DNA from: Candidatus Pacearchaeota archaeon
Lineage (GTDB): Archaea; Nanobdellota; Nanobdellia; Pacearchaeales; GW2011-AR1
Length of the DNA stretch: 64,000 nt
NCBI GenBank assembly: GCA_018221305.1
Contig: JAAOYK010000056.1
Span: 26,863 to 90,862 of the forward strand
Direction: 5' to 3'
Below the pieces are notes generated by a model. The model was given only the letters and a program-made list of their open reading frames with translations, was not told the origin of the DNA and did no database searches. Positions 1 through 64,000 of the stretch are shown here, one piece after another (positions within the stretch are counted from its first letter, which is position 1; every line of letters starts with the position of its first letter). Both the position numbers and the translations under genes were made by a program.

Positions 1-363
1 AGAATAATGTGAAAATTTTACATCATCTTGAAAATAATCAAAACTATGTTCTGTAAAAAATCTTACATGTGTTGGGTCTCGATATGCTGCTTCATATTTG
101 TAGTATGGGGCACTAACAAAGATTTTTGCTCCAGGTTTGCAGATTCTGTGAATTTCTTCAAGTAATGGTATCAGGTTTGTAATGTGTTCTAATATGTGTT
201 CGCAAATCACTTCAGACACAGAATCTGTTTTTAATGGGATTGGGGTTTTTTCTAAATCCCAAAGAAGGTCGGCTTGTATTAATGGGGCTTTGTCTATATT
301 TATATGGTGTGGGTATCTTTTTTCTCCACAACCCAGATTTAGTTTTAAATCTTGACTTTGCAT
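1..363 (-). CDS. class I SAM-dependent methyltransferase, C-terminally truncated by the window edge
   Basis: My translation of the reverse strand from the ATG at 363-361 gives MQSQDLKLNLGCGEKRYPHH...KIFVSAPYY. LNLGCG is the glycine-rich SAM-binding motif I. The ORF runs off the window start. Confidence 0.6.
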   Translation of the reverse strand, partial: MQSQDLKLNLGCGEKRYPHHINIDKAPLIQADLLWDLEKTPIPLKTDSVSEVICEHILEHITNLIPLLEEIHRICKPGAKIFVSAPYYKYEAAYRDPTHVRFFTEHSFDYFQDDVKFSHYS

Positions 364-550
364 GATATGCTAAATTCGGACTAGAATAAAGATATTGCCA
401 ATATTTTCCTTATGGGAGATATATTTGAATAGTGTGCATATTGTTTTTGAAAAACGAAACAATTTTTGTGATAATAAATTTTAAAAAATTAGAATTAAAA
501 ATAAAATTAAGAAAAAGAAAAGGGGTTTTGGATTAAAATGCTTCAATTTT

Positions 551-808
551 TTAGTCTTCTGTAAACATTGTGAAGCATTTCTCGTTGCAATATGGAGAAC
601 CGCCTGGACTTAAATAAAATCCATTATGTTGCTGCCCTTTGTACTTTCTTTTGGGATCTGAGCCTAACATTTGTCCATTACGATTCAAACCCATTTTTTG
701 TGCAGCTGTTTTGCTTATCTGTAGTCCAGCATCACAATATCCACATTGGGGTCTACTGTCCCCTATGCCTGTTTGTTTTTTGGCTTCTTGTTCTAAAGTC
801 GTTTTCAT
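551..808 (-). CDS. small hypothetical Cys-containing protein, possibly a zinc-binding TRASH/YHS-like C-terminus
   Basis: 85-aa ORF with CGYC...C...C spacing. No confident family assignment. Confidence 0.3.
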   Translation of the reverse strand: MKTTLEQEAKKQTGIGDSRPQCGYCDAGLQISKTAAQKMGLNRNGQMLGSDPKRKYKGQQHNGFYLSPGGSPYCNEKCFTMFTED

Positions 809-971
809 GAAAGTAGTAGTGCTGCCGCTTATTTATCCTTTACCCCTTGTGAATATATTTTACACTATGTTCACTAGTGTGTATATTGGGAAAGCTTTAA
901 ATATATTGTTTGTTTAATTATCTAATCAATATCTAACATGATTTGAATTTGTTTATACAAAATCTGGAATA

Positions 972-1964
972 ATGAAACGAAAAATTATTAAGCAAGGGCA
1001 TAATACTCTTACCATCACCTTACCTTCTGTTTGGACAAAGCGCTTTAACTTAGAGGCTGGTAAAGAGGTTGATTTGGTTGAACGTGATAATGGACTTTTT
1101 GTGACAACTGAAAAAGCTGATGAAGGTAGAAAAGCTGAATTTAACATAGAAAATATGGATATTGCTACGATTTGGAGATATTTTATGGCTGCGTATCGTG
1201 AAGGGTGTGATGAAATAACTATACATTTTAGGCCAAGTATGACTCTTGATAATCCTTACAAATTTTTTGCAGAACATAAGCTTGATTTAAAATATGGAAA
1301 AGAAAGAGAAAAAGAATCTCCTTTAGAATTTTTTCATTCCTTAGTTAATAGGTTTATTGGGTTTGAAATTGTTGATTATGGGCGGGATTATGTTGTTGTT
1401 AAAGAAATGTCTATTTCTACCTCGCGTGAATTTGATAATTCTTTAAGAAGAGTTTTTTTGCTTGCAGAACAAATGTTTGAAGAAACTTGTGAAGCATTAA
1501 AAATAAATGACCCCAAAATTTTGCAGCATTTGCATGACGTTGATATTAATTTGGACAAATTTCATGATTATTGTGTAAGAATTCTTAACAAAATTGGTAA
1601 TAAAGAGTCAAGAAAAATGTCTTTATTGTTTAGTACGCTTTGCTTTTTAGAGCTTATTGGTGATGAATTTAAGAACATTTCGCACCATTTATTGTATGAT
1701 TTCCCAAAAGCTGATTTTAAAAATATTGTGGAAATAGCTGATTCTATACATGAACAATTTATTCTTTATTATTCTTTATTTTATAAGTTTGACACTCAAA
1801 AGGTTCTTGAAATATCAAAAATTGATTCTGGACGATATTTTAATGTAAAAAAGGTCTATAAGAAGGCAAAAACTTCTGAAGAAAGAGAAATTTTTCATCA
1901 TTTGCGTGTTGTTGCAAAATATCTTAATGCTTTGGCAGAATTGCGTATTGAGATGGAATTTTAG
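972..1964 (+). CDS. AbrB/SpoVT-type N-terminal domain fused to a PhoU-like domain; archaeal phosphate-uptake-regulator-like transcription regulator
   Basis: N-terminus KQGHNTLTITLPSVWTKRFNL resembles the AbrB/MazE swapped-hairpin fold. The remaining ~250 aa are helical with a repeated PhoU-like pattern. TATA-like tttataca sits ~20 nt upstream. Confidence 0.45.
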   Translation: MKRKIIKQGHNTLTITLPSVWTKRFNLEAGKEVDLVERDNGLFVTTEKADEGRKAEFNIENMDIATIWRYFMAAYREGCDEITIHFRPSMTLDNPYKFFAEHKLDLKYGKEREKESPLEFFHSLVNRFIGFEIVDYGRDYVVVKEMSISTSREFDNSLRRVFLLAEQMFEETCEALKINDPKILQHLHDVDINLDKFHDYCVRILNKIGNKESRKMSLLFSTLCFLELIGDEFKNISHHLLYDFPKADFKNIVEIADSIHEQFILYYSLFYKFDTQKVLEISKIDSGRYFNVKKVYKKAKTSEEREIFHHLRVVAKYLNALAELRIEMEF

Positions 1965-2004
1965 TCATAGAAAATTTTAAAAGAAGCTTTTTCTAGATAT
2001 TTTT

Positions 2005-2916
2005 ATGATAGATTCTGAACTCAATAAGAAACTTATTAATTTAGATGCTGCAGTGATAAATGCTTTAAATTTGTTTATTGAACAAAAAGTGCCAGATCTT
2101 GACTTTAGTAGTTTTAAGCGGCCAATTGTTCTTGGAAGTGGAAATGCTGCTGTTACTGGGAGAATTTTAATGAATCATCATGATGCTGTTTTTGCTGATG
2201 AGTCTACTTATGAGGAAAAAATACGCAATTTTCAAGGTATTGATGGAGCAATACTTATTTCTGCTAGTGGTGAGAAACATTCACCGATCTTAGCTAGGAG
2301 ATTAAATGAACTGGGTTTACCTATAAAGTTTTTGACCACAAACCCAAATTCTTCTACAAACGGGTTTATTAAACCTGAGAACATGTTTGTATTTCCAAAA
2401 AATCCTGAAGCTTATACTTATAATACTTCTACATATATGGGCATGATGCTTGGTAAAACTAACGAAAATCCTAAACAAATCTTGGATTTTATTAGGGAGC
2501 AAATTGATCCCATAATCCCAGATGACTTGTCAAATTTTGATTCAATTTATATAATTGTTCCAGAAAAATTTGACCCTATTCGGGAAATGTTTTTAACTAA
2601 ATTTGATGAACTTTTTGGTTCAAAAATTTCTGGTAGGGTTTTTACAATGGAGCAGACAAGGCATGGAAAAACAGTTGTACCTAACGATGGTGAATTGTTT
2701 GTTGGGCTTGGTGTCGATAATTCTATTTTTGGGCAACATAAATTTAATATTCCCTTGCCGCCTGATGCAGGTTTTGCAACCATGATGGCTATTGGATATT
2801 ATTTTATTGGTCAGATTCAAAAACAAAACCCTCCTTATTTTAAGGAAAATATTGGTAGTTATGCTGAATTTGCAAGCAAATCTTTTGGTTCTAATATCAG
2901 TCCTGTTGTTGAATAA
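2005..2916 (+). CDS. hypothetical protein
   Basis: 303-aa ORF with balanced composition and no recognisable motif. A possible Rossmann/SIS-like stretch VLGSGNAAVTG is not diagnostic. Confidence 0.4.
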   Translation: MIDSELNKKLINLDAAVINALNLFIEQKVPDLDFSSFKRPIVLGSGNAAVTGRILMNHHDAVFADESTYEEKIRNFQGIDGAILISASGEKHSPILARRLNELGLPIKFLTTNPNSSTNGFIKPENMFVFPKNPEAYTYNTSTYMGMMLGKTNENPKQILDFIREQIDPIIPDDLSNFDSIYIIVPEKFDPIREMFLTKFDELFGSKISGRVFTMEQTRHGKTVVPNDGELFVGLGVDNSIFGQHKFNIPLPPDAGFATMMAIGYYFIGQIQKQNPPYFKENIGSYAEFASKSFGSNISPVVE

Positions 2917-2956
2917 AAGCAAATATTTAAAAGAGATTTTAATTCTATATAATTGG

Positions 2957-2974
2957 TTAGCCCCTTAGTACAGT
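2957..2974 (+). repeat. 18-nt direct repeat of the 5' end of tRNA-Gln (tagccccttagtacagtg), a partial tRNA copy
   Basis: Exact 18-mer shared with 4092-4109, the start of the tRNA-Gln gene. The sequence is GC-rich in an AT-rich background. Confidence 0.6.
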
Positions 2975-2995
2975 GTTTAACGTTTTGTGAACTCT

Positions 2996-3508
2996 TTATA
3001 CTCTGATAAAAGTAATTAATGCTAATATAAATAGGCTTATTGAGAATAGGGTTGCAAGAGATTGAATGATAATTGTTATTATTTTAAGTGTAAATAAACT
3101 CTTTCTCCATTTCTTATTTTTTATATCCCACTGGATGGTAAATTTAAATAAACTAATCCCTAAAACCAGGGAGAAAATAAAAGAAATATTATAAGTTATG
3201 AATGCCCTTTTAGTATTATCTACAAATATATTTAGATCAATAACTTTTTGAGAACACTCCTCTGTTGCTTGAATAATTTTGTTATCACATTGTTGATTAA
3301 GATCTGTTGTTAATTGTGTTTGGTTTTGGAGTTGAGGCAAACAAGCATTAAGTTCATTTGTTAATCTGCTTATTTCCGCCTTTTCATTTTGGCAGAACAT
3401 GCTTTGTAATGCCCCTATCATTGCAGCACCGATTACTAGTATTGCAAATATTGTGATTATTCCCCAAACTATTTGCATTGGATCATCAAATTGGCCTTTT
3501 TTATTCAT
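2996..3508 (-). CDS. hypothetical membrane protein, TM-coiled-coil-TM
   Basis: 170 aa with hydrophobic N- and C-terminal segments and a Q/N-rich coiled-coil-like middle (LNQQCDNKIIQATEECSQ). Confidence 0.35.
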   Translation of the reverse strand: MNKKGQFDDPMQIVWGIITIFAILVIGAAMIGALQSMFCQNEKAEISRLTNELNACLPQLQNQTQLTTDLNQQCDNKIIQATEECSQKVIDLNIFVDNTKRAFITYNISFIFSLVLGISLFKFTIQWDIKNKKWRKSLFTLKIITIIIQSLATLFSISLFILALITFIRV

Positions 3509-3589
3509 AAAATAAACAAACGCACTATTTTTATAAAGTTAATGTATTTAATATGTATAACCTAAAATGAAAAAAGAAACCCTCTAAAT

Positions 3590-4018
3590 ATGAACAATAA
3601 AGAAAAAATAAGGCTATTAGAAAAATATATTGAGAATTATCAAAATTTTAAATTACCTTTGGGTTTGGATAAAGAATTAAGTATATATTCAAATAGATTT
3701 GGGATAAAAAGTATTGAAGGAGCACTAAGTTATCTTGGTGAATTAAAAAGAGAAGAAAGAGATAAGGTAATAATTAATATTCAAAGAAAACAAACTGAAT
3801 TTAATCGCATATTGGCATTAGCAACTACTGTTTTAGCGTTAGGAGTTTTTATTGAATGGATTATCAAGTTGTTTGAAAATCCGGGCATGTTAATCGGAAG
3901 GAGTTCATTTACTGAATTTGTTTTGATAGGTCTTCCAATGGTAGTTATTGTTTTAATAACAATAGAATTGGTTCGAATCTATTATCTAAACGCAAATTGG
4001 AGGCGTGAGGTAAAATGA
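3590..4018 (+). CDS. hypothetical membrane protein
   Basis: 142 aa with a charged N-terminal half and two C-terminal TM helices. Uses a TGA stop. Confidence 0.35.
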   Translation: MNNKEKIRLLEKYIENYQNFKLPLGLDKELSIYSNRFGIKSIEGALSYLGELKREERDKVIINIQRKQTEFNRILALATTVLALGVFIEWIIKLFENPGMLIGRSSFTEFVLIGLPMVVIVLITIELVRIYYLNANWRREVK

Positions 4019-4053
4019 AGAAATACTTTAAAATTATCTTAGTAATTCTAAAT

Positions 4054-4063
4054 AATAACTTTT
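4054..4063 (+). promoter_or_regulatory. TATA-box-like element (ttttaaaaa) about 30-38 nt upstream of tRNA-Gln
   Basis: The same ttttaaaa/tttttataaa box is seen at a similar distance upstream of every tRNA gene in the window. Confidence 0.3.
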
Positions 4064-4092
4064 AAAAACGTTACAGTGTTCACAAATTTACT

Positions 4093-4165
4093 AGCCCCTT
4101 AGTACAGTGGTCAAGTATCATCGGTTCTGGGCCGATGGACCCAGGTTCGAATCCTGGAGGGGCTA
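4093..4165 (+). tRNA. tRNA-Gln (anticodon CTG)
   Basis: Hand-folded cloverleaf: acceptor AGCCCCT/AGGGGCT, D-arm GTAC..GTAT, anticodon stem ATCGG/CCGAT with loop TTCTGGG, T-arm CAGGTTCGAATCCTG. No encoded CCA. Confidence 0.8.
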
Positions 4166-4171
4166 TCTGGT

Positions 4172-4244
4172 GCCCCGATAGTGCAGCGGCCAAGCATCCA
4201 GCCTTCTCAAGGCTGTGACCCGGGTTCGAATCCCGGTCGGGGCA
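4172..4244 (+). tRNA. tRNA-Glu (anticodon CTC)
   Basis: Acceptor GCCCCGA/TCGGGGC, anticodon stem CAGCC/GGCTG with loop TTCTCAA, T-arm CCGGGTTCGAATCCCGG. Only 6 nt after tRNA-Gln, so probably co-transcribed. Confidence 0.8.
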
Positions 4245-4364
4245 CTTTTTATCAAAGATAAAATATAGTAATAATAACAAGCCCATATGTAGAGGCTAAG
4301 AACTATTTCTTAGAGTATAGTACAAAACCTATTTATTTAAAAGATAAAAACAATTTCATCTGAA

Positions 4365-4841
4365 ATGATTGGCTACCCAATATATTTTAAAACAAATCCC
4401 CGAGCTTGGTGGATGTTTCGAAGCAATGATTGTATCCAGAGACCCTCGCGTTCTTCAGAGATATGGATTCCCTGGGATCGCAAGTTTCCGAAACACATAC
4501 AATTATATCCGATGGTAAAAGAAGATGCTATTTACTTTTTAGATAATCATTTCTCAAACATTAATTTTAATTGTTCTTCTTCAAGCATGATTATTGACTC
4601 CATAAAACCAGTTAAGTTCAAGATGAGGGTAGAAAAAAATCTTTCTTTAGAAGAAAAGTGTCGAACTGTGATGCATGAAACAATACACGGATTTTATAGG
4701 GTTCATGGTTCTTTATACGCAGAAGATGAAGATGAAAAAGCAATAGAGACAGAGGCTATTAGATTTTGTAATGCTGAAAGTGTATTTATCCAAGATTATG
4801 TAAACAATCTATTACAAAAAGCTAATTCTTCTCAAGATTAG
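4365..4841 (+). CDS. hypothetical protein with an HExxH zinc-metallopeptidase motif (ImmA/IrrE- or SprT-like)
   Basis: VMHETIHGFY contains HETIH (HExxH), with a downstream E/D-rich region. Sits just after the tRNA pair. Confidence 0.35.
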   Translation: MIGYPIYFKTNPRAWWMFRSNDCIQRPSRSSEIWIPWDRKFPKHIQLYPMVKEDAIYFLDNHFSNINFNCSSSSMIIDSIKPVKFKMRVEKNLSLEEKCRTVMHETIHGFYRVHGSLYAEDEDEKAIETEAIRFCNAESVFIQDYVNNLLQKANSSQD

Positions 4842-4966
4842 AACCAAAATCCATCACTCCCATCTCGACAATCTTTATAAATCAAAGCAGTCACAACACC
4901 CTAGCAAAATGTAGGTATTTTGTCATTACAAAAAATACCCCTGATTATCACATTTTACTGCAGTCT

Positions 4967-4979
4967 TCGGCAGGGGCAT
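4967..4979 (+). repeat. 13-nt GC-rich core tcggcaggggcat, identical to the putative attR at 59396-59408 and to the 3' end of tRNA-Glu(TTC)
   Basis: Exact 13-mer shared with 59396-59408. The flanks also match as aGTCtTCGGCAGGGGCATcTTA versus gGTCaTCGGCAGGGGCATtTTA. 12 of 13 match the tRNA-Glu(TTC) 3' end. Confidence 0.55.
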
Positions 4980-5033
4980 CTTACGGTTTTGACCATTTGA
5001 TGAGTGTTTTTAGAATAATATGGTCTTATCTTT

Positions 5034-5309
5034 TTACTTTTCAATTTTTATAGCTTTTCCATGCACTATTGCATCGGCTATTTTCTTTCTTCCAGATTTT
5101 AAAACTCTTGATAAAGTAGATTGTGACACTTGCATTTCTTTTCCTGCTTCTTCTTGAGGAACTTCATTTAAATCAACCAACCGAATCGCTTCAAATTCAG
5201 GCATGGTTAAAACAGACTCTTTTAGTTCAGTCATTCTTATTCCAGAAGGTTTAAAATAAGAAGAATTAGGTCGACCTCTAATTCTTCTTCGTTTACATGG
5301 TCTTGACAT
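5034..5309 (-). CDS. DUF134/UPF0251-family predicted DNA-binding protein
   Basis: The N-terminal basic tail (RPCKRRRIRGRP), MPEFEAIRLVDL and a sigma-70 region-4-like HTH (QEEAGKEMQVSQSTLSRVL..ADAIVHGKAI) match the archaeal UPF0251 pattern. Confidence 0.55.
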   Translation of the reverse strand: MSRPCKRRRIRGRPNSSYFKPSGIRMTELKESVLTMPEFEAIRLVDLNEVPQEEAGKEMQVSQSTLSRVLKSGRKKIADAIVHGKAIKIEK

Positions 5310-5520
5310 TTTTAATTGTCCAGTTGGTTTTGGAATCTATTGCCTCTGCCTCTACCAAGGCCTTTTCCGCAAGCGCCTCGCCCTTGTCCTCTTCCAGCAA
5401 TTGGTTTTGCTCCTTTGCAATCTCCCATTTGCCTTCCAGTTTTTGATCCTTTTCCTTCAGGGCCTGTTCCGTCTCTATTTGGCATTTTCTTTTTCCTCCA
5501 TTAAATTTAGTTACCTTCAA
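5293..5520 (-). CDS. small charged coiled-coil protein overlapping the start of the DUF134 gene
   Basis: 75 aa, E/K-rich. The region has locally higher GC and a 17-nt overlap with the downstream gene, suggesting an operon. A Pro-rich ORF on the opposite strand is probably spurious. Confidence 0.3.
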   Translation of the reverse strand: MKVTKFNGGKRKCQIETEQALKEKDQKLEGKWEIAKEQNQLLEEDKGEALAEKALVEAEAIDSKTNWTIKNVKTM

Positions 5521-5650
5521 AAACTTTTATGGTTTTTGGAGGTCTGAAAATCTATTGATTTTCATTATGAATATATATGCATAATACTATTTAAATGTTT
5601 CGTTTTGAATATATATTCATAATTATTTAGAAATATACTTATTCTCAAAT

Positions 5651-6064
5651 TTAAATCTTCAAAACAATCAACTTTGTGTTACCAAGATTTGTTCTTTTAA
5701 TAACTTCTCTTTGTTCTAATTCCATTAAAACCCTGGAAATTTTTACTTTATTTATTCCAGTTAGGGCAACAATCCTATTTTGTTCTAATGCATTATTATT
5801 TTTAATTAATACTTTTACAATTTTTCTTTGAATTTCTGGAAGAATTTTTAATACTTTTTCTAACTGCACCTTGTTTATCTTCCATTGAAATAACATTACA
5901 ACAAAACCTCCAATAATGATTGAAACAAAAGAGATAGCATACATTATCAGCGGGAGGGACTGATCAACTTCTTCTGTATAAATCCCATTAACAACTGCAA
6001 ACATTACTCCAAGTAAGAAAATTGCTACAAATCCTATGACCAACTTTTCTGATGATACTTCCAT
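5651..6064 (-). CDS. membrane-anchored winged-helix (MarR/TrmB-like) transcription regulator
   Basis: Two N-terminal TM helices, then ALEQNRIVALTGINKVKISRVLMELEQREVIKRT, typical of a wHTH. Confidence 0.45.
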   Translation of the reverse strand: MEVSSEKLVIGFVAIFLLGVMFAVVNGIYTEEVDQSLPLIMYAISFVSIIIGGFVVMLFQWKINKVQLEKVLKILPEIQRKIVKVLIKNNNALEQNRIVALTGINKVKISRVLMELEQREVIKRTNLGNTKLIVLKI

Positions 6065-6065
6065 T

Positions 6066-6302
6066 TTATTGGATTTCCTTTTTTAATTTCAAGAATTCTT
6101 TGTCAGTTATTTCTCCTTTTGCATATCTTTTCTTTACAATATCCATTGCAGTTTCTTTTGTCTTATTTCCTTTTAAAACCCAATACACAATTAAAATAAA
6201 AGCTATAAGTATTAGTAATTGGAATAACCATCCATAACCGTGTATTCCAAATATTCTTCCTATTCCCAGAGGTTTTCCTATTAATCTCTCACAGAGTGTC
6301 AT
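6066..6302 (-). CDS. SHOCT-domain membrane protein
   Basis: C-terminal KKRYAKGEITDKEFLKLKKEI matches the SHOCT short C-terminal domain. One TM helix precedes it. Confidence 0.5.
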   Translation of the reverse strand: MTLCERLIGKPLGIGRIFGIHGYGWLFQLLILIAFILIVYWVLKGNKTKETAMDIVKKRYAKGEITDKEFLKLKKEIQ

Positions 6303-6393
6303 TTTTATCCTCCATTATATTTAATTTATTTAGTTTATAAAATGAACTAAGATAAAAAAATAAAAATAAATCTTCTTAGTCATTTATATTAGC

Positions 6394-6837
6394 TTAGTTA
6401 CCATATGGGCAAATTCCATTATTTCCTTGACCTCTTGAACCAGTTCCTTTTCTTGATCCCTTATTCATTTGGTTTCCCATTTTATGACCTGTTCCATCCC
6501 TTGAACCTTGTCCATTTCCAAGTCCAAGCTCAGCTCTAAGTTCTGCAGCTAATTCGAAATCACCGGATTCTGCTGCTTCGTGAGCTTCTACAAATGTTGC
6601 AAAATTGTCTACAGTTATTACATCAACAACTCTTGGATGTCTACCATTTTCAGTCATTAAAGCAACCCAAGCATCATAGTCTAGATTTTCAAATGCTGTT
6701 TCCATTGCTTCATGCCTATCCTCAGAATAATTAGGTCCTTTTACAGAATAATCTCCTTGATAAGCAAAGACCAAACTAACGCCTAAAAGAGCGATAACTC
6801 CTAAAGCTAAAATTCCTAGTGTTTGTTTGTTTTTCAT
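6394..6837 (-). CDS. secreted/anchored hypothetical protein with a Gly-rich C-terminus
   Basis: The ORF track starts at 6888, but the likely start is MKNKQTLGILALGVIALLGV, a signal/TM segment. The C-terminus is rich in G/S/N/K. Confidence 0.4.
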   Translation of the reverse strand: MKNKQTLGILALGVIALLGVSLVFAYQGDYSVKGPNYSEDRHEAMETAFENLDYDAWVALMTENGRHPRVVDVITVDNFATFVEAHEAAESGDFELAAELRAELGLGNGQGSRDGTGHKMGNQMNKGSRKGTGSRGQGNNGICPYGN

Positions 6838-7166
6838 TTTTTTCTTGTACCTCCTTACAACTACACAGTTTCTGTGTTTTTCATACATTTCATAAGGTGA
6901 AACAAGGTATGTACTTTACTGAAACGAGTTAAGAAAAACATGAAACAAGTTAAAGAAAAAGAGAAATAAGATAAAAAAATAAATTATTTTGCATCCGGAT
7001 TGCATTTTTTATACCAATTACAATCCCAACATTTTAACCCGCTTTTAGATTTTGGACAATTAGGTCTTTTATTTAACGATCCAGCAATAAACCAACATTC
7101 TCTCCCAGAATTATATTTATATGCAGGACATTTCTCACGGACTTCTTTTGGACACTTTTCAAATTC

Positions 7167-7547
7167 TCAACAATTTTCTGATTCTCTAATATTATCTATT
7201 AATTTTTCTATTTCTAAATAGTGTTTTTTAATTATTTTTTTATCCCTAAAATCCTTTGAATAGTCTTTTAATGCAGAAATAACTTTTTTTAAATCATTTT
7301 TTGTTGGATCATCAAAATTTCCATCAACACCACTGAACACTTTTTTAATTAAAGCAATAACTTCAATTTTTTTAGTTGATTCTTTTTCTTCCTTTGAGAG
7401 ATTATCCATCCCCTCACGTTCATTGTCCAGGGCATTATTATGCGCTTTACTAAAACACCTAATAATCGCATCCCTTACATCTAATCCGCAAATAGTCTTA
7501 GAAATGTCTACCCCATAAATTTTATTACATTTTTTGTTGTCGTTCAT
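7167..7547 (-). CDS. hypothetical protein ending at a TGA that is followed in-frame by a Cys-rich 60-codon extension (6984-7166)
   Basis: ORF ends ...IRESENC then TGA. The same frame continues EFEKCPKEVREKCPAYKYNSGRECWFIAGSLNKRPNCPKSKSGLKCWDCNWYKKCNPDAK to a TAA. Confidence 0.4.
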   Translation of the reverse strand: MNDNKKCNKIYGVDISKTICGLDVRDAIIRCFSKAHNNALDNEREGMDNLSKEEKESTKKIEVIALIKKVFSGVDGNFDDPTKNDLKKVISALKDYSKDFRDKKIIKKHYLEIEKLIDNIRESENC

Positions 7548-7883
7548 GGTGTTATCTTAGATAAGTTCCCTTATATATTTTTACTTATAATACGTTATCC
7601 TAATTCTGTCTCATATTTATAAAAAAATAAAAAATCTATTCAATAGGCTCCCTAGCTAAGAAAGCCCACCCCTGTTTCTTTGTTTTAATCACTTCTCCTC
7701 AATCAACTTCCCTAATATAATCATCCATTTAGGCTCTTTTTCTAGCAAAAAGTATAAGATAAAAAAATTGTGTCCCCTGCGCATGCTATTGGAGCACGGT
7801 CGGCGGCAGGGTCTAATATCCTTATTCTGGAGTAGTAACATTATGGGAAGGTTTATAAGGGTGAAAATATGACCTAAAGTACA

Positions 7884-8177
7884 ATGTTATACAATAATCT
7901 AAGGGCTAACCTGTATGGGGTCATGGAATTAGTAGAACAGGGTGATACTGTTATGATTGATGTTAATGACGTAGGTGTTTCACCAATGGGTGTTGTAACT
8001 GAAAAAACACCGGATTATATCCAAACTGCTGTTAATGCAAATCCAAATACACGCAGGGTTGCATGGAAGGATTCTCCTGAAGAATGTGACTTTTCCACAA
8101 CTTCTTGTGGAAGAATTAAAGATATAACTATATTAACTCGAAGTCCTGAGAACATTTTACGAAAAAAGGCTCAATAA
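7884..8177 (+). CDS. hypothetical protein
   Basis: 97-aa ORF downstream of a GC-rich intergenic patch. No motif recognised. Confidence 0.3.
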   Translation: MLYNNLRANLYGVMELVEQGDTVMIDVNDVGVSPMGVVTEKTPDYIQTAVNANPNTRRVAWKDSPEECDFSTTSCGRIKDITILTRSPENILRKKAQ

Positions 8178-8297
8178 ATTGATAAATGGGTTTATCATAT
8201 ATTTTAGAATTATAAAATTTGCTAATAATCCTGATGATGTTTAATTATTATACTCTTTTATAAGTAACTTTAAATTCTCTGGTATTTTCTTCTTTTA

Positions 8298-8753
8298 ATG
8301 GTATTAAAGCAGGTTATTGGTGGTGTTGTGTTATTATTTATTATTATTTTATTTATTAATTTTCTGGCGACTCCTAATAAGCCTGAATTTTTAAAAAATG
8401 GGTTTGGAAAAATTGTTGAATTTGTTAAAAGCCCCCCTATTACTGGAAGTGCTGTAGCTGATGTGCAAGAAGAACCGATCCGATTTTTAAGCTTAAGAGG
8501 GCTTGATAACAATCCTTCAAAATATTTAGGTGATATGGTTGAGATACGATTTGTTATGGGTGGGGAGTTTTATTTGGATGGTATTTATCATATTTATGAT
8601 TCTAGTGGTAATTCTTTTAAAGTAAAAAAGAATAATTTTGAGTTTTCTGAAGGTGAAGAATATCTAGCCTTAGGTGTAGTTAAAAAGGAGACACGTTTGT
8701 ATCTTTATAATAAGGTTACTGTTTATTATGTGAGTGTTTCAAAAGTGTTTTAA
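8298..8753 (+). CDS. hypothetical membrane-anchored protein
   Basis: N-terminal TM helix (VVLLFIIILFINFL) followed by a soluble domain. Confidence 0.35.
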   Translation: MVLKQVIGGVVLLFIIILFINFLATPNKPEFLKNGFGKIVEFVKSPPITGSAVADVQEEPIRFLSLRGLDNNPSKYLGDMVEIRFVMGGEFYLDGIYHIYDSSGNSFKVKKNNFEFSEGEEYLALGVVKKETRLYLYNKVTVYYVSVSKVF

Positions 8754-8894
8754 AAGTGTTTTAAAGTCTATTTTTATAAGACTTCTTGTTGTGTATAAAA
8801 TAATACTACAGAATAATAAACTTTAAAAGGGCGTTCTCGCTCTATAATTAGAATTATTTTAAGAGGTGGATACTAGAGATGATAGGAATCATGA

Positions 8895-10337
8895 ATGGAT
8901 CCACTAAAAATTGCTATTGTTGATGATAAAGTTGAATACGCAGAAAAATTGCGAAAAGAATTAAGACGTTCTACTGGTATTCTTGACAAATTTAAGATTA
9001 ATTATCAGATTTGGGATTCTTCTTATGAGTCTTTGGATGCACGAGATTTTGTACGAACTAAACCTGATGTTCTCTTACTTAACGAAAATGTTTCTAATAG
9101 GTGTGGGTTTGAAATTTGTAGAGAGATTAAAAAAATGAGTCCATTTACGTCTGTGATTTTAACCTCAGGAACTCCGGCATTTAGAAGTTATCGGCAATTA
9201 CGAGATGCCCTAAATCAAGATGATGTGCCTTTGGATGGTATTATTGATGAAGGTTTGACTGTAACAAAAAAACAAAGAGTGTTGAGATCAAATTTGCGTA
9301 AACCATTAAACCTTGCAGTTTTAGGGTTAGGATATTTGGGTGTTGGGTTTATGCAAAACTTTTTAGAAATGCCTGAGGTTGCAAAAGTTAATGGTTTTAG
9401 TGAAAGAGAAAAAACGCCTGGAGAGGGGATTGTTGATTATGATAGTGTTTATAAATTATTAGAAGTCTTAGACCAAGGATATGGCCAGAATGATAAGCTT
9501 AATTTGTTGAATAGTTTAGAAGAGGCTGTAAGTAATACTGATGCCGTAGTTATTGCTACTTCTGCTATACATGGATCGAGTCTTGGTAAGGTTGCTAAGA
9601 CCCCTCATCGAATGGATTTAATAGACGTTGAAGGGGACAAAATTTCAAGATATTGTCAATTGCTCCATGATGTTGGATATAATGGTCTTGTTACTATTTT
9701 TACAAATCCTGTTGGGGGTAATTTAACTTTAGGGCGAAAAGTAGGGCTTGAATGTGGGCAATTAACATCTTCTATAAATATTGATGAAGAAAGATTACAT
9801 ACTGCTGCAAAAGCGGTTTTAGGTAATAATTTTGACGGGTTTTTTAAGAAGTTTTATCAAATTGTTGGGGATCATGGGGATGCGCATCTTGCACAGTTGC
9901 ATGGTGGTTATGATGATATACAACGCTTTACTGCTGATTATCGTCGTGTTAAGGATGCTATTAATGATGTTCTTTTGCAGGCGCGCCAGATGGCTCCTGA
10001 TTCTATGAAAGCGTCTAGTGATACTGGCATGCCTTATTATAAGTCTCAGCTGCATGGTTCAAAAATGTTTGCCAAACTTGCACGGTTTGGTTTTAATGGT
10101 ATTGATAGCGCGTATTGTTATGCTAATATCGGTGATCAAAAAGGATATTTAGCACTTCCTGTCAAAGTTGATTATTATCCTGAAATAAGATTTTATCCTG
10201 ATTCAGAGGTTATTAATGATTTGGATGGATCAACTATTCAAGGGCTTGAAGATCGGCTGAAATTTCAAGGATTATATGTTGAAAATTTTTTAAGGCATAG
10301 GGAGAAAAATGAAAGAAAAAATCATGCAAGTGTTTAA
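8895..10337 (+). CDS. fusion of a degenerate response-regulator receiver (REC) domain to an L-lactate/malate dehydrogenase-like NAD-binding domain
   Basis: N-terminus KIAIVDDK...DVLLLNENV is CheY-like, but the phospho-acceptor position is Asn rather than Asp. C-terminal part has LAVLGLGYLGVGF (GxGxxG), FTNPVGG (compare TNPVD) and IVGDHGDAHLAQ (compare GEHGDS), which are LDH/MDH signatures. Confidence 0.5.
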   Translation: MDPLKIAIVDDKVEYAEKLRKELRRSTGILDKFKINYQIWDSSYESLDARDFVRTKPDVLLLNENVSNRCGFEICREIKKMSPFTSVILTSGTPAFRSYRQLRDALNQDDVPLDGIIDEGLTVTKKQRVLRSNLRKPLNLAVLGLGYLGVGFMQNFLEMPEVAKVNGFSEREKTPGEGIVDYDSVYKLLEVLDQGYGQNDKLNLLNSLEEAVSNTDAVVIATSAIHGSSLGKVAKTPHRMDLIDVEGDKISRYCQLLHDVGYNGLVTIFTNPVGGNLTLGRKVGLECGQLTSSINIDEERLHTAAKAVLGNNFDGFFKKFYQIVGDHGDAHLAQLHGGYDDIQRFTADYRRVKDAINDVLLQARQMAPDSMKASSDTGMPYYKSQLHGSKMFAKLARFGFNGIDSAYCYANIGDQKGYLALPVKVDYYPEIRFYPDSEVINDLDGSTIQGLEDRLKFQGLYVENFLRHREKNERKNHASV

Positions 10338-11046
10338 GTCGATTGGCTTGGCAAAAAATGAAATTAAGGTTTATTTAGACCTAGTCCAGTATGGGCTTTC
10401 ATCAGCCTTAGAAATCTCTAGACGGATAGGGATACATCGACCAAATACTTATGACGCACTACGCGGATTGATTGAAAAAGGATTTATTACAGAAACTGTT
10501 AAAGAAAATAGGAAATGTTTTGTTGCTGTTAATCCTGAAAGGATTACTGAATATGTTATGCAAAAAAAGCATGATGTTGAAGAAGTTATTCCGTATTTAA
10601 AGGATTTTACAAAAAAGATTGAAGGTGATGAAGAAGTTTATATTACAAAAGGTGTATATGCTTTTAGAAATGCATTGATAAGTTTATTAGAACTTAATAA
10701 GCCTATAAATATTTCAGGAATTCCTATTGGGTCTCATGATGTCTTAGGTGATGGGTTCTTGGCTGATTTTCATGATCGACGAATAAAGAAAAAGATTTTA
10801 ATGAGGCATATCTATAATAGGGAAGCAACAGATAGGGTAAAAGAATTGAATAAATTGCCTTATACTGAAGCAAAGCATTTAGCACGAAAGTATGATGCTG
10901 ATGTTAGCATAAATATTTGCGGAAATGTGGTTTTAATGGTTATCTTTAGTAATCCTATATCTATTATAGAAATTAAAAACAAAGAAATTGCTGCTACCTA
11001 TAATAAGTATTTCGAGATTCTATGGAAGCATGCGAAAAGTGCATAA
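10324..11046 (+). CDS. TrmB-family transcriptional regulator
   Basis: N-terminal HTH LAKNEIKVYLDLVQYGLSSALEISRRIGIHRPNTYDALRGLIEKGFI is typical of TrmB. The track ORF starts at 10309; the start was moved to MQVF. It overlaps the end of the upstream gene. Confidence 0.55.
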   Translation: MQVFKSIGLAKNEIKVYLDLVQYGLSSALEISRRIGIHRPNTYDALRGLIEKGFITETVKENRKCFVAVNPERITEYVMQKKHDVEEVIPYLKDFTKKIEGDEEVYITKGVYAFRNALISLLELNKPINISGIPIGSHDVLGDGFLADFHDRRIKKKILMRHIYNREATDRVKELNKLPYTEAKHLARKYDADVSINICGNVVLMVIFSNPISIIEIKNKEIAATYNKYFEILWKHAKSA

Positions 11047-11152
11047 TTTTATGTTACTATCCCAAAAGGGTAACTTGGTTGTCTAGAAAAATACTACCTT
11101 GCTTTTTATACAAATTTTTCTTAATATATTTATAATTTCGGAGGATTATAAA

Positions 11153-11491
11153 ATGATAGATGACATGTGTATAAGTTGTTCAGAACCAATAACAAATCCT
11201 ATTTGCTATAGGTGCTTTTTAAAGCAGATACACTTATGGCTTTATGACAAAAATTTTGAAAAAGATGTAATTAATGAAATATTGCGTGAGGTGCGCAAGG
11301 AAGTTTTTGTTGACTCATTGAGTGAGACGTGCTGTATACTCTGCGATGACGAGTATGTCGCGGTTTGCTCATATTGTGTGTTTTTTCGGGCAGCTAATGT
11401 TTTGAAACGGTTTGGCGTGAATAATGAACTTCTTGAAGATTTTTTAGAAATCTTTAATTATCAGCTAGGTCATGCCTCATACCATTTGTAG
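11153..11491 (+). CDS. Cys-rich hypothetical protein, putative zinc-binding
   Basis: Motifs CISC...CYRC...CCILC...CSYC. Likely start is MIDDMC inside the longer track ORF. Confidence 0.35.
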   Translation: MIDDMCISCSEPITNPICYRCFLKQIHLWLYDKNFEKDVINEILREVRKEVFVDSLSETCCILCDDEYVAVCSYCVFFRAANVLKRFGVNNELLEDFLEIFNYQLGHASYHL

Positions 11492-11493
11492 GT

Positions 11494-11530
11494 TTTTTTC
11501 TTTTTTTTTTCTTTTTTTTCTTTTTTATCA
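11494..11530 (+). terminator. oligo-T tracts (archaeal-type terminator candidate)
   Basis: tttttttctttttttttttcttttttttcttttttatc lies immediately after the stop codon. Confidence 0.35.
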
Positions 11531-11629
11531 GAATCAAAAAATTTATAACTATCTTTTTATTATATATAATATAAAATAGTTATTAAAACTAGAAATGTAT
11601 GAAAGGAGGTAGAAGTTTTAAAGCATAAA

Positions 11630-11896
11630 ATGGCACGGAAAAAAGTAGTTAAGAAAGCTACAAAAAAGAGCGCACCACCAAAGCGTCTTAGAAGTGATAA
11701 GCACTTTATTGCTAAATTATTAAGATTAGTTGTCTGGATTACCGGCGTATTAGTCTCATTAGCTGTAGGGTCTGGAATGATTAAAGGAATATTGTATATT
11801 CCATATATTCATGCAACTGTAACTTGGTTAGCTGGATGGGCAGTCATACTTTTGACACTAAGTGGGGTTATTTTAGCAATCTTGCATAGGTTGTAA
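11630..11896 (+). CDS. small membrane protein with a Lys-rich N-terminal tail (MARKKVVKKATKK)
   Basis: Basic tail plus 2 TM helices. A similar MARKKVSKKKTKR N-terminus occurs on 50005..50391. Confidence 0.4.
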   Translation: MARKKVVKKATKKSAPPKRLRSDKHFIAKLLRLVVWITGVLVSLAVGSGMIKGILYIPYIHATVTWLAGWAVILLTLSGVILAILHRL

Positions 11897-11930
11897 TTTT
11901 TTTTATTTTTTTATTTTTTTTATTTTAGGG
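11897..11930 (+). terminator. tandem T8-9 A tracts (ttttttttattttttttatttttttttatttt)
   Basis: Directly after the stop of the upstream gene. A T-rich archaeal terminator candidate. Confidence 0.35.
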
Positions 11931-11982
11931 TGTTTCTTGAACTTATCGAAAGGTATTTAAATGAAAACATCTATCTTTTAGA

Positions 11983-13194
11983 ATGAAAAGAGGATTGGTG
12001 TTAGGATTACTTGTTGGGATTTTTATGTTTAGTTTAGTTGGCGGAGTTTTTGCTGCTATGGAGCCTTCTGAATATAACCCTATTAATGAAGATGCTGCTA
12101 ATATTCTATCTGGGAGAATAAAAGAAGTTAGCACTCTTGGTGATGCAGGATCTTTTAATACTACTGGATGTTTTGAAAATCGGATGTTTGTAGTTGGAAT
12201 CGTTGAGGTTTTTAAGTCTGAAGATGGCTTGGAAGTAGGCGGCGATATTAATGTGGAGTTTGTTCATCAAGTAGTGCCTATTGTTGAAAAATGTGCTGTT
12301 GTTGGTGGGCGTTTTGCAGATGTTCAAGCAGGGGATGCTGTTAAAATTTATGTTAATAAGAGCGGTGAAAATTATGCTTTTGTTGTAGGGGGCTATTCTC
12401 TTGAACCGACTATTTTAGATGACGCTGAATGTACAATAGACAGTGATTGTTATCCTGATGATTTTGAGCCTGCAGACTGTGGTAATTTTTATAATTGTGC
12501 TGAAGGTGCTTGTATTGTGGGGTCTACTGCGTGTGCAAATGACACTGATGATAATAATGACTCTGAAAAACCTGATAAATTAAAATGTGATGGATTGGCA
12601 ATGAAACGGTGCAGATTACGTAAAAATTGTTATTATAATCCTCTTGATGAAAAATGTTATGATCTAAATATTGATGATATAAAAAATAGATTTCGTGACA
12701 AAATTGGTAAGGTTGTGAAACCGCATGTTGCTGAGTATCTTGATTCTTTAGAATGTCCTGAAAATTGTAAGTGTACTGGTAGTGTGATAAAATGTGAGAC
12801 TGCAAACGGCCGAGAAATGACTATTATTGCAGGACGTTCTGGTAATGTTATTTTCCAGGTTAAAGGGGTTAATGCAACAACACGTGTTGAGATAATTAGA
12901 AACGGTAGTGAGTTTATTGGAAATTTTTCTGGAAGAATGAAGCGGATTAAAATAATGCCGGATCAGGTTAAGAACAAGACCTTGAAACGGCTTAAGATGA
13001 AGAATTGTACTGAGTGCGATGTTGAATTATTAGAAGATGGATCTTATGAAATGAAAACAAAAAGAAAGTATAGAGTTTTTGGTATTTTTCCTGCAAAGAA
13101 AACTATTGTAACAAGAATTGATAGTGAAAGTGGAGAAATTATTAGCGAGAAAAGGCCGTGGTGGCGGATTATTTCTTGGAAGAGTTCAAAATAA
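11983..13194 (+). CDS. secreted Cys-rich surface protein with a signal peptide and many N-glycosylation sequons
   Basis: MKRGLVLGLLVGIFMFSLVGGVFA signal. More than 20 Cys in clustered CxxC/CxC patterns and many NxT/NxS sequons. Confidence 0.5.
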   Translation: MKRGLVLGLLVGIFMFSLVGGVFAAMEPSEYNPINEDAANILSGRIKEVSTLGDAGSFNTTGCFENRMFVVGIVEVFKSEDGLEVGGDINVEFVHQVVPIVEKCAVVGGRFADVQAGDAVKIYVNKSGENYAFVVGGYSLEPTILDDAECTIDSDCYPDDFEPADCGNFYNCAEGACIVGSTACANDTDDNNDSEKPDKLKCDGLAMKRCRLRKNCYYNPLDEKCYDLNIDDIKNRFRDKIGKVVKPHVAEYLDSLECPENCKCTGSVIKCETANGREMTIIAGRSGNVIFQVKGVNATTRVEIIRNGSEFIGNFSGRMKRIKIMPDQVKNKTLKRLKMKNCTECDVELLEDGSYEMKTKRKYRVFGIFPAKKTIVTRIDSESGEIISEKRPWWRIISWKSSK

Positions 13195-13217
13195 TATTTA
13201 GATAATCTTTTAAAGTT

Positions 13218-15824
13218 TTGTTTCTAGAATATTTTATGGATTGGCATGCATTATCATCAAAAGAGGTCGTAGAGAGGCTTGACACGTCTACAAAAGGGCT
13301 TGAAAAAGAAAAAGCTGGTGAAAAGTTAAATGAGTATGGATTAAATCGGATAAAAAAGACTCGTAAGTTTAGTGCTTTAAAGGTCTTGTTTGATCAGTTT
13401 AAATCTTTTCTAATTATCATATTGATCCTTGCTGCTATTGTTTTATTTTTTATTGATTCACAAATAGATGCGATTGTTATTATGGGTATTGTTATTCTGA
13501 ATGCATTACTCGGGTTTTCGCAAGAGTATAAGGCTGATAGGGCTATAGAACAGCTAAAGAAGATGATGACCCCTGTTGCTAAAGTTATGCGAGGGGGTAA
13601 GGTGATGAAAATAAATTCTGAACAAATTGTCCCAGGCGATATTCTTATCTTAGAGGAAGGTGACAAAATTGTTGCTGATGCTCGAGTATTGGTGTCTGAT
13701 GGTTTAAAAGTTAATGAGTCTGCATTGACTGGTGAAAGTGTTTCTCAGGCAAAACATTGTTCGCGATTAGGTTTGTCTTTAGCATTAGCAGATAGAATCA
13801 ATATGGTTTATCAAGGCACTCAAGTTGTTGAAGGCGGGGCAGAGGTTGTGGTTGTTAGTACTGGGATGCAAACAGAACTTGGGAAAATTTCAGGCCTTGT
13901 TCAAGAGATAAAGGCTGAAAAAAATCCGTTTAAAGATAACTTGGATCGTTTTGCAAAAAAGGTTGGAATTTTTATTTTGATCCTTGCTGCTGGAATAATT
14001 AGTTTAATGATGTTTAAACAGTCTGCAGAGCTTGTTGAAGCATTTTTGGTTGGGGTGAGTTTGGCAGTTTCTGCGATCCCTGAAGGGCTTCCTGCAGTTA
14101 TTTCTTTGGGCTTAGTTTTTGCAACAAAGCGTATGATTAAGAAAAATGTATTAGTTAGAAAACTTCCTGCAAGTGAAACTTTGGGGCGAGTGACTGTTAT
14201 TTGCACTGATAAGACTGGGACACTTACTGAAGAAGAGATGAAAGTGACGCGCATTTATGCAAATGGAAAAGATAATCCTGTTAAGGGTAAGGATTTGCTC
14301 TTAAAAATTGGAGTATTATGTAATAAGGCAAGGCTTGAAAAAGATGATTCTGGTAATGAATATACTTTAGGCGATCCTACTGAAATTGCGTTAGTGCTTT
14401 CTGCAAAAGATAGTTTTTTGGATAAAGCTCAATTGGAAAAACAAGAGTCAAAGATTAAGGAATTTCCGTTTAATTCAGAACGTAAAATGATGTCTGTTGT
14501 CCGTAGAAGTAAGGGTAAGGTTATATCTTATGTTAAGGGAGCACCAGAGCGTGTTATTGAGAGGTGTAGCTATGAATTAATTAATGGTAAGAAAGTAAAA
14601 TTAAATGATGCTTCAATAAAGAGGATAACTGGTAAGTATGAAGATATGGCTAAACAAGGGCTTCGGGTATTGGGTTTTGCATATAAGAAGTTATCATCAG
14701 ATAAAAATCTTTCACAAGATTTAGCAGAAAATAAGCTTGTTTTTGTTGGTTTTCAGGGGATGATTGATCCTCCAAGAAAGGAAGTAAAAAATTCTATAAA
14801 ATTGTGTAAGCGAGCAGGTATTAAGGTCTTAATGATTACTGGTGACTCTAATTTGACTGCGAACGCTGTTGCTAAACAAATCGGCCTTACTGGTGAGTCT
14901 GTTGATTCAATAGAATTACAAAATATGAGTGATAAGGATCTGCTCTCGCGTATAGATAAAATTAGTGTGTTTTCTCGTATTTCTCCAAAAGATAAACTTA
15001 GAATAATTGATATTTTGAAGCAGAAAAAGGAAATTGTTGCAATGACTGGGGATGGTGTTAATGATGCATTAGCATTAAAACGTGCAGATATTGGTATTGC
15101 AATGGGGATTCGTGGGACTGATGTTGCCCGGGACTCTTCAGACATCATACTTCTTGATGATAACTTTGCCTCAATTGTTGAAGGTGTGAAAGAAGGGAGA
15201 CGTATTTATGATAATATTAAAAAGTTTATAAAATATTTATTTTCTGCTAACTTTTATGAAGTTTTCTTGGTTGCTATTGCAATACTTATTGGGTATCCTC
15301 TACCCTTGCTGCCGCTGCAAATTTTATGGATTAATCTTGCTACAGACAGTTTTCCTGCACTGTCTTTAAGTGCTGAAGAATTAGAAAAAGATGCAATGAA
15401 ACGAAAGCCAAGAAAAGGTAGTCTTTTAGCAAGAACTGGTGGTTTTATTATGCTGGCTGGAATTGTAGGATTAATTATTACTCTTATTATGTTTTTGACA
15501 ACTTATGATAAGGCAAATCCCGATAGCTTAGCACGAGCACAAACAATTACATTAACAACGTCTGTGATTTATCAAATGTTTTTGGTTATTAATTGTAAAT
15601 CTAAGAAATTCTTTTTTAAGTCTAAATTTAATAAGTATCTCTTTTATTCAATAGTTGGTGTAATAATCGCACAATTCGTAGTGATATATTATGGGCCTGT
15701 TGCTGCACTGTTTTCATTTGTTCCTTTGACTTTGGTTGAATGGGGAAAAATTGTAGGGATTACTTTTGCAGCTTTTGTATTTATTGAACTAACTAAACCG
15801 ATTTTAAAGGGGGCACATAAATAA
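13218..15824 (+). CDS. P-type cation-transporting ATPase (P2A/SERCA-like Ca2+ pump)
   Basis: Has ICTDKTGTLT (DKTGT phosphorylation site), MITGD, VAMTGDGVNDALAL and TM segments typical of P2-type ATPases. Confidence 0.9.
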   Translation: MFLEYFMDWHALSSKEVVERLDTSTKGLEKEKAGEKLNEYGLNRIKKTRKFSALKVLFDQFKSFLIIILILAAIVLFFIDSQIDAIVIMGIVILNALLGFSQEYKADRAIEQLKKMMTPVAKVMRGGKVMKINSEQIVPGDILILEEGDKIVADARVLVSDGLKVNESALTGESVSQAKHCSRLGLSLALADRINMVYQGTQVVEGGAEVVVVSTGMQTELGKISGLVQEIKAEKNPFKDNLDRFAKKVGIFILILAAGIISLMMFKQSAELVEAFLVGVSLAVSAIPEGLPAVISLGLVFATKRMIKKNVLVRKLPASETLGRVTVICTDKTGTLTEEEMKVTRIYANGKDNPVKGKDLLLKIGVLCNKARLEKDDSGNEYTLGDPTEIALVLSAKDSFLDKAQLEKQESKIKEFPFNSERKMMSVVRRSKGKVISYVKGAPERVIERCSYELINGKKVKLNDASIKRITGKYEDMAKQGLRVLGFAYKKLSSDKNLSQDLAENKLVFVGFQGMIDPPRKEVKNSIKLCKRAGIKVLMITGDSNLTANAVAKQIGLTGESVDSIELQNMSDKDLLSRIDKISVFSRISPKDKLRIIDILKQKKEIVAMTGDGVNDALALKRADIGIAMGIRGTDVARDSSDIILLDDNFASIVEGVKEGRRIYDNIKKFIKYLFSANFYEVFLVAIAILIGYPLPLLPLQILWINLATDSFPALSLSAEELEKDAMKRKPRKGSLLARTGGFIMLAGIVGLIITLIMFLTTYDKANPDSLARAQTITLTTSVIYQMFLVINCKSKKFFFKSKFNKYLFYSIVGVIIAQFVVIYYGPVAALFSFVPLTLVEWGKIVGITFAAFVFIELTKPILKGAHK

Positions 15825-15897
15825 TGGCCCAAAAAGCTTTTATATCCTGATAATCTTAGTATCTTGTTAAGGGAGGAAATGGTTAAGAGCTGAAAAA

Positions 15898-16224
15898 ATG
15901 ATTAATTGGATAATTGTTGCAGTATTTTTAATTGGAATACTTTTTTTTATGAGAATGAACCATTTAAAGCATAGGTATACTATTATCTTCCTTATATTGC
16001 TAGCGTTATTTCTATATGCAACAATTTCTGTTGTAAATAGTCGGAATGAATTTGATCTTACTACTACTAAGGGTTCGTTAAATGCAGTAAAGGTGTATCT
16101 AGGGTGGCTTGGCCACGGTTTTCAGAATTTGAAAGCATTAACTGGGAATGCGATTAAGATGGATTGGACTAATACTAATGGGACCTTTTTTAATAAGACT
16201 GACATTAACCCTCAAGTTAAATAG
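15898..16224 (+). CDS. hypothetical membrane protein
   Basis: Two N-terminal TM helices followed by a soluble tail. Confidence 0.35.
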   Translation: MINWIIVAVFLIGILFFMRMNHLKHRYTIIFLILLALFLYATISVVNSRNEFDLTTTKGSLNAVKVYLGWLGHGFQNLKALTGNAIKMDWTNTNGTFFNKTDINPQVK

Positions 16225-16227
16225 CAT

Positions 16228-16440
16228 TTGTATAAAATGAAAACTGTAATGATTTTGGTGATGTTTTTATTGATTGGGGCTTTTTTTATTATTTCTAATG
16301 AAAATCTTTTACTTAAGGATAAGGAAAGTCTTGATACTTTTTTTGTGAGTTATACGCAGTGGCTTGATCAATTGTTAGGGAACGGAAAAACTTTTGCAGG
16401 GTATGTTGTAAAAATGCAGTGGTTACCTGAAGAAAGTTAG
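16228..16440 (+). CDS. hypothetical small membrane protein
   Basis: 70 aa with an N-terminal TM helix, 4 nt after the previous ORF. Confidence 0.3.
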   Translation: MYKMKTVMILVMFLLIGAFFIISNENLLLKDKESLDTFFVSYTQWLDQLLGNGKTFAGYVVKMQWLPEES

Positions 16441-16444
16441 ATTT

Positions 16445-17077
16445 TTAACAAACTTCAATGATTGGGGCAAGAAGTTTTTTGTATGAACATTCGATTGTTT
16501 TGTCAGCAATTTCCCCGTAAACTTGAAAACTTGTTGCTAGTGGCTGTATTTCATTGGCTTCTAGGTATACTTCTTCAGATGTGCTGTCAATCTCTGATGA
16601 ATTTTCTTTATTAATTATTAAAAAACCAATCTCAAAGTTTCCTCCAGTTTCTCCCCAATTTTGTACTGTAAGTGAGCAAGAGATTTCTTTATCAATGCAC
16701 TGGCTTTGGTTATATTCATTACATATTGTGTTTTGCACAAAATTGCCTAAAATGTATGGATTTCGTTTGTAAATGCATCCTGGTTGGGTGATTGGGGTTT
16801 CTCCGTCACCTCCTGCGCCGCCGCCACCACCACCGCCTGCGCCGCCGGTGCTAGGTTTTGTAGTTCCAAGTTCTCCTAAATTTTCTGGATCAATTCCGTC
16901 TCCGGCAGTAATTTCATCAAAATATTCTGGACTTTGTGGCTTAAATATTGTTTTAAGTATTGGAACTTCTGATAAAGACCTTCGTAGTTTTTTGTTTGAT
17001 AATATGTTAATAGTTAAAGTCATTGAAATTAAAAGAATGCTAACAGCAACGATAATTATTTTACTTCCTTTTTCCAT
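16445..17077 (-). CDS. membrane-anchored secreted protein with a poly-Gly linker and Cys-rich domain
   Basis: N-terminal TM, then GGAGGGGGGGAGGDGE linker and a C-terminal domain with 6 Cys. Confidence 0.4.
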   Translation of the reverse strand: MEKGSKIIIVAVSILLISMTLTINILSNKKLRRSLSEVPILKTIFKPQSPEYFDEITAGDGIDPENLGELGTTKPSTGGAGGGGGGGAGGDGETPITQPGCIYKRNPYILGNFVQNTICNEYNQSQCIDKEISCSLTVQNWGETGGNFEIGFLIINKENSSEIDSTSEEVYLEANEIQPLATSFQVYGEIADKTIECSYKKLLAPIIEVC

Positions 17078-17120
17078 GATTGTTGAATGTTTTTTATGTT
17101 TATAAACATTTCAATAATCT

Positions 17121-17129
17121 TTTTAAAAT
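17121..17129 (+). promoter_or_regulatory. TATA-box-like ttttaaaat about 27-35 nt upstream of tRNA-Thr
   Basis: Position and sequence are consistent with the other tRNA upstream boxes. Confidence 0.3.
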
Positions 17130-17155
17130 GAGATGTTCTAACTTAATTGATATGC

Positions 17156-17282
17156 GCCGCAGTAGCTCAGTTTTGGTTAGAGCGCGTCATTGGTAATCTA
17201 AAGATCTTAATTGATTTTTATCTTTTAAGATTCATAGAATCTAAAAATGACGAGGTCCCGGGTTCGAGCCCCGGCTGTGGCT
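17156..17282 (+). tRNA. tRNA-Thr (anticodon GGT) with a ~51-nt intron at the canonical 37/38 position
   Basis: Acceptor GCCGCAG/CTGTGGC, D-arm GCTC..GAGC, anticodon stem CGTCA...TGACG. The loop TTGGTA is followed by an AT-rich insert (17196-17246) before A38. T-arm CCGGGTTCGAGCCCCGG. Confidence 0.7.
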
Positions 17283-17295
17283 TTGTATCTTCTTA

Positions 17296-17700
17296 ATGAG
17301 CATAATCTTTAAAAATAATAGATTAATAGTATTTTCATCCTATTTTAGGAAAAAAAGTTCTGATAAAATTAATATGGTAATAGACAAGAAAGTTGAAGTT
17401 GATGGTGAGCAAGTCTTTGATAATAAACATATCTGGGTTGTTATAGATGGTCAAAAAGATTGGGCTAATAAGGATGCAGGTGGGCATGGGTTTATTTATA
17501 GAAATTTTATCGGAGCTTCTAAATCAAAAGCAAATGCTTTAGAACAAGCTTATAGAAAAATGGATTTTATTGGTGGGGATTTCACATTAAAAAATCAGAC
17601 TGATTGTTTTGTTCAGTATGAAGGAGAGGTACGTAACTATTATGTTTCGATAATGAAATATGATCTAGATGGCCCAAGTGTTTTTGATATGAACCATTAA
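17296..17700 (+). CDS. hypothetical protein
   Basis: The true start may be MVIDKK at 17374. No motif recognised. Confidence 0.35.
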   Translation: MSIIFKNNRLIVFSSYFRKKSSDKINMVIDKKVEVDGEQVFDNKHIWVVIDGQKDWANKDAGGHGFIYRNFIGASKSKANALEQAYRKMDFIGGDFTLKNQTDCFVQYEGEVRNYYVSIMKYDLDGPSVFDMNH

Positions 17701-17795
17701 AAAAGTCATTTTAGGTTGTTTTTGTCCTTTTTTATACAACTATTGTATTTATAGAAAAAGTTCTTATATTCTAAGTATGTATCTTCTTTTGTAAA

Positions 17796-17984
17796 ATGGA
17801 ACGCATTTTTACCTTTGATGAAGGTGATTATCTAGTTGAAACTTTAGGTCTTTATGATAATGATGATAGTGATATTGATGTGGGCAATGAAGAAGGGGAT
17901 GATGGGTCTTTTAGTGAATTAATAATACCAATATTTCCAGACTCTGAGTATGTTTGCTATAAAAAAGAAGGATTTGTTATATAA
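17796..17984 (+). CDS. small acidic hypothetical protein
   Basis: 62 aa, D/E-rich. Confidence 0.25.
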   Translation: MERIFTFDEGDYLVETLGLYDNDDSDIDVGNEEGDDGSFSELIIPIFPDSEYVCYKKEGFVI

Positions 17985-18212
17985 ACATCTAAAAGTTTAA
18001 ATTGACGTGTTTGTATTATTTGGTTATGAAAAATAATATAAAATTTGTTGATGTTAAAGAAAAGAAGATTATATCTACGAAAAACGCATGTGAAAAAGTC
18101 ATGGATTATATTGATGAATGTGGTAAAGATTCTTTAAAGCCAAAAAGTGATGAAAACCGCAATTCTGAATAATTTTTGCAAATAGGTTTATAAAGATTAA
18201 CAAATATCTTTT

Positions 18213-18428
18213 TTGATGGCTACTAGAAATCTGATCAGATATGAATTTTTTGTAATAGTTGGGTTGTTAATGGTTTTTGGGACCTTAATAAAACTTTTAA
18301 AAATAATTGATTTTTCATCGGACTGGTTCTGGTTTTTGGCCGGAGTTGGCTTAATTGTCGAGGGTGTTATCTCTCTTGTAAAACAAAAAAAGTTTGAACG
18401 CAAATATAAGATAATCGAAAGAATATAA
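18213..18428 (+). CDS. small two-TM membrane protein
   Basis: 71 aa with two hydrophobic helices. Confidence 0.3.
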   Translation: MMATRNLIRYEFFVIVGLLMVFGTLIKLLKIIDFSSDWFWFLAGVGLIVEGVISLVKQKKFERKYKIIERI

Positions 18429-18469
18429 TGATTCATTAATTTTATAAAGCATATGTTTCTAGCTTTTTT

Positions 18470-18964
18470 ATGACAAAAGATATTGAGGTATGTTCTAATC
18501 TGCAAGACTTAAAGTCTGAGTATGTTAAATTTAAAGAGAAATATGCTTTGCCAGAATTTGATGATTTAAACAGAGTTTTTGATATTGAAGAATTGGATAT
18601 TGAGACTGATTTTTTGTTAAGACGGATTCGACGCATTATTACTGATCGAATCGCAAGTTATTTGCGTTTTGTTGAAGCGATCTTAAATCCTAGTAATGCT
18701 CCAATGTTTTTCTTTAAAGTAATAAAAAAATTAGAAAACAGTGATAAAGAAAGTCTGACTCGATTGCAGGGAATTTTGGGAAAGATTGAAATAAATGTTG
18801 TGGCATTAGATCTTGATTATCATGAAGAAATGGAAGCAAAATTTATAGTTAGAATCTCTAAATGTTTTGAAGAAGATATTAAAGCTACTCTTCTTGACAT
18901 TGTGTATAAGATGGGTAATGGTGAAAATCAAAGAACTGAAGAAAAAACTAGTTATTTTGGATAG
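18470..18964 (+). CDS. hypothetical protein
   Basis: 164 aa, helical and charged. Confidence 0.4.
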   Translation: MTKDIEVCSNLQDLKSEYVKFKEKYALPEFDDLNRVFDIEELDIETDFLLRRIRRIITDRIASYLRFVEAILNPSNAPMFFFKVIKKLENSDKESLTRLQGILGKIEINVVALDLDYHEEMEAKFIVRISKCFEEDIKATLLDIVYKMGNGENQRTEEKTSYFG

Positions 18965-19023
18965 TTAACACGTTTTTTACTTTTTTTAGTTAATATTATA
19001 AACTAAGTCATCTATATTTTTTT

Positions 19024-19635
19024 ATGCAAAAAAATGAGGGCGGTCAAGGGAATAGTGCAGTTAATTTGCCAAAGAAAACTAAGAATTCTAAGTTGCAACA
19101 ATTTTTCATTCTAGTTTTAATAGTATTATTAGCTATTATTGGATTTTTCGTAGGAATTTTGGTTTTTGAGGATGTTATTTTTAGTGAACCTGGTAACTTG
19201 GATAATGATAGTGATCTTGCTTTACTGGGATCAGCGTCTGAATGTACTGTCCCAACATATACTACTACTGGGTGTGAGGCAATACCCTTAAGCCCAGATT
19301 ATCTTGGTTTTGGAGCTGTAGGGCTTTTAGAAGATAATGATCGTATAACTTTTACAAGCGGGCCTCATGAGGGTAATACTTATACTGTTGATTTTTGTAA
19401 GGGAAAACTTTGTTGGCCTGGAGCTAATGATTGTTGTTGGATGGCAGATTTTGACGCGTGTACTGCTGTTCCAGATGAGACTTATAATCATGATTTTGTT
19501 ATAGTTAATACTCAAGGAACCTGTGAAACTGGGCTTGTATGTAACCAGGGCATGTGTGATGCCCCATTGCCTAGTATGGGCCTTGTGGCACAGATCTGGC
19601 GTAGTGCAAAGAGATTTTTTTCAAGAATTTTTTAA
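19024..19635 (+). CDS. membrane-anchored Cys-rich extracellular protein
   Basis: One N-terminal TM helix, then a domain with about 12 Cys (CKGKLCWPGANDCCW...CETGLVCNQGMC). Confidence 0.45.
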   Translation: MQKNEGGQGNSAVNLPKKTKNSKLQQFFILVLIVLLAIIGFFVGILVFEDVIFSEPGNLDNDSDLALLGSASECTVPTYTTTGCEAIPLSPDYLGFGAVGLLEDNDRITFTSGPHEGNTYTVDFCKGKLCWPGANDCCWMADFDACTAVPDETYNHDFVIVNTQGTCETGLVCNQGMCDAPLPSMGLVAQIWRSAKRFFSRIF

Positions 19636-21278
19636 AAAGCGTTAATCTTAATTTCTATACTTGCTGTTGGCATTTTAATCTTATTATTTTTTAGAACGAT
19701 TGGTTTTATTTCACCGATTATTCCTATGTCTTTATTATCTATAGAAATCTTTCCGCATCTGCCTTCAATAAAGCTTGGATGTGATGTTTCTTTCATTTCA
19801 TACTTTTTGTCTAACATCCGCATTAAGTAGTCTAAAATTTGTTTTAATTCTGTAAAGTTTGCTTTTTCATGACAAAGCGTTATGCATAAGTTTTCGGATT
19901 CTTCAACTCCAGTTTCAGTTTTATTATCTGTAAAAAATATTCTTCCAAGTTCAAAGATTTTTTGTGGGTATGATGCGTCACTATTTTCTGATAATATTTG
20001 TATTGAGTTTGCAAGAAGAGAGTTTCTTAATATATTATTTTCAGTCTTTGAATCAATTACTTCAATAATGTCTGCAGATTTGTAATCTTTGTTAATTTTT
20101 TTGAATTGTTTTTCTTTAGTTGACAAATGATATGTTGATATTTCTTGCAGGCCGAGTCCCGCAAGGATTTGGGCAATTTTTCTTTTTTTAATTGATTCTG
20201 GGTCTTCCTGGCCGATTGTTGAAATTTTTGGAATGATTGGGTCAAACTTATCATAGCCATATGCAATCGCTACTTCTTCTACTAAATCTACTTCATGTAA
20301 AATGTCTGTACGATATGCAGGAATTAATGCTGTTGGTTTGTTTTTTTCTTTAACGTATCCAATACCCATTTTTGCAAGTAAACTTTTTATTTCTTTTTCT
20401 TTAAGATCTAGGCCTAAATTTTTATTAATATATTCAATAGAAAAAGGCATTTTTTCTGGGCTTAACTGAGGCGAAATTTCTTTTGTTTTGTCAATAACCT
20501 CCATTGCATAAATTTTTCCGCCCATGTCTGCTAATGCTGTAACTATCATGTTTAAGGTCTTTTTTAGATATTCTTTATGAAACCCTGAACATTCAATAAA
20601 AATATCTTTTGTCTTTTCATTAATTTTACCAGTCTTATGTGAATTAATGATTGGAGGCATGGATAAGACTTCTCCAGCACCGTCAATAAAAATTGGATAA
20701 ATGTCTGCACCTTCAAGTAGGTGGCCGTATTCTCGTCCTGTCGGATGCTGAGATAAAATCTGGCGCCCGTTAATCTCGCGAGGGAATTCTAGTGGCTGAA
20801 ATCTTATGCTTTCAGGTTTTAATGCTAAGAATTTTATTGGTAGGGTTATTTCTTCTAATGGGTAAACTCCTACTGCTAATTTCTTTCTATTACGGCCATA
20901 GCTTCCGTGAAGCTTTTCCTGAATTTCTACTACTTCTTTAATTTTTTCTTCATCAAATTTTAATCCTTTAATAATTGCGCAAGCAGTAAATGGTCGCACT
21001 TTTTTGACAGAGTTTTCTATTGTTACTTGATAATCTTTCTGGGGTTTTTCAACCTTGTAAGTTTTCAGTCCTGGTTTTTTCAAAAATGCTGTAATTGCTC
21101 GAACAAATCCTTGAAATGAGAGCAGGTCTGGACGATTTGGAAAAACTTCTATACTAACTTCATTGTCTGTGACCTCTTCGATAGGTGTTCCAAACATTGA
21201 GATTTTGTTTTGCAAATCCTCAGTCATTTTTCCGATCTTTGACTCTAATTGTTTTTTGTTTAATGTTAGTATTGTCAT
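19632..21278 (-). CDS. pheT: phenylalanine--tRNA ligase beta subunit (archaeal type)
   Basis: 548 aa. Archaeal PheT domain order (B3/4-like, B5, catalytic-like fold). Adjacent to pheS with a MazG-like gene between them. Confidence 0.8.
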   Translation of the reverse strand: MTILTLNKKQLESKIGKMTEDLQNKISMFGTPIEEVTDNEVSIEVFPNRPDLLSFQGFVRAITAFLKKPGLKTYKVEKPQKDYQVTIENSVKKVRPFTACAIIKGLKFDEEKIKEVVEIQEKLHGSYGRNRKKLAVGVYPLEEITLPIKFLALKPESIRFQPLEFPREINGRQILSQHPTGREYGHLLEGADIYPIFIDGAGEVLSMPPIINSHKTGKINEKTKDIFIECSGFHKEYLKKTLNMIVTALADMGGKIYAMEVIDKTKEISPQLSPEKMPFSIEYINKNLGLDLKEKEIKSLLAKMGIGYVKEKNKPTALIPAYRTDILHEVDLVEEVAIAYGYDKFDPIIPKISTIGQEDPESIKKRKIAQILAGLGLQEISTYHLSTKEKQFKKINKDYKSADIIEVIDSKTENNILRNSLLANSIQILSENSDASYPQKIFELGRIFFTDNKTETGVEESENLCITLCHEKANFTELKQILDYLMRMLDKKYEMKETSHPSFIEGRCGKISIDNKDIGIIGEIKPIVLKNNKIKMPTASIEIKINAF

Positions 21279-21281
21279 TTT

Positions 21282-21608
21282 TTATATTTCATAATTTCTT
21301 TTTTTAATTATTTCCATTTTTTCTTTTATTGACTTTTCAATGTCAATATTAAAACGTCTTGCAATGATTATTAATACAAACAAAACGTCTGCGAATTCTT
21401 TTTCAATGTCGTCTTTTTTTAATTTTTCTAGTTTAGATTTTCGTTGGTACCCTTTATGTGCTAAGATTTCATTAAATAGTTCACCGGTTTCTTCTATTAG
21501 TTTTAGGGACATAGCCATTGTTAATTCTTTTTCATCTTTGTCTTTGTAATAGTCTTCAAGACGATTTATTTCCCAGTCTATGAATTCGTTTAGTTCTTTG
21601 ATTTCCAT
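21282..21608 (-). CDS. MazG-like nucleoside triphosphate pyrophosphohydrolase
   Basis: EETGELFNEIL...EFADVLFVLIIIA matches the MazG/NTP-PPase all-alpha signature (EExxE...D). Confidence 0.55.
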   Translation of the reverse strand: MEIKELNEFIDWEINRLEDYYKDKDEKELTMAMSLKLIEETGELFNEILAHKGYQRKSKLEKLKKDDIEKEFADVLFVLIIIARRFNIDIEKSIKEKMEIIKKRNYEI

Positions 21609-21609
21609 G

Positions 21610-23145
21610 TTATTTGTCCCATATTTTCATGTCTCGTAGTTTATTTATGTCATTTTTGAACATTTCTCTTAAATCTTTTATGTTGAAGAATTTTGTGATC
21701 ATTCTGTCAAATCCCATTCCCCAGGCTAAAACTGGTATGTGCCTTCCAAATATTGGTATTGTTAATTCTGGTCTAAACATTCCTGCCCCAACTAATTCTA
21801 CCCATGCTTTTTTTACTGGATTAAAATAATCTACTTCGACGCTTGGTTCTGTGTATGGGAAGTATCCTGGTCTTACCCGTATTTTATCAAAGCCCATTTT
21901 ATTGAAAAATTTTGTTAAGTATCCTATTAGTTGTCCAAATGTTGCGTTTTCGTCAATTACTATGCCCTCTGTTTGATTAAATTCAAATCCGTGAGACCAG
22001 TCTAAAGTTTCGTTTCTAAATACTTTTCCTACTGAAAAATATTTCGCAGGGAATTCTTTAGTTTGTGAAATCTCCTTTAGGGTTTTGGCTGATAAACAAG
22101 TTGTGTGTGTCCTGAGTGCCACTTTTTTTGCTTCTTTATCTTTCCAGTTGTATTGCCATCCAATTGAACCCGGGATTTTTCCTTCATGAGCCTTTTTTAC
22201 TTCGGTTACAAATTTGTTATCTGGAAGTTTTGCTATTTTGTCTTTTATAAAAAATGTATCTTGCATTTCTCGAACTGGGTGATCTTGTGGTGTGAATAAA
22301 ACATCAAAGTTCCAAAAGCTTGATTGTGTCATGTTACCGCTCATTTCTTTAAAGCCCATGTCTGTCCAGATCTTTTTTGCATAATCTGTTGCCTGATTAA
22401 CAAAATGACGTTTTCCACCATTAATTCTAGGTACTGGGCTTGTTAAGTCATATCTTCTAAATTTTTTACCTTTCCATCTTCCAGATTTTAATATTTCTGG
22501 GGTTAGTTGTTCAATCATGTCTTTAGTAGGGGTTAGGTTTTGTTGCATTATTTCTCTTCCAAGGTCTGTTGGTTTGAAGCTTACTGTCTTTTTATCTTGA
22601 ATGTCGATAATATTTTTTCTTGACTTAAGTTTGTCTAACGAATATTTTTCTTGTGGTTCTAATTGGTCTGTATTTTTTGGCAAGGTTTCTAAAAACTTTT
22701 CTTCTAATGACTTTTCAACAAGTGCTTCTTTTTTACCTGTCAGAATTATGTTACCATTAACCAAATTAATAAGTGCTTTACGCTTTAAAGCGCCAAGAGC
22801 GGCTTTAAATTCATTATCTGAAATGCCTGACTTGCTCATAGCGTCTGGGATTGAAATGGTTGTTTTTTCAGCTATAACGTTTGCAAGTCTTCGTTCTGGT
22901 AATCCTTGCTTTTTGTATGTAAGCCCATTTATGCCAAGTTCTATGATTCTTTCCTTTTTTATAGAAATCTGGATAATTTTTTTGTTTGATAAAAATTCTA
23001 ATGCACGCATTATGGCAGTCTTTCCAATGGTTGTTTTTTCGTCAAGGCCTTTGAATGTACTTCCTTCTAAATATGGTATTATTTTTCTTTCATTTGGAGA
23101 TAATGATTCTATTACTTTTTGTATCTCAATGTCTTTTTCAGTCAT
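21610..23145 (-). CDS. pheS: phenylalanine--tRNA ligase alpha subunit (archaeal type)
   Basis: 511 aa. Class II motifs (FRNETLDWSHGFEFNQTEG, GAGMFRPE, GFDRMIT) and N-terminal winged-helix repeats. Confidence 0.85.
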   Translation of the reverse strand: MTEKDIEIQKVIESLSPNERKIIPYLEGSTFKGLDEKTTIGKTAIMRALEFLSNKKIIQISIKKERIIELGINGLTYKKQGLPERRLANVIAEKTTISIPDAMSKSGISDNEFKAALGALKRKALINLVNGNIILTGKKEALVEKSLEEKFLETLPKNTDQLEPQEKYSLDKLKSRKNIIDIQDKKTVSFKPTDLGREIMQQNLTPTKDMIEQLTPEILKSGRWKGKKFRRYDLTSPVPRINGGKRHFVNQATDYAKKIWTDMGFKEMSGNMTQSSFWNFDVLFTPQDHPVREMQDTFFIKDKIAKLPDNKFVTEVKKAHEGKIPGSIGWQYNWKDKEAKKVALRTHTTCLSAKTLKEISQTKEFPAKYFSVGKVFRNETLDWSHGFEFNQTEGIVIDENATFGQLIGYLTKFFNKMGFDKIRVRPGYFPYTEPSVEVDYFNPVKKAWVELVGAGMFRPELTIPIFGRHIPVLAWGMGFDRMITKFFNIKDLREMFKNDINKLRDMKIWDK

Positions 23146-23231
23146 GTTAAAGTATAGTTTGGATGTTTTATAAATTTAAGGTTCTGACATAATACCGATA
23201 AGTTTTTATATTAATTTTTGTATGAATTGCA

Positions 23232-23957
23232 ATGAAATGTTCTGATAATCAGGCATCATGGCTTGATACTGACGATTTAAATGATAAGGCTGAGGTGTAT
23301 TATGATGATGATAATCTTTGTGATTCTTATAGTTGTTTAAAGCAAATCTCTGACAGGGGGTCAACACCTCCACATATCCGGTTTAATCAAGGACTTATTT
23401 TTTCTAAAAAAGCTAGAGAAGATCCTACCTTGTATTCTATTGCGCAAAAAATCTTTTCAGAGGTTCTTGAATCTCCATTGTATCGTTTAGATTGTTTGCA
23501 TGCTCTTGGAAATATTAGCCTTTTGTCTGAGGATCATGAACTTGCAATACCTACTTACCGAATAGCAATAGAATCTGATCCTACTTTTAAACCTGCATAT
23601 GAGGGATTGATCGCTGGTTTTTGTTCTTTGAAAGTTTTTGAAGAAGCTGATCAAGCTTACTCTGAGGGCATTACTAATTGTGATGGCGGATTAGAGGCTG
23701 GTTTGTTTAATATGGCTTTAGCTGCGACTTTGGAAAAGGACCGCGTTAGATCTAAAAAGTGTTTTGATGCGTGCTTAAATTCTCTTGATGATCTAAGTGA
23801 GGCTTTGTCTGCTCATAATTTAGATCATTACTTTGAAAAACCAGATTTTGAAGGGTTTTTTGAATATGTTTCTAAAGATCCAGAGGGGCGATCCCTACCT
23901 CTTTTTTTGAGAACTCCTGCTTGGAAACCTAGGGAATCTTTTGGAAGTTCTGACTAA
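23232..23957 (+). CDS. TPR-like repeat protein
   Basis: Repeated A/L/Y-rich helical hairpins (ALGNISLLSEDHELAIPTYRIAIESDPTFKPAYEGL...). Confidence 0.4.
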   Translation: MKCSDNQASWLDTDDLNDKAEVYYDDDNLCDSYSCLKQISDRGSTPPHIRFNQGLIFSKKAREDPTLYSIAQKIFSEVLESPLYRLDCLHALGNISLLSEDHELAIPTYRIAIESDPTFKPAYEGLIAGFCSLKVFEEADQAYSEGITNCDGGLEAGLFNMALAATLEKDRVRSKKCFDACLNSLDDLSEALSAHNLDHYFEKPDFEGFFEYVSKDPEGRSLPLFLRTPAWKPRESFGSSD

Positions 23958-24406
23958 TGTGGTGATGCTTCTTTTGCTTGATTTGTTGAAGCACCTAAGC
24001 TTAGAAAAATGCTTGAAATTTCTTGGTTAGATAAACTTTTTGGATAAATTATGATTTGAGTTTTTGTACGTTTGCATAAATCAATGTTTTGTTTTATGCG
24101 TGACAACATGATTGCTTTATCTTTTTTTGCCATTTTTTTAATTAGTGGCCAGTCTATACCAATTTTTATGTTATTTTGTTTTGCTAATTTGCACAGAACC
24201 TCATTTAGCCCTGAGTCGCGCTGTTTCATGTAATCTTTACGATCATGTACGTGTGGGTCTAGGAATATGTCTACATCTTTATTTTCTACAACTTTTCGGT
24301 TAAATTCTTGTGATCCTGCTTGCACGACTACTGTTTCCTTTTTTTCTTTTAAGGTCTTGATTTCTTTTCTTAAGGTGTTTAAGTTTGATGTTGTTATCAT
24401 TTGCAT
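23954..24406 (-). CDS. RNase P protein component 3 (Rpp30-like), short form
   Basis: VVVQAGSQEFNRKVVENKDVDIFLDPH...IKIGIDW resembles the Rpp30 TIM-barrel core (NR.A.E..VDIL..PE). At 150 aa it is shorter than typical. Confidence 0.4.
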   Translation of the reverse strand: MQMITTSNLNTLRKEIKTLKEKKETVVVQAGSQEFNRKVVENKDVDIFLDPHVHDRKDYMKQRDSGLNEVLCKLAKQNNIKIGIDWPLIKKMAKKDKAIMLSRIKQNIDLCKRTKTQIIIYPKSLSNQEISSIFLSLGASTNQAKEASPH

Positions 24407-24452
24407 AAATATTATTGTAAGGAGATATATTTAAAGTTTCGGAAAGAAATAA

Positions 24453-25658
24453 TTACTTATGAAGTTTTCTTTTGTTAGTTTTTAAGGCTTCAAAAACAGG
24501 CGTAGTTGCATTAACAATAAAATAAAGTGCAGAGCCTCCTCCTGTTGAAGATACTCCTTCATAATTAACTTCTGCTGCAGTATCTCCACCTAATACTGCA
24601 CAATTTTCTAAATTCTTCCTCATGCTTGCTAATACTGGGTCTGTTGCTTGTTTAAATCCTTTATTATATATCCCTGGAGTTCCTGCTAAAATTCCTCTTC
24701 CTCTTTCTTGGATCATCTGATCTAGTGATTGAATCGCAGTATTGGGTAAGATAAAATCAACTATCATGTAGTCTTTAGGAATTTGGGTATTTTTTGGATT
24801 TATTGTATGTGGGTTAAGATATTTATCATCTTGTTTTTTAGCAATAACTACTTTTTCAGGGATATGAATTTTATGTTTATTTTCTCCTCTTAAAGCTTCT
24901 GCTACTTGTTTTTCATAGGTTTTTCCACTATCTTTAATAAGAGACTTGCCAATAGGAAATCCTTGTACATGTAGAATGGTATTTAATACGATTCCTCCGG
25001 GAATAATTGCATCATAGGTTTCTAAAAAACCAGCAAGACCTGTTAGGATTTTTTCTTTTTTTATTCCTCCAAGGATAGCAACAGAGTAGCTTTCTGGGTC
25101 TTTTCCGGCCCATGGTTCTAATAATTTCATTTCTTTTAATTGACTTTTTGTTGCATAACCTGGCAAATATCTTAAAATACCTACATTTGAAGCATGGATT
25201 CTATGGGCTTTCCCAAAACCACCTACTGCAACATTTTGTCCTAATCTGGCAAATTCTGCTGCAAGAAATGGATCATCTTTTTCTTCACCTTCATTTTTCC
25301 TAGTATTTCCCATTATTGCTACTGTTCCTGGCTTTAATCCTTGAACAAATTGAACCGCTTCATAAGTGCTATTTTCTGGAAAATATTCAACTTTGGATTC
25401 TAATTTGCTGGATAAATAAGGTACAATAAAATCAAGATCTTCTGTATCTCCTTTTTTAAATCTGCCCTTGTGAGCTAAAATAATTGGGTTGCCTCCTTGA
25501 TCTAGAATATATTTTAAATCTTCAATTTCTACATCTACTCTGTCTGTGTTCTTTAGTTTACTGTTTTTATGTTTAATATTAAAATCTGCCGCATAAATCC
25601 ATTTACTGTTTGGATTTATCTTTGTTTCTTGTAATTTTGCTACATCATCGAAATTCAT
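24453..25658 (-). CDS. pgk: phosphoglycerate kinase
   Basis: ADFNIKHKN (compare VDFNVPL), ILAHKGR (compare SHLGRP) and C-terminal STGGGSALYF (compare STGGGASLE). 401 aa fits archaeal PGK. Confidence 0.8.
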   Translation of the reverse strand: MNFDDVAKLQETKINPNSKWIYAADFNIKHKNSKLKNTDRVDVEIEDLKYILDQGGNPIILAHKGRFKKGDTEDLDFIVPYLSSKLESKVEYFPENSTYEAVQFVQGLKPGTVAIMGNTRKNEGEEKDDPFLAAEFARLGQNVAVGGFGKAHRIHASNVGILRYLPGYATKSQLKEMKLLEPWAGKDPESYSVAILGGIKKEKILTGLAGFLETYDAIIPGGIVLNTILHVQGFPIGKSLIKDSGKTYEKQVAEALRGENKHKIHIPEKVVIAKKQDDKYLNPHTINPKNTQIPKDYMIVDFILPNTAIQSLDQMIQERGRGILAGTPGIYNKGFKQATDPVLASMRKNLENCAVLGGDTAAEVNYEGVSSTGGGSALYFIVNATTPVFEALKTNKRKLHK

Positions 25659-25814
25659 TATTAAAATGTAAATTAATGCATTTAAAAGAATTATTGTGAT
25701 GGATTTTGAAATATCTTTCTTATATCGTTTGCGATTAAAGGAAGTTGCAATTGAATAACCCTCTAGGGGCTAAAAATGCAATTTGGGAGAACCGCAGTGA
25801 ACTCTTTAATCGCT

Positions 25815-25909
25815 GTTATCGGTTTTCAGAGAACAAGAAGCTTTAGCTTCGCAGAGTTTTATGAGCAAATGGGGTGGGCTTCCTATTAAATAAGGGAAAG
25901 CACGATAGG
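25815..25909. repeat. left arm of nested inverted repeats (gttatcggt / gttttatgagcaaat / gggaaagcac) flanking the 25916..26188 ORF
   Basis: Three segments are perfectly complementary, in nested order, to 26326-26334, 26308-26321 and 26281-26290. Confidence 0.55.
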
Positions 25910-25915
25910 CATTAT

Positions 25916-26188
25916 TTATTTTTTTCTATTTTCATAAGCTCTTTTCCATTTATCATAACATTCTTTGTGATGCTCTTCCTGTTTTTTAAAAGCTTCTCGT
26001 ACCAATTTTGACTCGCTTTCAAACATTGGCAAAAATTGATCATGCATGTAATAAACAATGCTCATATTTATACCTTTTAAATTATTCTTTCTAATCATGT
26101 TTTGAAAAAGTGCTTTTTCCCCAACCCCTAAGTGAATATTGAAAATATCTTCAAATGCTTCGTACCAATATCTGTAATCTTCTCCCAT
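25916..26188 (-). CDS. hypothetical 90-aa protein enclosed by the inverted repeats
   Basis: MGEDYRYWYEAFEDIF...ECYDKWKRAYENRKK. Charged, helical, no recognisable motif. Confidence 0.4.
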   Translation of the reverse strand: MGEDYRYWYEAFEDIFNIHLGVGEKALFQNMIRKNNLKGINMSIVYYMHDQFLPMFESESKLVREAFKKQEEHHKECYDKWKRAYENRKK

Positions 26189-26280
26189 TCTAAATTATTT
26201 TATGAATTTAGTATCAAGAACTCTTCTTCCCCCATTAGGTTAAAGATGTTAAGCTTGCCCGGTTTTTATAGCTTTCGCGA

Positions 26281-26334
26281 GTGCTTTCCCCTATCTGGGT
26301 GGGCAGAAATTTGCTCATAAAATTACCGATAACT
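26281..26334. repeat. right arm of nested inverted repeats (gtgctttccc / atttgctcataaaa / accgataac)
   Basis: Complement of the left-arm segments. Additional short direct repeats (tagctt(t)cgc, gggtgggc) are shared between the arms. Confidence 0.55.
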
Positions 26335-26364
26335 ATATTTTTTAAGAAGTTATGATTTTAAAGT

Positions 26365-27057
26365 TTAGCTTTTGATAATTGTTCCAACAAAATGTTTATG
26401 GTTTAACAAATTATCAAGATTTTTTGTGTTTGAACCTAAAATGTATGTTGTGATGTTGTTTTGTTTTATGATCTTTGATGCTTTTTGATCTAAGACAAAA
26501 TGTTGGCCTGGTTTGTATTTGATCTTGTTTGCAATCTTAAAGAATTCTTTATGCGAAATTTCATGAATAAATTTGGCACTTTTATATTTTTGAGGGTTTT
26601 TGTCATATAGTCCCTTGACATTTGTAAGATTAATAAAGTCACATTTTAAAGATTTGGCAATCTTTGCTGCAGCACTGTCAGATGTTTCTTTTTTTTGATA
26701 TGTTAGGCCGCCACAAAAAACTATTGAATTTTTCTTAAGTGATTTTTTTATTGATAAAATATTATGTGGGATGCCTTGTTTTTGATTAATTCCAAAAAAA
26801 TGCTGAACAAAACGAGCGTTAAGGCGCGTTATTGCAATACCGACCATGCTTTGAAAATAAACTTTACGTTTATCTTTGATATGATCTAGGGCGCTCATAT
26901 AGTTGCGTGCAACACTTCCGCCCCCACAAACAATAACAAATTTATAATTTTTCAAATTTTTTAATAGAATCTTTTTTATTTCTTTTAGATATTTTGTTTG
27001 TATTTTATTTGGAACAATTAAGCTTCCGCCAAGACTAATTATTATCACCTTTTTCAT
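26365..27057 (-). CDS. pyrH: uridylate (UMP) kinase, archaeal type
   Basis: KKVIIISLGGSLIVP (amino-acid-kinase-fold N-terminus) and VIVCGGGSVARNY. 230 aa. Confidence 0.75.
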   Translation of the reverse strand: MKKVIIISLGGSLIVPNKIQTKYLKEIKKILLKNLKNYKFVIVCGGGSVARNYMSALDHIKDKRKVYFQSMVGIAITRLNARFVQHFFGINQKQGIPHNILSIKKSLKKNSIVFCGGLTYQKKETSDSAAAKIAKSLKCDFINLTNVKGLYDKNPQKYKSAKFIHEISHKEFFKIANKIKYKPGQHFVLDQKASKIIKQNNITTYILGSNTKNLDNLLNHKHFVGTIIKS

Positions 27058-27156
27058 GTATTCGTTAATTTGTTTGTTTATTTAAATTTTTTGAAAATGA
27101 GTAGTGCAATAGTTGGTATTAAATTATGCTTTTTAGAGTATAGCAAGTGTTTTTAA

Positions 27157-27591
27157 GTGAAACTTTTAATATATTCTGTTCGAAAAATGTCGCATAAAAG
27201 TTATAACTCTGCAGAATACAAGGGGCAGAGATTTATTGATCATGTTATTGATACTACAAATCTCTCAAAAAGATTCAAAGAACGCCTTGCTCAGAGTGAT
27301 TCTATGTACCAGACATATGGCTGGAGTGTTCTAAACACAAAACAGTCTGGAGACTCTGTTTATTTTGATCTTTTTGGTGTTAATTGCCATGTGACTTTTG
27401 AAAGTAAAAAAAAGAAGAATTATGCTGTTTTAGAAAAAAAGCTTGGTGCTGGGGGATGGGAGGCTGAAAAATGGTTTGCGTTTAAAATTGAAAGATCAAA
27501 AACTAAGCGTATTAATGAGAGTAAAACATTTTCTGACCTTTTCGAACAGATGGTCAAAGATATTGCAACTTATCGATCTTCTAAACTGTGA
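27157..27591 (+). CDS. hypothetical protein
   Basis: 144 aa, no motif recognised. Confidence 0.35.
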   Translation: MKLLIYSVRKMSHKSYNSAEYKGQRFIDHVIDTTNLSKRFKERLAQSDSMYQTYGWSVLNTKQSGDSVYFDLFGVNCHVTFESKKKKNYAVLEKKLGAGGWEAEKWFAFKIERSKTKRINESKTFSDLFEQMVKDIATYRSSKL

Positions 27592-28003
27592 ACAATTTGT
27601 TGTCTGTGACAATGTACACTTTTAGGCGTGCACCGCAGTCTAGCCAACCATGTGCATAATTAAGGGCCCCATAGGAATTTACAAAATCTTTTTTTTCTTT
27701 GAAATGTAATGCGTCTGATAAATAACATTCTACCATCAGAAAAATTTCTTTTGCTTGCTTCTCTTTTCCTTTGGCCACTGCCTTTTTTGCGATCATTAAT
27801 GCTTTGCTGGTTAGGTTATGGTACTTGTTTATTTTTTCAATTGTTATTTTATTATTTTTTTTCATGAAATGTTTAGGTAAAGTTGGTTTAAATATATTTT
27901 CAAAAGGGCAGTTTGTAAAATGAGGATTTGGAAGTCGCATTTTTGAAAAATAGGATTTGAAAATAAATTTGTTATAGATTACTTTGAAACTCCTTATATT
28001 CAA
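27581..28003 (-). CDS. DUF357-like archaeal protein
   Basis: YAHGWLDCGARLKVY resembles the conserved AHGWLDaG core of DUF357. Confidence 0.35.
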   Translation of the reverse strand: MNIRSFKVIYNKFIFKSYFSKMRLPNPHFTNCPFENIFKPTLPKHFMKKNNKITIEKINKYHNLTSKALMIAKKAVAKGKEKQAKEIFLMVECYLSDALHFKEKKDFVNSYGALNYAHGWLDCGARLKVYIVTDNKLFTV

Positions 28004-28084
28004 TCACCAAAATGATTTAAAAAAAGAAATGATTCTTATTTTTGAAAAAGGGGAATGGGAGGAGTCCTCTTCTCCCTTCAATTT

Positions 28085-28780
28085 TTAATTTATTATTTTT
28101 GATCTTGATGCGATTTTGTTAATTATAAAACGTGAGCCGACAAATTCAGAAATTACTGCAGAAATTATCAACTCGCCTACTGCTGCTTTGAACAAACCTC
28201 CAATGACTGGAATTCTTGCTTCTTTCGAAAATTTATTTATCACTTCGGTTATCTCATCTTGTGTAAGCGTGATCTGGGTTGTATTTATTTTGTTATGGCG
28301 TTTTAATAAAACATTTCTTCCCGGGCCGGAACATTCAATAGTCTGGACTGCTGGATCTTTTATTAATAATTCTATTCTTCCTAAATTAAATCCGCTTGGT
28401 CTTGGCGCTGATTGAGGCCTTACATTTATTTTTACTTTTTGGCCTTGGGGTGGTTTCTTTTTAATATGTCTTGCGATAATTTCTTTAATGTCTTTAAGTC
28501 TTGGGCCTTTTTTCTTAGGCTGTTTTGGGCGGCTTGCAGCTTGTTGCATTTCTACCTTGCTCATTGCTTGATATGGGGATGGTTTAAAGTTTGGTGCTTG
28601 AATTATTTTTCTAAATGCATCTTCAGGACTTATATTGGGTGTTATAAACCTTTGTCGAAGTTTTGCTGATTCTATTCTTCTTTTTGTATCGAGCCTGTGA
28701 GAAACTTCTTTTAAGATCATTGATGTAAATTCTGTTAGAAAAACTATTCTTTCCTCTTTTTTTACTTGTTTTAATCCCAT
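28085..28780 (-). CDS. protein resembling only the N-terminal domain of a type II/IV secretion (FlaI/GspE-like) ATPase; no ATPase domain
   Basis: DPAVQTIECSGPGRNVLLKRHNKINTTQITLTQDEITEVINKF...GSRFII parallels the GspE/FlaI N-domain (DP.V.EI.VNG...V...G...T....E.......DGSR.N). The ORF ends before any Walker A. Confidence 0.4.
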   Translation of the reverse strand: MGLKQVKKEERIVFLTEFTSMILKEVSHRLDTKRRIESAKLRQRFITPNISPEDAFRKIIQAPNFKPSPYQAMSKVEMQQAASRPKQPKKKGPRLKDIKEIIARHIKKKPPQGQKVKINVRPQSAPRPSGFNLGRIELLIKDPAVQTIECSGPGRNVLLKRHNKINTTQITLTQDEITEVINKFSKEARIPVIGGLFKAAVGELIISAVISEFVGSRFIINKIASRSKIIN

Positions 28781-29284
28781 TTAATATCTTGGAAGGGGCC
28801 GTGATTTAAACATCTGACCAAACTTTGATTTTTGAGATTGTTGCATTTGTTGTTGCGGTTGTATTCTTTGCGGGATTTGCTGTGATTGTGCGGTAGATAA
28901 TGCTTTATTTTTAATCTTTTCTTCCATTAACATTATTCCTTTAGCAATTGTTTTATTTTGATCTAATAAACTATCTAATTTTGATAAGAAATCTTTGTCT
29001 ACTTGAGATTGTTGTTGTACTTCTTCTTTTTTGTCAGAATATTTTTCTGCGAAACTTTTAGCAGAAATTTCAAACAATTGTAGCATCTTTGTAATGTTTC
29101 CAGATAATTCATCAAATTTTATTGATAAATTTGTAAGAACTCTTTGTAAGTTTATGAAGTTGTCAATAAGTGCTCGTTGCATGTCTTCATCTTTTAATCT
29201 TTTTTTAATTGGCTCTTTTTTTACAATATTCTTTTTAGTGACGACTTTCTTTGTTTTTATTGTTTTTACCTCTTCTTGTGCCAT
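28781..29284 (-). CDS. coiled-coil hypothetical protein with a Q-rich C-terminus
   Basis: Abuts the previous gene head-to-tail, suggesting an operon. Heptad-like K/E/L pattern. Confidence 0.4.
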   Translation of the reverse strand: MAQEEVKTIKTKKVVTKKNIVKKEPIKKRLKDEDMQRALIDNFINLQRVLTNLSIKFDELSGNITKMLQLFEISAKSFAEKYSDKKEEVQQQSQVDKDFLSKLDSLLDQNKTIAKGIMLMEEKIKNKALSTAQSQQIPQRIQPQQQMQQSQKSKFGQMFKSRPLPRY

Positions 29285-29324
29285 GTGAAAATTAAGAATG
29301 TGTAATTTATAAAGATTTGGGGTT

Positions 29325-30134
29325 TTGGCTAATCTTTATAAAAAACTTTTAACATGTATTTTGATGATATCAATAATTAAAGCTATAATTTTAAGTATTG
29401 TGCAAGGAATTACTGAATGGTTACCGATTAGTAGCTCTGGACATTTGGCACTTTTTGGACATTTTTTCAGTTTCCAGGATTTGCCTTTTGATATTTTCCT
29501 GCATTTTGCAAGCGTTTTGGCTGTGATTGTTATTTTTTGGAAAGATATAATAAAAATTTGTGATATCCGACAAAAGGGGAATGTACGGTTTATTTTGTTA
29601 ATGCTTCTTGCATTGATTCCTGCAGTGGTTGTTGGTATCTTTTTCAGTGAAGTGATTAGTGGCTTTTTTAGCAATTTGTTTTACTTAGGGCTATTTTTTA
29701 TATTAAGCGGGGTCATTGTTTATTCTACAAAATTTGTCAAACCTTCAAAAAAAAGAATTAGTTGGCTTGATTCCTTATTTATTGGAATCTTTCAGGCCTT
29801 AGCAATATTGCCAGGGATTTCTAGGTCTGGAAGTACGATTAGTGCTGGGCTTTTTCGTGGAATAAAAAAAGATGATGTGATACGGTTCTCCTTTTTAATG
29901 TCAATACCCTTAATCCTCGGCGCATCTATAATGGAAGCAAAAAGTATTGTTTTTGGAAATATTGATTATCTGATCTTAGCAGTTAGCTTTATTGTAACCT
30001 TTTTTATTAGCTTATTTGCAATAAGGATTTTGTTAAAAATAATTCGTGGCGGAAGATTTTATTTATTTGGGTTGTATAATCTGCTTCTTGGAATTTTTAT
30101 TTTAGTCTGGAAACTTCTTGTTTCATTTGTTTAG
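29325..30134 (+). CDS. uppP: undecaprenyl-diphosphatase (BacA/UppP)
   Basis: SIVQGITEWLPISSSGHL matches the UppP signature EWLPISSSGH. About 8 TM helices, 269 aa. Confidence 0.85.
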   Translation: MANLYKKLLTCILMISIIKAIILSIVQGITEWLPISSSGHLALFGHFFSFQDLPFDIFLHFASVLAVIVIFWKDIIKICDIRQKGNVRFILLMLLALIPAVVVGIFFSEVISGFFSNLFYLGLFFILSGVIVYSTKFVKPSKKRISWLDSLFIGIFQALAILPGISRSGSTISAGLFRGIKKDDVIRFSFLMSIPLILGASIMEAKSIVFGNIDYLILAVSFIVTFFISLFAIRILLKIIRGGRFYLFGLYNLLLGIFILVWKLLVSFV

Positions 30135-30149
30135 AAAATTTGATAAATA

Positions 30150-30220
30150 TGGGCACGGGGAGAATCGAACTCCCAGCTGAAGGTCTGGAGCCCTCTGTTT
30201 TACCACTAAACTACGCACCC
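30150..30220 (-). tRNA. tRNA-Trp (anticodon CCA)
   Basis: Reverse strand: acceptor GGGTGCG/CGTGCCC, D-arm GTTT..AAAC, anticodon stem GAGGG/CCTTC with loop CTCCAGA, T-arm GGGAGTTCGATTCTCCC. Confidence 0.75.
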
Positions 30221-30251
30221 ATTTGCGTATATTATTATAGAAATATTATTT

Positions 30252-30260
30252 CTTTTAAAG
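30252..30260 (-). promoter_or_regulatory. TATA-like ctttaaaag about 32-40 nt upstream of tRNA-Trp
   Basis: Followed by an AT-rich tataataatata block just upstream of the tRNA. Confidence 0.3.
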
Positions 30261-30279
30261 TTATGCTTTTTTAGAATGA

Positions 30280-30984
30280 TTAAAGCTTAATTAACTGTTT
30301 TATTTCTTCCATTGATACTGAGCATCCTTTGTATTTTATCCCATAAAGCATTGCTCTATATGCTTTTGGATCTTTTAACTGAATTAAATTAAGTTTGTTG
30401 GCTATGTATATTAGTTCACTTGACCTAATTACTTTGAATCCATCAAAATAATTATAGTTTTTTTTGTTTCCTGTAACTTTTGTATGCAGTTTGTTTTCTA
30501 AAATTTGGCGGGCGCTTTCGGGATTTTCAACAAGCATTCTTGCGGTTCGTTCATCAATCGCTAAAACGCTTTCATCTTTTAATACGAACTCTAGTGCAAA
30601 AGCTGCTGCCTCTCCTTTATCTAAGATGTGGATGTTTCGCTTTTTTGCCCGAAACATTGTGTTTGAAATATTTAATATTTCATCACGTTTCTTTTTTAAT
30701 TGACTAACTTGTTCTGGGGTAAGTTCTGCATGTTTAATTATTCCGCGATTAAACAAGTCACGAAGGCGTAATGCTCCAAGTTCAAAACGTTTAATTTTTG
30801 AAGGATGGTCAATTATTTCTTCTTTGACTTCTTTTGTTATTAAAAATTCTCCTGGAAAATTTTCTTTCAATCTTTCCAGTAATGGTAAAAGCCCGTTCAT
30901 TGAAAAGTTTATTAACGGTCCTGCATCAAATATTATGTATCTTTTTTGTGTCATTTTATTTAAGTTTTTTTGAATAAAACGCAA
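30280..30984 (-). CDS. PIN-domain protein (N-terminal PIN plus helical C-terminal domain)
   Basis: IIFDAGPLINF is typical of the first PIN acidic motif. 234 aa. Confidence 0.45.
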   Translation of the reverse strand: MRFIQKNLNKMTQKRYIIFDAGPLINFSMNGLLPLLERLKENFPGEFLITKEVKEEIIDHPSKIKRFELGALRLRDLFNRGIIKHAELTPEQVSQLKKKRDEILNISNTMFRAKKRNIHILDKGEAAAFALEFVLKDESVLAIDERTARMLVENPESARQILENKLHTKVTGNKKNYNYFDGFKVIRSSELIYIANKLNLIQLKDPKAYRAMLYGIKYKGCSVSMEEIKQLIKL

Positions 30985-31408
30985 TAAGTTTTTGTTTTTT
31001 GTAGCCTGTTTTTTCTACAAGTTTTTGCATTCGTTTATTTGTTATGATAACTTCAATTTCTATTTGACATTTTTGTTCTTGTTTTGCTAACTGTTCTATG
31101 TGTGCTAGCAGTTTTTGTCCAAGGCCTTGTCCTTGGTGTTGTTTTTTGACGATTAGTGAATTGATGTAAATATAATTTTTCCAAAATTGTGCTAAAAGTG
31201 CTGCAACAATTATTTTATCTTCTTCATAAACAATCATTTTGCTTACGTCTTTTTTTATGTAATCTTTTATATCTTCTATGTCGTATTCTTCTCTGTTTTC
31301 ATTGTTGCCTGCAATATTTGGGTCACTGTTAAATAATTCTAATATTTCTTGTGCGTCTTTTTTCCGTGCATCTCTTAACATTTTATTTTCTAAATATCTC
31401 CTCAACAA
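30956..31408 (-). CDS. GNAT-family N-acetyltransferase
   Basis: QGQGLGQKLLAHIEQLAKQ (Q/RxxGxG/A acetyl-CoA motif) and a C-terminal tail typical of GNAT. Confidence 0.65.
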   Translation of the reverse strand: MLRRYLENKMLRDARKKDAQEILELFNSDPNIAGNNENREEYDIEDIKDYIKKDVSKMIVYEEDKIIVAALLAQFWKNYIYINSLIVKKQHQGQGLGQKLLAHIEQLAKQEQKCQIEIEVIITNKRMQKLVEKTGYKKQKLIAFYSKKLK

Positions 31409-31946
31409 TTTTTATGCGATCTTTTATTGACATTGTAACTGAAAGGTTTACATCTGCAACCCCTGTTTTTCCACTATATTCTGCTAATTCCCAAAGTGAT
31501 ACTCCTAGAATCTTTGCAGTCTTTTCCATAGAAATTCCATGTTCGTAAAGGCGGGAAGCTTTGTTAATTTTTGCTCGCCGGAACACATCTTCTATATATT
31601 TTTTTAATCTGCCTGACAACTTTTCTATTAATTCTCTGATAAATGATATTTCTGTTCTAAATGCTTGAATGTTATCTTTTTCTAAAGCTTCTATAGAATT
31701 GTTTAATGCTTTGATATAACTGGAATAAAAACCTTGCCAATTTTTTTCTTGTTTATAACTGTCTCTTTCTATTAGTTTGCTTAAAGAATAAATTATAACT
31801 GCAACAGAAATTATGTCTGGGTCTTGATGAATTGACGAAGAATGAAGAATCTCTTCACTTAATTGTTTTACTTTTACATAATCTTGATTTGTAAGTGCTG
31901 AATTTACCTTTTTTAACACTTTTAAAACATGTGATTTTTCTTCCAT
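31383..31946 (-). CDS. hypothetical protein with a C-terminal HTH
   Basis: GISMEKTAKILGVSLWELAEYSGKTG is helix-turn-helix-like. Confidence 0.4.
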   Translation of the reverse strand: MEEKSHVLKVLKKVNSALTNQDYVKVKQLSEEILHSSSIHQDPDIISVAVIIYSLSKLIERDSYKQEKNWQGFYSSYIKALNNSIEALEKDNIQAFRTEISFIRELIEKLSGRLKKYIEDVFRRAKINKASRLYEHGISMEKTAKILGVSLWELAEYSGKTGVADVNLSVTMSIKDRIKIVEEIFRK

Positions 31947-32105
31947 ATATTGGTTAAAGAAATATGATTATTTAAAAATATGCCTTAGGTTTATAAGGGA
32001 AATCAGGGTCTTGTACTTTTACACTAAATCTTTCCAGATGGGTGCACTTTTTCATTATTTTTGGGGTTGAGTTAATTATTTAAGCATTATCCTTTTCTAA
32101 AATAT

Positions 32106-32492
32106 ATGAAAATAATATTAGATACTAATTTTCTTATATATTGTGCTAAAGAAAAATTAGATTATTTAGAAAATTTGCAAAATTTGCTTAATGAAGATTT
32201 TGAATTAGTTGTGCCTTTGCAAGTTATTAAGGAACTAAAAATGCTGCGTGATGATAAGCTTAAAAAAGTTAAAGGGAAAGATAAAGAAGCTTGTAGCTTG
32301 GCTTTAAAGTTATTAGACGCAAATAACGTCAAATCTGTAAAAGTTAAGGGTGATACTGTCGATGAAGGGATTATTAATCTTGCTAATGAGGGTAAGGGAA
32401 ATATTGTCTGTACATTAGACCGGGGTATGCGAAAGATTTTGCCTCGTGTTATATTGCTCAATAAAAATCGTCAGTTGATTGTTGCTAGATAA
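32106..32492 (+). CDS. small PIN-domain nuclease (Fcf1/COG1412-like) upstream of rpoE
   Basis: IILDTNFLIY...NIVCTLDRGMRK carries the PIN acidic residues. The PIN, RpoE', Spt4, S24e, S27ae gene order is conserved across archaea. Confidence 0.5.
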   Translation: MKIILDTNFLIYCAKEKLDYLENLQNLLNEDFELVVPLQVIKELKMLRDDKLKKVKGKDKEACSLALKLLDANNVKSVKVKGDTVDEGIINLANEGKGNIVCTLDRGMRKILPRVILLNKNRQLIVAR

Positions 32493-32548
32493 AGATATGT
32501 GACGCTTGTAGTAAGCTTTATAAAGCCAAATTTTTTATTAAAATTAAC

Positions 32549-33136
32549 ATGTTCTATATAGTTGAAGTTGAGGATTATGTAAGGGTCGAGCCAAAGTTAT
32601 TTGGTCTTAAAACTAGCGATGCAGTTGCAAAACAGTTGCAAGAGACTTATTTTGATTATCATGATAAAGAGATTGGGGAGGTAATTGGTGTTATTTCTGT
32701 CTTAGAAGTTGGCGATGGAATAATCATTCCTGGAGATGGTGCTGCGTATTATAATTCACGATTTAAATTAATTGTATGGAAACCTGAATTGCAAGAATTA
32801 GCTTTTGGAATTGTTAATGAAATCACTAATTTTGGAGCTTTTATGAATCTTGGTGTTATGAGGGGTATGATCCATATTAGTCAAACAATGGATGATTATG
32901 TTAGTTTTTCAACAACTAATACTTTACTTGGTAAGGATAGTAAAAAGGTTTTAAAGAGGGGTGACGCTTGCTTAGCTCGTGTTGTAGCATTATCTTATAA
33001 GGGTGATAACCCTAAAATCGGTCTTACTATGAGGCAACCTGGACTTGGGAAACTTGATTGGATTAAAGAAGAAAAAAAGAAGGTTTTAGCATCTATGAAG
33101 AAAGTGGCAAAACCTAAATCTGGAGATAAAAAATAA
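32549..33136 (+). CDS. rpoE: DNA-directed RNA polymerase subunit E' (Rpb7 homologue)
   Basis: N-terminal Rpb7-like fold (FYIVEVEDYVRVEPKLFG) and an S1 domain (GEVIGVISVLEVGDGIII...). Confidence 0.8.
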   Translation: MFYIVEVEDYVRVEPKLFGLKTSDAVAKQLQETYFDYHDKEIGEVIGVISVLEVGDGIIIPGDGAAYYNSRFKLIVWKPELQELAFGIVNEITNFGAFMNLGVMRGMIHISQTMDDYVSFSTTNTLLGKDSKKVLKRGDACLARVVALSYKGDNPKIGLTMRQPGLGKLDWIKEEKKKVLASMKKVAKPKSGDKK

Positions 33137-33137
33137 A

Positions 33138-33323
33138 ATGGCAAAGGAAAAAGCATGTAAGGGATGTAAGTTAATTTATACTGGTGATTCTTGTCCTCAT
33201 TGCGCAAAAAAAGATATATCAGATAATTTTAAAGGTAAAGTAGAAATTGTACACCCGGAGAAATCTGTTCTTGCAAAAGAATTAAAGGTTGATAAGAAAG
33301 GGCTTTATGCAATTAAATTATAG
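33138..33323 (+). CDS. spt4: transcription elongation factor Spt4 (RpoE'')
   Basis: 61 aa with a CKGC...CPHC zinc ribbon, immediately after rpoE. Confidence 0.8.
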   Translation: MAKEKACKGCKLIYTGDSCPHCAKKDISDNFKGKVEIVHPEKSVLAKELKVDKKGLYAIKL

Positions 33324-33338
33324 GAATTCTGTAAAAAA

Positions 33339-33758
33339 ATGAAAATTATAACTGAACAACAAAATGATCTTTTTAATCGAATTGAATTAAAAGCTGTAGT
33401 TGAAGCAAAAGTGAATCCTAGTTTCCCTGAGGTTAAAAAACTTCTATCAGAAAAGAAAGGCGTTTCAGAAGATCAGATAGATGTTGAAGGTATTAATGGT
33501 AATTTTGGAAGTCATACTTTTCAGATTTCTGCATGTATCTATGGCACAAAGGAAGATTTAGAAAAAGCAAAACAAACTACAAAAAAACAAAGGGTTGCTG
33601 CAAAAAAGACAAGTGATGAAGATTATAAGACTCAAAAGGAAGCAGAACAAAAACCTGCGGATGATGCTCCTGCTGAAGAAGCGCCTGTTGAAAAAAAGAT
33701 TGAAGAAGAAGTGAAAGATGCTCCTGTTGAAGAAAAAGCTCAAGACGCTCCTGCTTAA
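33339..33758 (+). CDS. rps24e: 30S ribosomal protein S24e with an acidic Ala/Pro/Glu-rich C-terminal extension
   Basis: NDLFNRIELKAVVEA...FGSHTFQISACIYGTKEDL parallels the S24e consensus (NPLLNRRE..F.V.H....FG...T.G.A.IY.S.E.A). Confidence 0.7.
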   Translation: MKIITEQQNDLFNRIELKAVVEAKVNPSFPEVKKLLSEKKGVSEDQIDVEGINGNFGSHTFQISACIYGTKEDLEKAKQTTKKQRVAAKKTSDEDYKTQKEAEQKPADDAPAEEAPVEKKIEEEVKDAPVEEKAQDAPA

Positions 33759-33774
33759 GTTTCTTACAATTTAG

Positions 33775-34062
33775 TTAATTCTTATAAACAATTTTTTGTA
33801 TTAAAAATGTTGTCCACATTATACCGTTAAAACTGCAGACCAGGCCTGAATATGTAAGCCCTAATGTAAGAAACGCTATCCCTGTGGCATATAATCCAAT
33901 TGATGTTAAAACTGAGGTTTGAATCGTTATTGATATTTTTTGAGTTCTGAATCCGTGAAATACTTGTATTATTAATGCGTATGTAAATATTAGGTTTGCT
34001 ACTGTTATTACTAAATCTTGTATAACCATAGATTTTTTAGTTGTGAGAATATTTAAATACAT
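33775..34062 (-). CDS. three-TM membrane protein, possibly PQ-loop/SemiSWEET-like
   Basis: 95 aa, three TM helices, with IQVFHGFRTQKIS weakly resembling a PQ-loop motif. Confidence 0.3.
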   Translation of the reverse strand: MYLNILTTKKSMVIQDLVITVANLIFTYALIIQVFHGFRTQKISITIQTSVLTSIGLYATGIAFLTLGLTYSGLVCSFNGIMWTTFLIQKIVYKN

Positions 34063-34081
34063 ATAGGTTCTATAAAGTAAT

Positions 34082-34342
34082 ATGGTGGGTACTAAGAAAA
34101 AGTCAATGAAGTTTAAGGTTCATAAAGGCGACTTTAAAAAAAGTGTAAAAATGACTGAAAAGGGAATTGGTCAGGAAGTTCATGAGGTCTCAAAAAATAT
34201 TAAAAAAGAGTTTAGTGGATTAAAAAAACTTACAAGAAATCGGAAAAAGATTTTTATTAGGTTGTTGTGGGCTATTGGCGTGTTTGCCATTATTTTGATT
34301 TTGATATATTTTTGGTTTAGGCTTGTTGGTTCTGGTTGGTAA
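34082..34342 (+). CDS. small Lys-rich protein with a C-terminal TM helix
   Basis: 86 aa. Confidence 0.3.
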   Translation: MVGTKKKSMKFKVHKGDFKKSVKMTEKGIGQEVHEVSKNIKKEFSGLKKLTRNRKKIFIRLLWAIGVFAIILILIYFWFRLVGSGW

Positions 34343-34401
34343 CTTTTTTAGTAAGCTTTAAAAAGCTGTAAATTTAGAATAAAATATTACTGTAATACAA
34401 A

Positions 34402-34641
34402 ATGGCTAAAAAGGAAGCAAAAGGAAAAAAACAAAAAAGGAATAAACCTACTTCAAAGAAGTATACAATGTATCGTTTTGAAGGGGATAAAGTTATTCGG
34501 GAAAGATACTGTCCTAGGTGTGGGCCTGGTATTTTTTTGATGAAAGCAAGTAATCGGCTTTATTGCGGTAAATGTCATTATACTGAATTTTTGAGTAAAG
34601 GTGACAAAAAAGAAGAAAAAAAAGAAGAAGAAAAAAAATAA
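34402..34641 (+). CDS. rps27ae: 30S ribosomal protein S27ae
   Basis: C4 zinc ribbon CPRCGPGIF...CGKCHYTEF with a Lys-rich N-terminus, in the classic position after S24e. Confidence 0.85.
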   Translation: MAKKEAKGKKQKRNKPTSKKYTMYRFEGDKVIRERYCPRCGPGIFLMKASNRLYCGKCHYTEFLSKGDKKEEKKEEEKK

Positions 34642-34669
34642 AAAAGAAGAAAGAAAACTAGCTTCTTTC

Positions 34670-35143
34670 TTAAAGTTTTGTTATCCTTTGGAGTGCTACT
34701 GGGTCAACTTTGTCTAAGAACAAGTCGTAGATTCTTCCATTGCCATCTTCTCTTGCTGCTCTAATAACTGCTTCTTTTGGTGTGTTTTCAAGCAATTCTA
34801 TGTTACTGTATGGGGCAAATTCGCCTTCATATGGTTCCTCAGTAAATATCCTGTTTCCTCTTCTATTAATGTTATTGTCTGAGTCTCTTATGTCTGTAAC
34901 TTGTCTTGTATACAGTGTTTCTCCCTCATAAATTCCTACGGTTGTTGAGGGGTTATTAAATCCACCGATGTCCCTGAATCCTTCTGATGCTAGTGAAAGG
35001 GTTACTAAATCACTGTCTGGTATCTTTTTCAGTGAACTAATGGTTGTGCCCTTGTAGTTACATAATCTGTCTGACAAGTATTCTTGTAACTTTGGGAACA
35101 TTTCTATTTCTTTAAGCATTTCAGTTTGATTTTTTTGTGTCAT
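34670..35143 (-). CDS. hypothetical protein
   Basis: 157 aa, no motif recognised. Confidence 0.4.
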   Translation of the reverse strand: MTQKNQTEMLKEIEMFPKLQEYLSDRLCNYKGTTISSLKKIPDSDLVTLSLASEGFRDIGGFNNPSTTVGIYEGETLYTRQVTDIRDSDNNINRRGNRIFTEEPYEGEFAPYSNIELLENTPKEAVIRAAREDGNGRIYDLFLDKVDPVALQRITKL

Positions 35144-35325
35144 TTTTTGTTTTTACCTCCTTACAATCAACTCTTAAATTTGACTGTCTTTAATCACTTT
35201 GTAGTGACTACATATAATATGTAAATGAACTATAATAAAGATTCTATTGATTTTTTATCCTTTTTACGATAGATTTATAAATATTACTTAATTATGATAA
35301 ATATGCGCTAAAATCTGGTTATAAC

Positions 35326-36291
35326 ATGGAAATAAAACTAACAAAGGCTGATAAAATAATTTTAAGGAATGTTGAGTATAATGCTCGAATCTTTGAAAAA
35401 GAATTGGCACGGAAATGTAATCTGTCAAAGGATAGTATCCGTTATAGGATCAATAGATTGAAAAAATTGGGGGTGATTACTGGAACTGGGGCATTTATTG
35501 ATTATACTGCCTTGGGTTATAGTTCTTATAAATTATACTTAAAATTAAGTGCAACTAATGAGCAGAAAGAAGAATTAAGAAAATATCTTGGAACTCAAAA
35601 GCAGATTTTTGCCATCTTTGAATCGAGTGGGAATTGGGATATTGCAATAGCTGTTTTTGCAAAAACAAGGGGAGAATACTATGAATTTGAGAATAATCTT
35701 TTATCAAAATTTGGAAACTTGATTTATTCAAAAGACTTTTGTTTAATGATTGATGCTGTGCTTTTGCAAAATAATTTGATTATTCATGAAAATCAAAGGG
35801 ATGAGTTTCCTGTTTGGGGTGGGAAAATTGTTGATGTTGATGCTAAGGATAAAATTTTGATGAATGAATTGCATCGGGACGGAAAACAAAATTTATTAGA
35901 TCTTGGTGGGCGTGCTAAGCTCAGTATTGATTCTGTAAGTAGACGAATAAAACGTCTTGTAAAATCTAAAGTGATTCCTTTTTTTTCTACGTCGATAAAC
36001 TATAATAAATTAGGCTTTGAGAAATATAAGTTGTTTATTTATGTTAAAAATTATTCTAATGATGTTGAAGAAAAAATACTTGATTTTTTAAGGACTAATA
36101 AACACACGTTGAATTATATTAAGATGATCGGTCCCTGGAAATTAGAGGTTGAGTTTTTGGTAAAGAATCATGATGAATTTGAAAACATTCTTTCATTGAT
36201 TCAAGAGAATTTTCCAGACATAATCCAAAAACTAGAATTTTCAATATTTAGAAATGAGGTTTGGTTTCCTTGTGAGAAGTTGCTTGTCTAG
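35326..36291 (+). CDS. tandem Lrp/AsnC-like (double wHTH plus RAM-like) transcription regulator
   Basis: Two repeats of the Lrp-type HTH (KADKIILRNVEYNARIFEKELARKCNLSKDSIRYRINRLKKLGVI and KDKILMNELHRDGKQNLLDLGGRAKLSIDSVSRRIKRLVKSKVI). Paralogue of 56933..57904. Confidence 0.5.
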   Translation: MEIKLTKADKIILRNVEYNARIFEKELARKCNLSKDSIRYRINRLKKLGVITGTGAFIDYTALGYSSYKLYLKLSATNEQKEELRKYLGTQKQIFAIFESSGNWDIAIAVFAKTRGEYYEFENNLLSKFGNLIYSKDFCLMIDAVLLQNNLIIHENQRDEFPVWGGKIVDVDAKDKILMNELHRDGKQNLLDLGGRAKLSIDSVSRRIKRLVKSKVIPFFSTSINYNKLGFEKYKLFIYVKNYSNDVEEKILDFLRTNKHTLNYIKMIGPWKLEVEFLVKNHDEFENILSLIQENFPDIIQKLEFSIFRNEVWFPCEKLLV

Positions 36292-36355
36292 TTTTGATGA
36301 GTTTATGAAATTCTGTGAAAGATAAATTTATATATTAAAAGAACTAATATTTAAC

Positions 36356-36553
36356 ATGGGTGATGGGGTAAAAAGTTTTATGAATGTCCTTTATTATGTA
36401 GGGACGATACTTTTTATAGTATATACAATATTTGTATTTCGTGAGACTTATATTTTATATGGAATGTTTAGTACAAACTTTTTAGTTAGATTGATATTGC
36501 ATTTATTCTTAATAATAATCTTAATTTATTCTATTTTTAAGAATAGAAAATAA
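36356..36553 (+). CDS. small hydrophobic protein
   Basis: 65 aa, two TM helices. Could be spurious in AT-rich DNA. Confidence 0.25.
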   Translation: MGDGVKSFMNVLYYVGTILFIVYTIFVFRETYILYGMFSTNFLVRLILHLFLIIILIYSIFKNRK

Positions 36554-36887
36554 AAAAAGAGTAAATTTTTTAGTAGTGCCTTATTTTAGAAAGGATTGCT
36601 TTATTTTAATATACTCTTTTTTTCTTATAAGAAGTATGACTTAATAATCTGCGAGTTTCTCAACCCGGGAGATGAAACCCTAGAGGAGCCGGTGTCATGT
36701 CATAAATGAAATGTCCTGACTCTTCTGGGGAAAAAGAGGTGATAAAATATATAATTAAAACTAATATATAAAGCTTTCGGTTTGTTGTAACTGTTGAATG
36801 ACAGCACATATATGGTGTATTTTAGTATACTATTTATGGTCTATTTATGATAAAAGACTTTAAAAACATGTGGGATTTTTCTAATGA

Positions 36888-37934
36888 ATGGATTTTGATG
36901 CACAAATAAAAGAGATGACTCAAGATAATAGTGTCGAGGAAGTTCTTACAGATAAAGAATTAGTCGAAAAAGTTGGACAAAATCAAATCTATGATATTAT
37001 TCTTAGTAGAAAGCCTGATTGGCAGTCAATAATTTATGATTTAATACATACTGAGCAGCTTGATCCTTGGGATGTTGATTTGGTTATTCTTACTAATAAA
37101 TATTTTGAAAGGCTTCATGAAATCGAAGAGGCAGACTTTTATGTTTCAAGCAAGGTTTTGTTTGCAGCAGCATTATTGCTTAGAATAAAATCTGAATTCT
37201 TGTTAAATAAGCATCTTAAAAGTATTGATGCCATACTTTTTGGTAAGCCTGCAGAAGAGAAATATGTTGTAGAACGTATTGAAATTGATGAAAATGAGTT
37301 ACCAATTCTTATTCCTAAAACCCCTTTGCCAAGATCGCGAAGAGTTACACTCCCTGAGCTGTTAACTGCACTTGGAAAGGCGATAAATACTGAATCTAGA
37401 AGAATTAAAAGAGAAGTCGCAGTAAAACGGGCAGAAAAATTATCTGAAGTTGATTTCCCAAAATTTAGAAAAATTGATTTAAAAGATCGAATAAAGCAAT
37501 TTTATGCAAAAGTTTTAACCTCTATTAGAAAGAAAGGTACGAACCCTGAAAAACATTTGAACAAAATAGGTTTTACAGAACTTTCTGGAAATGAGCGAGA
37601 TGAAAAACTTGCATGTTTTTTGCCGGTTCTTCATCTTAGTAATAACCAGCGATTATGGTTAGAACAAGATGGGCATTTAGAAGAAATTTGGGTATATCTT
37701 TATCAATATTTTAAAAAGAATAAGGATCAGTTTATTGAAGAATTAGAAGAAGATATTGAATCTATGAAACAGGAATTAGGGCAAGCTACTGGTAAGGAGA
37801 TAACAAAAAATGAAGAAGAAAGTATGGCAAAAGAAATTGCTAGTGAGTTAATTGAAGATTTGGATAAAGAAATTAAAGATGTTGAAAAGGAAGAAAAGAT
37901 TGATGAGCTTACTGGTTTTAGTAATGAGCAATAA
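36888..37934 (+). CDS. scpA: segregation and condensation protein A (ScpA kleisin)-like
   Basis: DPWDVDLVILTNKYFERLHE...SKVLFAAALLLRIKSEFLL matches the ScpA N-terminal signature (DPWDIDI...AA.LL.IKS..LL). Acidic C-terminal winged helix. Confidence 0.55.
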   Translation: MDFDAQIKEMTQDNSVEEVLTDKELVEKVGQNQIYDIILSRKPDWQSIIYDLIHTEQLDPWDVDLVILTNKYFERLHEIEEADFYVSSKVLFAAALLLRIKSEFLLNKHLKSIDAILFGKPAEEKYVVERIEIDENELPILIPKTPLPRSRRVTLPELLTALGKAINTESRRIKREVAVKRAEKLSEVDFPKFRKIDLKDRIKQFYAKVLTSIRKKGTNPEKHLNKIGFTELSGNERDEKLACFLPVLHLSNNQRLWLEQDGHLEEIWVYLYQYFKKNKDQFIEELEEDIESMKQELGQATGKEITKNEEESMAKEIASELIEDLDKEIKDVEKEEKIDELTGFSNEQ

Positions 37935-37972
37935 TTCTAAATATTTATATAATCATTTTTATTAACAATTTC

Positions 37973-39193
37973 ATGGTAGATAAAAAACATATACGTGCTT
38001 ATGCATTAAAAAATGCTCTTGAGCATGATGGTAAGGCTGTTGTTGGTAGTGTTATTGCCGGACTTTTTAATCACGGCCTACAAAAAAGTCAGATAAAAGA
38101 GATTATGCCAAAAATTCAAGATGTATTAAAGGAAATTAATTCTATGTCAGGGCAGGAATTAGAACAAGAGTTTGCTAAATTAGAATCTTTGATTGGTCAT
38201 CGGGTGGAGCGTGATGGTTTGGCAGAATTGCCTGGCGTTAAAAAGGGTAGTGTTAATACTCGAATGTCTCCAAGTCCGAGCGGGCCGTTAACTCTGGGAC
38301 ATATCTTAACAATCGGACCTAATTATCTTTATACAAAAAAATATGGTGGAACTTTTTTTATACGGATTGAAGATACAAACCCTGAAAATATTGACCCAAA
38401 AGCGTATAAAATGATTAAAGAAGAATCAAAATGGCTTTGTGATGGTAATGTAAAAATTGTTATTCAGTCTGAGCGTATGGATTTGTATTATAAATATGCG
38501 CAAAAGTTTATTGATAAGGGTGCTGCATATGTTTGTACTTGTGATGTTGATGCATTTAAAGATCTTTTATTGAAAAAAACGGGGTGTCCTTGTAGGAGTT
38601 TAGATAAGAAAGAACAAAAAAAACGTTGGAAAAATATGCTTGATAAGGATGGGTATAAACAAGGGGAAGCAGTGCTTCGTTTTAAGAGTGATATAACGCA
38701 CAAAAATCCTGCAATGCGTGATTTTCCTCTTGCTCGAATAAATACTACGCCTCATCCAAAACAGAAAAAGAAGTATCGTGTCTGGCCTTTAATGAATTTG
38801 GCTGTACCTGTTGATGATATTGAGATGAAAATGACTCATATTATTCGGGGTAAGGATCATATGGATAATTCTAAGCGACAAAAAATGATGTATAAAGCAT
38901 TAGGTAAGGAAAAACAGTATCCTTGGGTGGCTTTTATTGGACGTTTGCATTTTACTGATTTTGTTATGTCGACAAGCAAGATGCGCAAAGCAATTGAAGA
39001 AGGTAAATATTCTGGTTGGGATGATCCAAAACTGCCTACTGTTGTATCATTAAAAAATAAGGGATATTGTCCTGAAGCTTTTTGGAAATATGTTGAGCAA
39101 CGTGGGGTCTCAGAAACTGATAAAACAATCTCTCAGAAGGACTTTTTCCAACTTATTGATAATTTTGAGAAAGACTTGAAAAGAGACAAATAA
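37973..39193 (+). CDS. gltX: glutamate--tRNA ligase (class I Glu/Gln-RS catalytic core), unusually short
   Basis: RMSPSPSGPLTLGHILTIGPNY...FFIRIEDTNPE (HIGH region) and MSTSKMRK (KMSKS). At 406 aa it lacks most of an anticodon-binding domain. Confidence 0.6.
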   Translation: MVDKKHIRAYALKNALEHDGKAVVGSVIAGLFNHGLQKSQIKEIMPKIQDVLKEINSMSGQELEQEFAKLESLIGHRVERDGLAELPGVKKGSVNTRMSPSPSGPLTLGHILTIGPNYLYTKKYGGTFFIRIEDTNPENIDPKAYKMIKEESKWLCDGNVKIVIQSERMDLYYKYAQKFIDKGAAYVCTCDVDAFKDLLLKKTGCPCRSLDKKEQKKRWKNMLDKDGYKQGEAVLRFKSDITHKNPAMRDFPLARINTTPHPKQKKKYRVWPLMNLAVPVDDIEMKMTHIIRGKDHMDNSKRQKMMYKALGKEKQYPWVAFIGRLHFTDFVMSTSKMRKAIEEGKYSGWDDPKLPTVVSLKNKGYCPEAFWKYVEQRGVSETDKTISQKDFFQLIDNFEKDLKRDK

Positions 39194-39245
39194 AAGAAAC
39201 GTTTATAAATAAAAACATCTTAGGTTAGTTATTAATAGAAAAGGG

Positions 39246-39803
39246 TTGGAGATGGAAAAACGAGCACAAGCGCAAATAATTACAACAGTTTTAATAATTC
39301 TTTTAGTAATCACTGCAATAATCATTGTTGCTGCTGTTGTAAGGCCTTTTATCCAAGAGGGTACTGGTGGTGTTGCAGGACTTGCAGATTGTTTTATTGT
39401 TGATGTTGAAATCGCAGAAGCTTCAGCAATTCAAGGCAATGAATTAAAGCTTGACCGTGGTGTTGGTGAAGGTGAAATTGCTGGGATACAAATTTTTGTT
39501 GATGGTCAGTTAATGGGTTCAAGTGCAGTGTCTGGTTTAGATCCTCTTGAGACTGGTTATGCTACTGATTATACAATACCTCTTACTGCAGAATATATTA
39601 GAATTGCTAAACTATTGGGTGATGATTTAGAAGGTGCAACACTTTGTGATGCTGATGGAAATTCTAGGGATAATAGTGGTAAGGGTGTAAGAGTTAAGAG
39701 TGATTGTACTGCTGCAGATTGTACTAAGTGTGATGCCTCTGAGTGTGCTAATGTTTTAGGTTGTAGTTGGGATGAGACTACTAATTGTACTGCACTTAGT
39801 TAA
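39246..39803 (+). CDS. archaeal type IV pilin-like protein (class III signal peptide)
   Basis: MEMEKRAQAQIITTVLIILLVITAIIIVAAV has a basic residue, then Ala before Gln, then a hydrophobic helix, as in prepilin-peptidase substrates. C-terminal Cys-rich domain. Confidence 0.5.
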   Translation: MEMEKRAQAQIITTVLIILLVITAIIIVAAVVRPFIQEGTGGVAGLADCFIVDVEIAEASAIQGNELKLDRGVGEGEIAGIQIFVDGQLMGSSAVSGLDPLETGYATDYTIPLTAEYIRIAKLLGDDLEGATLCDADGNSRDNSGKGVRVKSDCTAADCTKCDASECANVLGCSWDETTNCTALS

Positions 39804-39811
39804 TTTTTTAG

Positions 39812-41200
39812 TTAAATCTTTTTTTCCATATAAATATTATTTTTGTCTAATGTGTAGCCTAGCTTTTTGTAATACTCTCGCGCGCCGATCCCTGAAATGA
39901 TTTTAAGGGAGTTTATTTTATATTTTCTGGTTATATCTTCTGCATGTGCTATTAATTGTTTGCCCAGGCCGCTGTGTTGGCCTAAAAACTTTGCTTTTTC
40001 GCCTATCTTTAATGCTTTACCATAAACATGAACCTCGCGCACGATTGCTGTTTTTGAGGTATTATTAATCCTTAGGCGACAGAGTCCAAATAAGATATTA
40101 TCTTTGTTTACAAATTCTATAAAATATTCTGTCCCATTGCTTGACTTATATTTAGATGTTTTAAGTTTTAATTTATTGTTAATAGTTTTTCCAGGTTTTA
40201 GGTCACGAATAGCAAAACCTATTTCTCTAAATCTTATTTCCTTAATTTTTGATTTCTTGATTTTTAAATGGGCCTCAATATCGCGTCTAAGATCGATTCT
40301 AGTTGTCCCAGCGATTAAAAAGTCTGGCGCGATCTCTCGCATGATACGCATTACCCTGCAATAGTTTGGGATTATTTTCATTATTTTAATAATTAGTTCT
40401 TGAATGTCATCTTTACTGTATGGATGATATTTGCCTTGATTGTACATTTTTGCAAGAGCTGCTCCTTGTAAGACTTGGGTTGGGTATATTTTTAATTGGT
40501 CTGGTTTAAAACTTTGATCTTTGAATAATTGTTTGAACATTTGCATGTCTTTTTTTGGGTTTGATTTTGGAAGGCCTAACATCATATGGTACCCAACTTT
40601 AAACCCTGCTTGTTTAAGGCGCGTGCTTGCATCTATTACATCTTTAACTTTGTGGCCCCTATTTACAAACTTGTAAATATTGTCATCTAAACACTGAACC
40701 CCTATTTCTACGCGTGTGGTGCCCCAGGAGAGCATTTTTTGTATGTCTTTGTCTGTGCACGTATCAGGGCGTGTTTCAATACATAATGCAACACATCTAT
40801 GTTTTGCTTTTTGATTAAGTTTTAGTGCATCTTTTAAGTTTTTTGAAACTTTGTTGTTTAGTGCATCATAACATTTTTTTATGAAATTGTTTTGATACTT
40901 GGTTGGATATTCCAGAAAATTTCCACCCATTATGATTAATTCGATTTTGTCAACTGGATGATTCATTAATTTGAAGGCTTTAAGCCGAGATTGTAATTGT
41001 TTAAATGCGTCATATTTTAGTATTGCTGCGCGGAGTACTGGTGGACTTTTTGGTGTGTATGATTGTGGGACATTAAGTGATGGACAATAAATACAGGTTC
41101 CGTGCTTGCATTTCTTTGGTTTGCACATGACTGCTATAGGGCTTACGCCAGCTAATGTTTTTGATGGTTTTCTTATCTCTCCTGGTTTTGGTAATTGCAT
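39812..41200 (-). CDS. elp3: Elp3-family radical SAM plus GNAT tRNA-modifying enzyme
   Basis: N-terminal CKHGTCIYCPS radical-SAM cysteine motif, C-terminal GNAT (GLGKQLIAHAEDI...KLGY). 462 aa fits archaeal Elp3. Confidence 0.8.
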   Translation of the reverse strand: MQLPKPGEIRKPSKTLAGVSPIAVMCKPKKCKHGTCIYCPSLNVPQSYTPKSPPVLRAAILKYDAFKQLQSRLKAFKLMNHPVDKIELIIMGGNFLEYPTKYQNNFIKKCYDALNNKVSKNLKDALKLNQKAKHRCVALCIETRPDTCTDKDIQKMLSWGTTRVEIGVQCLDDNIYKFVNRGHKVKDVIDASTRLKQAGFKVGYHMMLGLPKSNPKKDMQMFKQLFKDQSFKPDQLKIYPTQVLQGAALAKMYNQGKYHPYSKDDIQELIIKIMKIIPNYCRVMRIMREIAPDFLIAGTTRIDLRRDIEAHLKIKKSKIKEIRFREIGFAIRDLKPGKTINNKLKLKTSKYKSSNGTEYFIEFVNKDNILFGLCRLRINNTSKTAIVREVHVYGKALKIGEKAKFLGQHSGLGKQLIAHAEDITRKYKINSLKIISGIGAREYYKKLGYTLDKNNIYMEKKI

Positions 41201-41277
41201 CTTCTTATAATATTAATACTTTATTATATATTCTAGAGAATATATTTAGTTTATAAAGCTATTTTTTTAATTAATGT

Positions 41278-41559
41278 ATGAAGTCGTCTAAAAAAAATAT
41301 TGAGAGTTATTTAAAAGGGATCGAAAGTCCTAGCTCTAAAAATATTTTAGCGACTGATAAATTAATCATTAGTAGTGGCCCTTTAATTATTGCTCTTCCT
41401 GTAATAAAAATTAGGGAGGAAGGTGTTACTGCAGGTTCTGGGAAATTGTCTATAACCAGAAAATATGAAGACTGTTTAATTTTAAAGCCTGATGGGACCT
41501 ATTTAATTGGAAACAAAATTGTTGATGATACTCAAGAATTTTTTAAATATCATCGTTAA
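41278..41559 (+). CDS. hypothetical protein
   Basis: 93 aa. Confidence 0.3.
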   Translation: MKSSKKNIESYLKGIESPSSKNILATDKLIISSGPLIIALPVIKIREEGVTAGSGKLSITRKYEDCLILKPDGTYLIGNKIVDDTQEFFKYHR

Positions 41560-41581
41560 GAGTAATGGTTAATTTTTTAAG

Positions 41582-42292
41582 TTGATTTTCTTTTCTTTTT
41601 TTATGACAATACCTATAAAAATTATTAGCAGAATGCAGTATTTAGAAAATAATGCAAAGCCAAACCAGGAACAAATTTGGGATGTAATTGCAAAACCTTG
41701 GAGAACTTATGTTCAGAAGAAAATTCCATTAGTTGTTGAATTTTTAAAAAATAAACGCGGTAAAATAATTGATCTTGGATGTGGGAGTGGACGAAACATG
41801 ATAAAAAATAAAGAGATTGAATATTATGGTCTTGATTTTTCAAAAAAACAAATAGAAAATGCTGCTCTATTGACTGCTGTTGAAGATATTAATGTTTTGC
41901 TTTTCCAGTCAGCAGTAGATAAACTTGACAAAGATACATTTAAGGATGAAATGTTTGATCATGGATTGTTTATGGCTACACTTCATTGTTTGGAAACTGA
42001 GCAAGAGAGATTAAATTCTTTAAAAGAACTTTATCGGATCTTGAAAAATGGAGCACAGGCTATGATTAGTGTTTGGAGTAGTGATGATAAGCGTTTTAAG
42101 GGGTTAAAAGGAGACATTTATATGTCTTGGAGGGAAGAAAATGTTCCTTATATGAGGTCTTATTATTTGTATGATAAACAAGAATTAATTGATTTGTTAA
42201 AATCTGTTGGTTTTGAAATCTTACAATTTTATGAATCTCTAACTGATGACAGATTTTCTAGAAAAAACTGGATTTTAAGGATAAAAAAATAG
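41582..42292 (+). CDS. class I SAM-dependent methyltransferase
   Basis: IIDLGCGSGRN (motif I) and DHGLFMATLHCL (motif II/III region). The real start is probably MQYLENN at 41633. Confidence 0.6.
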   Translation: MIFFSFFMTIPIKIISRMQYLENNAKPNQEQIWDVIAKPWRTYVQKKIPLVVEFLKNKRGKIIDLGCGSGRNMIKNKEIEYYGLDFSKKQIENAALLTAVEDINVLLFQSAVDKLDKDTFKDEMFDHGLFMATLHCLETEQERLNSLKELYRILKNGAQAMISVWSSDDKRFKGLKGDIYMSWREENVPYMRSYYLYDKQELIDLLKSVGFEILQFYESLTDDRFSRKNWILRIKK

Positions 42293-42350
42293 TATACAAA
42301 ATCTTAAATATCTTTATTTTATCCATATTATTAAGTGAATTACACATATT

Positions 42351-42830
42351 ATGGTACAAGAATCAGAACGTATAGGGAAAAAATATACTACCAAATCCGG
42401 TACTGTTTATTATTACATTGCACAGTTGGATGAAGAACGGTTTGCTTCAAAACACCAATGGATTAGAGATTCTAAGGATGGTAAGATCAAGGATATTGTT
42501 GGAGCGTCTTATGTTTCTGTTGATACTTGTAAGGATTTGATTAAAAAGTATCGAAAAAATCCGCAAACAAGCCATAAGTCTCTTGCAGAATTTATTGGTA
42601 ACGCGACAGATAGTAATTATTCTGCGATGGGTGGTGTGTTGTTTATCATGAGTGAGGTTAGCAAAAAGGATGATCACTATAAATTATTTCATTCTTCTTT
42701 AGTTGAGAAAATAGAACGCTTGAATGAGGGTGATATTGAAAAGATTTTAGCAAAACGAATTGAGGATATAATGTCTGAGCCAGATACTTCTGGGAAGTCT
42801 ACGGAGATTCATTTAGTCTCTGATGAATAA
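42351..42830 (+). CDS. hypothetical protein
   Basis: 159 aa. Confidence 0.35.
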   Translation: MVQESERIGKKYTTKSGTVYYYIAQLDEERFASKHQWIRDSKDGKIKDIVGASYVSVDTCKDLIKKYRKNPQTSHKSLAEFIGNATDSNYSAMGGVLFIMSEVSKKDDHYKLFHSSLVEKIERLNEGDIEKILAKRIEDIMSEPDTSGKSTEIHLVSDE

Positions 42831-42842
42831 TTTTTCTAAACA

Positions 42843-43232
42843 ATGGTAAGAAACTTAGATACAATAAAAGAAAGCACGTATGAGCTTAATGGTGGTGAAG
42901 ATAGTTTTAGGATTAAAAACGGAAAACGTGAAAATATTGGATTGGCAGAATATGCTTCTGAGAAGTTGATCAAGCAATATCTTGTACAACTTGATAGAAG
43001 TAATACTTTGGATAGTGAGGCTCGTGATCATTTGTATCAGGATGCTCAGAAAAGAAATTACAATCACATTGGCGGGCGAGTGTTTTTCTTTAAACCGGTT
43101 GGAAAAAGGTTTAAGCTAGAATTAAGCAGTAAGGTTTTAAAAGGTGATCCAAATCTTTCTGAAGGGAGCGGGTTTGAGCTGGATTTTAATTTACAGCCAG
43201 AAGAAGGATCTTCTATTATAAACATTGAGTAG
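42843..43232 (+). CDS. hypothetical protein
   Basis: 129 aa. Confidence 0.35.
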   Translation: MVRNLDTIKESTYELNGGEDSFRIKNGKRENIGLAEYASEKLIKQYLVQLDRSNTLDSEARDHLYQDAQKRNYNHIGGRVFFFKPVGKRFKLELSSKVLKGDPNLSEGSGFELDFNLQPEEGSSIINIE

Positions 43233-43246
43233 TGTTAATCTGAATT

Positions 43247-44413
43247 TTAATTTTTTAACTTTTCTAAGAATTTTGTTAATTGCGTATTGCTTAGTGCCTG
43301 TTCTTTACCAGTCTTCATATCTTTAATTTTTATTTTTTTGCTTTTTACTTCTTTATCTCCTAAAAAGATTACATATGGTATATTGTACGAGTTTGCATAT
43401 TCTAATGCTTTTGATGGTTTTTTGTAAAATGTTTGGCATGGGATGTTTTGGTTTCTTATTTTTTGTGCTAATTCAATTGCTGCCTTATCTTGATTAAGGG
43501 ATATGATCAAAATCTGGTTTTTGTCCAAATCTATTTTTGCAAGTGTTGAAAGGCGGTCAAGGCCTGCAGCATATCCACAACACTGAATATTATTGAACAA
43601 GTATGCTCCTCCGCCAAAGATTGTTTCTTTCATTTCTTTTGTTTTCACTTCAAAAATAGTTCCGTTATAATATGAAAGACCGCGGGCAAGTGTTGCTAAA
43701 AACTCTGTTTTTATTTTATAGAGCTTACAAAACTTTTCTAATTCTTTTATTTCCTGAAATGCTTTGTATTTTTCAAAATATTTTTTTGGCTTTTTAAAAA
43801 TGAGTAATGCTTTTTCTGCATTATATTTCTTAAGATTTTGTTTTACTTCTTTTTCAGAAAGTTTGTCAAGTTTATCAATCTCTTTAATTACCGCAGATTT
43901 ATTTTTTATTCCTAAGTCGTCTAGAATTTCGTTTAGTAGTCGCCGGTTATTTATGTAAATTGTAAATTTGATGTTTAATTTGTTTAATATATCTGAGATT
44001 GTTGATAAGATCTCAGCTTCATCTTTTGTCTTTGTATTAATTATATCAATATCGCATTGAGTAAATTGTCTAAACCTGCTCGTTGAAATCGGTTCATTTC
44101 TAAAGACTGACCCTATTTGGTATCTTTTGTATGGCAGTTTTTTATTTTTCATCAATCTTTTTAACTGAAATGTAAACTCGTAACGAAGCGCAAGTTTTCT
44201 TTTTCCTTTATCTTCTAATTTGTAAATGTCTGAGACCGCTTCATCATTAATATTATCTCCTTGTACAAAACTGCGGTTCTCAATTATTGGAGTCTCTGCA
44301 GGCTCAAAACCATAAAGCTTGAAAGTGTCTTCTATGATTTGTTTTACTTTTGCACGTTTAAATGCTTTTTCTCCTGTATAGTCATTAAAACCTTTAACTA
44401 AATTTGTGTTCAT
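43247..44413 (-). CDS. hisS: histidine--tRNA ligase
   Basis: N-terminal GFNDYTGEKAFKRAKVKQIIEDTFKLYGFEPAETP, motif 2 LRYEFTFQLKR...RYQIGSVFRNEPISTSRFRQFTQCDIDI, motif 3 GGGAY. Confidence 0.8.
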   Translation of the reverse strand: MNTNLVKGFNDYTGEKAFKRAKVKQIIEDTFKLYGFEPAETPIIENRSFVQGDNINDEAVSDIYKLEDKGKRKLALRYEFTFQLKRLMKNKKLPYKRYQIGSVFRNEPISTSRFRQFTQCDIDIINTKTKDEAEILSTISDILNKLNIKFTIYINNRRLLNEILDDLGIKNKSAVIKEIDKLDKLSEKEVKQNLKKYNAEKALLIFKKPKKYFEKYKAFQEIKELEKFCKLYKIKTEFLATLARGLSYYNGTIFEVKTKEMKETIFGGGAYLFNNIQCCGYAAGLDRLSTLAKIDLDKNQILIISLNQDKAAIELAQKIRNQNIPCQTFYKKPSKALEYANSYNIPYVIFLGDKEVKSKKIKIKDMKTGKEQALSNTQLTKFLEKLKN

Positions 44414-44817
44414 TTTGCATTCTCCAGTTCTTTTACTAAGTCTTTTGTTTTTTTAACTATTTTGTTTATTAGATTATCTACCCTTTTTTTATTATCGTCT
44501 GTATCGCTCAAGTTCCAGACCTGAATATTTTTTGGATTTATTTTTTCTGTTAAAAGGGATTTTGGAACATCATTAGCTACAATTATTGCTAGGTCAGTGT
44601 TACCTAGTAGTTTGGAGCTCATTGTTTTTGGTCTGCCTTTAATATTAATGCCCCAAAGTCTTTTTGATGCGCCAACTCCATAACCATCAACTTTATCCCC
44701 TTTTATTACTCCAGCACTTTTTACTTTTATGTTTTTATTTTTATTAATTTTTTTAAAGTATTCTGCAGCAATCCTGCTTCTAAAACGATTGTATTTGCAT
44801 ATAAATAGTATGTTCAT
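44410..44817 (-). CDS. low-molecular-weight protein-tyrosine-phosphatase-like (CX5R P-loop)
   Basis: MNILFICKYNRFRS has the CX5R(S) P-loop. The track ORF was trimmed at the 5' end because it ran into the tRNA-His gene. Confidence 0.45.
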   Translation of the reverse strand: MNILFICKYNRFRSRIAAEYFKKINKNKNIKVKSAGVIKGDKVDGYGVGASKRLWGINIKGRPKTMSSKLLGNTDLAIIVANDVPKSLLTEKINPKNIQVWNLSDTDDNKKRVDNLINKIVKKTKDLVKELENAK

Positions 44818-44845
44818 TTTTGTACCTCTTTTTATGGGGATAATA

Positions 44846-44917
44846 AGCGAAAGGGGAGAATTGAACTCCCGTTTTACGGACCACAACCGTACGTTCTACC
44901 ATTAAACTACAATCGCC
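44846..44917 (-). tRNA. tRNA-His (anticodon GTG) with an encoded G-1
   Basis: Reverse strand: G-1 plus GCGATTG, D-arm GTTT..GAAC, anticodon stem TACGG/CCGTA with loop TTGTGGT, T-arm GGGAGTTCAATTCTCCC, 3' acceptor CTTTCGC. The acceptor stem has two U-U mismatches at 5-68 and 6-67. Confidence 0.55.
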
Positions 44918-44947
44918 ATAATTTATATTATTGAATGAACTATCTGG

Positions 44948-44956
44948 TATAAAAAA
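44948..44956 (-). promoter_or_regulatory. TATA-like ttttttata about 30-38 nt upstream of tRNA-His
   Basis: Followed by caataatataaat immediately upstream of the tRNA, the same motif as upstream of tRNA-Ile. Confidence 0.3.
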
Positions 44957-45171
44957 GTTATTATTAGCAAAAATAAGAGAAAATTTGTTGAAAGCAGGGC
45001 TAGAGTTATTTATTCTTGTTCTAGTGATGGGGATAACTCCCAATTAATATTCTAGCTTTCATTGTACTTTTATGCAGAATTAATGGTATATAAGCGTTGC
45101 GGTTGAATTGTATTGTTAAGTTAAAGGATGTTGTTAGATAATTTTTTAAATAAACCTTTCTTAAGTAAGTA

Positions 45172-45783
45172 ATGGAAAAAGGGACAAAATATTCTATTTT
45201 AGTTGGATTATTTGTGATGGCTTTAACTGTGTCTGCTTTAATTGGAGTGAAAATTATTCCTTTTTGGGGGATATTTTTTTCTGCAACAGCTATAACCTTC
45301 CCTATAACTTTTTTAGTAACAGATATAATTTCAGAAGTTTGGGGGAAAAAGAAAGCACACCAAGTTGTATGGGTTGGATTTTTTACAACCATAATTGCAT
45401 ATATCTTAGTACTTATAGCAATAAAATTACCTTTTGCTCCATTTTGGCAAGGGCAAGAAGCTTATGCTCAAACTCTTGGACTTGTAGGAAGAATTGTTTT
45501 TGCAGGATTAATAGCTTATATAATAAGTCAACATCATGATGTTTGGGCATTTCATTTTTGGAAAGTAAAAACAAGAAACAAACATCTATGGTTTAGAAAT
45601 AATGCTTCTACAGTAATGTCTCAATTAATTAATACAATTATTTTTGTACCTATTGCTTTTTATGGGATTTTACCAACCACTGCATTAATTCCAACAATCT
45701 TAGGACATTTTTTAATTAAAGTTATTTTTGCTATCGCAGATACCCCTTTTGTTTATTTAGGAGTTGCTTGGGCAAGAAGATAG
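45172..45783 (+). CDS. YhhQ/VUT-family (queuosine-precursor transporter-like) membrane protein
   Basis: ITFPITFLVTDIISEVWGKKKA matches the YhhQ signature (ITFP.TFL.TD...E.YG). 6 TM helices. Confidence 0.55.
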   Translation: MEKGTKYSILVGLFVMALTVSALIGVKIIPFWGIFFSATAITFPITFLVTDIISEVWGKKKAHQVVWVGFFTTIIAYILVLIAIKLPFAPFWQGQEAYAQTLGLVGRIVFAGLIAYIISQHHDVWAFHFWKVKTRNKHLWFRNNASTVMSQLINTIIFVPIAFYGILPTTALIPTILGHFLIKVIFAIADTPFVYLGVAWARR

Positions 45784-45876
45784 ATTAATCAATTCCAACC
45801 CCCTATCTGTGCCTGCGATCATTGCATCATAGATTTCTTTTTGCATTTTACCTTTTTGTTGTTTGTATGATTTGGA

Positions 45877-46821
45877 TCAACACCACCATAAACACTTTTC
45901 TTTTGGTTTTACAAATTTTTCGTTTATCCACCTGAATAGGTTGGGCTTTAATGCAGATACGCTTGAATCAAAATTTAAATTACTATCTAATATATACATT
46001 TCATCAGTAAAGTACCAAATAACTAGGATTTTTTCTTCAGGAAGATTTTCTTTTAATTGGCGATAATTTCTAATATTTGCGCCATGAAGCATTACAAAAT
46101 CTGCATCCATTTCCTCAATTTCTTGATAAAGTTTGGATGTAAGAAATTCTGTGCCAAAAAATGAACTTTCAATAGTATAGTAGATCTTGCCGGTTTTTAT
46201 CTTTGGATATTGGTTTTTGAATTCTATTACTACTTCTTTTGATACTGAACTAAAAATTGTTGTGTTCATTATGTTGCGCCTTTTGCAGTCTTCAACAATA
46301 TATTGTACTAGTATTTTATCATCAGTAAAGTTTCCTTGAGATTTTAGTTCAATGTCTAATGGTTTTTTGCCTGCAATAAGTTCCATTACTTCTTCGTAAG
46401 TTGGGATATGAAATCGTGTAATATTTTGTAGTTGGGCATAAGTTAAATCTTTTACATTGTAACTTTTTCTGTGAAGGCGTATGAGGCCTTGATCATGGTA
46501 AATGATTGGGATTTTATCTTTTGTATATTGAACATCAAATTCTATAAATTTATACCTTGGTTCATCAAGAGCGCTTTGAAATGCTTCAATGGTGTTTTCA
46601 ATGTAATCTATTGCATTCCCCCGATGTGCGCCAAGGATGACGTTTTCATCTTTGATTGCATCAATGCTCGGGATCAATAATATAACTGAAAGCATAGAAA
46701 CTATTAAAGATAGAATAAACAAGAAAAACGTGATAAAAATTATTTTTGTAATAATCCTTCTTTGAGGCACGTGTTGCTTTATTTTTTCATTTGTTTTTTT
46801 TCTTATTCTCTTTTTTTTCAT
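45877..46821 (-). CDS. membrane-anchored glycerophosphodiester phosphodiesterase (GDPD) domain protein
   Basis: GAHRGNAIDYIENTIEAFQSA...EFDVQYTKDKIPIIYHD carries the HRG and E.D catalytic motifs of GDPD. N-terminal TM helix. Confidence 0.7.
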   Translation of the reverse strand: MKKKRIRKKTNEKIKQHVPQRRIITKIIFITFFLFILSLIVSMLSVILLIPSIDAIKDENVILGAHRGNAIDYIENTIEAFQSALDEPRYKFIEFDVQYTKDKIPIIYHDQGLIRLHRKSYNVKDLTYAQLQNITRFHIPTYEEVMELIAGKKPLDIELKSQGNFTDDKILVQYIVEDCKRRNIMNTTIFSSVSKEVVIEFKNQYPKIKTGKIYYTIESSFFGTEFLTSKLYQEIEEMDADFVMLHGANIRNYRQLKENLPEEKILVIWYFTDEMYILDSNLNFDSSVSALKPNLFRWINEKFVKPKEKCLWWC

Positions 46822-46862
46822 TTTATATATACTTTTATTAACTATTACAATATAAAAAGATT

Positions 46863-47489
46863 ATGAAAAAGAAACAAAAATTTTATTCGTTATGGTTATG
46901 CTTGATTATTGTGATAATCTTTGTAATTCAGTCAATTATTCCGAATTTTACTGAAATGTTTCTTTTAAATGAGAAAGCAATTACTGGTGAATACTGGAGA
47001 TTTTTTACTAGTATTTTTATTCATGCTGACATTGCGCATTTAATGTATAACTTGTTTGCATTATTTTTCTTTGGAATTCTTTTAGAAAAACTTATTGGGA
47101 GCACTAAATTCTTGATTGTCTTTTTTACATCTGGTATTATTGCAAGTTTGATTAGTGTTAATTTTTATGGCTCAAGCCTTGGTGCTTCTGGGGCTATTTA
47201 TGGTTTGATCGGATGTTTGGCTATACTAAAACCTTTAATGATGGTTTGGGCTTTTGGTCTAGTTATGCCCATGTTTATTGCTGCTATTGTCTGGATTTTG
47301 GGCGGTGTTTTAGGGCTTTTTATCCCGAGTAATACTGGGCATATTGCACACTTATCTGGCATTGGGGTTGGTTTTATTATTGGTCTTAGATTATTACTTG
47401 GATCAAAGAAAAAGAAACAAATAAAGCATAATAAGATTGAAATTCCTGAAAATTATGTTCGTATCTGGGAAAATCAGTACATGAAATAA
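46863..47489 (+). CDS. rhomboid-family intramembrane serine protease
   Basis: GASGAIYGLIG (GxSG catalytic Ser) and HIAHLSG (catalytic His). 6 TM helices. Confidence 0.75.
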   Translation: MKKKQKFYSLWLCLIIVIIFVIQSIIPNFTEMFLLNEKAITGEYWRFFTSIFIHADIAHLMYNLFALFFFGILLEKLIGSTKFLIVFFTSGIIASLISVNFYGSSLGASGAIYGLIGCLAILKPLMMVWAFGLVMPMFIAAIVWILGGVLGLFIPSNTGHIAHLSGIGVGFIIGLRLLLGSKKKKQIKHNKIEIPENYVRIWENQYMK

Positions 47490-47541
47490 ATATATATTCA
47501 ATATTGCTAAAATTTATATATTAACATGTATCCTAGATCTT

Positions 47542-48180
47542 ATGGAATCTGGGAATCGGTATTCTGGTTCAGGGGGATCTGGAAGATCTAATCGAGGAAA
47601 TGGTAATTCTAGGTTTGGTTCTAATCGTTTTAATTCTAACCGTTCTAATAGCAATGGGTATAATGGTAATAGGTCTAACGGTAACTCTGTTAATGGTAAT
47701 CGGAAAGCTGATCGGCCCCCGAGGTCTAGGGGCTCTTCTGATACGCTTTTAAATCAGATTGTAACCTTTAGGATTGATAGTCATGTAAAATCCCGTTGGA
47801 GATTTGTGCCTTATGCTCAGGGGAAAACTTTCCCAGTACTTTTAGGGGATGTCCCTGATGAGCTTCATGTTGGGGACCAGTTTAATACAATTATTGCAAA
47901 AAGAAAACAAAGTTCTATTGAAGGAAAAACACATAAGACTCCGCACAGAACGTTTCAATTACGCGAAAATGGTTATATTGGTCATATGATTTATGATGAT
48001 TCTATGAATGTGTCAAATACTAAAACACTTGATAGAAAATATGTAAGGCAGAACTTGGTTTATCGGGTCGAAGTTGTCCAAGCCCCTAGTAGTTTTGATG
48101 TGTTTAAATTTCGGCCTCTTAGTTTTATTTCTCGCACGGATTCTCTTATTAATTGTCACTATCAGGCAAAGGATGATTAA
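47542..48180 (+). CDS. protein with an N-terminal G/S/N/R-rich low-complexity region and a C-terminal globular domain
   Basis: SGSGGSGRSNRGNGNSRFGSNRFNSNRSNSNGYNGNRSNGNSVNGNRKADRPPRSRGSS, then a 140-aa domain with no recognised motif. Confidence 0.4.
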   Translation: MESGNRYSGSGGSGRSNRGNGNSRFGSNRFNSNRSNSNGYNGNRSNGNSVNGNRKADRPPRSRGSSDTLLNQIVTFRIDSHVKSRWRFVPYAQGKTFPVLLGDVPDELHVGDQFNTIIAKRKQSSIEGKTHKTPHRTFQLRENGYIGHMIYDDSMNVSNTKTLDRKYVRQNLVYRVEVVQAPSSFDVFKFRPLSFISRTDSLINCHYQAKDD

Positions 48181-49316
48181 TTTTTATAACTTTTAATAAA
48201 ATCTTTTTTAAATTTAGAAAATGTGTTTGATTTGATATGCCCTCGTGCCTGTTGTATTATATTTGTTAAGAAGAAAAGGTTATGATATGAAGCAAGTTCT
48301 TTTCCAATGGGTTCTTGTTCACGAAGTAAAAATCTAATGTAAGCTCTTGTATAATTCTGACAAACAAAGCAATCGCATTTCTTGTCTATTGGATCTTTTG
48401 AATGTTCATATTTTTTGTTAAGAAGCTTGAGTGGGCCAATGCTAGTGAAAAGGGTTCCACGTCTTGCGTTTTGGGTCGGAAGACGAGAGTCAAACATGTC
48501 AACGCCTAAACCAATGGCTTCTAAGATTTCTATTGGAGAACCAATGCCCATTAAATAAATTGGTTTGTTTTCAGGTAAAATTGATTTCTGTAGTTTTACT
48601 ATTTTCATTTCTTCTTTCCAAGATTCGCCTAATCCAAAACCTCCGATTGAGTATCCATCAAAATTTAGTTTTGCTAAATCTTTTATTGATTGTTCTCGTA
48701 AATCTGGATGTATTCCTCCTTGAGTTATGCCAAAAAGTAATTGCTGCCTATTTTTTGGTTTTAATTTTTGTAGCTTGCTATGATGAATTTTGCATCTTTG
48801 TGCCCAAAGTGTTGTAAGTCTTACTGCTTCTTTTATTGAAGTTTTACTTTCTTCATACATTGGCATAGAATCCAGACACATTGCGATGTCACTATTTATT
48901 GCTAATTGTATTTCCATGTTTTTTTCAGGGGTCATAAAAATCTTGTCACCATTTTTTGGATTTTTAAAATGAACTCCAATGTCATTTGATTTTAGATATA
49001 TAGATTCACTGTACATTTGAAAACCTCCAGAATCTGTCACATTTATTCCATGAAAGTTCATAAATTTTCTAATTCCACCAAGTTTTTTTATTAATTTTTC
49101 TCCTGGGTTTAAATGAAGAATTAATGCATTGGAAATTATTACATTTGCTCCTATTTCTTTTAGCTGGGGGGTGTTAATGAATTTTGCTGCAGCTTTGGTT
49201 GCTACTGGCATAAAAAACGGTGTTTTGACTGTTCCAGACTTTGTGTGAAGCAGGCCTGTTCTTGCTTTTGTTTTTGAATCAGTGTGTGTTATTTGAAATA
49301 CTTTTTGACTTTCCAT
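48177..49316 (-). CDS. tgt: tRNA-guanine transglycosylase catalytic core (archaeosine-type in an archaeon), no PUA domain
   Basis: ARTGLLHTKSGTVKTPFFMPVAT, TDSGGFQ and the zinc site CDCFVCQNYTRAYIRFL. 379 aa. Confidence 0.8.
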   Translation of the reverse strand: MESQKVFQITHTDSKTKARTGLLHTKSGTVKTPFFMPVATKAAAKFINTPQLKEIGANVIISNALILHLNPGEKLIKKLGGIRKFMNFHGINVTDSGGFQMYSESIYLKSNDIGVHFKNPKNGDKIFMTPEKNMEIQLAINSDIAMCLDSMPMYEESKTSIKEAVRLTTLWAQRCKIHHSKLQKLKPKNRQQLLFGITQGGIHPDLREQSIKDLAKLNFDGYSIGGFGLGESWKEEMKIVKLQKSILPENKPIYLMGIGSPIEILEAIGLGVDMFDSRLPTQNARRGTLFTSIGPLKLLNKKYEHSKDPIDKKCDCFVCQNYTRAYIRFLLREQEPIGKELASYHNLFFLTNIIQQARGHIKSNTFSKFKKDFIKSYKN

Positions 49317-49372
49317 AGGGATATTTAAGAAATAGGTCTTTTAAGGGTTTTTGTTTACAGAAACATTTAAAT

Positions 49373-49573
49373 ATGTTGGTTACGAATCGTATACAGATGG
49401 TAACTAACAAAGAGACTACAGTTAAGGTCAGTAGATGGCTTGTCGAAGAAATTGATAAGTATGTTAATAAAAACATGAAAAATGCTTCTGATTTTCCTTC
49501 TAAACGAAATTTTGTTGATCGTGCAATTATGCTTTTACTTGAAGAAAAGGGGGTTAAGTTAGATGAAAAATAG
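49373..49573 (+). CDS. ribbon-helix-helix (CopG/Arc/MetJ-like) DNA-binding protein
   Basis: TVKVSRWLVEEIDKYV...SKRNFVDRAIMLLLEEKG has the beta-strand plus two helices pattern of RHH. Confidence 0.45.
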   Translation: MLVTNRIQMVTNKETTVKVSRWLVEEIDKYVNKNMKNASDFPSKRNFVDRAIMLLLEEKGVKLDEK

Positions 49574-49745
49574 ATTAGAACTGCAAGGAAGAATAGAAGA
49601 TGCACGTGAATTTTTTGAGCGTTTGGAGCATTTGAAGGGTCGAAATGCGGCTGTTGAAGATGTTAAGAGGATCTGTGTTGCACATCTTTTAATTAAGACC
49701 AAATCTCAAATTAATACTCAAAATTCTGTATTACGTAAACATTAA
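49563..49745 (+). CDS. small hypothetical protein overlapping the RHH gene stop (ATGA)
   Basis: 60 aa with translational coupling to the upstream RHH gene. Confidence 0.3.
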   Translation: MKNRLELQGRIEDAREFFERLEHLKGRNAAVEDVKRICVAHLLIKTKSQINTQNSVLRKH

Positions 49746-49773
49746 TTATATCGCTAAGAGCGATATAAATATA

Positions 49774-49894
49774 TGAGCCTACCAGGATTTGAACCTGGGA
49801 CCCCTGCCTTTCTTAGCAGATGCTTAGAAAATACATTTCTAGTGAAACATACTCTTATAAGAGCAGTGCTCTGACCTGACTGAGCTATAGGCTC
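49774..49894 (-). tRNA. tRNA-Ile (anticodon TAT) with a ~46-nt intron, assuming the canonical 37/38 intron position
   Basis: Reverse strand: acceptor GAGCCTA/TAGGCTC, D-arm GCTC..GAGC, anticodon stem CTGCT...GGCAG, loop 5' part CTTATA followed by an AT-rich insert, T-arm CCAGGTTCAAATCCTGG. Confidence 0.55.
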
Positions 49895-49921
49895 ATATTT
49901 ATATTATTGCAATATTAGCAG

Positions 49922-49930
49922 CATTTTTAA
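49922..49930 (-). promoter_or_regulatory. TATA-like tttaaaaatg about 30-38 nt upstream of tRNA-Ile
   Basis: Followed by caataatataaatat immediately upstream of the tRNA. Confidence 0.3.
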
Positions 49931-50004
49931 ACCTTATTAAATGAACAAAAATCAAAATCTTTATAAACTGCGAAGTATATATTCAAATGTAAAAAGAGGA
50001 AAAA

Positions 50005-50391
50005 ATGGCACGAAAAAAAGTTTCTAAAAAGAAGACCAAACGATCTGGTAAGAAGGGTAAGCATCATGATAGTAAAGCAGATGTAAAAAAAGATAATGAA
50101 AAATTGATGGCTTTTGTTGCTGTATTTTTTACAATCATTGGATTTATTGTTGCATTAATTATTAGGCGTAATGATAAATATATAATGTATTATGCAAAGC
50201 AAGGCTTAGTGTTATTTATTGCATTTGTTCTTGTGGGTATTATTGGAAGTTTGCCAGGTCTTGCTTGGCTTAGCGGAATTCTTTGGATATTAGTTATTGT
50301 ATTGTGGATTATTGCATGGATTAATGCTATTTCTGGACAAGCAAAAAAGACTTTTATTATTAGTGAGATTGCTGAAAAAATTGATCTGTAA
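50005..50391 (+). CDS. small membrane protein with a Lys-rich N-terminal tail (MARKKVSKKKTKRSGKKGK)
   Basis: 3 TM helices. N-terminus resembles that of 11630..11896. Confidence 0.4.
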   Translation: MARKKVSKKKTKRSGKKGKHHDSKADVKKDNEKLMAFVAVFFTIIGFIVALIIRRNDKYIMYYAKQGLVLFIAFVLVGIIGSLPGLAWLSGILWILVIVLWIIAWINAISGQAKKTFIISEIAEKIDL

Positions 50392-50435
50392 TAATACTCA
50401 ATAAGGTTTATATGTTTTGAAGTTCTTTAATTATT

Positions 50436-50630
50436 ATGAAATTAAGTCTATTGAAGCGTCTTGCAGATACTTGCGCAAAAGATTCTGTAGAAATTGGTCA
50501 ACTGGAACATCATGTGCCTAAGTATGTGCAAAAAGTTTCTAAGCAAAATAGAAAAACTGCAGGTCAGGCAAGGCGGGCATCTTACTGTGCTCACAAAATG
50601 CCTGCAAATTATAAGGGATTACTTGATTAA
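50436..50630 (+). CDS. hypothetical small protein
   Basis: 64 aa. Confidence 0.25.
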   Translation: MKLSLLKRLADTCAKDSVEIGQLEHHVPKYVQKVSKQNRKTAGQARRASYCAHKMPANYKGLLD

Positions 50631-50632
50631 AT

Positions 50633-50869
50633 TTACATTAATTCTCTAATTACTTTGTGTGTTCCTATTAGGATTATAAGTCCAACAAGGGTAGACGCCC
50701 ACAAACTTAAGGCAATATTTTTTGGGAAAACATAAATGTCCCATAATCCCCAAATTCCTCTCCAAAAAGAAATAACTGCAAATCCAATTATAAGTGCATA
50801 AAGTATCTTTTCAGTTTTTTTTAAATCTCTTTTAAGCGAAGGTTTCTCCTTTCTTTTCCTCTTTTTCAT
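50633..50869 (-). CDS. small two-TM membrane protein with a basic N-terminus
   Basis: 78 aa. Confidence 0.3.
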   Translation of the reverse strand: MKKRKRKEKPSLKRDLKKTEKILYALIIGFAVISFWRGIWGLWDIYVFPKNIALSLWASTLVGLIILIGTHKVIRELM

Positions 50870-50923
50870 ATTTTTATAAGAAATTTATTATTTATAAACC
50901 TTTTTTATCTCTAATTTTGCAAA

Positions 50924-51484
50924 TTATTTAAATTTAAATACATAAATCATTCTTCCGAATGGATGAGTATTAAAAATACGATTTAAAATTTTTTTAAGTT
51001 TTCCAACTTTTTGAAAGGGGACTGAAATCTTTTTTATAGGTTTGACTCCCAAGGTCCAATCTTTTATGATTGCATTATTAATCTTGTTATGATTTTTATA
51101 TTTAGATTTTGTCCATTTATATGGAAAACTAAGGATCGCGTATTTTGAGATTCTCATAACCTCACGAAAAGCCTGTTTTTGCCTTCCATCTAAATGTTCC
51201 CAAACTTGTAATGCAATAAATAAGTCGTATTGTTTGTCTTGTATTGGCCAAGGAACAATCCCTGCATCTTGAGGATATTTAATGCCTTTTAGATGATTAT
51301 CACAATCCATAATGTCTGAGCCTGAAACAAAAGGCGCTCGATAAGGTCCAAGTTCTAAAACATTACTCGGTTCAATCTTTTTAATAACTTCAATAACTTC
51401 TTTAAAATACTTCCACCGCCCCCTATAATATTCATCAGATTCTCCAAGCCTTAAATATTCCTCATGGGTTAATAATTTCATCAA
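50924..51484 (-). CDS. class I SAM-dependent methyltransferase-like protein
   Basis: VLELGPYRAPF (degenerate motif I) and DLFIALQVWEHLD (motif II/III). Confidence 0.45.
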   Translation of the reverse strand: MMKLLTHEEYLRLGESDEYYRGRWKYFKEVIEVIKKIEPSNVLELGPYRAPFVSGSDIMDCDNHLKGIKYPQDAGIVPWPIQDKQYDLFIALQVWEHLDGRQKQAFREVMRISKYAILSFPYKWTKSKYKNHNKINNAIIKDWTLGVKPIKKISVPFQKVGKLKKILNRIFNTHPFGRMIYVFKFK

Positions 51485-51540
51485 AATAGTGTTGTATCTT
51501 TGATTTATAAACTCTTATCAATAAGTTTAAAAAGCAAAAT

Positions 51541-51550
51541 TTTTTATAAA
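51541..51550 (+). promoter_or_regulatory. TATA-like tttttataaa about 32-41 nt upstream of tRNA-Glu(TTC)
   Basis: Same box type as the other tRNA promoters. Confidence 0.3.
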
Positions 51551-51581
51551 GAGTATTAGTTTCTTTTAAACAAACTAATCT

Positions 51582-51654
51582 GCCCCTGTAGTGCAGCGGC
51601 CAAGCATCCGGCCCTTTCGAGGCCGTGACCCGGGTTCGAATCCCGGCAGGGGCA
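51582..51654 (+). tRNA. tRNA-Glu (anticodon TTC); putative integration target (attL)
   Basis: Acceptor GCCCCTG/CAGGGGC, anticodon stem CGGCC/GGCCG with loop CTTTCGA, T-arm CCGGGTTCGAATCCCGG. Its 3' end cggcaggggcat is repeated at 59397-59408. Confidence 0.8.
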
Positions 51655-51731
51655 TGTCTATATTATGATTAAAAAGTGGGACTCGGAATTTGTATAGAAA
51701 ATACTAAAAAGTACTAATTCTCTAATAAGCT

Positions 51732-52346
51732 ATGGCTTTTAATTGTGAAGTTTGTAAAGAAGAAATAACCGAAAAAGAAAATAATTATTCTACAAAAAAC
51801 TGCGGAAGACCATTATGCAGGAAACATCAGCATACTAAAAATAACAGCATGTCAAAAAAAGATATGTATTCTAAAGAAAATATGATTAAAGGAAGGATCG
51901 CTGAAACTTTAATCGAAGAACTCTTTCTTTATTTAGGATATAATGTATTCAGATATGGTATGGAAAATACAGTTCCGGGGGTCATGGGCTTATTAAAGGG
52001 AGTAAGAAGCGATGTTGCAGATAATATAAGACGTATGCCAGATTTTGTTATACAAAGCAATAGTGGAGAAAACAAAGGGGAAGTATATTTTATTGAAGTG
52101 AAATTTAGAGCAAGTGAAGAATTTTCAATAAAAAACCTACCAAAAAATTATCCTTTTGAAAATTGCTATTTTATTCTTGTTTCAAAAAAACATATCAAAT
52201 GCATTTCCTACAAAGAACTTCAAGCTGGAAAAGTGATCAGTCCAAAATCTCAAAATTATCTTGGAAGCCGAAAAGAATTTGCATTAGATAAAAAGGTTAT
52301 AATCGAATTTTGTAATTTTGCAGTTAAGTTTTTTGAGAATGTTTAA
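51732..52346 (+). CDS. N-terminal zinc ribbon fused to a PD-(D/E)xK (restriction-endonuclease-fold) nuclease-like domain
   Basis: CEVCKEE...CGRPLC ribbon. Core AETLIEELF...MPDFVIQSNSGENKGEVYFIEVKFR supplies E, PD and E-V-K in canonical order. Confidence 0.45.
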   Translation: MAFNCEVCKEEITEKENNYSTKNCGRPLCRKHQHTKNNSMSKKDMYSKENMIKGRIAETLIEELFLYLGYNVFRYGMENTVPGVMGLLKGVRSDVADNIRRMPDFVIQSNSGENKGEVYFIEVKFRASEEFSIKNLPKNYPFENCYFILVSKKHIKCISYKELQAGKVISPKSQNYLGSRKEFALDKKVIIEFCNFAVKFFENV

Positions 52347-52384
52347 AAATTCATAAGAATTTAGAGGTTTATTAAGAAAAAACA

Positions 52385-53254
52385 CTAGGCAGTAATTAAT
52401 TCTTTTTTAGAGATCATAAAATTTATCTGGGGTTTCGGCTTTACAAATAATTTAGAAGTTTGAGTATCGTATAATTTTTTTGTTCCATATTTTATATGAT
52501 ATTTAATTCCTCTTTTTTTACAAAAATTCTCAACAATCTTTGCACATCTTTCATAAAATTCTTCATTCTTGTTAAATGCACTACTCTTAACATTATAATT
52601 TAATTTACCAAAGATTATATTATTAACAAAAGAGATCTCATTCAGTAATTTGATTAATGCTTGAAATGGATTTTTTTCTTTACTAATGTTTGGAGTAGGA
52701 TAAGGTTCCATACTAACCCAAGTTTTTAGTCCGGCTTTATGTAATCTTTTTAGAGATTTAATTCTTCCACGATAAGGGGCACTATTTGGTTCAAACCGAT
52801 TTTTAAATTCTTTATTTAAAGATACTAAGGTAATCCCATATTCATTATTCCTACTATATTTTTTAATATCCTTTAGATTTGTAGGATATATTCCTTTGGT
52901 TAAAACAGTACATTTAATCCCATTAACATTTAATTTATTAATTATTTTCAAAGTCATATCAGTAACTTCAGGATATTTATACATAAATGGATCTGTAGTA
53001 AAACACAAATGAACAAATTTTATTTCATCCTTATATTTTGGAATTTCTTTATCTAAAAGTTCTAATGCATTTTTAACAAGTTTTGGTTGTTTCCACCCTT
53101 CAAAAGATTTAACTTTTCCAAATCTTCTTGCCATATTATATGCATAACAAGGGAATGTGCATCCATGAGAACAACCTTCAACATGATTTATACAAAAGTC
53201 TGCATACTCAACCTTACTCTTATACAATAAGCTCTTTCTAGTAACTTTCTTCAT
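52385..53254 (-). CDS. three-Cys-motif radical-SAM-like / phage Gp37-Gp68 (DUF5131)-like protein, the expected partner of TcmP
   Basis: N-terminal YADFCINHVEGCSHGCTFPCYAYNMA has a clustered Cys motif ending in CYA, as in Gp37/Gp68 and SplB-type proteins. 289 aa. Abuts the tcmP-like gene on the same strand. Confidence 0.4.
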   Translation of the reverse strand: MKKVTRKSLLYKSKVEYADFCINHVEGCSHGCTFPCYAYNMARRFGKVKSFEGWKQPKLVKNALELLDKEIPKYKDEIKFVHLCFTTDPFMYKYPEVTDMTLKIINKLNVNGIKCTVLTKGIYPTNLKDIKKYSRNNEYGITLVSLNKEFKNRFEPNSAPYRGRIKSLKRLHKAGLKTWVSMEPYPTPNISKEKNPFQALIKLLNEISFVNNIIFGKLNYNVKSSAFNKNEEFYERCAKIVENFCKKRGIKYHIKYGTKKLYDTQTSKLFVKPKPQINFMISKKELITA

Positions 53255-53293
53255 TTTTCACCTTTTTATATGAATATAATGGAAGCCTCATTT

Positions 53294-54418
53294 TTATATG
53301 TTGTTATTTAAATTGTTAAAATCGATAATTGTTTTTCCCGGAGGAAATACGCCCCTTCTATTCTGCCCATTTCTCTCAACAGAAATCTTTTTATCTTCTT
53401 CCATTTCAGTAAGAACAACCCTAGCATGTTTATCTAAAAAAGATGTTTTAACAAGTACGTAGTCGAATACTTCTTCAACATCTACTTTCTTAAATTTAAA
53501 TTCTTCAACAATTTCTTTTTGCAACCGATTATAATCCGGTTCATTAGAGAATAAAACTGATTGATTGGGATTGTAGGTAAAATCCGAAAAAGTAAATTCT
53601 CCACTATCATCTACAGACCACATAGCTTCCTTCATTTTTTTTAATCCCAATTTATTCTTTGTGACAAAAAAAAGAACATAATCTTTCTTATTGAATTTAT
53701 TAACCATATCAAATGTTCTAATATAACATTCCCCTTCGCAAGAATTACGTAATTGTTTTTCGTATAAAGATACTAAAAATAAATATCTTTCTTTCGGTGT
53801 TTTATAATTATGAACTTCTTTCCATTTAGATTCTTCTCCAAATAAAGCGCATACATTTTTTTTATTTTGAGGAAGAGAAATAAATCGAATTAATTCCTCG
53901 TACATAAAGTTAATGAGTACTTCACAAGACTTTTTATTCATCATACGACTAATAGTATTCAAGGATAATCCTTTAATACCAAAAGGATCTATGAAGCAAA
54001 AAGTAGGAGCTATATTCTTATTATCTTTCTCTAATTCATTAAGAATATTATTAACCACTGTTTCAAATTCTGCATTGATTGTTTTTATCTTAAGATTTTC
54101 TTTAGAATAGCTTTTTAATTTTTCATTTAAATATTCTATTACTTTCTTTTCCTTATCTACAAAAATAAAACTTACTTCCTTTATTCTTTCTTTTAGTGAA
54201 TGTTCTAAATAACAATCAATTGCTATTATTGGTGAACCTTTAACTTTTTCACCTTTTTTAGTAAGATATTCTCCAGGTCCAGCAAAACCATCAAGATAAA
54301 TTATCCTCTTATTAGTTGAAGATAAAATAGCCATCCAAGGTTGAAGATACTTTCGAAGAATTTCATGTTTAGCAGAAGTATGGGGGTCAATTAGCCAAGG
54401 AATTTTTTTGATTTCCAT
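53294..54418 (-). CDS. tcmP: three-Cys-motif partner protein (TcmP)-like protein
   Basis: N-terminus WLIDPHTSAKHEILRKYLQPWMAIL and IIYLDGFAGPGEY (SAM/nucleotide-binding-like DxFxGxG) fit my recollection of the TcmP family. Size (374 aa) and adjacency to a three-Cys protein match the described pairing. Confidence 0.45.
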   Translation of the reverse strand: MEIKKIPWLIDPHTSAKHEILRKYLQPWMAILSSTNKRIIYLDGFAGPGEYLTKKGEKVKGSPIIAIDCYLEHSLKERIKEVSFIFVDKEKKVIEYLNEKLKSYSKENLKIKTINAEFETVVNNILNELEKDNKNIAPTFCFIDPFGIKGLSLNTISRMMNKKSCEVLINFMYEELIRFISLPQNKKNVCALFGEESKWKEVHNYKTPKERYLFLVSLYEKQLRNSCEGECYIRTFDMVNKFNKKDYVLFFVTKNKLGLKKMKEAMWSVDDSGEFTFSDFTYNPNQSVLFSNEPDYNRLQKEIVEEFKFKKVDVEEVFDYVLVKTSFLDKHARVVLTEMEEDKKISVERNGQNRRGVFPPGKTIIDFNNLNNNI

Positions 54419-54621
54419 AAATTTTTAGAACAAATATTCTTTATAAACCCCACTCTAAAACAAGGATAAATAATAAGCTATTTTTATCTTTTCCCCCTTA
54501 GCCCCCTTTCCCCCCATAGTATCTATGTATGTTTATACATATATACAGAGCACGATTTAGTGACTCTTTTGAGGCATCCCAACGTCGATGAAACTCCTTT
54601 TACACCCTAAAAATCTGGGTG

Positions 54622-55674
54622 TTAGATTTTCATTAATTTTTTAAGCTTTTTTCGCATATCTCTCCGTTGGGTGCACAATCCAAATTTTGAATATGCTTTA
54701 TATAAATCTCTATTAGAAACTACAATCATCCATCTTCTCCCATACCTATTTTTTAAAAATTCTATTTTATCCTTTAATTGTTTCTTTTTTCTTAATAAAC
54801 TGCCTGTTTCAACCTCTATTGCATATTTTTTAGATCTTATCTTAAATGTTATATCTGCATCTCGAGTATCATGATCTATTATTTTTTCAGTTTCTAAACA
54901 CTCTAATAATAATTGTTTGACATTCCAAACAAGAAAGGTGTGAGTTGCAGAATGATTTAAAATTTGCTTCACCAATACAGGAATTATTTTATTTTCGAGA
55001 ATACAATATTCATTAACTTGAGAAAATCCTTCTTCTTTCAAAACTTCAATCTCTTTTTCAGATAAATCCTCTTTTTTGAAAACTTTTTTATCATGTATAT
55101 CTAAATCTTCTTCTATTTTTTGTTTTATGTCCCTTTGTTTTGCTTCTAGATCTCTTTTTTCTCCTTCTAATTCAGAAACCTTTTTTTCTAATTCATAATT
55201 TTTTTCATAAATCTTTTCTAATTTTTCTTTATTTTTTGTTTTTATAAGAACTGCTTCTGCCTCTTTTACTTTTTTCTTAATTTCATTTTTATAATTCCAA
55301 AACCTAGATTCCAGAAACTTATCAGATCCTAGTTCCTCAATAAAACTCTCTAATTCTTTAGAGGTTAAGTATTCAAGATCTTTGTTAAGATATTTCTCGA
55401 CATATTCTTTATCTTGTTTTATTTTCTTTTTTCTCTCTTCTTTTTGTTTTGCAATCTTAAGGAGATAAACATGTAATTTATAATTAAGATAAATAAGAGT
55501 AATTAGGAAAATACAAATCATAACTAACTGAAAAATTAAGTTATGAATAAGATTGTTTAAACGCCCTGGAATTTTAGGGATTTCTTGTATTATTCCCATA
55601 ATAGCTTCATAGACCACATATCTTAGAAAAAGAAAAAATAAAATTGCAAGGATAACAAATTCATCTTGCTCCAT
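54622..55674 (-). CDS. membrane-anchored long coiled-coil protein with a C-terminal PD-(D/E)xK-like nuclease domain
   Basis: Two N-terminal TM helices and ~150 aa of E/K heptads. C-terminus has HSATHTFLVWN...IIDHDTRDADITFKIRSKKYAIEVETGS, a D...D...E.E arrangement. Confidence 0.35.
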   Translation of the reverse strand: MEQDEFVILAILFFLFLRYVVYEAIMGIIQEIPKIPGRLNNLIHNLIFQLVMICIFLITLIYLNYKLHVYLLKIAKQKEERKKKIKQDKEYVEKYLNKDLEYLTSKELESFIEELGSDKFLESRFWNYKNEIKKKVKEAEAVLIKTKNKEKLEKIYEKNYELEKKVSELEGEKRDLEAKQRDIKQKIEEDLDIHDKKVFKKEDLSEKEIEVLKEEGFSQVNEYCILENKIIPVLVKQILNHSATHTFLVWNVKQLLLECLETEKIIDHDTRDADITFKIRSKKYAIEVETGSLLRKKKQLKDKIEFLKNRYGRRWMIVVSNRDLYKAYSKFGLCTQRRDMRKKLKKLMKI

Positions 55675-55676
55675 CC

Positions 55677-56846
55677 CTACTCCTTCACCATCCTTTCCAT
55701 TTTTAATACATACATACCAATAGTTTTCATTTGGCTTTTTAGGATATCTATTTCATTTTGCATAGAACTAACTTCTTCTTTTAAAATATCATTTTTATTT
55801 TCAGCCTTTACTAATCTCTTCTCAATCTCTGTTTTTGTTAAATCCATTAACATATCTTCCTCACTTATTGTATCACGCATCCCTAACATTTCGCTGTAAT
55901 AATGGATTTTATCTGATTTTTTCCAGCCAAATCTAAATTTTAGGGCAGATTCGGATTTATATCTTAATAACCAATAACAGCAACTGCAGTGCCTAAAATC
56001 ATACATTGTTAAATCTGAATATTTCTGTCCTGCAGGACTTTTCTCATCCCCTAAGATTCTTTTCCCTAATCTCTTCAGATAATTATTAACACTATAAGGA
56101 TTAATAGGAAATAGTTGATCATTTGGTTTTAAGTCCTTAACTTTAACATATTTTTTAATTAAATCAGAGCATAGCATTAACTTAATTTTCCTTCCAAAAG
56201 TTTTAGAAATTTCTTCTTTAATGTTCAATTCTTTAAAATCGTTTGATAGGTCTGAAACTCTTAAATTAACTAATTCGGTAGGACTTCTAATTCCTGTATC
56301 AAATAAAAACATAATTAAAATACTATATTCATATTTTGCTTCATCGCATAATTGCTTAATTTGTTCTTCTGTTAAATAAACCCATTCGGGTTTATCTCCC
56401 GTTGTATCTAAATATTGAGTTATGTCTGGAAGAGTTTGTCCTTCTTTATTCTTAATTTTTTGATACCAGTGCCAAAAAGCTTTATAGATTTTAGCATAAT
56501 CTCTAATGCTCTTGTATCTTTCACCATCCTGCCTTTTAACCTCTCCATTTCTCATGGCAGTAAAAAAAGAACATAGCTCATTTTCGCTTATTTCTGTTAA
56601 ATTTTTATTAAATTTAGTTTTAAAGTGCTTTGCTAAGAAAACCATACGATTTCTTAACGTGTTAAGCCGTGTGTAGCTTCTTGCCCCTTTTTTGTTAGAC
56701 ATAGAGATGTTTATGCCAAGTTCCATATCTTTTAGATATTGAAGAATTATCTCTGAATTTTCTTTAGACAAATCAGGGATTTGTCCCTGTATTAATTTTT
56801 TCCATCTCAAATACTTTTCTTTATTCTTATATGGATCGATCTTCAT
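55677..56846 (-). CDS. tyrosine recombinase / integrase
   Basis: Box I FLFDTGIRSPTELVNLRVSDL (catalytic Arg), box II YDFRHCSCCYWLL (R-H), then KIHYYSEMLG (candidate nucleophilic Tyr). N-terminal SAM-like core-binding region. Sits inside the tRNA-bounded element. Confidence 0.7.
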   Translation of the reverse strand: MKIDPYKNKEKYLRWKKLIQGQIPDLSKENSEIILQYLKDMELGINISMSNKKGARSYTRLNTLRNRMVFLAKHFKTKFNKNLTEISENELCSFFTAMRNGEVKRQDGERYKSIRDYAKIYKAFWHWYQKIKNKEGQTLPDITQYLDTTGDKPEWVYLTEEQIKQLCDEAKYEYSILIMFLFDTGIRSPTELVNLRVSDLSNDFKELNIKEEISKTFGRKIKLMLCSDLIKKYVKVKDLKPNDQLFPINPYSVNNYLKRLGKRILGDEKSPAGQKYSDLTMYDFRHCSCCYWLLRYKSESALKFRFGWKKSDKIHYYSEMLGMRDTISEEDMLMDLTKTEIEKRLVKAENKNDILKEEVSSMQNEIDILKSQMKTIGMYVLKMERMVKE

Positions 56847-56932
56847 CTTATTAGTCGTGTGTGTCTAGATGGAGCTTATTTTTAAATCTTGTCGAGAAGG
56901 AAAGGATGCGATGGGAGTGGTGGAAGAAGGGT

Positions 56933-57904
56933 TTATTTTTTAAGAAAGGGAAGGGTATTAGCTTCTTGTTCTCCTTCAATAAGTAATACATCAAGATTAG
57001 AAAATTCATTCTCTCCAAATAGCTCCTTTAACTTATCTATTTGACTTCTTAATTCAAATTCATTTTTATGAAATAATTGAATAAAACAATTCGGTTTAGA
57101 CATGGTCAAAAAAAGTGAATTAACAAATTGGGAAGATCTCGCAAAATTTTTTATTTTAGCTTGATTTTCTATAGATAAATTATTGAATTCCAAAGAAATT
57201 ATGGAAAAGAAGTATCCCAATCTTTTCATATCGAATAAAATTCTAGAGCCAAGAATAACTTTCTTTTGATACAACTTTTTTAATTTATATAAAACTAGTT
57301 CTGCAGAAAGATTTATTTTTTTAGCTATATCTATTATTTTAATTCTTCCATCTTCTTCTAAAATCCTTAGTATTTCTAATTCTTTTTGATCTAATTTAAT
57401 CTTCTTTGATTTTTCAGTTATTTCAATGCTCTCCTCCTTTTTATTTTTAAGGAATTTAAGGGGATATTTTTCAATAAAAAAAGGCTTTAAAATCAAATAA
57501 TCTAAAATTAAGCCTTTATCCCTGCCTAGAATGAAATTAAGAGAATCTCTAAAATCTTTCTCATCTTTAAAAATAAGATTCAAAAAGAGATCATATTTAT
57601 TAAAAACAGCCCCACTAGAGATACAATGTTTACTTTGCTTGAACTCTTTTTCAAAAGCCTTAATTTTCTCCTTATCTGAAAATTTTAAGAATAAGATAAC
57701 TAAATAATTATAACCTAAAGATTCATAATTAAAAAACGTTGCAAATTTCTTGATTATGCCTTTTTCCAAGTACTTTTTTATTTTATAGTCTACTTGTTCT
57801 CTAGATAATTTCGTTTCCTTAGCTATTTTTGTTAAAGACTCCCGATTATTGTGATACAAATATGAAATGAGTTTTATATCTAACGGTTTAAGAGATTTTT
57901 CCAT
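56933..57904 (-). CDS. tandem Lrp/AsnC-like regulator (paralogue of 35326..36291)
   Basis: Two Lrp-type HTH repeats (LDIKLISYLYHNNRESLTKIAKETKLSREQVDYKIKKYLEKGII and LDQKELEILRILEEDGRIKIIDIAKKINLSAELVLYKLKKLYQKKVI). Confidence 0.5.
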   Translation of the reverse strand: MEKSLKPLDIKLISYLYHNNRESLTKIAKETKLSREQVDYKIKKYLEKGIIKKFATFFNYESLGYNYLVILFLKFSDKEKIKAFEKEFKQSKHCISSGAVFNKYDLFLNLIFKDEKDFRDSLNFILGRDKGLILDYLILKPFFIEKYPLKFLKNKKEESIEITEKSKKIKLDQKELEILRILEEDGRIKIIDIAKKINLSAELVLYKLKKLYQKKVILGSRILFDMKRLGYFFSIISLEFNNLSIENQAKIKNFARSSQFVNSLFLTMSKPNCFIQLFHKNEFELRSQIDKLKELFGENEFSNLDVLLIEGEQEANTLPFLKK

Positions 57905-58026
57905 ATTTTTAATGTATATTTTTAGTATATAAAATTATCTATTAAATAAAGATTAAACTAAATTTATTTCTTTTATTCGTATTTTACCTAAGAATACTTT
58001 AAATATCTTTTAAATATAAGTCAATT

Positions 58027-58986
58027 ATGGCAAAAACTACATTAGTGGGACAAGTTGAATCGCAATTTGAACCTATCTCTAATCAGATCACGGAAACCGG
58101 AAGTTTGGCTAAATATGTTTCTGATTCTCTTATGGATAAAACACCTAGGATTTCTCCAGAGTTGTTTGGTCTATCAAGAAAAGCTAACCTTAATTTAACC
58201 CCTGAACAAGAAGGTCATATATGCAATGAATATCTTGGACATTATAGCCCCGCATTTACATACAGAATTAGCAGGGAAGATTTCAAATATGCCTTTTTAG
58301 ATTCAACAAAAATAAGTGTTGATGCAAAGATCCCTTACTTTGCTTATGCTATTCTACCAGATAATAAAGAAGTCATTTTCTCTAAATCTGCAATAATTAC
58401 TGCTTTAGATAAATTTGATATTTCAACAAGTAATAGGGATCATCCTTTCAAAGAGTATACCGATCTTGTCATAAGTCATAACAATCATTCTTCATCCTTT
58501 TCTGGATTAATCGAGGATAAAGATATAGATGGGAAAAACCTGAAGAAATATTCCTTCCCTTCAAAATCTTACGGAAATGTTAGCCTAGATGTTAATGCAA
58601 AATGGACAGCTCCATTCAAATTAGATGTCTTGACTAAAGTCCCAGAGATTCCAGAATCTTTTATAGCCCTTGGAGATGAAGCTATATCTGCCTACTATAC
58701 TGCCCTAAAAAACGCACCAAAAAAGTTAAGGCAAAAAACTTCTCTAATTTCCCCAAGAATAGGTGTATTGTGGGTTCCTAGCAACGCATCTTTATGTTGT
58801 GTCGGAAAAATTCCAAAGGCTAAATCACCCCCAAGAATAAAAGGAGATCCAATCCTAGTTTTAGACATACCTGACAAAGATAAAAGTCATAAACATGCTA
58901 TTGCCGCATGGAATATAGATGAAGAACTCCCATTTAAATATTGGATCACAGAATTTAGTGAAGGAGCACTGGGAAATATAAAATGA
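58027..58986 (+). CDS. hypothetical protein (island cargo)
   Basis: 319 aa, no motif recognised. Its stop overlaps the next ORF (ATGA). Confidence 0.35.
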   Translation: MAKTTLVGQVESQFEPISNQITETGSLAKYVSDSLMDKTPRISPELFGLSRKANLNLTPEQEGHICNEYLGHYSPAFTYRISREDFKYAFLDSTKISVDAKIPYFAYAILPDNKEVIFSKSAIITALDKFDISTSNRDHPFKEYTDLVISHNNHSSSFSGLIEDKDIDGKNLKKYSFPSKSYGNVSLDVNAKWTAPFKLDVLTKVPEIPESFIALGDEAISAYYTALKNAPKKLRQKTSLISPRIGVLWVPSNASLCCVGKIPKAKSPPRIKGDPILVLDIPDKDKSHKHAIAAWNIDEELPFKYWITEFSEGALGNIK

Positions 58987-59348
58987 TTTTTGGCGGTTTT
59001 GGAATTTCTGATTCTGAGGGTAGAAAAAAACTTTGCAAGGATAAAGGCAATCTTTTAAATGCGATAGCAGAACATGTAAAAGAACAGTCTACAAGAAAAA
59101 AACTTTCAGATAAGGATCCCTTTGTTCAGTATCTAATAGAATGCTCTGCAAGAGAAAAACTTTTGTTTGGAAAAGCATTAAAAGACTATGGAAATTACAT
59201 GGAATATTGTACTGCTAGAATTGAGGCAAGGTTGGTAAGAAATGCCCTTGAAGATTTTGATAAGGGAGATTATCAAAGTTCCAGAATAAAACCTTATCAA
59301 AGGTTTTTGATAGATATTATAGAAGGAAAAGACCCACAAATAAAATAG
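58983..59348 (+). CDS. hypothetical protein (island cargo)
   Basis: 121 aa, translationally coupled to the upstream ORF. Confidence 0.35.
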   Translation: MIFGGFGISDSEGRKKLCKDKGNLLNAIAEHVKEQSTRKKLSDKDPFVQYLIECSAREKLLFGKALKDYGNYMEYCTARIEARLVRNALEDFDKGDYQSSRIKPYQRFLIDIIEGKDPQIK

Positions 59349-59395
59349 CCAAAAAATAGCCCGAGTCCCATCAATTCATCACAACATAGAGGTCA

Positions 59396-59408
59396 TCGGC
59401 AGGGGCAT
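59396..59408 (+). repeat. putative attR: 12-13-nt direct repeat of the tRNA-Glu(TTC) 3' end (tcggcaggggcat)
   Basis: An exact 12-mer cggcaggggcat is shared with 51644-51655. The same 13-mer also occurs at 4967-4979. Confidence 0.55.
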
Positions 59409-59665
59409 TTTATCATCTTGAATGAATTGGGTGTTTTTTGTAAAAGTAAATTATTTAAACAAAGAAACTAATTTAATTAAGAGGTGTTATAATTGTAAAA
59501 AATCCTTTTAAAATAGTAAGGCTAAAAGAGCTTGAAACATTAATCTGTCTTTCCTCGAATCCAAAAAGATTTATCTTAAGAAAAAAAGATTTTCATAAAC
59601 ATTTAAAATTTGGAGATGCTATATTTTCTTTAAATTTACCACATAGAAAAGGAACCGGGGCCAAG

Positions 59666-60196
59666 GTGGTTATGAAAGTAACCAGATCCCGAATAAATCA
59701 TGTGGAAATGTATGTCGGAAGAGGAAAGGTAATCAACGGTCTTGTTAATCGAGCGTTCATAGATTATGAAAAATTAATGGACATGAAAAATCAAGTTCTA
59801 GTCGTATTAAGAGCAGATTTGTCCCCGATACAAAAAAAGAAATTACACCGAGTTGTGGATGAGGTATTAAAATCTAAACCTCGATATAATTTAAGGGGAT
59901 TAGTTGGCCATGCAATTTATAGGGCTACTGGATTTTTTCCTCGATGGCTAAACCGTACTGGGCGCTTTTTTTGTTCAGAACTAGTTTATGAATGTTACCT
60001 GAAAGCAGGATTTAAATTAGGCGAGCACGAACATAGCGAATTTGTTTCTCCTACTGATATGTTTGAGTCAGATAAACTCCAAATGATATTTTTATTAGAT
60101 GGTATTAATGGGATAAAATTGTCGCGAAAAACAAGGGATTCCAACAAAAAGATAAAAAGAGAAACTAAGAAATTATTATTAAAAAAAATCAAATAA
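59666..60196 (+). CDS. YiiX/DUF830-like permuted papain-fold (NlpC/P60 superfamily) protein
   Basis: INHVEMYVG (His), RFFCSELVYECY (Cys) and a lysine-rich tail. The order fits the permuted YiiX arrangement. Confidence 0.4.
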   Translation: MVMKVTRSRINHVEMYVGRGKVINGLVNRAFIDYEKLMDMKNQVLVVLRADLSPIQKKKLHRVVDEVLKSKPRYNLRGLVGHAIYRATGFFPRWLNRTGRFFCSELVYECYLKAGFKLGEHEHSEFVSPTDMFESDKLQMIFLLDGINGIKLSRKTRDSNKKIKRETKKLLLKKIK

Positions 60197-60284
60197 GTTC
60201 TATCAATTGATCGTAACATCCTATTATTTTGGACTAGTGACAAAAAATAAGTTTTATAAATGAATTCTAACTCTGCATATCGCT

Positions 60285-61082
60285 ATGAAGACCAAAACTA
60301 AGAAACAAGAAAGACTTGGAAGATTAACAGAACTAATCCAAGAATCTAAACCTCTATCTGGGGATAGAAAAGAAAAAATCAAATCTGCGGCAGCAGAACT
60401 GCTTGAAGAGGGTTGGTTATTCTGGGCGTATGAAGGATTCAGCCGGATTAATTCAAGGGAAGGATTGCTTCAAGTAATTAAAGAAGCTGACAAGAAACCT
60501 GATGCAGTAACTTTAAATGAAGCGACCGCATCATATATTGGAAGCGAGACATATCTAAGAAATCTAAACTGTTTCTATTCTTGGGCAGAAGAAATCGGAT
60601 TTCCAAACCGATATGCTTTTGAATTACCAAAAGTTCTAAAAATGGCATATTCCCTTTCACAAGAATATGATTTAGGGGTGGGAATTGCTAAGGGGGGACT
60701 TTATTCAACTTACGTTTTCAATTTAATGGGATTAGATGTAAAAGTTGCAGAATCGCATAAACAAGAAATTGGGGAATCTTTTAATTGGATAAGTCAATTT
60801 TCCCCATCAGACATTCAAAACAAGAGGGTTTTGGTCTTAGATAAAGATGTTGATGGTGGCAGAACAAGTAAAAAGGTTTTAGAAACATTACAAAAATATA
60901 AACCTCAGAAAATAAGCCTTGCTTTAAATATTGAACCCGTAGATGAAAGATTTTTTACTGGGGGGGGAACAATGATGTCTAATGTTCCAAGAGGATTTGG
61001 TGAAATTTATTATCCCTCAAAATTTAATTATCAGAATTTTGATGTTGCTGTTGAAATATTTTCTGATAAATTGCCGGTTTGA
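60285..61082 (+). CDS. phosphoribosyltransferase (type I PRTase) domain protein
   Basis: KRVLVLDKDVDGGRTSKKV matches the PRPP-binding motif (VLLVDDVLTTGGT). Confidence 0.5.
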   Translation: MKTKTKKQERLGRLTELIQESKPLSGDRKEKIKSAAAELLEEGWLFWAYEGFSRINSREGLLQVIKEADKKPDAVTLNEATASYIGSETYLRNLNCFYSWAEEIGFPNRYAFELPKVLKMAYSLSQEYDLGVGIAKGGLYSTYVFNLMGLDVKVAESHKQEIGESFNWISQFSPSDIQNKRVLVLDKDVDGGRTSKKVLETLQKYKPQKISLALNIEPVDERFFTGGGTMMSNVPRGFGEIYYPSKFNYQNFDVAVEIFSDKLPV

Positions 61083-61172
61083 TCATTTGATGATACCTTT
61101 TTCGTTATATTTATATAATTCTTTTTTGTTAATAAGGTATGAAACATAAAACAGAAAAAATAAGAAAATAAA

Positions 61173-61739
61173 TTATCCAATTGGAAGAAGTTTTTTTCTG
61201 CGAGATTCATTCAACACTTCTGCCATTGCAAGATATATTGCACTAAATCCGCAGATTATTCCCTCATAGCCTGCAACAATCTTTATCCATGCAATTCCAG
61301 TAAAGTCTCCTATTGCCAATAAAAAGAAAAGGATTGTCAAAGATAGAAAAACAAACTGTAATGCTTTGCTCTTTTTTAAAGTTCCAAAATACATGAATAA
61401 TGTAAAGATGCCCCACAGGCTAAGATATGCTCCCATGGCTATTTTTCCTGGTGCTTGTCCAAGTCCAAATTTTGGCATTACTATTAAAGCAACTAATGTA
61501 AGCCAAAATATTCCATAAGAAGTAAATGCTGTTGTTCCAAATGTATTTCCTTTCCTAAATTCTAAAACTCCTGCTATTATCTGAGCGATTCCTCCAAAAA
61601 ATATTCCCATTGCAAGAATCATACTGCCTAATGCAAAAAATCCTGCATTGTGCAAATTTAATAAAACTGTTGTCATTCCAAAACCCATTAGCCCTAATGG
61701 TGCTGGATTTGCTAATTTTACTACCTCTTTATTTTTCAT
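61173..61739 (-). CDS. satP: GPR1/FUN34/YaaH (SatP) family acetate/succinate transporter
   Basis: [14 protein letters not shown] is the family signature. 6 TM helices, 188 aa. Confidence 0.8.
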
Positions 61740-61837
61740 CGTTTTAATCTAATCTTATTTTTGAAAGTTAAGATTATATATAAGGTTAACTGTATTTTCA
61801 ATTTTTAAAACAAGCAACATTTTTTAAACTGTGAAAA

Positions 61838-62842
61838 GTGTTTTGTTTTATGGAAGATGTATATTTTTCTAAGAAAATAAAAAGCATACTTGATAATTTA
61901 GATTTGATGAGTCTTGGGAAAAATGTTGCAATAAAGGTTCATTTTGGAGAAAAAGGTTGTGATACGCATATTAGTCCTGAGGTAGTAAAGGCAGTATATG
62001 AGAAGGTTTTGTCATGTGGTAAGACGGCTTCGTTGGTTGAATGTAATACTCTTTATAAGGGAGAACGTACCACTAGTACGAATCATATTAAACTTGCAAA
62101 AGAACATGGTTTTGGTTTTGCTCCAATAGATATTTTGGACGGGGAATATGGGCAGGATTATGTTGAAATAAATGGTTGCAAGATCGGAAAAGGAATAAAA
62201 AAATATGATTCAATGATTGTTTTAACACATTTTAAAGGGCATATCATGGCCGGTTTTGGGGGCGCAATAAAAAATATTGGTATGGGGCTTGGAAGTCGAG
62301 CTGGGAAGCTTTATATGCATGCTAACATAAAACCTACTGTAAATAGTGAGGTCTGTACTGGTTGCGGGATTTGTGTAAAAAATTGTAATGAAAATGCAAT
62401 AACGATTATTGATGGTAAGGCATATATTGATCATGAGAAATGTGTTGGTTGTGCAATGTGTATTGCTGTTTGTCCTAATGAATCTATAGAAATCGCCTGG
62501 GATAGCCATACTGGGGAAGAAATTCAAGAAAAAACTTCTCAGTATGCAAACGGCGTGGTAAGTGCGTTTAAAAAGAATCAAATTGTTTACGTTAATGTCT
62601 TAGAAAATATAACTACTGATTGTGATTGTTTGGGTGAGAAGCAAGAGCCTATAATGAAAGATGTAGGTATTTTAATGTCAAAGGATATTGTTGCAATTGA
62701 CAAGGCAAGTTTGGATTTAGTAAGAAAGCATTCTGGTGATGAATTTGATCAAATTAATCTTATTAATAAAGATAATCAGATTAAGTGTGCTATTGAAAAC
62801 AATTTAGGATCTAGCAAATATAATTTAATTGATTTGGATTAA
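61838..62842 (+). CDS. DUF362-domain protein with an embedded 2x[4Fe-4S] ferredoxin domain
   Basis: CTGCGICVKNC and CVGCAMCIAVCP ferredoxin motifs sit inside a DUF362-like scaffold (VAIKVHFGEKG...FKGHIMAGFGGAIKNIGMG). Confidence 0.55.
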   Translation: MFCFMEDVYFSKKIKSILDNLDLMSLGKNVAIKVHFGEKGCDTHISPEVVKAVYEKVLSCGKTASLVECNTLYKGERTTSTNHIKLAKEHGFGFAPIDILDGEYGQDYVEINGCKIGKGIKKYDSMIVLTHFKGHIMAGFGGAIKNIGMGLGSRAGKLYMHANIKPTVNSEVCTGCGICVKNCNENAITIIDGKAYIDHEKCVGCAMCIAVCPNESIEIAWDSHTGEEIQEKTSQYANGVVSAFKKNQIVYVNVLENITTDCDCLGEKQEPIMKDVGILMSKDIVAIDKASLDLVRKHSGDEFDQINLINKDNQIKCAIENNLGSSKYNLIDLD

Positions 62843-62845
62843 AAT

Positions 62846-63457
62846 TTATAGGTCAATTCGTATCTTGATAGAATTAATAAGTTCGCCCATGTTTCGTCGC
62901 CGCCTTTTAGCTAATTGGTTTTCAAATGAAGCGTTCCAGTTTATGACATATTTTCGCCAGTTCCTATTTTCTAGCTTTTTTGAATGTTTGCCAAAAAATA
63001 CATTAATCTGTTTGTCAGTGAATGGATCTTTCCTGCTTTCGATAACCAAATGTGGGACCTCATTAAGGTATTTTTTGTTTAAAAGTGAATATGCAACCAG
63101 TGTGTGATGTCCATCAAAAATAAGCCATTCGTTTTTGTTTGTCTTGACTAACTTAATGTTTGGTATGCCTGACTTTGCAAAAACATGTCGGCCGCTTTCT
63201 ATTAATCTTACAAGGCGTTTTATTTTTTTTATTTTTAATCCGTTTTCATCATGAAGATTAATTATTTTTTTTATTTGAATCTCATCCTTAACTTTTGCTT
63301 TTGTACATTTAAATTTAGACTTTGCAAATATTTCGTCTTCAAAAAAGCCAAGAGCATCATAGATTGTTTCTTCATAAGGCGGCACCATTACTAAATCTGT
63401 TTTAAAAACAAAGTTGCCGATTAATGGAACAGCAAAGTAAACTAATTTTGAACCCAT
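62846..63457 (-). CDS. hypothetical protein
   Basis: 203 aa. Confidence 0.35.
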   Translation of the reverse strand: MGSKLVYFAVPLIGNFVFKTDLVMVPPYEETIYDALGFFEDEIFAKSKFKCTKAKVKDEIQIKKIINLHDENGLKIKKIKRLVRLIESGRHVFAKSGIPNIKLVKTNKNEWLIFDGHHTLVAYSLLNKKYLNEVPHLVIESRKDPFTDKQINVFFGKHSKKLENRNWRKYVINWNASFENQLAKRRRRNMGELINSIKIRIDL

Positions 63458-63554
63458 TTTGTAGATTTACAAAAAGAAATTAGCATTTAAAGTTATCTGT
63501 AGCAAGATTTCATTGAAAAACATTTATTAATGGCCTAGCTTTTGTAATCATAAG

Positions 63555-64000
63555 ATGAAAAAAGGGGATTTTGAAAAAAGAATTATTGTAGGGATTACTG
63601 CGTCTCCTAAAAATGGGAAAGGTTGGAAAAGACAAATTAGGGATATTTACAAATATGGCATAACTCGAGCAGCATTGTTTTTGGAATATATTTCTAAAGC
63701 AGATCGGGTTGTGCTTTACAAATTATTGCTTCATAGTCCAATTAAGGAAATACCCTTAGTTCATATAAGGTCTGATATAAGCAAGGATGAGATTGAGTTT
63801 TTTATTAAGAATTTTAAATCTAAATATTTTACGATTCATGAATCTGATTTTAAGGTATTAAAGAAGTGGAAAGGCGTGCAAAAAAAGTTGTATTTAGAAA
63901 TGAATTTTGATGATGCTGTGTCAAAAAGTGTTAAAGTAGAAAGGATAGGAGGATTTTGTGTTGACTTGGCACATTTTAAAGCGTCAAGTAAAGAAAGAAC
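63555..64000 (+). CDS. hypothetical protein, truncated at the window end
   Basis: ATG at 63555 (MKKGDFEKRIIVGITASPKNG...). Open to the end of the window. Confidence 0.3.
   Translation, partial: MKKGDFEKRIIVGITASPKNGKGWKRQIRDIYKYGITRAALFLEYISKADRVVLYKLLLHSPIKEIPLVHIRSDISKDEIEFFIKNFKSKYFTIHESDFKVLKKWKGVQKKLYLEMNFDDAVSKSVKVERIGGFCVDLAHFKASSKER

Follow-up and report, generated by a model that had tools for sequence, protein, structure and literature searches.

How does the attachment core of an integrated island come to be found a further time, well away from that island and beside a tRNA gene with a different 3′ end? In the window, as we call the whole stretch of 64,000 nucleotides analysed here, the 13-nucleotide word TCGGCAGGGGCAT is found exactly at 4967–4979 (site A) and at 59396–59408 (site C, the right end of an island that we name E1), and a sequence that differs from it at the first base only, CCGGCAGGGGCAT, is found at 51643–51655 (site B). 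Only the 12-mer CGGCAGGGGCAT is identical at the three sites, the full 13-mer being exact in A and C alone. At 51644–51655, this 12-mer is the 3′ end of tRNA-Glu(TTC), and it is made up of the last three T-stem bases, the seven-base acceptor 3′ strand, the discriminator A and one further base. All copies of the core are on the + strand and are, thus, direct repeats. A sequence-only reading of this DNA had described A and C as identical over the 13-mer with an extension to about 22 nt, and the word as equal to the 3′ end of tRNA-Glu(TTC) and not to that of tRNA-Glu(CTC). Both descriptions hold: the 13-mer is exact, blastn extends the match to 21 nt with two mismatches (4963–4983 versus 59392–59412), and the agreement is 12/12 with the first tRNA versus 9/12 with the second, which ends in CGGTCGGGGCAC.

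It had also been claimed that a word of this kind does not recur three times by chance, and we agree, with the restriction that the word shared by all three sites is the 12-mer. We found no match to the 13-mer in 100 dinucleotide-preserving shuffles of the window, and simple arithmetic on the composition (32% G+C, 128 kb) gives an expectation of about 1e-4 further copies. The concern that the word could belong to a dispersed repeat family was examined among 87 related loci, in which every occurrence of the 12-mer is either at the 3′ end of a tRNA-Glu gene or in an att-type site adjoining an integrase gene, so it is not a dispersed repeat unrelated to tRNA-Glu.

The island E1 encodes the only integrase of its family in the window (Table 1). 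This protein is 100% identical to P0001, annotated as 'phage integrase family protein [Candidatus Pacearchaeota archaeon]', and it has 2209 homologs at E≤1e-3, of which the best 120 are 60–86% identical to it. PF00589 is precomputed on many homologs that are 60–69% identical to the E1 integrase, and the E1 integrase itself has no PF00589 match at E≤1 in Pfam. In an alignment of 26 family members, R187, Y282-x-x-R285 (Y282-D-F-R285) and Y316/Y317 are invariant, and the family profile matches the XerA structure of P. abyssi (4a8e) weakly, with E=0.005, in the box I region. The arrangement R...YxxR...Y is the signature of pNOB8-type archaeal integrases (PMC8371274), with which the E1 integrase also shares a gene that stays intact on integration and a target at tRNA 3′ ends (PMC8371274). 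In fact, the gene is an intact, unsplit ORF inside an island bounded by B and C, unlike the SSV type. Judging from these residues, this is a pNOB8-like tyrosine integrase family, and a very large one. Relatives of the E1 integrase were not found in viral contigs, and we found neither this Pacearchaeota family nor the inverted 20-bp arm boxes presented next described in the searchable literature.

The anatomy of the att sites was derived from 80 metagenome loci that encode members of the family and six loci obtained by exact-protein look-ups. In 26 loci, a same-strand tRNA gene (Glu-TTC, Asp, Gly or Ser) precedes the start of the integrase gene by 76–320 nt; in other loci, the integrase gene has the opposite orientation and is separated by a few kb from a tRNA gene for Glu, Gly or Gln. 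Eight loci yielded pairs of attL and attR with identity blocks of 12–17 nt; a repeat search revealed seven of these, and L035 was recognised through its P arm. For instance, direct repeats of 12–17 nt of a tRNA 3′ end close islands of 4.6–11.5 kb in L004, L023, L036, L037, L051, L070 and L081, and additional attR sites are found in L015/L016, L024 and L035. The insertion target is the last ~12 nt of the tRNA gene, comprising the end of the T-stem, the acceptor 3′ strand, the discriminator and one more base. When the sites are stacked on the T-stem/acceptor junction, the P′ arm, to the right of the tRNA, follows the pattern T-N7-TTTTGgCa-N5-7-GGGGAC, and the P arm, to the left of the far repeat, follows GTCCCC-N5-ATGCCAAGA-N6-GGTCG-n-CGG. 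The P and P′ boxes are mutual reverse complements, and the match between them is close within one element. An attP of this family presents two inverted boxes of ~20 bp, with GTCCCC-N5-ATGCCAAGA about 16–35 nt to the left of the core (O) and its complement 8–28 nt to the right, and such P-O-P′ sites, free of a tRNA body, adjoin the integrases of L018, L026/L033 and L045.

We turned these patterns into arm matrices from 30 attL and 9–12 attR sites, leaving out the sites of the window. Built on 9–30 short and AT-rich sequences, the matrices are weak, and we attribute significance to their scores only in a fixed-register test. For the P′ arm, the score is taken at a fixed register after the discriminator, and its empirical p is calculated against all window positions. 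Real P′ arms score 6.1–27.9 (leave-one-out, n=30), and 20 of 22 tRNA trailers that do not adjoin an integrase score <1; the two exceptions are site B of the window and a tRNA-Glu of L078 with an integrase 1.9 kb downstream. Scanning the window with nhmmer and the P′-arm profile, without an anchor, was not discriminating (B came fourth, A 16th, and C was absent), and the fixed-register matrix tests were therefore used instead.

Table 1. Features of the window that bear on the origin of site A (window coordinates)
Feature	Positions	Strand	Remarks
tRNA-Gln(CTG), heads the tRNA pair	4092–4167	+	ARAGORN; Rfam tRNA 56 bits
tRNA-Glu(CTC), presumed anchor of the array (attL position)	4172–4245	+	3′ end CGGTCGGGGCAC, core 9/12
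Left remnant module Ex	4246–4920	+	One intact ORF, 4365–4841, 158 aa, HExxH
P arm of site A	4921–4966	+	GTCATTACAAAAAATACCCC-TGATT-ATCACATTT-TACTGCA-GTCTT
Core O of site A	4967–4979	+	Reported 13-mer: CGG T-stem end, CAGGGGC acceptor 3′ strand, A discriminator, T
P′ arm of site A	4980–5012	+	CTTACGG-TTTTGACCA-TTTGA-TGAGTG-TTTTT; score 8.8, p=1.3e-4
Right remnant module(s) Ey	5013–7765	-	Six small genes, all on the - strand, without integrase
DUF134 gene	5034–5309	-	Pfam
DUF5320 gene	5312–5485	-	Pfam
Gene for membrane protein with DUF7343 winged helix	5651–6064	-	Pfam
SHOCT gene	6066–6302	-	Pfam
164-aa ORF	6394–6888	-	No significant Pfam match
126-aa ORF	7167–7547	-	No significant Pfam match
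Site D, attR-like end of the array	7766–7811	+	GTCCCC-TGCGC-ATGCTATTG-GAGCAC-GGTCGG, CGG, truncated core CAGGG
Site B: tRNA-Glu(TTC), attL of E1	51581–51655	+	Core 51644–51655
P′ arm of E1	51656–51690	+	P′ matrix score 12.5, p=1.6e-5
Tyrosine integrase of E1	55677–56846	-	389 aa; only family integrase in the window
Site C, right end of E1	59350–59408	+	P arm 59350–59395, core 59396–59408
Right flank of C, P′-like	59409–59444	+	P′ score 6.7, p=4.3e-4

At the two ends of E1, the matrix tests are accompanied by a close relative. The P′ arm of E1 agrees at 27 of 28 positions with the equivalent end of the L002 element, and the left flank of C is identical at 34 of 36 positions to the attR arm of that element (in-register P test, p=1e-3); overall, the ends of the two elements are 94–96% identical, and their integrases are 86% identical. 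Moreover, the left flank of C agrees with the reverse complement of the right flank of B at 23 of 30 positions, including CCGAGTCCCA (p ~2.5e-5). These partner arms and the match to L002 confirm an island at 51656–59395 of which B and C are the two ends. The right flank of C is itself P′-like, and the L002 element, a close relative, has no comparable right flank at its attR. Within this flank, GGGTGTTTTTTGTAA is the reverse complement of 4926–4940, inside the P arm of A, at 14 of 15 positions, with a p of ~4e-4 that becomes ~5e-3 when corrected for the 12 comparisons made. This points to C being a junction as well, formed over an older remnant of the element type to which the P arm of A belongs, and no site that would close such a remnant was found to the right of C within the window. 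On the simplest reading, the same element type was once present at both tRNA-Glu genes, and the present island lies atop a remnant at the TTC locus.

Site A carries arms of the family on both sides of its core. Its P arm is 36/39 identical to the arm adjoining the core of a site in L027 (E=4e-7), 18/18 identical to the P arm of an L018 site that has the order P-core-P′ and precedes the integrase there, and 19/20 identical to the arm upstream of the L058 integrase, and it gives p=1.9e-3 on the general matrix, in register and with the core excluded. Its P′ arm agrees at 25/34 positions with the one in L076, which is found behind an intron-containing tRNA-Glu(CTC) and upstream of an integrase; in L076, as in the window, tRNA-Gln(CTG) precedes tRNA-Glu(CTC). 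Both arms are at the low end of the scores of real sites, and the p of the P arm is only ~2e-3 on the general matrix. There is no tRNA around A, either at Rfam E≤10 in 4850–5060 or at the gathering threshold, and no unusual fold (z=-0.09 versus shuffles); a structured RNA at A was rejected, as the fold is no better than that of shuffles. Given that family arms occupy both flanks, A reads as P arm, core and P′ arm, the order found in an attP or at a junction between tandem elements. By this anatomy, the 13-mer is the core of an att-type site of ~90 nt that belongs to the same tyrosine-integrase family as E1 encodes.

A fourth site, D, which was absent from the sequence-only reading, is the best match to the P-arm matrix in the window (7766–7806, GTCCCCTGCGCATGCTATTGGAGCACGGTCGGCGG), with a score of 30.4 versus 6.5 for the runner-up. 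Its arm is 29/41 identical to the attR P arm of L015/L016 and 28/41 identical to that of L035. The arm is followed by CAGGG and then by unrelated sequence, the core having been cut down to CGGCAGGG, and the right flank is not P′-like (p≥0.09). With its strong P arm, its partial core and this right flank, D looks like a terminal attR with a decayed core.

The arms of A, together with D, lead us to read 4246–7811 as a tandem array of integrase-less element remnants behind tRNA-Gln/tRNA-Glu(CTC), with A as its internal P-O-P′ junction. We give a probability of about 0.75 to the view that A arose in this way, by tandem site-specific integration behind this tRNA pair followed by decay. The content of the array fits with a decayed element and not with a live one, as a tblastn search with 26 family integrases found no integrase remnant in 3.9–12 kb (best E=0.05). 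One of the six small genes to the right of A, the 164-aa ORF, has a homolog, 54% identical, ~4 kb downstream of the L017 integrase. A family integrase is present in trans, within E1, and it is possible that this enzyme acts on A, which could still be usable as its substrate. The array is not without irregularities. The right arm of A does not pair with D as the two arms of a single element would (score 5), so the 2.8-kb stretch between them may be a fusion of two remnants. On the tRNA side, the trailer of tRNA-Glu(CTC) is not P′-like (score -18.8, p=0.37), and the divergent core of this tRNA, combined with the lack of a P′ arm, requires a further deletion or a non-standard history. Since a homolog of the TrmB-like gene at 10309–11046 abuts the attR of L081, a fifth site was sought after this gene, with no P arm found there (best score -11.8).

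The surroundings of the array were compared with those of related Pacearchaeota contigs. The gene order of the window from 11.6 to ~44 kb is kept in L027, L057, L035 and L014, the genes for tRNA-Thr, Trp, His and Ile lie between A and the island, and the arrangement of tRNA-Trp, tRNA-His and tRNA-Glu(TTC) with an integrase recurs in L035, L014 and L077. By gene order, the DNA between A and B is ordinary syntenic chromosome. For the left side of the locus, L027 is particularly instructive. It shares the gene order of the window at 11.6–21.3 kb, its site matching the P arm of A has a CTC-type core (CCGGTCGGGGCAT) and precedes the homolog of the 11630 gene by 1.3 kb, with the start of an intact integrase only 48 nt from this site. 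Thus, in a relative, the same chromosomal locus holds a live element, and the region from the tRNA pair to ~11.6 kb is a variable, island-bearing locus. A synteny search of genome contigs with the 303-aa neighbour was uninformative, since it returned one distant locus (L001) with no tRNA.

These comparisons bear on what A had been taken to be. Among the possibilities raised from the sequence, an integrase-mediated rearrangement or inversion between 4.97 and 59.4 kb finds no support, because the sites are direct repeats and the DNA between them is syntenic, with the order at 11.6–44 kb kept in relatives. A remnant attachment site, or the footprint of a decayed second element, is what the arms on both sides of A, site D and the absence of any integrase point to. 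The idea of a secondary attachment site stands in part: the tRNA-Gln/tRNA-Glu(CTC) pair is such a locus, but A itself is a scar of use and not a naive target.

The history that we propose would run as follows. Elements of the pNOB8-like integrase family would have inserted at the tRNA 3′ end behind tRNA-Gln/tRNA-Glu(CTC), and a second element would then have entered the core of the occupied site, producing a junction in which the newcomer supplied the P arm and the resident the P′ arm. At A, the left arm would be of the L027 type, which in the syntenic locus stands beside an integrase, and the right arm of the L076 type, which stands behind tRNA-Glu(CTC). Later deletions would have taken the integrase genes and most of the cargo, leaving a 0.7-kb HExxH module (4246–4966), a 2.8-kb module of six genes (4980–7765), and a P arm with the truncated core D (7766–7811). 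The order of events within the array is our inference from these arms.

The core of A raises a question of its own, as it is of TTC type (CA) and lies beside a tRNA-Glu(CTC) that carries TC. P arms of the A type occur with both cores, of CTC type in L027 and of TTC type in L018 and the window. A plausible explanation is that the core came with the TTC-type attP of the newcomer, for example by an exchange within the GGGGCA block common to both tRNA-Glu genes, in which case CA would have travelled with the P arm. Alternatively, the array could have formed on a tRNA-Glu with a CAGGGGC acceptor, or it could have arrived as a composite; a tRNA-Glu with this acceptor and a CTC anticodon does exist in L032.

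Other explanations of A have to be weighed against tandem integration. Given that a tRNA gene with a 9/12 core match is found 720 bp to its left, that its left flank is clearly a P arm and that a similarly small, integrase-less module is known from L087, in which the right att site precedes the rpS15 gene, A might be the simple attR of one decayed element at tRNA-Glu(CTC), in which case its right side would be ordinary chromosome and D would be unrelated. We consider this improbable, as the right flank of A fits a P′ arm in register (p=1.3e-4) and resembles the L076 arm at 25 of 34 positions, and as a strong P arm with a partial core follows 2.8 kb on, at D, whose non-P′ right flank has the look of a terminal attR. 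Another possibility is an exchange or translocation, driven by an integrase, that involved both tRNA-Glu loci; it would account for the TTC-type core beside the CTC tRNA and for the fact that the P arm of A and the P′-like flank of C are partners (14/15, p ~4e-4 before correction for 12 comparisons), as if the ends of one element had been separated. Recombination between direct repeats, however, would excise 46–54 kb, and with them another five tRNA genes (Thr, Trp, His, Ile and tRNA-Glu(TTC)), and would not rearrange this DNA, whose 11.6–44 kb are ordered as in L027, L057, L035 and L014. The partner arms are explained more simply if each tRNA-Glu gene independently received an insertion of the same element type, and an exchange seems to us quite improbable.

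Neither do we favour an origin of A outside site-specific recombination. If A were a fragment of a duplicated and decayed tRNA-Glu(TTC) gene, its 12-mer would naturally equal the tRNA 3′ end, and ACCCCTG at 4939–4945 can indeed pair with CAGGGG in the manner of an acceptor stem. Such a pseudo-tRNA is nonetheless very improbable, as a T arm, a D arm and an anticodon arm are all absent, the Rfam and folding results given above are negative, and the supposed 5′ strand of the acceptor belongs to the P arm as its conserved GTCCCC-type box, a box present at non-Glu sites too. Split-tRNA biology of the Nanoarchaeum type was dropped from consideration, since both tRNA-Glu genes are complete. As for chance recurrence of a G+C-rich word, only the shortness of the word speaks for it, and the empty shuffles, the low expected number of copies and the family-specific arms on both sides of A refute it. 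We thus return to tandem integration and decay as the preferred account of A.

The HExxH gene to the left of A, which is NCBI locus GOV14_06040, had been described as ImmA-like and as mobile-element debris. The assignment to the ImmA/M78 family is weak, the match to Peptidase_M78 (PF06114) having an E of 0.003, below the cutoff, whereas the mobile origin gains from a foreign homolog between att-type sites. Only two homologs of this protein were found among 5.8 billion proteins, and one of these is foreign, being encoded in L087 with an identity of ~81%. In L087, a contig of 1.16 kb, the HExxH gene lies between two tRNA-Gln-type cores, followed by the rpS15 gene, and each core is preceded by a P arm (matrix scores 25.7 and 6.6). 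The codon differences between the two genes are distributed over the three positions as 18/12/29, and this third-position excess indicates that the ORF is probably still functional. In the window, the module runs from tRNA-Glu(CTC) to A, with a core of Glu type, versus two Gln-type cores in L087, and the arms of the two modules are only 44–55% identical. It is conceivable, albeit doubtful, that the 0.72-kb HExxH module is a miniature integrase-less element that would be moved in trans by integrases of the family, swapping arms and core between tRNA targets. If this were true, the module would correspond, in archaea, to the CIMEs or satellites of bacteria, and this in DPANN genomes, whose mobilome is barely known; together with the att-site 'stutters' of L059 and L018, it would suggest that elements accrete and are excised unusually often at the tRNA genes of these reduced genomes.

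Scars of tandem integration and decay are of a familiar kind, seen here in a little-studied lineage (Pacearchaeota, DPANN). In bacteria, the tandem accretion of integrative elements and CIMEs has been described, for instance, in the ICESt1-related islands of Streptococcus (PMC5704250), in which a resident element decays, loses its integrase and keeps its att sites, giving arrays with internal att junctions (PMC5704250). The three steps of that history are the same as those that we infer for the array of the window, although its host is a DPANN archaeon and conjugation genes play no part in it. A CIME is defined by the loss of the genes for integration and transfer and the retention of attL and attR (PMC5704250). 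In the window array, the integrase is lost and A is intact, but the core on the tRNA side matches at 9/12 and lacks a P′ arm, and the core of D is truncated; with its outer att sites thus degenerate, the array falls outside a strict definition that demands functional attL and attR.

A second bacterial parallel is offered by the ssrA islands of Dehalococcoides, which are arranged in tandem downstream of one small-RNA gene and delimited by direct repeats of its 3′ end (PMC3146451). There, a conserved motif that does not match ssrA is located just upstream of each repeat, and some islands have no integration genes (PMC3146451). The location of this motif resembles that of the P arm in the window. 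The two systems differ in that the Dehalococcoides islands depend on a serine recombinase, use ssrA and form arrays of up to 100 kb, while the array described here involves a tyrosine integrase and tRNA genes and spans 3.6 kb; in addition, its core is that of a paralogous tRNA type, unlike in Dehalococcoides. In archaea, both tandem integration at one locus and the loss of the integrase gene after integration have been reported (PMC8371274), and the integrated elements (iMGEs) of Thaumarchaeota offer a further archaeal set for comparison (PMC6563490). Finally, partial tRNA 3′ ends left by site-specific integration have been described as footprints of mobile elements (PMC9897764). The fragment in the window differs from these in that it is only 12–13 nt long and is flanked by element arms on both sides, and not by an element on one side and chromosome on the other.

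Thus, the two tRNA-Glu genes of one small DPANN genome have each served as landing pads for the same integrase family, with tRNA-Glu(TTC) holding a live island of 7.7 kb and tRNA-Glu(CTC) holding a 3.6-kb stack of remnants. The biology of this particular window is rather ordinary. The integrase family, of which we found no description, is very common in Pacearchaeota and related genomes, with more than 2,200 homologs, and its arm motif, GTCCCC-N5-ATGCCAAGA to one side of the core and the complement to the other, is practical for delimiting islands and integrase-less remnants in Pacearchaeota and their relatives. The main value of the locus, therefore, lies in a reusable att-site anatomy for the islands of DPANN archaea.

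Among the related loci that encode the same family of tyrosine integrase (mostly metagenomic and designated by L-numbers), several carry more than one copy of a tRNA 3′ end. In L059 (9606-9910), the final 19 nt of tRNA-Glu(TTC) together with the P′ arm, that is, the right element arm of the att site, are present in three head-to-tail copies with a period of 81 bp, and this triple repeat lies immediately upstream of the integrase. In L006, L023, L027, L040, and L041, genes for tRNA-Leu, Arg, and Thr are followed, 40-140 nt downstream, by shorter "ghost" 3′-end copies. In L018 (5310-5480), a single integrase is preceded by two att sites spaced around 80 nt apart, in the order P arm (the left element arm), CGGCAGGGGCAT, short P′ arm, partial P-arm copy, CCGGCGGGGGCAT, and P′ arm. 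Judging from this arrangement, the double site looks like a stack of nearly empty junctions.

Two other loci, L026 (224-302) and L033 (801-879), contain a P arm, the core CGGCCGGGGCG, and a P′ arm, with the integrase directly downstream. Neither site has a tRNA body, and Rfam was negative for L026. Each is a candidate for a tandem junction or for a free attP belonging to a circular element.

With regard to the tRNA genes themselves, tRNA-Glu(CTC) in L076 (region 900-1175) is encoded by a 141-nt gene (Rfam, 1035-1175), about 70 nt of which is intron. Upstream of it, its 5′ end is partly duplicated, with two copies of CCCCGATAGTATAG, and a repeated 30-nt stretch is also found. In the window, Rfam added two tRNA genes, both containing an intron, to those predicted by ARAGORN; neither is a tRNA-Glu (see the table).

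Additional features of the window, including the two tRNA genes
Feature	Position	Strand	Source
Pair of 37-nt direct repeats	5560-5634		
TrmB-family regulator	10309-11046	+	
Cys-rich ORF	11099-11491		
T/C-rich tract, (T7-10 C) repeated	11483-11530		
tRNA-Thr(GGT)-like, intron-containing	17156-17282	+	Rfam
tRNA-Ile(UAU)-like, intron-containing	49774-49894	-	Rfam
Radical-SAM/DUF5131-like and 374-aa gene pair	52385-54418	-	
350-aa coiled-coil protein	54622-55674	-	

Inside the decayed array, the two direct repeats stand side by side, are 78% identical, and share the palindrome-like ATGAATATATAT(G/T)CATAAT. They are intergenic, upstream of a DUF5320/DUF134 gene pair, and may constitute an operator. 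Beyond the array, the 7.8-11.6 kb stretch may hold older island material, because synteny with L027 begins only at 11630. Homologs of the TrmB-family regulator encoded there occur at seven integrase loci, and the one in L081 stops 9 nt short of the P arm of attR, the far end of the element; no P arm follows the regulator in the window. Between the Cys-rich ORF and the beginning of the conserved block, there is a long T/C-rich tract.

In the island integrated at tRNA-Glu(TTC), a radical-SAM/DUF5131-like gene is paired with one whose 374-aa product has a GMT-like winged helix. In L054, this pair recurs beside the integrase (66% and 31% identity), and it may represent a conserved cargo module, perhaps with a role in defence or DNA modification. 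The coiled-coil protein, encoded directly downstream of the island integrase, has no Pfam match; its homologs occur at 24 of the integrase loci, and the protein is possibly a conserved integrase partner.

Follow-up and report, generated by a model that had tools for sequence, protein, structure and literature searches.

A fusion of a receiver and an LDH/MDH-like domain encoded beside a TrmBL2-like DNA-binding protein in DPANN archaea

A 480-aa protein encoded in DNA of Candidatus Pacearchaeota joins an aspartate-less receiver domain to a dehydrogenase domain of the lactate/malate dehydrogenase (LDH/MDH) superfamily that carries a complete set of catalytic residues, and related fusion genes almost always lie beside a gene for a TrmBL2-like DNA-binding protein. 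We tentatively propose, with confidence a little short of even, that the fusion protein is an atypical DPANN response regulator whose dehydrogenase may act as a trigger enzyme for the TrmBL2-like partner. The fusion gene lies at 8895..10337 (+ strand, including the stop codon) of the window, the 64,000-nucleotide stretch of DNA analyzed here, and overlaps by 29 nt, in a different frame, the gene for the 245-aa TrmBL2-like protein at 10309..11046 (+ strand). Both open reading frames were found where the first-pass annotation of this DNA had placed them, and NCBI has an identical entry for the 480-aa protein under the name "response regulator [Candidatus Pacearchaeota archaeon]". Genomes of DPANN archaea are tiny and encode few recognizable regulators and, to our knowledge, little is understood of how these organisms sense their own metabolic state or that of a host. 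The two- or three-gene module described here is a concrete candidate, open to experimental test, for a means by which they adjust transcription to metabolism or redox state.

Comparison of a family profile built from 54 sequences with the PDB revealed a full-length match to the response regulator 3a0r_B (E = 2e-12), and the AlphaFold model computed with the 54-sequence alignment contains a (βα)5 unit of β1-α5 topology at residues 4-132. The N-terminal receiver (REC) fold proposed in the first-pass annotation is therefore upheld and was assigned to residues 1-132 (8895..9290, + strand). Most 10-residue blocks of the modeled receiver have pLDDT values above 88, with lower values of 65-70 in the 91-110 loop. 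Pfam Response_reg (PF00072) matched the 480-aa protein alone with E = 6e-4 and 20.4 bits, under the gathering score of 30.2, and matched 22 of the 54 relatives at E ≤ 0.01, the strongest of these matches having E = 4.7e-12.

In alignments to PDB sequences, the LLLN segment of the 480-aa protein lies opposite LLLD/VMLD of response regulators, and Asn63 (codon AAC, 9081-9083) falls at the position of the acceptor Asp in 3cnb and YycF, bearing out the suspected replacement of the phospho-acceptor Asp by Asn. A second receiver residue is also lost, the β5 Lys position being occupied by Glu119 (9249-9251). The acidic pair is kept as Asp10 and Asp11 in the motif IVDD (D/E in 34/54 and 35/54 sequences at the respective columns), as is Ser91 after β4, a column with 27 Ser and 15 Thr among the 54 sequences. 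Because Asn63 replaces the acceptor Asp, the domain is, by its residues, an aspartate-less pseudo-receiver as defined in PMC12632262 and should not undergo phosphorylation by the usual route. Like the ALR and pseudo-receiver domains described there, it retains the receiver fold but lacks conserved active-site residues, in this case the Asp and the Lys; it differs from them in being archaeal (DPANN), fused to a dehydrogenase and part of a family in which canonical and degenerate receivers are mixed.

This mixture is evident from the family alignment, in which the phospho-acceptor column contains Asp in 36/54 and Asn in 5/54 relatives and the β5 column contains Lys in 28/54. Similar proportions were obtained for genome representatives (acceptor Asp in 16/24, β5 Lys in 15/24), and about two-thirds of the family thus keeps a canonical receiver. 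The closest relative, P0002 (36% identity), likewise has Asn at the acceptor position and lacks the β5 Lys, and the 13 closest relatives have Asp, Asn or Ser at the acceptor position. Such switching between canonical and degenerate forms, even among close relatives, suggests repeated recent loss, and for the same reason the family offers a natural series for studying the origin of pseudo-receivers and their role after phosphorylation is lost.

The receiver is joined through a 5-residue linker with a conserved R-K/R-P-L motif to a second domain at residues 133-480 (9291..10334, + strand). The AlphaFold model obtained with the 54-sequence alignment (pLDDT 91, pTM 0.92) shows a Rossmann domain and an LDH C-terminal domain following the receiver, whereas the model of the lone 480-aa sequence was unusable (pLDDT 37). 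When residues ~133-480 of the model were compared with the PDB by Foldseek, the top matches were exclusively L-LDH and MDH structures (E ~ 1e-11, target-normalized TM scores of 0.72-0.76 over ~350 aligned columns), at an identity of just 13-17%. Full-length LDH/MDH chains were also matched by the family profile (E = 4e-21), covering chain residues 2-320 of 331. Both comparisons support the LDH/MDH fold originally suggested for the C-terminal part. Taken alone, the 480-aa protein scored 14.4 bits with Pfam Ldh_1_N (E = 0.04), under the cut-off of 27, and gave no match to the NCBIfam LDH/MDH models; the scores of the relatives P0005 and L078 were far under the NCBIfam LDH/MDH cut-offs. By these profile scores, the domain is a member of the superfamily (Ldh_1_N/Ldh_1_C) that stands outside any named LDH or MDH family. 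The nearest structures by profile are apicomplexan-type LDH/MDH (4plc and 4plt), with which it shares a long substrate loop comparable to the apicomplexan insertion, the Methanocaldococcus LDH-like NADP-MDH (1hye and 9sd3) and L-2-hydroxyisocaproate dehydrogenase (1hyh).

All of the motifs quoted in the first-pass annotation are present: LLLNENV at residues 60-66, GxGxxG (as GLGYLG) at 144-149, TNPVGG at 270-275 and GDHGD at 325-329. Inspection of HMM alignments to 6qss, 6h9s, 4plc and 4plt reveals that the catalytic residues Arg109, Asn140, Asp168, Arg171 and His195 of the canonical enzymes correspond to Arg239, Asn271, Asp297, Arg300 and His327, respectively. Among the 54 sequences, in which the mean column identity of the family is ~17-29%, Asn271 and Arg300 are invariant (54/54), and His327 (53/54), Asp297 (51/54) and Arg239 (46/54) are nearly so. 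The glycines of GxGxxG are also kept (Gly144 in 53/54, Gly146 in 52/54 and Gly149 in 46/54). Judged by residue content, the dehydrogenase domain is catalytically complete rather than degenerate.

The domain shares with the LDH/MDH superfamily the whole two-domain fold, the GxGxxG motif and these five catalytic equivalents, but departs from it in several features besides the low identity, the unreached curated cut-offs and the fused N-terminal receiver. Ser169 (Ser in 44 and Thr in 7 of the 54 sequences) lies opposite the NAD-selecting β2 Asp (Asp53), the last residue of a ...vvlfD segment, although a second profile alignment is ambiguous at this point; the substitution may indicate a specificity relaxed toward NADP(H). 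At substrate-specificity position "102", the protein has His226, and family members have His or Arg. Given this basic residue, the substrate probably carries a second anionic group. Finally, the NPVD sequence of canonical enzymes is NPVG here.

To define the distribution of the family, 1.84 billion representative proteins were searched with an HMM. The 58 matches were nearly all of 380-570 aa, with the dehydrogenase part beginning at residue ~120-190, and no canonical 310-330-aa LDH/MDH was present among the 58 matches to this close-pair profile. The REC-LDH fusion occurs in ~57 clusters at 50% identity, drawn from independent assemblies held by NCBI, JGI, ENA and Logan, and apart from some doubtful-looking labels its members are assigned to DPANN lineages only (Pacearchaeota, Woesearchaeota and Nanoarchaeota). 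The first-pass annotation had called the architecture unusual, consistent with the finding that no curated Pfam or NCBIfam family reached its cut-off over the 480-aa protein and two scanned REC-LDH relatives. In literature on REC-LDH fusions, DPANN TrmB proteins and Pacearchaeota signaling, of which coverage was incomplete, no description of the family was found.

An N-terminal receiver followed by an enzyme domain is also the arrangement of CheB and other response regulators that have an enzyme as output, among them the REC-thioredoxin reductase and REC-PPDK fusions recorded by a census of archaeal two-component systems (PMC5847659), and the two-thirds of the present family with a canonical phospho-acceptor pocket resemble them further. 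The family differs in having an LDH/MDH-fold output, unlisted in that census, and a linked but separate DNA-binding protein, and its window member is aspartate-less. The LDH/MDH fold thus represents a new output domain for the response-regulator repertoire. The receiver is not its only fusion partner. At loci L078 and L081, a Hanks-type Ser/Thr kinase (Pkinase E = 6e-33 and 1e-35, respectively) takes the place of the receiver in the fusion, the LDH-like domain retains its catalytic-residue equivalents, and these genes overlap the start of the same TrmBL2-like regulator gene. The domain is also found fused to other long extensions, still beside a TrmBL2-like gene.

The 245-aa protein encoded downstream contains a TrmB helix-turn-helix (HTH) domain (PF01978; E = 1e-16, 60.8 bits against a cut-off of 25.6). 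Within the winged HTH, Tyr48-Asp49 is invariant in 10 orthologues and corresponds to the DNA-recognition residues Tyr50 and Asp51 of TrmB (PMC4158304). The protein consists of the winged HTH and a middle domain, without the sugar-binding C-terminal part, and aligned end to end with TrmBL2 (5box), residues 14-242 against 15-260 (E = 6e-5). In TrmB, sugar is bound by residues that include Gly320 and Glu326, and TrmBL2 lacks the ~70 residues that carry the sugar site (PMC4158304). The first-pass annotation had called this gene product a sugar-responsive TrmB regulator, a description that does not hold, since the protein ends before the Gly320/Glu326 region; its full-length match to TrmBL2 and the absence of the sugar region identify the partner as TrmBL2-like rather than a sugar-sensing TrmB. 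Likeness to TrmBL2 (PF0496/TK0471) extends to the winged HTH with its Tyr-Asp pair, the full-length similarity and the size (245 versus ~264 aa). The similarity is nonetheless weak (E = 6e-5), and the partner falls into a separate DPANN orthologous group whose defining feature is a neighboring LDH-like gene. TrmBL2 itself is described as a chromatin protein of high abundance that represses transcription globally, and no dedicated partner is known for it (PMC4158304, PMC3031468).

The coupling of the fusion gene to a TrmB-type gene, originally inferred from the overlap in this one locus, proved to be real and evolutionarily conserved. In 10 of 11 informative loci of the fusion family, a TrmB-type gene with a product of 240-257 aa lies beside the fusion gene or a very short distance away, seven times directly downstream on the same strand, once divergent and twice convergent within 1.6 kb. 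The seven include fusion proteins with no more than ~20-23% identity to that of the window, and the rest of the neighborhood is not conserved across the linked loci. TrmBL2-like orthologues from 10 loci are 35-57% identical. In a reciprocal test, 80 species-representative genomes were searched with a profile of the better-conserved TrmBL2-like partner. Of the 27 informative loci at which the partner scored at least 300 bits, 25 have an LDH-like neighbor. No LDH-like gene was present within 4 kb at half of the 80 TrmBL2-like loci, for the most part more distant ones, and the TrmBL2-like family is therefore not strictly dependent on the LDH-like gene. At locus L011, genes for GlcD/LldEFG-like CCG, FAD_binding_4 and Fer4 proteins lie just downstream.

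A third gene often accompanies the pair. In the window, it encodes a 112-aa protein at 11153..11491 (+ strand), as defined by alignment with its homologues at L001, L011 and L012; the listed open reading frame begins at a TTG at 11099, but the homologues align from the ATG at 11153. The protein has eight invariant Cys residues in two CxxC...CxxC pairs, was matched by an HMM in 24 of the 80 TrmBL2-like loci and is probably zinc-binding. Searches of PDB, Pfam and NCBIfam with this 8-Cys protein gave chance-level matches only. A 130-aa ORF following the TrmB-type gene in L009 was considered as a further homologue but was rejected, as it is not homologous.

The fusion gene is thus the first of a conserved module, with the TrmBL2-like gene second and the 8-Cys gene often third. 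These observations can be accommodated by the following model. The dehydrogenase domain would bind NAD(P)H together with a 2-oxo or 2-hydroxy acid and convert them, and the fusion protein, as a trigger enzyme, would signal the resulting metabolite or redox state to its TrmBL2-like partner, thereby supplying the sensing function that this regulator lacks. The receiver would modulate either the coupling of enzyme to regulator or the oligomeric state of the enzyme. In the roughly two-thirds of relatives whose receiver is canonical it would do so through phosphorylation, and in the present organism without it. A parallel of mechanism, not of homology or membership, would be offered by trigger enzymes and dehydrogenase-like co-regulators of transcription such as Bacillus subtilis RocG-GltC and glutamine synthetase-TnrA, CtBP of eukaryotes and Rex, a sensor of NADH. 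The idea in common is that metabolic state reaches a DNA-binding protein through a catalytically intact dehydrogenase fold that binds NAD(P). On this model, a possible dedicated partner would be added to the picture of TrmBL2-type proteins, which until now have been regarded as chromatin proteins or repressors without an effector.

The nature of the dehydrogenase is central to the choice between this model and its alternatives. The first-pass annotation had suggested a metabolite-sensing module rather than an enzyme, and had named as refuting evidence the presence of all LDH/MDH catalytic residues together with an N-terminus lacking the receiver fold; the residues are indeed all present, whereas the N-terminus does prove to be a receiver. 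A purely regulatory protein, with a pseudo-enzyme for its LDH-like domain that senses NADH or a metabolite without catalysis, could explain the signaling-domain fusions, the tight linkage to a transcription factor, the extreme divergence from working LDH/MDH (13-17% identity) and the replacement of the canonical NPVD Asp and β2 Asp. Pseudo-enzymes normally lose catalytic residues, and the His195/Asp168 proton-relay pair is needed for catalysis. That this pair is kept in 53/54 and 51/54 sequences, and Arg171 and Asn140 in 54/54, at ~17% mean column identity makes a dead sensor unlikely. Because the catalytic residues, all five of them represented, are near-invariant across ~57 very divergent relatives, the suggestion of a sensor rather than an enzyme is disfavored, and a regulatory role as an active trigger enzyme remains the plausible form of the idea. 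A somewhat stronger contender, possible but still less probable than the trigger-enzyme reading, is an ordinary malate- or lactate-like 2-hydroxyacid dehydrogenase with receiver-tuned activity or oligomerization, beside which the TrmBL2-like protein acts as a local operon regulator and receives no signal from the enzyme. Conserved catalytic residues and GxGxxG suit such a plain enzyme equally well, response regulators with enzymatic outputs such as REC-thioredoxin reductase and REC-PPDK are known (PMC5847659), and the genes for CCG, FAD_binding_4 and Fer4 proteins downstream at L011 are compatible with it. TrmB-family regulators are, moreover, typically encoded beside the genes they control (PMC4158304), and a regulator that did no more than govern transcription of the operon would be just as likely to show the adjacency and overlap. 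This gene arrangement and the conserved residues, which fit either reading, weigh against the trigger enzyme, as do the half of the 80 TrmBL2-like loci with no LDH-like gene nearby, the NPVG and Ser169 substitutions, the absence of a histidine kinase from the neighborhoods inspected and the single-sequence Pfam scores of the 480-aa protein, which fall below gathering thresholds. Less easily reconciled with a plain enzyme are the lack in the TrmBL2-like partner of an effector-binding tail that could detect a metabolite directly, the kinase and long-extension fusions beside the same regulator, which are more typical of signaling than of housekeeping, and a linkage that survives ~20% protein identity while the remaining neighborhood is unconserved.

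A classical response regulator driven by a histidine kinase and dependent on phosphorylation would agree with the full D/DD/T/K set of most relatives and with the NCBI name, but is very improbable for the window protein given Asn63 at the acceptor position, Glu119 in place of the β5 Lys and the closest relative, P0002, also with Asn and without Lys. Consistent with this, HisKA and HATPase_c were absent among the best 25 of 54 families for the 58 window ORFs and from 10 large window ORFs scanned individually, the window contains no second receiver, and no histidine kinase was present in the inspected neighborhoods of related loci. An unreal ORF, or two genes joined by misassembly or a frameshift, is effectively excluded: nothing was found in its favor, the same fusion recurs in the ~57 clusters from independent assemblies and sources, the linker motif R-K/R-P-L is conserved and the full-length model has a pTM of 0.92.

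More speculatively, and with rather less likelihood than the trigger-enzyme proposal itself, the module may belong to an unrecognized DPANN signaling system. Here, an intact LDH-fold core would read redox or 2-oxoacid state, carry interchangeable partners (a receiver, a Hanks-type Ser/Thr kinase or long extensions) and, with the 8-Cys protein, control a TrmBL2-type protein. Such a system would link central metabolism to transcription in the manner of CtBP and Rex, but in archaea that possess very few regulators.

Upstream of the fusion gene, the segment TGTATAAAATAATACTACAGAATAATAAACTTTAAAA (8792..8828, + strand), which ends in the TATA-like sequence TTTAAAA, is identical at 30/37 nt to a segment upstream of the homologous gene at L011, the product of which is ~31% identical to the 480-aa protein. 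The local alignment score of 44 compares with a maximum of 29 in 200 shuffles. Given this upstream match, the segment is a candidate promoter or operator of the module. When a shared operator motif was sought upstream of 10 loci, nothing convincing was found beyond the 37-nt match between the window and L011; AGAYTTCT and TCTAGA were rejected as operators, being common in these AT-rich genomes. Short TATA-proximal resemblances between upstream regions were also observed, for example TCTAGAYTTCTGC at L007/L005.

Two overlapping plus-strand ORFs were found exactly where the first-pass annotation had called them in the AT-rich window (G+C ∼32%), encoding a 480-residue protein (8895-10337) and a 245-residue TrmB-type regulator (10309-11046) and sharing 29 nt. 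Inspection of the longer polypeptide recovered every motif that had been quoted from it, namely LLLNENV (residues 60-66), GLGYLG (144-149), TNPVGG (270-275) and GDHGD (325-329), and an identical protein is deposited at NCBI as 'response regulator [Candidatus Pacearchaeota archaeon]'. Pfam searches with this sequence alone gave sub-threshold matches to Response_reg (E = 6e-4) and Ldh_1_N (E = 0.04), and a PDB search gave weak matches to response regulators (E ∼0.005) and one L-LDH (E = 0.15). Because LLLN faces LLLD or VMLD of real receivers in the PDB alignments, its Asn was assigned to the phospho-acceptor position.

AlphaFold prediction for the 480-residue protein reached a pLDDT of 37 without an alignment and a pLDDT of 91.1 (pTM 0.92) with an alignment of 54 sequences. 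The model comprises five β-α units (residues 4-132), a 5-residue linker (N-L-R-K-P, the Pro being nearly invariant in the 13 closest relatives), a Rossmann domain and an α/β domain. The top Foldseek matches in the PDB were exclusively L-LDH and MDH structures (E ∼1e-11; TM normalised to target 0.72-0.76 over ∼350 aligned columns, 13-17% identity). The full family profile aligned along entire LDH/MDH chains (4e-21) and also matched the response regulator 3a0r_B (2e-12). The claimed receiver fold at the N terminus is thus borne out by the predicted β-α units and the 3a0r_B match, and the claimed L-LDH/MDH fold at the C terminus by the Foldseek and family-profile matches.

A word-indexed search returned a sole relative, the fusion protein P0002, which is 36% identical and likewise carries Asn at the acceptor position. 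Searching 1.84 billion representative proteins exhaustively with an HMM of the C-terminal 350 residues of the 480-residue protein and P0002 yielded 58 proteins, nearly all of 380-570 residues and with a matched domain that begins at residue ∼120-190; ordinary LDH/MDH proteins of 310-330 residues were absent from these 58. Pfam matched Response_reg in 22 of 54 aligned members (best 4.7e-12), Ldh_1_N in 12 and Ldh_1_C in 4. These lengths, domain starts and Pfam matches indicate that the fusions of a receiver (REC) to an LDH-like domain form a distinct, very divergent clade. Mean column identity is 17%, and the named members all come from Pacearchaeota or 'Nanoarchaeota' MAGs, where they are called either hypothetical protein or response regulator. 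The description of the architecture as unusual holds: a census of archaeal two-component systems includes REC fusions to thioredoxin reductase, PPDK, PP2C and others, with LDH/MDH not among them (PMC5847659), and no curated Pfam or NCBIfam cut-off was reached on the 480-residue protein, two related fusions (P0005 and P0031) or the product of the third gene described below. No account of a REC-LDH family or module emerged from targeted literature searches.

The active site of a receiver is defined by five residues (PMC12632262). In the 480-residue protein, the DD pair after β1 (D10 and D11; D/E in 34/54 and 35/54 members) and the Ser/Thr after β4 (Ser91; S in 27/54, T in 15/54) are present. The phospho-acceptor after β3 is lost to Asn63 (column D in 36/54, N in 5/54), upholding the Asp-to-Asn replacement reported earlier, and the Lys after β5 is lost to Glu119 (K in 28/54). 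These losses make the domain an aspartate-less pseudo-receiver. Among 24 receiver-carrying ORFs in species-representative genomes, the Asp occurs in 16 and the Lys in 15. Since D, N and S interleave at the acceptor position among the 13 closest relatives, repeated loss of the receiver pocket is probable. No histidine-kinase family was among those listed for 58 window ORFs or found in 10 large ORFs scanned singly, and no histidine kinase was seen in the neighborhoods of relatives inspected. Elsewhere in the window, no second receiver, LDH-like, TrmBL2-like or third-gene homologue was found.

HMM alignments to solved LDH/MDH placed LDH residues Arg109, Asn140, Asp168, Arg171 and His195 at R239, N271, D297, R300 and H327, which are conserved in 46, 54, 51, 54 and 53 of the 54 members, respectively; the GxGxxG glycines are conserved in 53/54, 52/54 and 46/54. 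This pattern is that expected of a working enzyme and not of a decayed pseudo-enzyme, and activity is predicted. The first-pass annotation had proposed a metabolite sensor rather than an enzyme, a view to be abandoned if the catalytic residues were all present and the N terminus was not a receiver fold. The catalytic residues are all kept and near-invariant, which speaks against the non-enzymatic proposal, and the N terminus is a receiver fold. Where working LDH/MDH have the Asp of NPVD, by contrast, the 480-residue protein has Gly274, and their NAD-favoring Asp at the end of β2 is replaced by Ser169 (S or T in 51/54 relatives). Together with Arg171 of its own numbering, two residues further on, Ser169 hints at use of NADP(H). 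Specificity position 102 is Gln in LDH and Arg in MDH; here it is His226 (His or Arg in 34/54 relatives), suggesting that the substrate carries an additional negative group.

The 245-residue regulator gave a strong TrmB winged-HTH match and could be aligned over its full length to TrmBL2 structures (5box, E = 6e-5), whereas its alignment to sugar-sensing TrmB was restricted to the N terminus. The ∼70 C-terminal residues with the sugar-binding site are missing from TrmBL2, and the DNA-recognition residues of TrmB are Tyr50 and Asp51 (PMC4158304). The equivalent Y48 and D49 are invariant across ten orthologues, which are 35-57% identical and better conserved than the fusion proteins. The regulator itself has no recognizable effector domain. 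The earlier designation as a sugar-responsive TrmB is therefore correct for the HTH, but 'sugar-responsive' is unjustified because the match is to TrmBL2.

Contigs of twelve family members were inspected for a 240-257-residue TrmB-type gene. It lies directly downstream on the same strand in the window and six relatives (loci L001, L004, L007, L009, L011 and L012), some only ∼20-23% identical to the 480-residue protein; it is divergent and upstream at L013, convergent within 0.75-1.6 kb at L006 and L008, and absent from L005 (3.7-kb contig). Two fusions were left out of this count: P0013 (L010), whose contig stops right past the gene, and P0020, whose overlapping downstream gene has no family on record. 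The remaining neighborhood differs from locus to locus. The proposed coupling through overlapping genes is thereby supported by the 29-nt overlap and by adjacency in relatives. Reciprocally, one genome per species was scanned for the regulator, which gave 206 relatives; the best 80, nearly all with DPANN labels, were analyzed. HMM searches of six-frame ORFs placed an LDH-like gene no more than 4 kb away in 40 of these 80 loci; in the 37 found by a 20-sequence profile, it was upstream on the same strand in 21, divergent in 9, convergent in 5 and downstream in 2. Loci with such a neighbor and informative loci without one numbered 25 and 2 at partner profile scores of at least 300 bits, 9 and 17 at 250-300 bits, and 6 and 14 below 250 bits. 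Close regulator orthologues are almost always linked to an LDH-like gene; distant, paralogue-like members are often unlinked. Records titled 'uncultured Methanosarcinales archaeon' (L037, L045, L049, L052, L055, L060, L072, L073, L077, L080 and L086) contain the DPANN-type TrmBL2-like gene, some also with an LDH-like neighbor, and these taxonomic labels look doubtful.

Eight invariant Cys, arranged as two CxxC...CxxC pairs, characterize the 112-residue product of a third gene (11153-11491, plus strand; listed ORF 11099-11491). Searches of Pfam, NCBIfam and the PDB gave no match to this product. The gene comes after the regulator in the window and at L001, L011 and L012, was detected in 24 of the best 80 regulator loci, and also occurs beside TrmBL2-like genes without an LDH-like neighbor (e.g. 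L024, L035 and L040).

Two Nanoarchaeota/Nanoarchaeia MAGs encode fusion proteins with an LDH-like domain at the N terminus and a Hanks-type Ser/Thr kinase at the C terminus (L078:1939-3987, plus strand, Pkinase E = 6e-33; L081:727-2514, plus strand, E = 1e-35); each fusion gene extends over the start of its orthologous TrmBL2-like neighbor. Both fusions keep the R109, N140, D168, R171 and H195 equivalents. Four further LDH-like domains near TrmBL2-like genes carry C-terminal extensions of 300-500 residues without a Pfam match (L066:1058-3076, L073:869-3355 and L062:411-3047, all minus strand; L049:5707-8223, plus strand). What stays constant is the LDH-like domain and the regulator; several attachments are interchangeable, the receiver being one of them. 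The REC-LDH/TrmBL2-like module is real and conserved, and it combines known kinds: enzymatic-output response regulator, pseudo-receiver, LDH/MDH superfamily and TrmBL2-like regulator. Linkage and the kinase-fusion variant together suggest an unrecognized DPANN signaling module.

Trigger enzymes and CtBP/Rex are models for metabolic or redox input to regulators. We tentatively favor an analogous role here, in which an active dehydrogenase would bind NAD(P)H and a 2-oxo or 2-hydroxy acid and supply metabolic or redox input to a regulator that could not sense by itself, with the receiver modulating. This role is proposed because the regulator has no sensor domain, the genes overlap, and the LDH-like domain is repeatedly joined to signaling domains. 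The main rival, a regulated enzyme whose neighboring regulator is simply its transcription factor, seems somewhat less likely; a purely sensing LDH-like domain, as first proposed, is improbable given how well the catalytic His-Asp pair is kept. If the dehydrogenase does provide the input, the receiver would add phosphorylation control in most relatives. In the 480-residue protein, because of Asn63 and Glu119, it would have to work independently of phosphorylation, for instance in a fixed state or as an interaction domain, its action being transmitted via the very short link from helix α5 to the first Rossmann strand.

Upstream of the gene pair, a 37-nt segment (8792-8828) is identical at 30 of 37 positions to L011 ∼5338-5374, well above shuffled controls, the proteins of both loci being ∼31% identical. 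It contains AATAATA-N6-AATAATA (AATAACA in L011), ends in the TATA-like TTTAAAA and may be a promoter or operator. Comparison of the upstream regions defined no operator common to all loci. A second TATA-like ATTTTTATA lies further upstream between the arms of the inverted repeat AAGTCT-N9-AGACTT (8764-8784); relatives have the similar AARTCTATTTTTA (L005) and AGAYTTCT (L005 and L007), strings that are common in these AT-rich genomes.

At L011, the three-gene module is followed immediately (8295-11544, plus strand) by CCG-domain, FAD_binding_4 (640 residues) and 4Fe-4S ferredoxin genes resembling glycolate/lactate oxidase-type (GlcD/LldEFG-like) systems, a possible hint to 2-hydroxyacid metabolism. 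The protein encoded at L012:16550-17392 (minus strand) matches sigma-70 region 2 and region 4 in Pfam. Genes for the archaeal ribosomal proteins L24e, S28e and L7Ae lie on the same 324-kb contig; unless the assembly is chimeric, it would be odd for a DPANN archaeon to have a bacterial-type sigma factor. In the window, 11983-13194 (plus strand) encodes a 403-residue Cys-rich protein that has a hydrophobic segment at its N terminus and matches no Pfam family; after it comes the gene for a P-type cation ATPase (E1-E2 ATPase, 868 residues; 13218-15824, plus strand). A 137-residue protein (5651-6064, minus strand) combines hydrophobic, membrane-like segments at its N terminus with a C-terminal DUF7343 domain that, on our reading, looks like a DNA-binding HTH, and it may be a membrane-anchored regulator.

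Follow-up and report, generated by a model that had tools for sequence, protein, structure and literature searches.

The small gene ORF90, located between pgk and pyrH, may quite possibly be the coding part of a leadered mRNA that has no Shine-Dalgarno sequence and whose 5' and 3' UTRs pair with one another as a panhandle. This tentative reading concerns a small orphan gene within the window, i.e., the whole 64-kb stretch of DNA analysed here. The complementarity of the two flanks, its thermodynamic robustness and its strand preference are established, as are the promoter geometry of the genome and the conservation of ORF90 at the protein level. All structural statements on the ORF90 transcript are thermodynamic predictions made from a single sequence.

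ORF90 and its surroundings

ORF90 is identical to the NCBI hypothetical protein GOV14_06195 from Candidatus Pacearchaeota, a DPANN archaeon. The original prediction placed a 90-aa ORF between pgk and pyrH, and this was confirmed, with both neighbours identified by their protein family matches (Table 1). All three genes lie on the minus strand, and the pgk-pyrH spacer of 706 bp holds ORF90 together with its complementary flanks. Such a spacer is large for an otherwise compact genome. The farther neighbours are housekeeping or unknown genes, including pheS, pheT, DUF357, uppP and, 1.3 kb away, an Rpp30-like gene whose match to PF01876 (30.9 bits) falls below the cutoff of 35. A search for signs of a replication origin found neither a GC-skew turn at the locus nor orc1/cdc6 nearby.

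A repeat finder detected three nested inverted-repeat pairs around ORF90, termed H1, H2 and H3. The complementary segments of 9, 14 and 10 nt that had originally been described, in nested order, are all present, and the third pair extends to 14 nt at 93% identity around its perfect 10-nt core. The same program also found the extra short direct repeats mentioned there, which are 8-12 nt long and comprise CGGTTTTCAGAG/CGGTTTTTATAG as well as two copies each of GGGTGGGC and GAACTCTT. ORF90 lies wholly within the loop, between the inner arms. The arms are not collinear, as H2 and H1 are separated by 33 nt with a hairpin of their own on one side and by only 2 nt on the other. This hairpin is the sole terminator-like site in the region. 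A separate stem-loop of 83 nt follows between the panhandle and the pgk promoter, with fold z-scores of -3.2 (minus strand) and -1.9 (plus strand); no match to it was found in Rfam. It holds a G·U pair that favours the opposite (plus) strand.

Table 1. Features of the pgk-pyrH region, listed from pyrH to pgk
Feature	Position in window	Strand	Description or basis
pyrH, archaeal UMP kinase	26365-27057	minus	TIGR02076, 171 bits vs cutoff 158
TATA-like octamer TTTAAAAT, predicted ORF90 promoter	26355-26362	minus	would place +1 at G26333
H1 pair	25815-25823 / 26325-26333		9 nt, 100%; repeat finder
H1 5' strand GUUAUCGGU	26325-26333	minus	first base is the predicted transcription start
H2 pair	25857-25870 / 26309-26322		14 nt, 100%; repeat finder
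H2 5' strand UUUUAUGAGCAAAU	26309-26322	minus	14-nt perfect inverted repeat
GCCCACCC motif, H2-H3 internal loop, 5' side	26297-26304	minus	direct repeat
H3 pair	25890-25903 / 26281-26294		14 nt, 93%, perfect 10-nt core GGGAAAGCAC; repeat finder
H3 5' strand AGAUAGGGGAAAGCAC	26281-26296	minus	16 bp including two G·U pairs
Upstream ORF of 11 codons (AUGGGGGAAGAAGAG...UAA) in the predicted leader	26200-26235	minus	frame translation, MGEEEFLILNS then stop
ORF90	25916-26188	minus	90 aa, hydrophilic, tiny uncharacterised family
H3 3' strand GUGCUUUCCCUUAUUU	25888-25903	minus	repeat finder, folding
Second GCCCACCC motif, internal loop, 3' side	25872-25879	minus	direct repeat
H2 3' strand AUUUGCUCAUAAAA	25857-25870	minus	repeat finder, pair probability
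Local 5-bp hairpin (GAAGC-UAAA-GCUUC), then U-rich run	25837-25850	minus	in the asymmetric H2-H1 loop
H1 3' strand ACCGAUAAC	25815-25823	minus	repeat finder, pair probability
83-nt stem-loop, 10-bp basal stem GCGAUUAAAG/CUUUAAUCGC	25731-25813	minus	between panhandle and pgk promoter
First U5 tract 3' of ORF90	25772-25776	minus	putative archaeal termination site, ~40 nt past the H1 3' strand
pgk TATA-like octamer	25680-25687	minus	-29 from the pgk ATG (25658)
pgk	24453-25658	minus	PF00162, E 3e-54

The GC content of the two flanks is 37-41% in 100-nt windows, compared with 22-26% in the adjacent spacers and 26-33% in the interior of ORF90. The expectation of a locally higher GC content thus held for both flanks (37-41%) and failed for the interior of the ORF (26-33%). 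The flank maximum of 46% per 100 nt is in range with the tRNA-bearing spacers of the window (42-64%), and the GC content of ORF90 equals that of the genome. Pseudogene remnants were rejected as a source of the flanks, in which stops break all six frames.

ORF90 is hydrophilic, with a GRAVY score of -0.98, a maximum 19-residue Kyte-Doolittle value of 0.48 and no membrane-spanning segment. An exhaustive HMMER search of 1.84 billion representatives returned one full-length homologue (P0122, 87 aa, E 6e-5), and a profile search added a third family member (P0123, 87 aa). The three proteins have in common the motifs M-[GA]-E-D-x-R-x-W-Y, IHLG and a C-terminal W-x-x-A-[YH]. ORF90, with these full-length homologues, is a real gene of a very small family. 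It forms a singleton cluster, with no matches in Pfam, NCBIfam, PHROGs or PDB sequences and none in viral, phage and plasmid collections (including tblastn against phages and plasmids), and a pattern scan of viral and metagenome contigs yielded no further ORF90 loci. The AlphaFold (AF2) model is all-helical and unreliable (pLDDT 53), too poor for a fold search.

Predicted pairing of the flanks

The two arms pair with a ΔΔG of -31.1 kcal/mol on the minus strand and -23.6 kcal/mol on the plus strand. With their dinucleotides shuffled, the arms gave -8.5 ± 3.7, and none of 1000 shuffles reached the observed -31.1. Likewise, the predicted leader and trailer cofold at -74.5 kcal/mol versus -48.0 kcal/mol when separate. 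A gene-centred test, in which the 150 nt upstream of each of the 88 window ORFs were paired with the 150 nt downstream, put ORF90 in first place, with -28.3 where the mean was -8.7 ± 4.3 (z about -4.6). The runner-up reached -21.5, with its paired sequence sitting inside neighbouring genes.

Folding of the region places H1 and H2 in both the minimum free energy (MFE) and the centroid structure of the minus strand, and H3 in the former. On this strand the pair probability is 0.96-0.99 for H1 and 0.94 for H2 (both thus at least 0.94) across four transcript boundaries, including the whole pyrH mRNA, whereas the same helices on the plus strand range from 0.02 to 0.97 by context. The pair probability of H3 is only 0.24. 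On the minus strand, two G·U pairs lengthen H3 to 16 bp, where the plus strand would have A·C mismatches; as evidence for the minus strand these pairs are weak, being just two. Taken together, the G·U pairs, the ensemble probabilities and the promoter geometry described below lead us to prefer the minus (sense) strand.

The stem was looked for at two homologous loci, L007 and L008, where flank-to-flank ΔΔG was at background level (-10.9 and -6.5) and the flanks could not be aligned with those of the window. The neighbourhoods of the ORF90 homologues are unrelated across L007, L008 and the window. The homologue in L007 comes after a GIY-YIG gene and is bracketed by a perfect 20-nt direct repeat, while those in L008 and a further locus, L009, come after a tRNA gene and the gene for an 88-aa membrane protein, with the following gene just 34 nt away. 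In L008 the homologue lies ~0.4 kb from the tRNA gene, near the contig end, and the 34 nt are counted from its stop codon to the start of the following gene. L007 and L008 share a conserved upstream region with one another, which implies a hairpin-bearing leader some tens of nucleotides long. Leadered mRNAs would therefore be the tendency in the ORF90 family, and the long-range stem is specific to the copy in the window.

The closest pgk homologue is 65% identical, and the nearest ones (53-65% identical; eight loci representing six distinct contexts) lie in unrelated neighbourhoods, several of them bacterial-looking, with the pgk synteny conserved in none of the six. Scans of genome and metagenome collections with pyrH returned only relatives at 26-29% identity. 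Pgk relatives as distant as these, set among other genes, offer neither an orthologous nor an empty site, and the collections covered hold no relative close enough for covariation.

Promoter geometry and the proposed transcript

In 17 of the 68 window genes, a TATA-like octamer (TTTWAAWW and close variants) begins precisely 29 nt ahead of the first base of the ATG, with counts of about one or fewer at other positions. This sharp placement is the signature of leaderless mRNAs. ORF90 itself departs from the pattern: the octamer is missing at -29, and its ATG is not preceded by a Shine-Dalgarno sequence. A long leader without a Shine-Dalgarno sequence is unusual for this leaderless genome.

The octamer predicted to serve as the ORF90 promoter puts the +1 at G26333, which coincides with the first base of H1. 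The background of this octamer class is 0.004-0.008 per strand position, so that chance is an unlikely source of the coincidence (about 0.4-0.8% per position), which is moreover independent of the pairing statistics. Because a second, weaker octamer at 26345 would place the start within H2, we can only infer the promoter assignment. As pgk obeys the -29 rule with an octamer of its own, it is not dependent on read-through from the ORF90 unit. TATA-like octamers on the plus strand were seen solely inside ORF90. Archaeal termination depends on oligo-U, and the first U5 tract downstream of ORF90 is the putative site at which the transcript would end.

The transcript ends, the formation of the stem in vivo and its functional consequences, as we infer them, are the following. 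The 706-bp spacer would be one independent minus-strand transcription unit, with its start predicted 29 nt downstream of the start of the octamer. The transcript would carry a leader of 145 nt ahead of the 90 codons of ORF90, followed by ~100-140 nt of trailer, with its end close to the U5 tract (25776-25772). Three nested helices, H1 with 9 bp, H2 with 14 bp and H3 with at most 16 bp, are predicted to join the initial 53 nt of this leader to the trailer, giving a panhandle of about 39 bp that would close the whole of ORF90 into a loop. As the helices would lie outside the coding region, they would not be unwound by translating ribosomes, and the panhandle could coexist with translation. The 5' end, buried in the H1/H2 duplex, would be shielded from both 5'-to-3' and 3'-to-5' exonucleases. 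The pairing may also insulate the ORF90 unit from pyrH read-through and control translation of a long-leader mRNA that lacks a Shine-Dalgarno sequence. We favour stabilisation or insulation as the role of the pairing, possibly together with control of initiation.

Alternative readings, known systems and implications

Whether the complementarity exceeds chance depends on the test used, and the main rival to the panhandle is that the inverted repeats are functionless, either chance complementarity in a large spacer or a neutral one that arose recently. A blind scan of the window ranked the ORF90 flank pair only sixth among 9,224 segment pairs. The five that pair at least as strongly all overlap or lie inside predicted coding sequence, and among the top 14 pairs only the ORF90 flanks keep both arms clear of long ORFs. 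Gapped inverted-repeat chains scoring as high arise ~1.45 times per composition-preserving block-shuffled window, the window holds 31 inverted repeats of at least 13 nt within 1.5 kb, and the fold z-score of the whole region is only -1.6. The feature was, furthermore, picked by eye out of 64 kb, which carries a real look-elsewhere cost, and both homologous loci are without the stem. It is these window-wide statistics and the lack of conservation that keep the functionless reading alive. Set against it are the first rank among 88 ORFs in the gene-centred test, the non-coding and GC-enriched nature of both arms, the exact fit of ORF90 within the loop and the start of the outer helix precisely at the promoter-predicted +1 on the ORF90 strand, none of which chance would lead one to expect. 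On balance we consider functionless complementarity somewhat unlikely.

Mobility was the other explanation originally offered, in the form of a miniature element with imperfect terminal inverted repeats. As in MITEs, an intergenic unit of ~520 bp is bounded by inverted repeats; however, the 64-kb window has just one copy of the arms and of each flank. Arm searches, and blastn comparison of the flanks with the remaining window sequence and the related loci, returned only chance-level matches of 11-16 nt, giving no sign of a MITE family. No target-site duplication was found outside the outer arms (cgct precedes GTTATCGGT and tata follows ACCGATAAC), the arms are not collinear, and a non-coding element would not contain a conserved 90-aa ORF with full-length homologues. 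A MITE was therefore rejected. A broader version, in which the locus is the footprint of a mobile or horizontally acquired cassette, would make ORF90 a unit with imperfect terminal inverted repeats, or an insertion into the loop of a pre-existing long palindrome downstream of pyrH. The oversized spacer, the orphan status of ORF90 and its unrelated gene neighbourhoods in L007, L008 and the window would suit such an origin, as would the direct repeat around the L007 homologue, the position of the L008 homologue close to a tRNA gene and a contig end, and the absence of pgk synteny from all six contexts. We nevertheless judge it distinctly unlikely, given that the unit is present as a single copy in the window and has no target-site duplication, no transposase or integrase lies nearby, ORF90 is absent from the viral, phage and plasmid collections and its GC content is that of the genome. 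The asymmetric arm interruptions (33 nt vs 2 nt) also suit an RNA junction, not transposase ends. An inverton resembles the locus in segment size and inverted-repeat length: a site-specific recombinase would flip the ~450-bp segment between the 14-bp arms, so that an external promoter (26362-26355) reads ORF90 in the sense (ON) or antisense (OFF) direction. The perfect 14-bp inverted repeat surrounds a segment of 438 bp, a size typical of invertons, and the predicted promoter sits just outside the arms. No cognate invertase was found among the neighbours, which are housekeeping or unknown genes; the sole candidate recombinase is a 187-aa protein 5 kb away (31383-31946), which matches HTH_7 marginally and lacks a resolvase catalytic domain. 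Inversion does not need three nested, asymmetrically spaced arm pairs, and a nested multi-helix layout is more typical of RNA, which makes this reading extremely unlikely. It is scarcely credible that the locus is a structured non-coding RNA (RNase P RNA, SRP RNA or other) interrupted by an ORF-bearing intron, which the archaeal splicing endonuclease would excise at the stem. The Rpp30-like gene 1.3 kb away and the introns in two of the seven tRNA genes of the window speak for it, as do strings that bear a loose resemblance to CR-I and CR-V of RNase P, namely GGGGAAAGCAC (minus strand) and the combination of AAGGGAAAGCAC and GGCAGAAAUUUGCUCAUAA (plus strand). These CR-I-like and CR-V-like strings do not pair together as P4 should, however, and the A-rich CR-I-like string is fully paired here. 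Neither flank has an Rfam match at E up to 10 (851 nt, permissive filters), no canonical 3-4-3 bulge-helix-bulge (BHB) occurs in register with H1-H3, and the flank GC content of about 40% falls far short of the 56-70% seen in the tRNAs of this genome.

Searches for particular RNA classes had the same outcome. A cmscan of 25600-26450 for RNase P and SRP RNA, again at E up to 10, yielded only two snoRNA-like hits far below thresholds, and a scan of the window at gathering thresholds found tRNAs only. There is no tRNA gene in the region, which excludes a tRNA or split tRNA, and a C/D box sRNA was rejected since snoCD11 scored 22.4 bits against a threshold of 60 and UGAUGA occurs in neither flank. 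A leader-trailer pattern search for a BHB intron or processing stem gave strict hits at chance level, two on the minus and six on the plus strand, scattered. Nor was there a host RNA or gene with exons to join, as the flanks contain no RNA family and their six frames are full of stops. The suggestion of a long-range RNA stem in the original prediction was therefore borne out in part. Thermodynamics, strand asymmetry and promoter geometry support the stem itself; its description as a processing or intron-like structure found no support, with no bulge-helix-bulge in register, no host RNA and no counterpart in the two homologous loci.

As a working analogy, the panhandle comes closest to the 5'-3' long-distance interaction described for type I toxin mRNAs of bacteria, among them hok and Helicobacter aapA/IsoA, in which pairing of the ends gives a stable full-length transcript (PMC6733600). 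Here, too, the ends of a short mRNA would pair far apart and enclose a whole small ORF, as predicted from the H1/H2 probability of at least 0.94 and a ΔΔG of -26 to -31 kcal/mol. Type I toxin systems are bacterial and combine a sequestered Shine-Dalgarno sequence and small hydrophobic toxins with an antisense RNA antitoxin. In contrast, the ORF90 protein is hydrophilic (GRAVY -0.98), which does not fit a membrane-active toxin; no antisense gene is evident; and ribosome-binding-site sequestration does not apply to an mRNA that has no Shine-Dalgarno sequence and whose ATG lies 93 nt from the nearest helix, H3. It would be very unlikely that ORF90 is first made as a translationally silent closed panhandle, activated by endonucleolytic trimming to a leaderless mRNA or by joining of the paired ends into a circle. 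Such a mechanism would be the archaeal parallel to the 'inert primary transcript' principle known from type I toxins in bacteria, with a hydrophilic protein of a new family as its product.

Among archaea, haloarchaeal translational control requires both UTRs, as was shown genetically (Brenneis & Soppa, 2009, PMC2636863). The ORF90 panhandle resembles that case as an archaeal leadered mRNA whose 5' and 3' UTRs are proposed to act jointly. However, genetics, and not a 39-bp panhandle, defined the haloarchaeal interaction; neither its genes nor its organisms are related to those here, and the pairing around ORF90 is predicted. Archaeal long-range stems are found in rRNA flanks, the cbf5 mRNA intron and the 5' UTR intron of HVO_1309 (PMC7714728). 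Flanking sequences form long-range helices there as well, with possible excision and circularisation; unlike in BHB introns, the ORF90 helices have no 3-nt bulge, 4-bp helix and 3-nt bulge, and there are no exons of a host RNA. None of the haloarchaeal UTR, rRNA-stem or BHB-intron systems matches the ORF90 layout.

Without panhandle formation, what is left is simply a small orphan gene whose spacer is unusually large. Should the panhandle form in vivo, an archaeon would provide a physically defined case of UTRs pairing 5'-3' to enclose a complete ORF, and this archaeon belongs to the DPANN, where post-transcriptional control is almost unexplored. One would then also have to ask how an otherwise leaderless genome translates an mRNA that has a leader but no Shine-Dalgarno sequence. 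Either way, the sharp -29 TATA geometry seen in the window offers an easy means of predicting where transcription begins in this lineage.

The ORF90 unit and its neighbourhood

The panhandle, the predicted leader-trailer pairing around the 90-aa ORF90, has nested helices, of which the middle one (H2) and the inner one (H3) are separated by an internal loop with a copy of one octamer on each of its opposite sides. These copies are direct rather than inverted, so that the loop holds the motif twice. The ORF90 leader also contains an upstream ORF of 11 codons, whose start, AAUGGGGGAAGAAGAG, is similar to that of ORF90 itself, AAUGGGAGAAGAUUAC.

A separate stem-loop of 83 nt has a perfect basal stem of 10 bp and a GC-rich tip, and gave a fold z-score of -3.2 on the minus strand; it had no match in Rfam. 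The U5 tract lies inside this stem-loop, and the ORF90 unit, the inferred minus-strand transcription unit, may be terminated there.

Features of the window and of two contigs with ORF90 homologues (L007, L008)
Feature	Position	Strand	Remarks
tRNA gene	17156-17282	+	Rfam match
150-aa protein resembling RNase P subunit p30	23954-24406	-	Pfam, below cutoff
pgk	24453-25658		nearest homologues compared at loci L012-L014
pgk TATA-like octamer	25680-25687		example of the -29 geometry
83-nt stem-loop	25731-25813		between panhandle and pgk promoter
Octamer, two copies	25872-25879 and 26297-26304		GGGTGGGC on plus strand, GCCCACCC in minus-strand RNA
11-codon upstream ORF	26200-26235	-	in ORF90 leader
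93-aa ORF	41278-41559	+	enclosed by paired stretches 41128-41277 / 41560-41709
tRNA gene	49774-49894	-	Rfam match
L007 motif	581-600 and 947-966		AAACGCCCTGCAAGAGCATC
L008 motif	6262-6279 and 6719-6737		TATAACAATGCTTAAAAA

In L007 and in L008, one motif of 18-20 nt recurs after each of successive genes. The motif of one contig differs from that of the other; such motifs could serve as promoter, terminator or cassette-boundary elements shared by the genes.

Other structured sites and RNA genes

Among the 88 ORFs of the window, second place for pairing between the 150 nt upstream and the 150 nt downstream was taken by the 93-aa ORF (-21.5 kcal/mol). Because both paired stretches fall within genes neighbouring this ORF, the pairing is probably due to chance. 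The stretch 5310-5500, called 'intergenic', reaches 54% GC in 100 nt and had no match in Rfam; on visual inspection it resembles a short minus-strand coding region missing from the gene list, and not an RNA gene.

The Rfam spans of the two tRNA genes, about 120-127 nt, imply introns of about 50 nt, and the second gene also has the two arms of a 17-nt inverted repeat at its ends (49765-49781 / 49888-49904). ARAGORN reported neither gene. The protein resembling RNase P subunit p30 scored 30.9 against a Pfam cutoff of 35 bits, and no RNase P RNA was detected across the 64-kb window.

pgk ancestry and start signals

The nearest homologues of pgk from this archaeal MAG are 53-65% identical to it, and some of them have neighbouring genes that look bacterial, among them one for an ECF sigma factor and one for a very large FHA/kinase protein. 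Streptomyces PGKs share around 40% identity with it. This pgk may be a bacterial-type gene or one gained by lateral transfer.

Across the whole window, 17 of 68 genes have a TATA-like octamer (TTTWAAWW, TTTATAWW or TTAAAAWW) whose first base lies precisely at -29 relative to the A of the ATG, and a minority of the 68 have GGAGG- or GAGGT-like Shine-Dalgarno sequences instead. The sharp placement of the octamer relative to the ATG implies that leaderless mRNAs predominate among the genes of the window.
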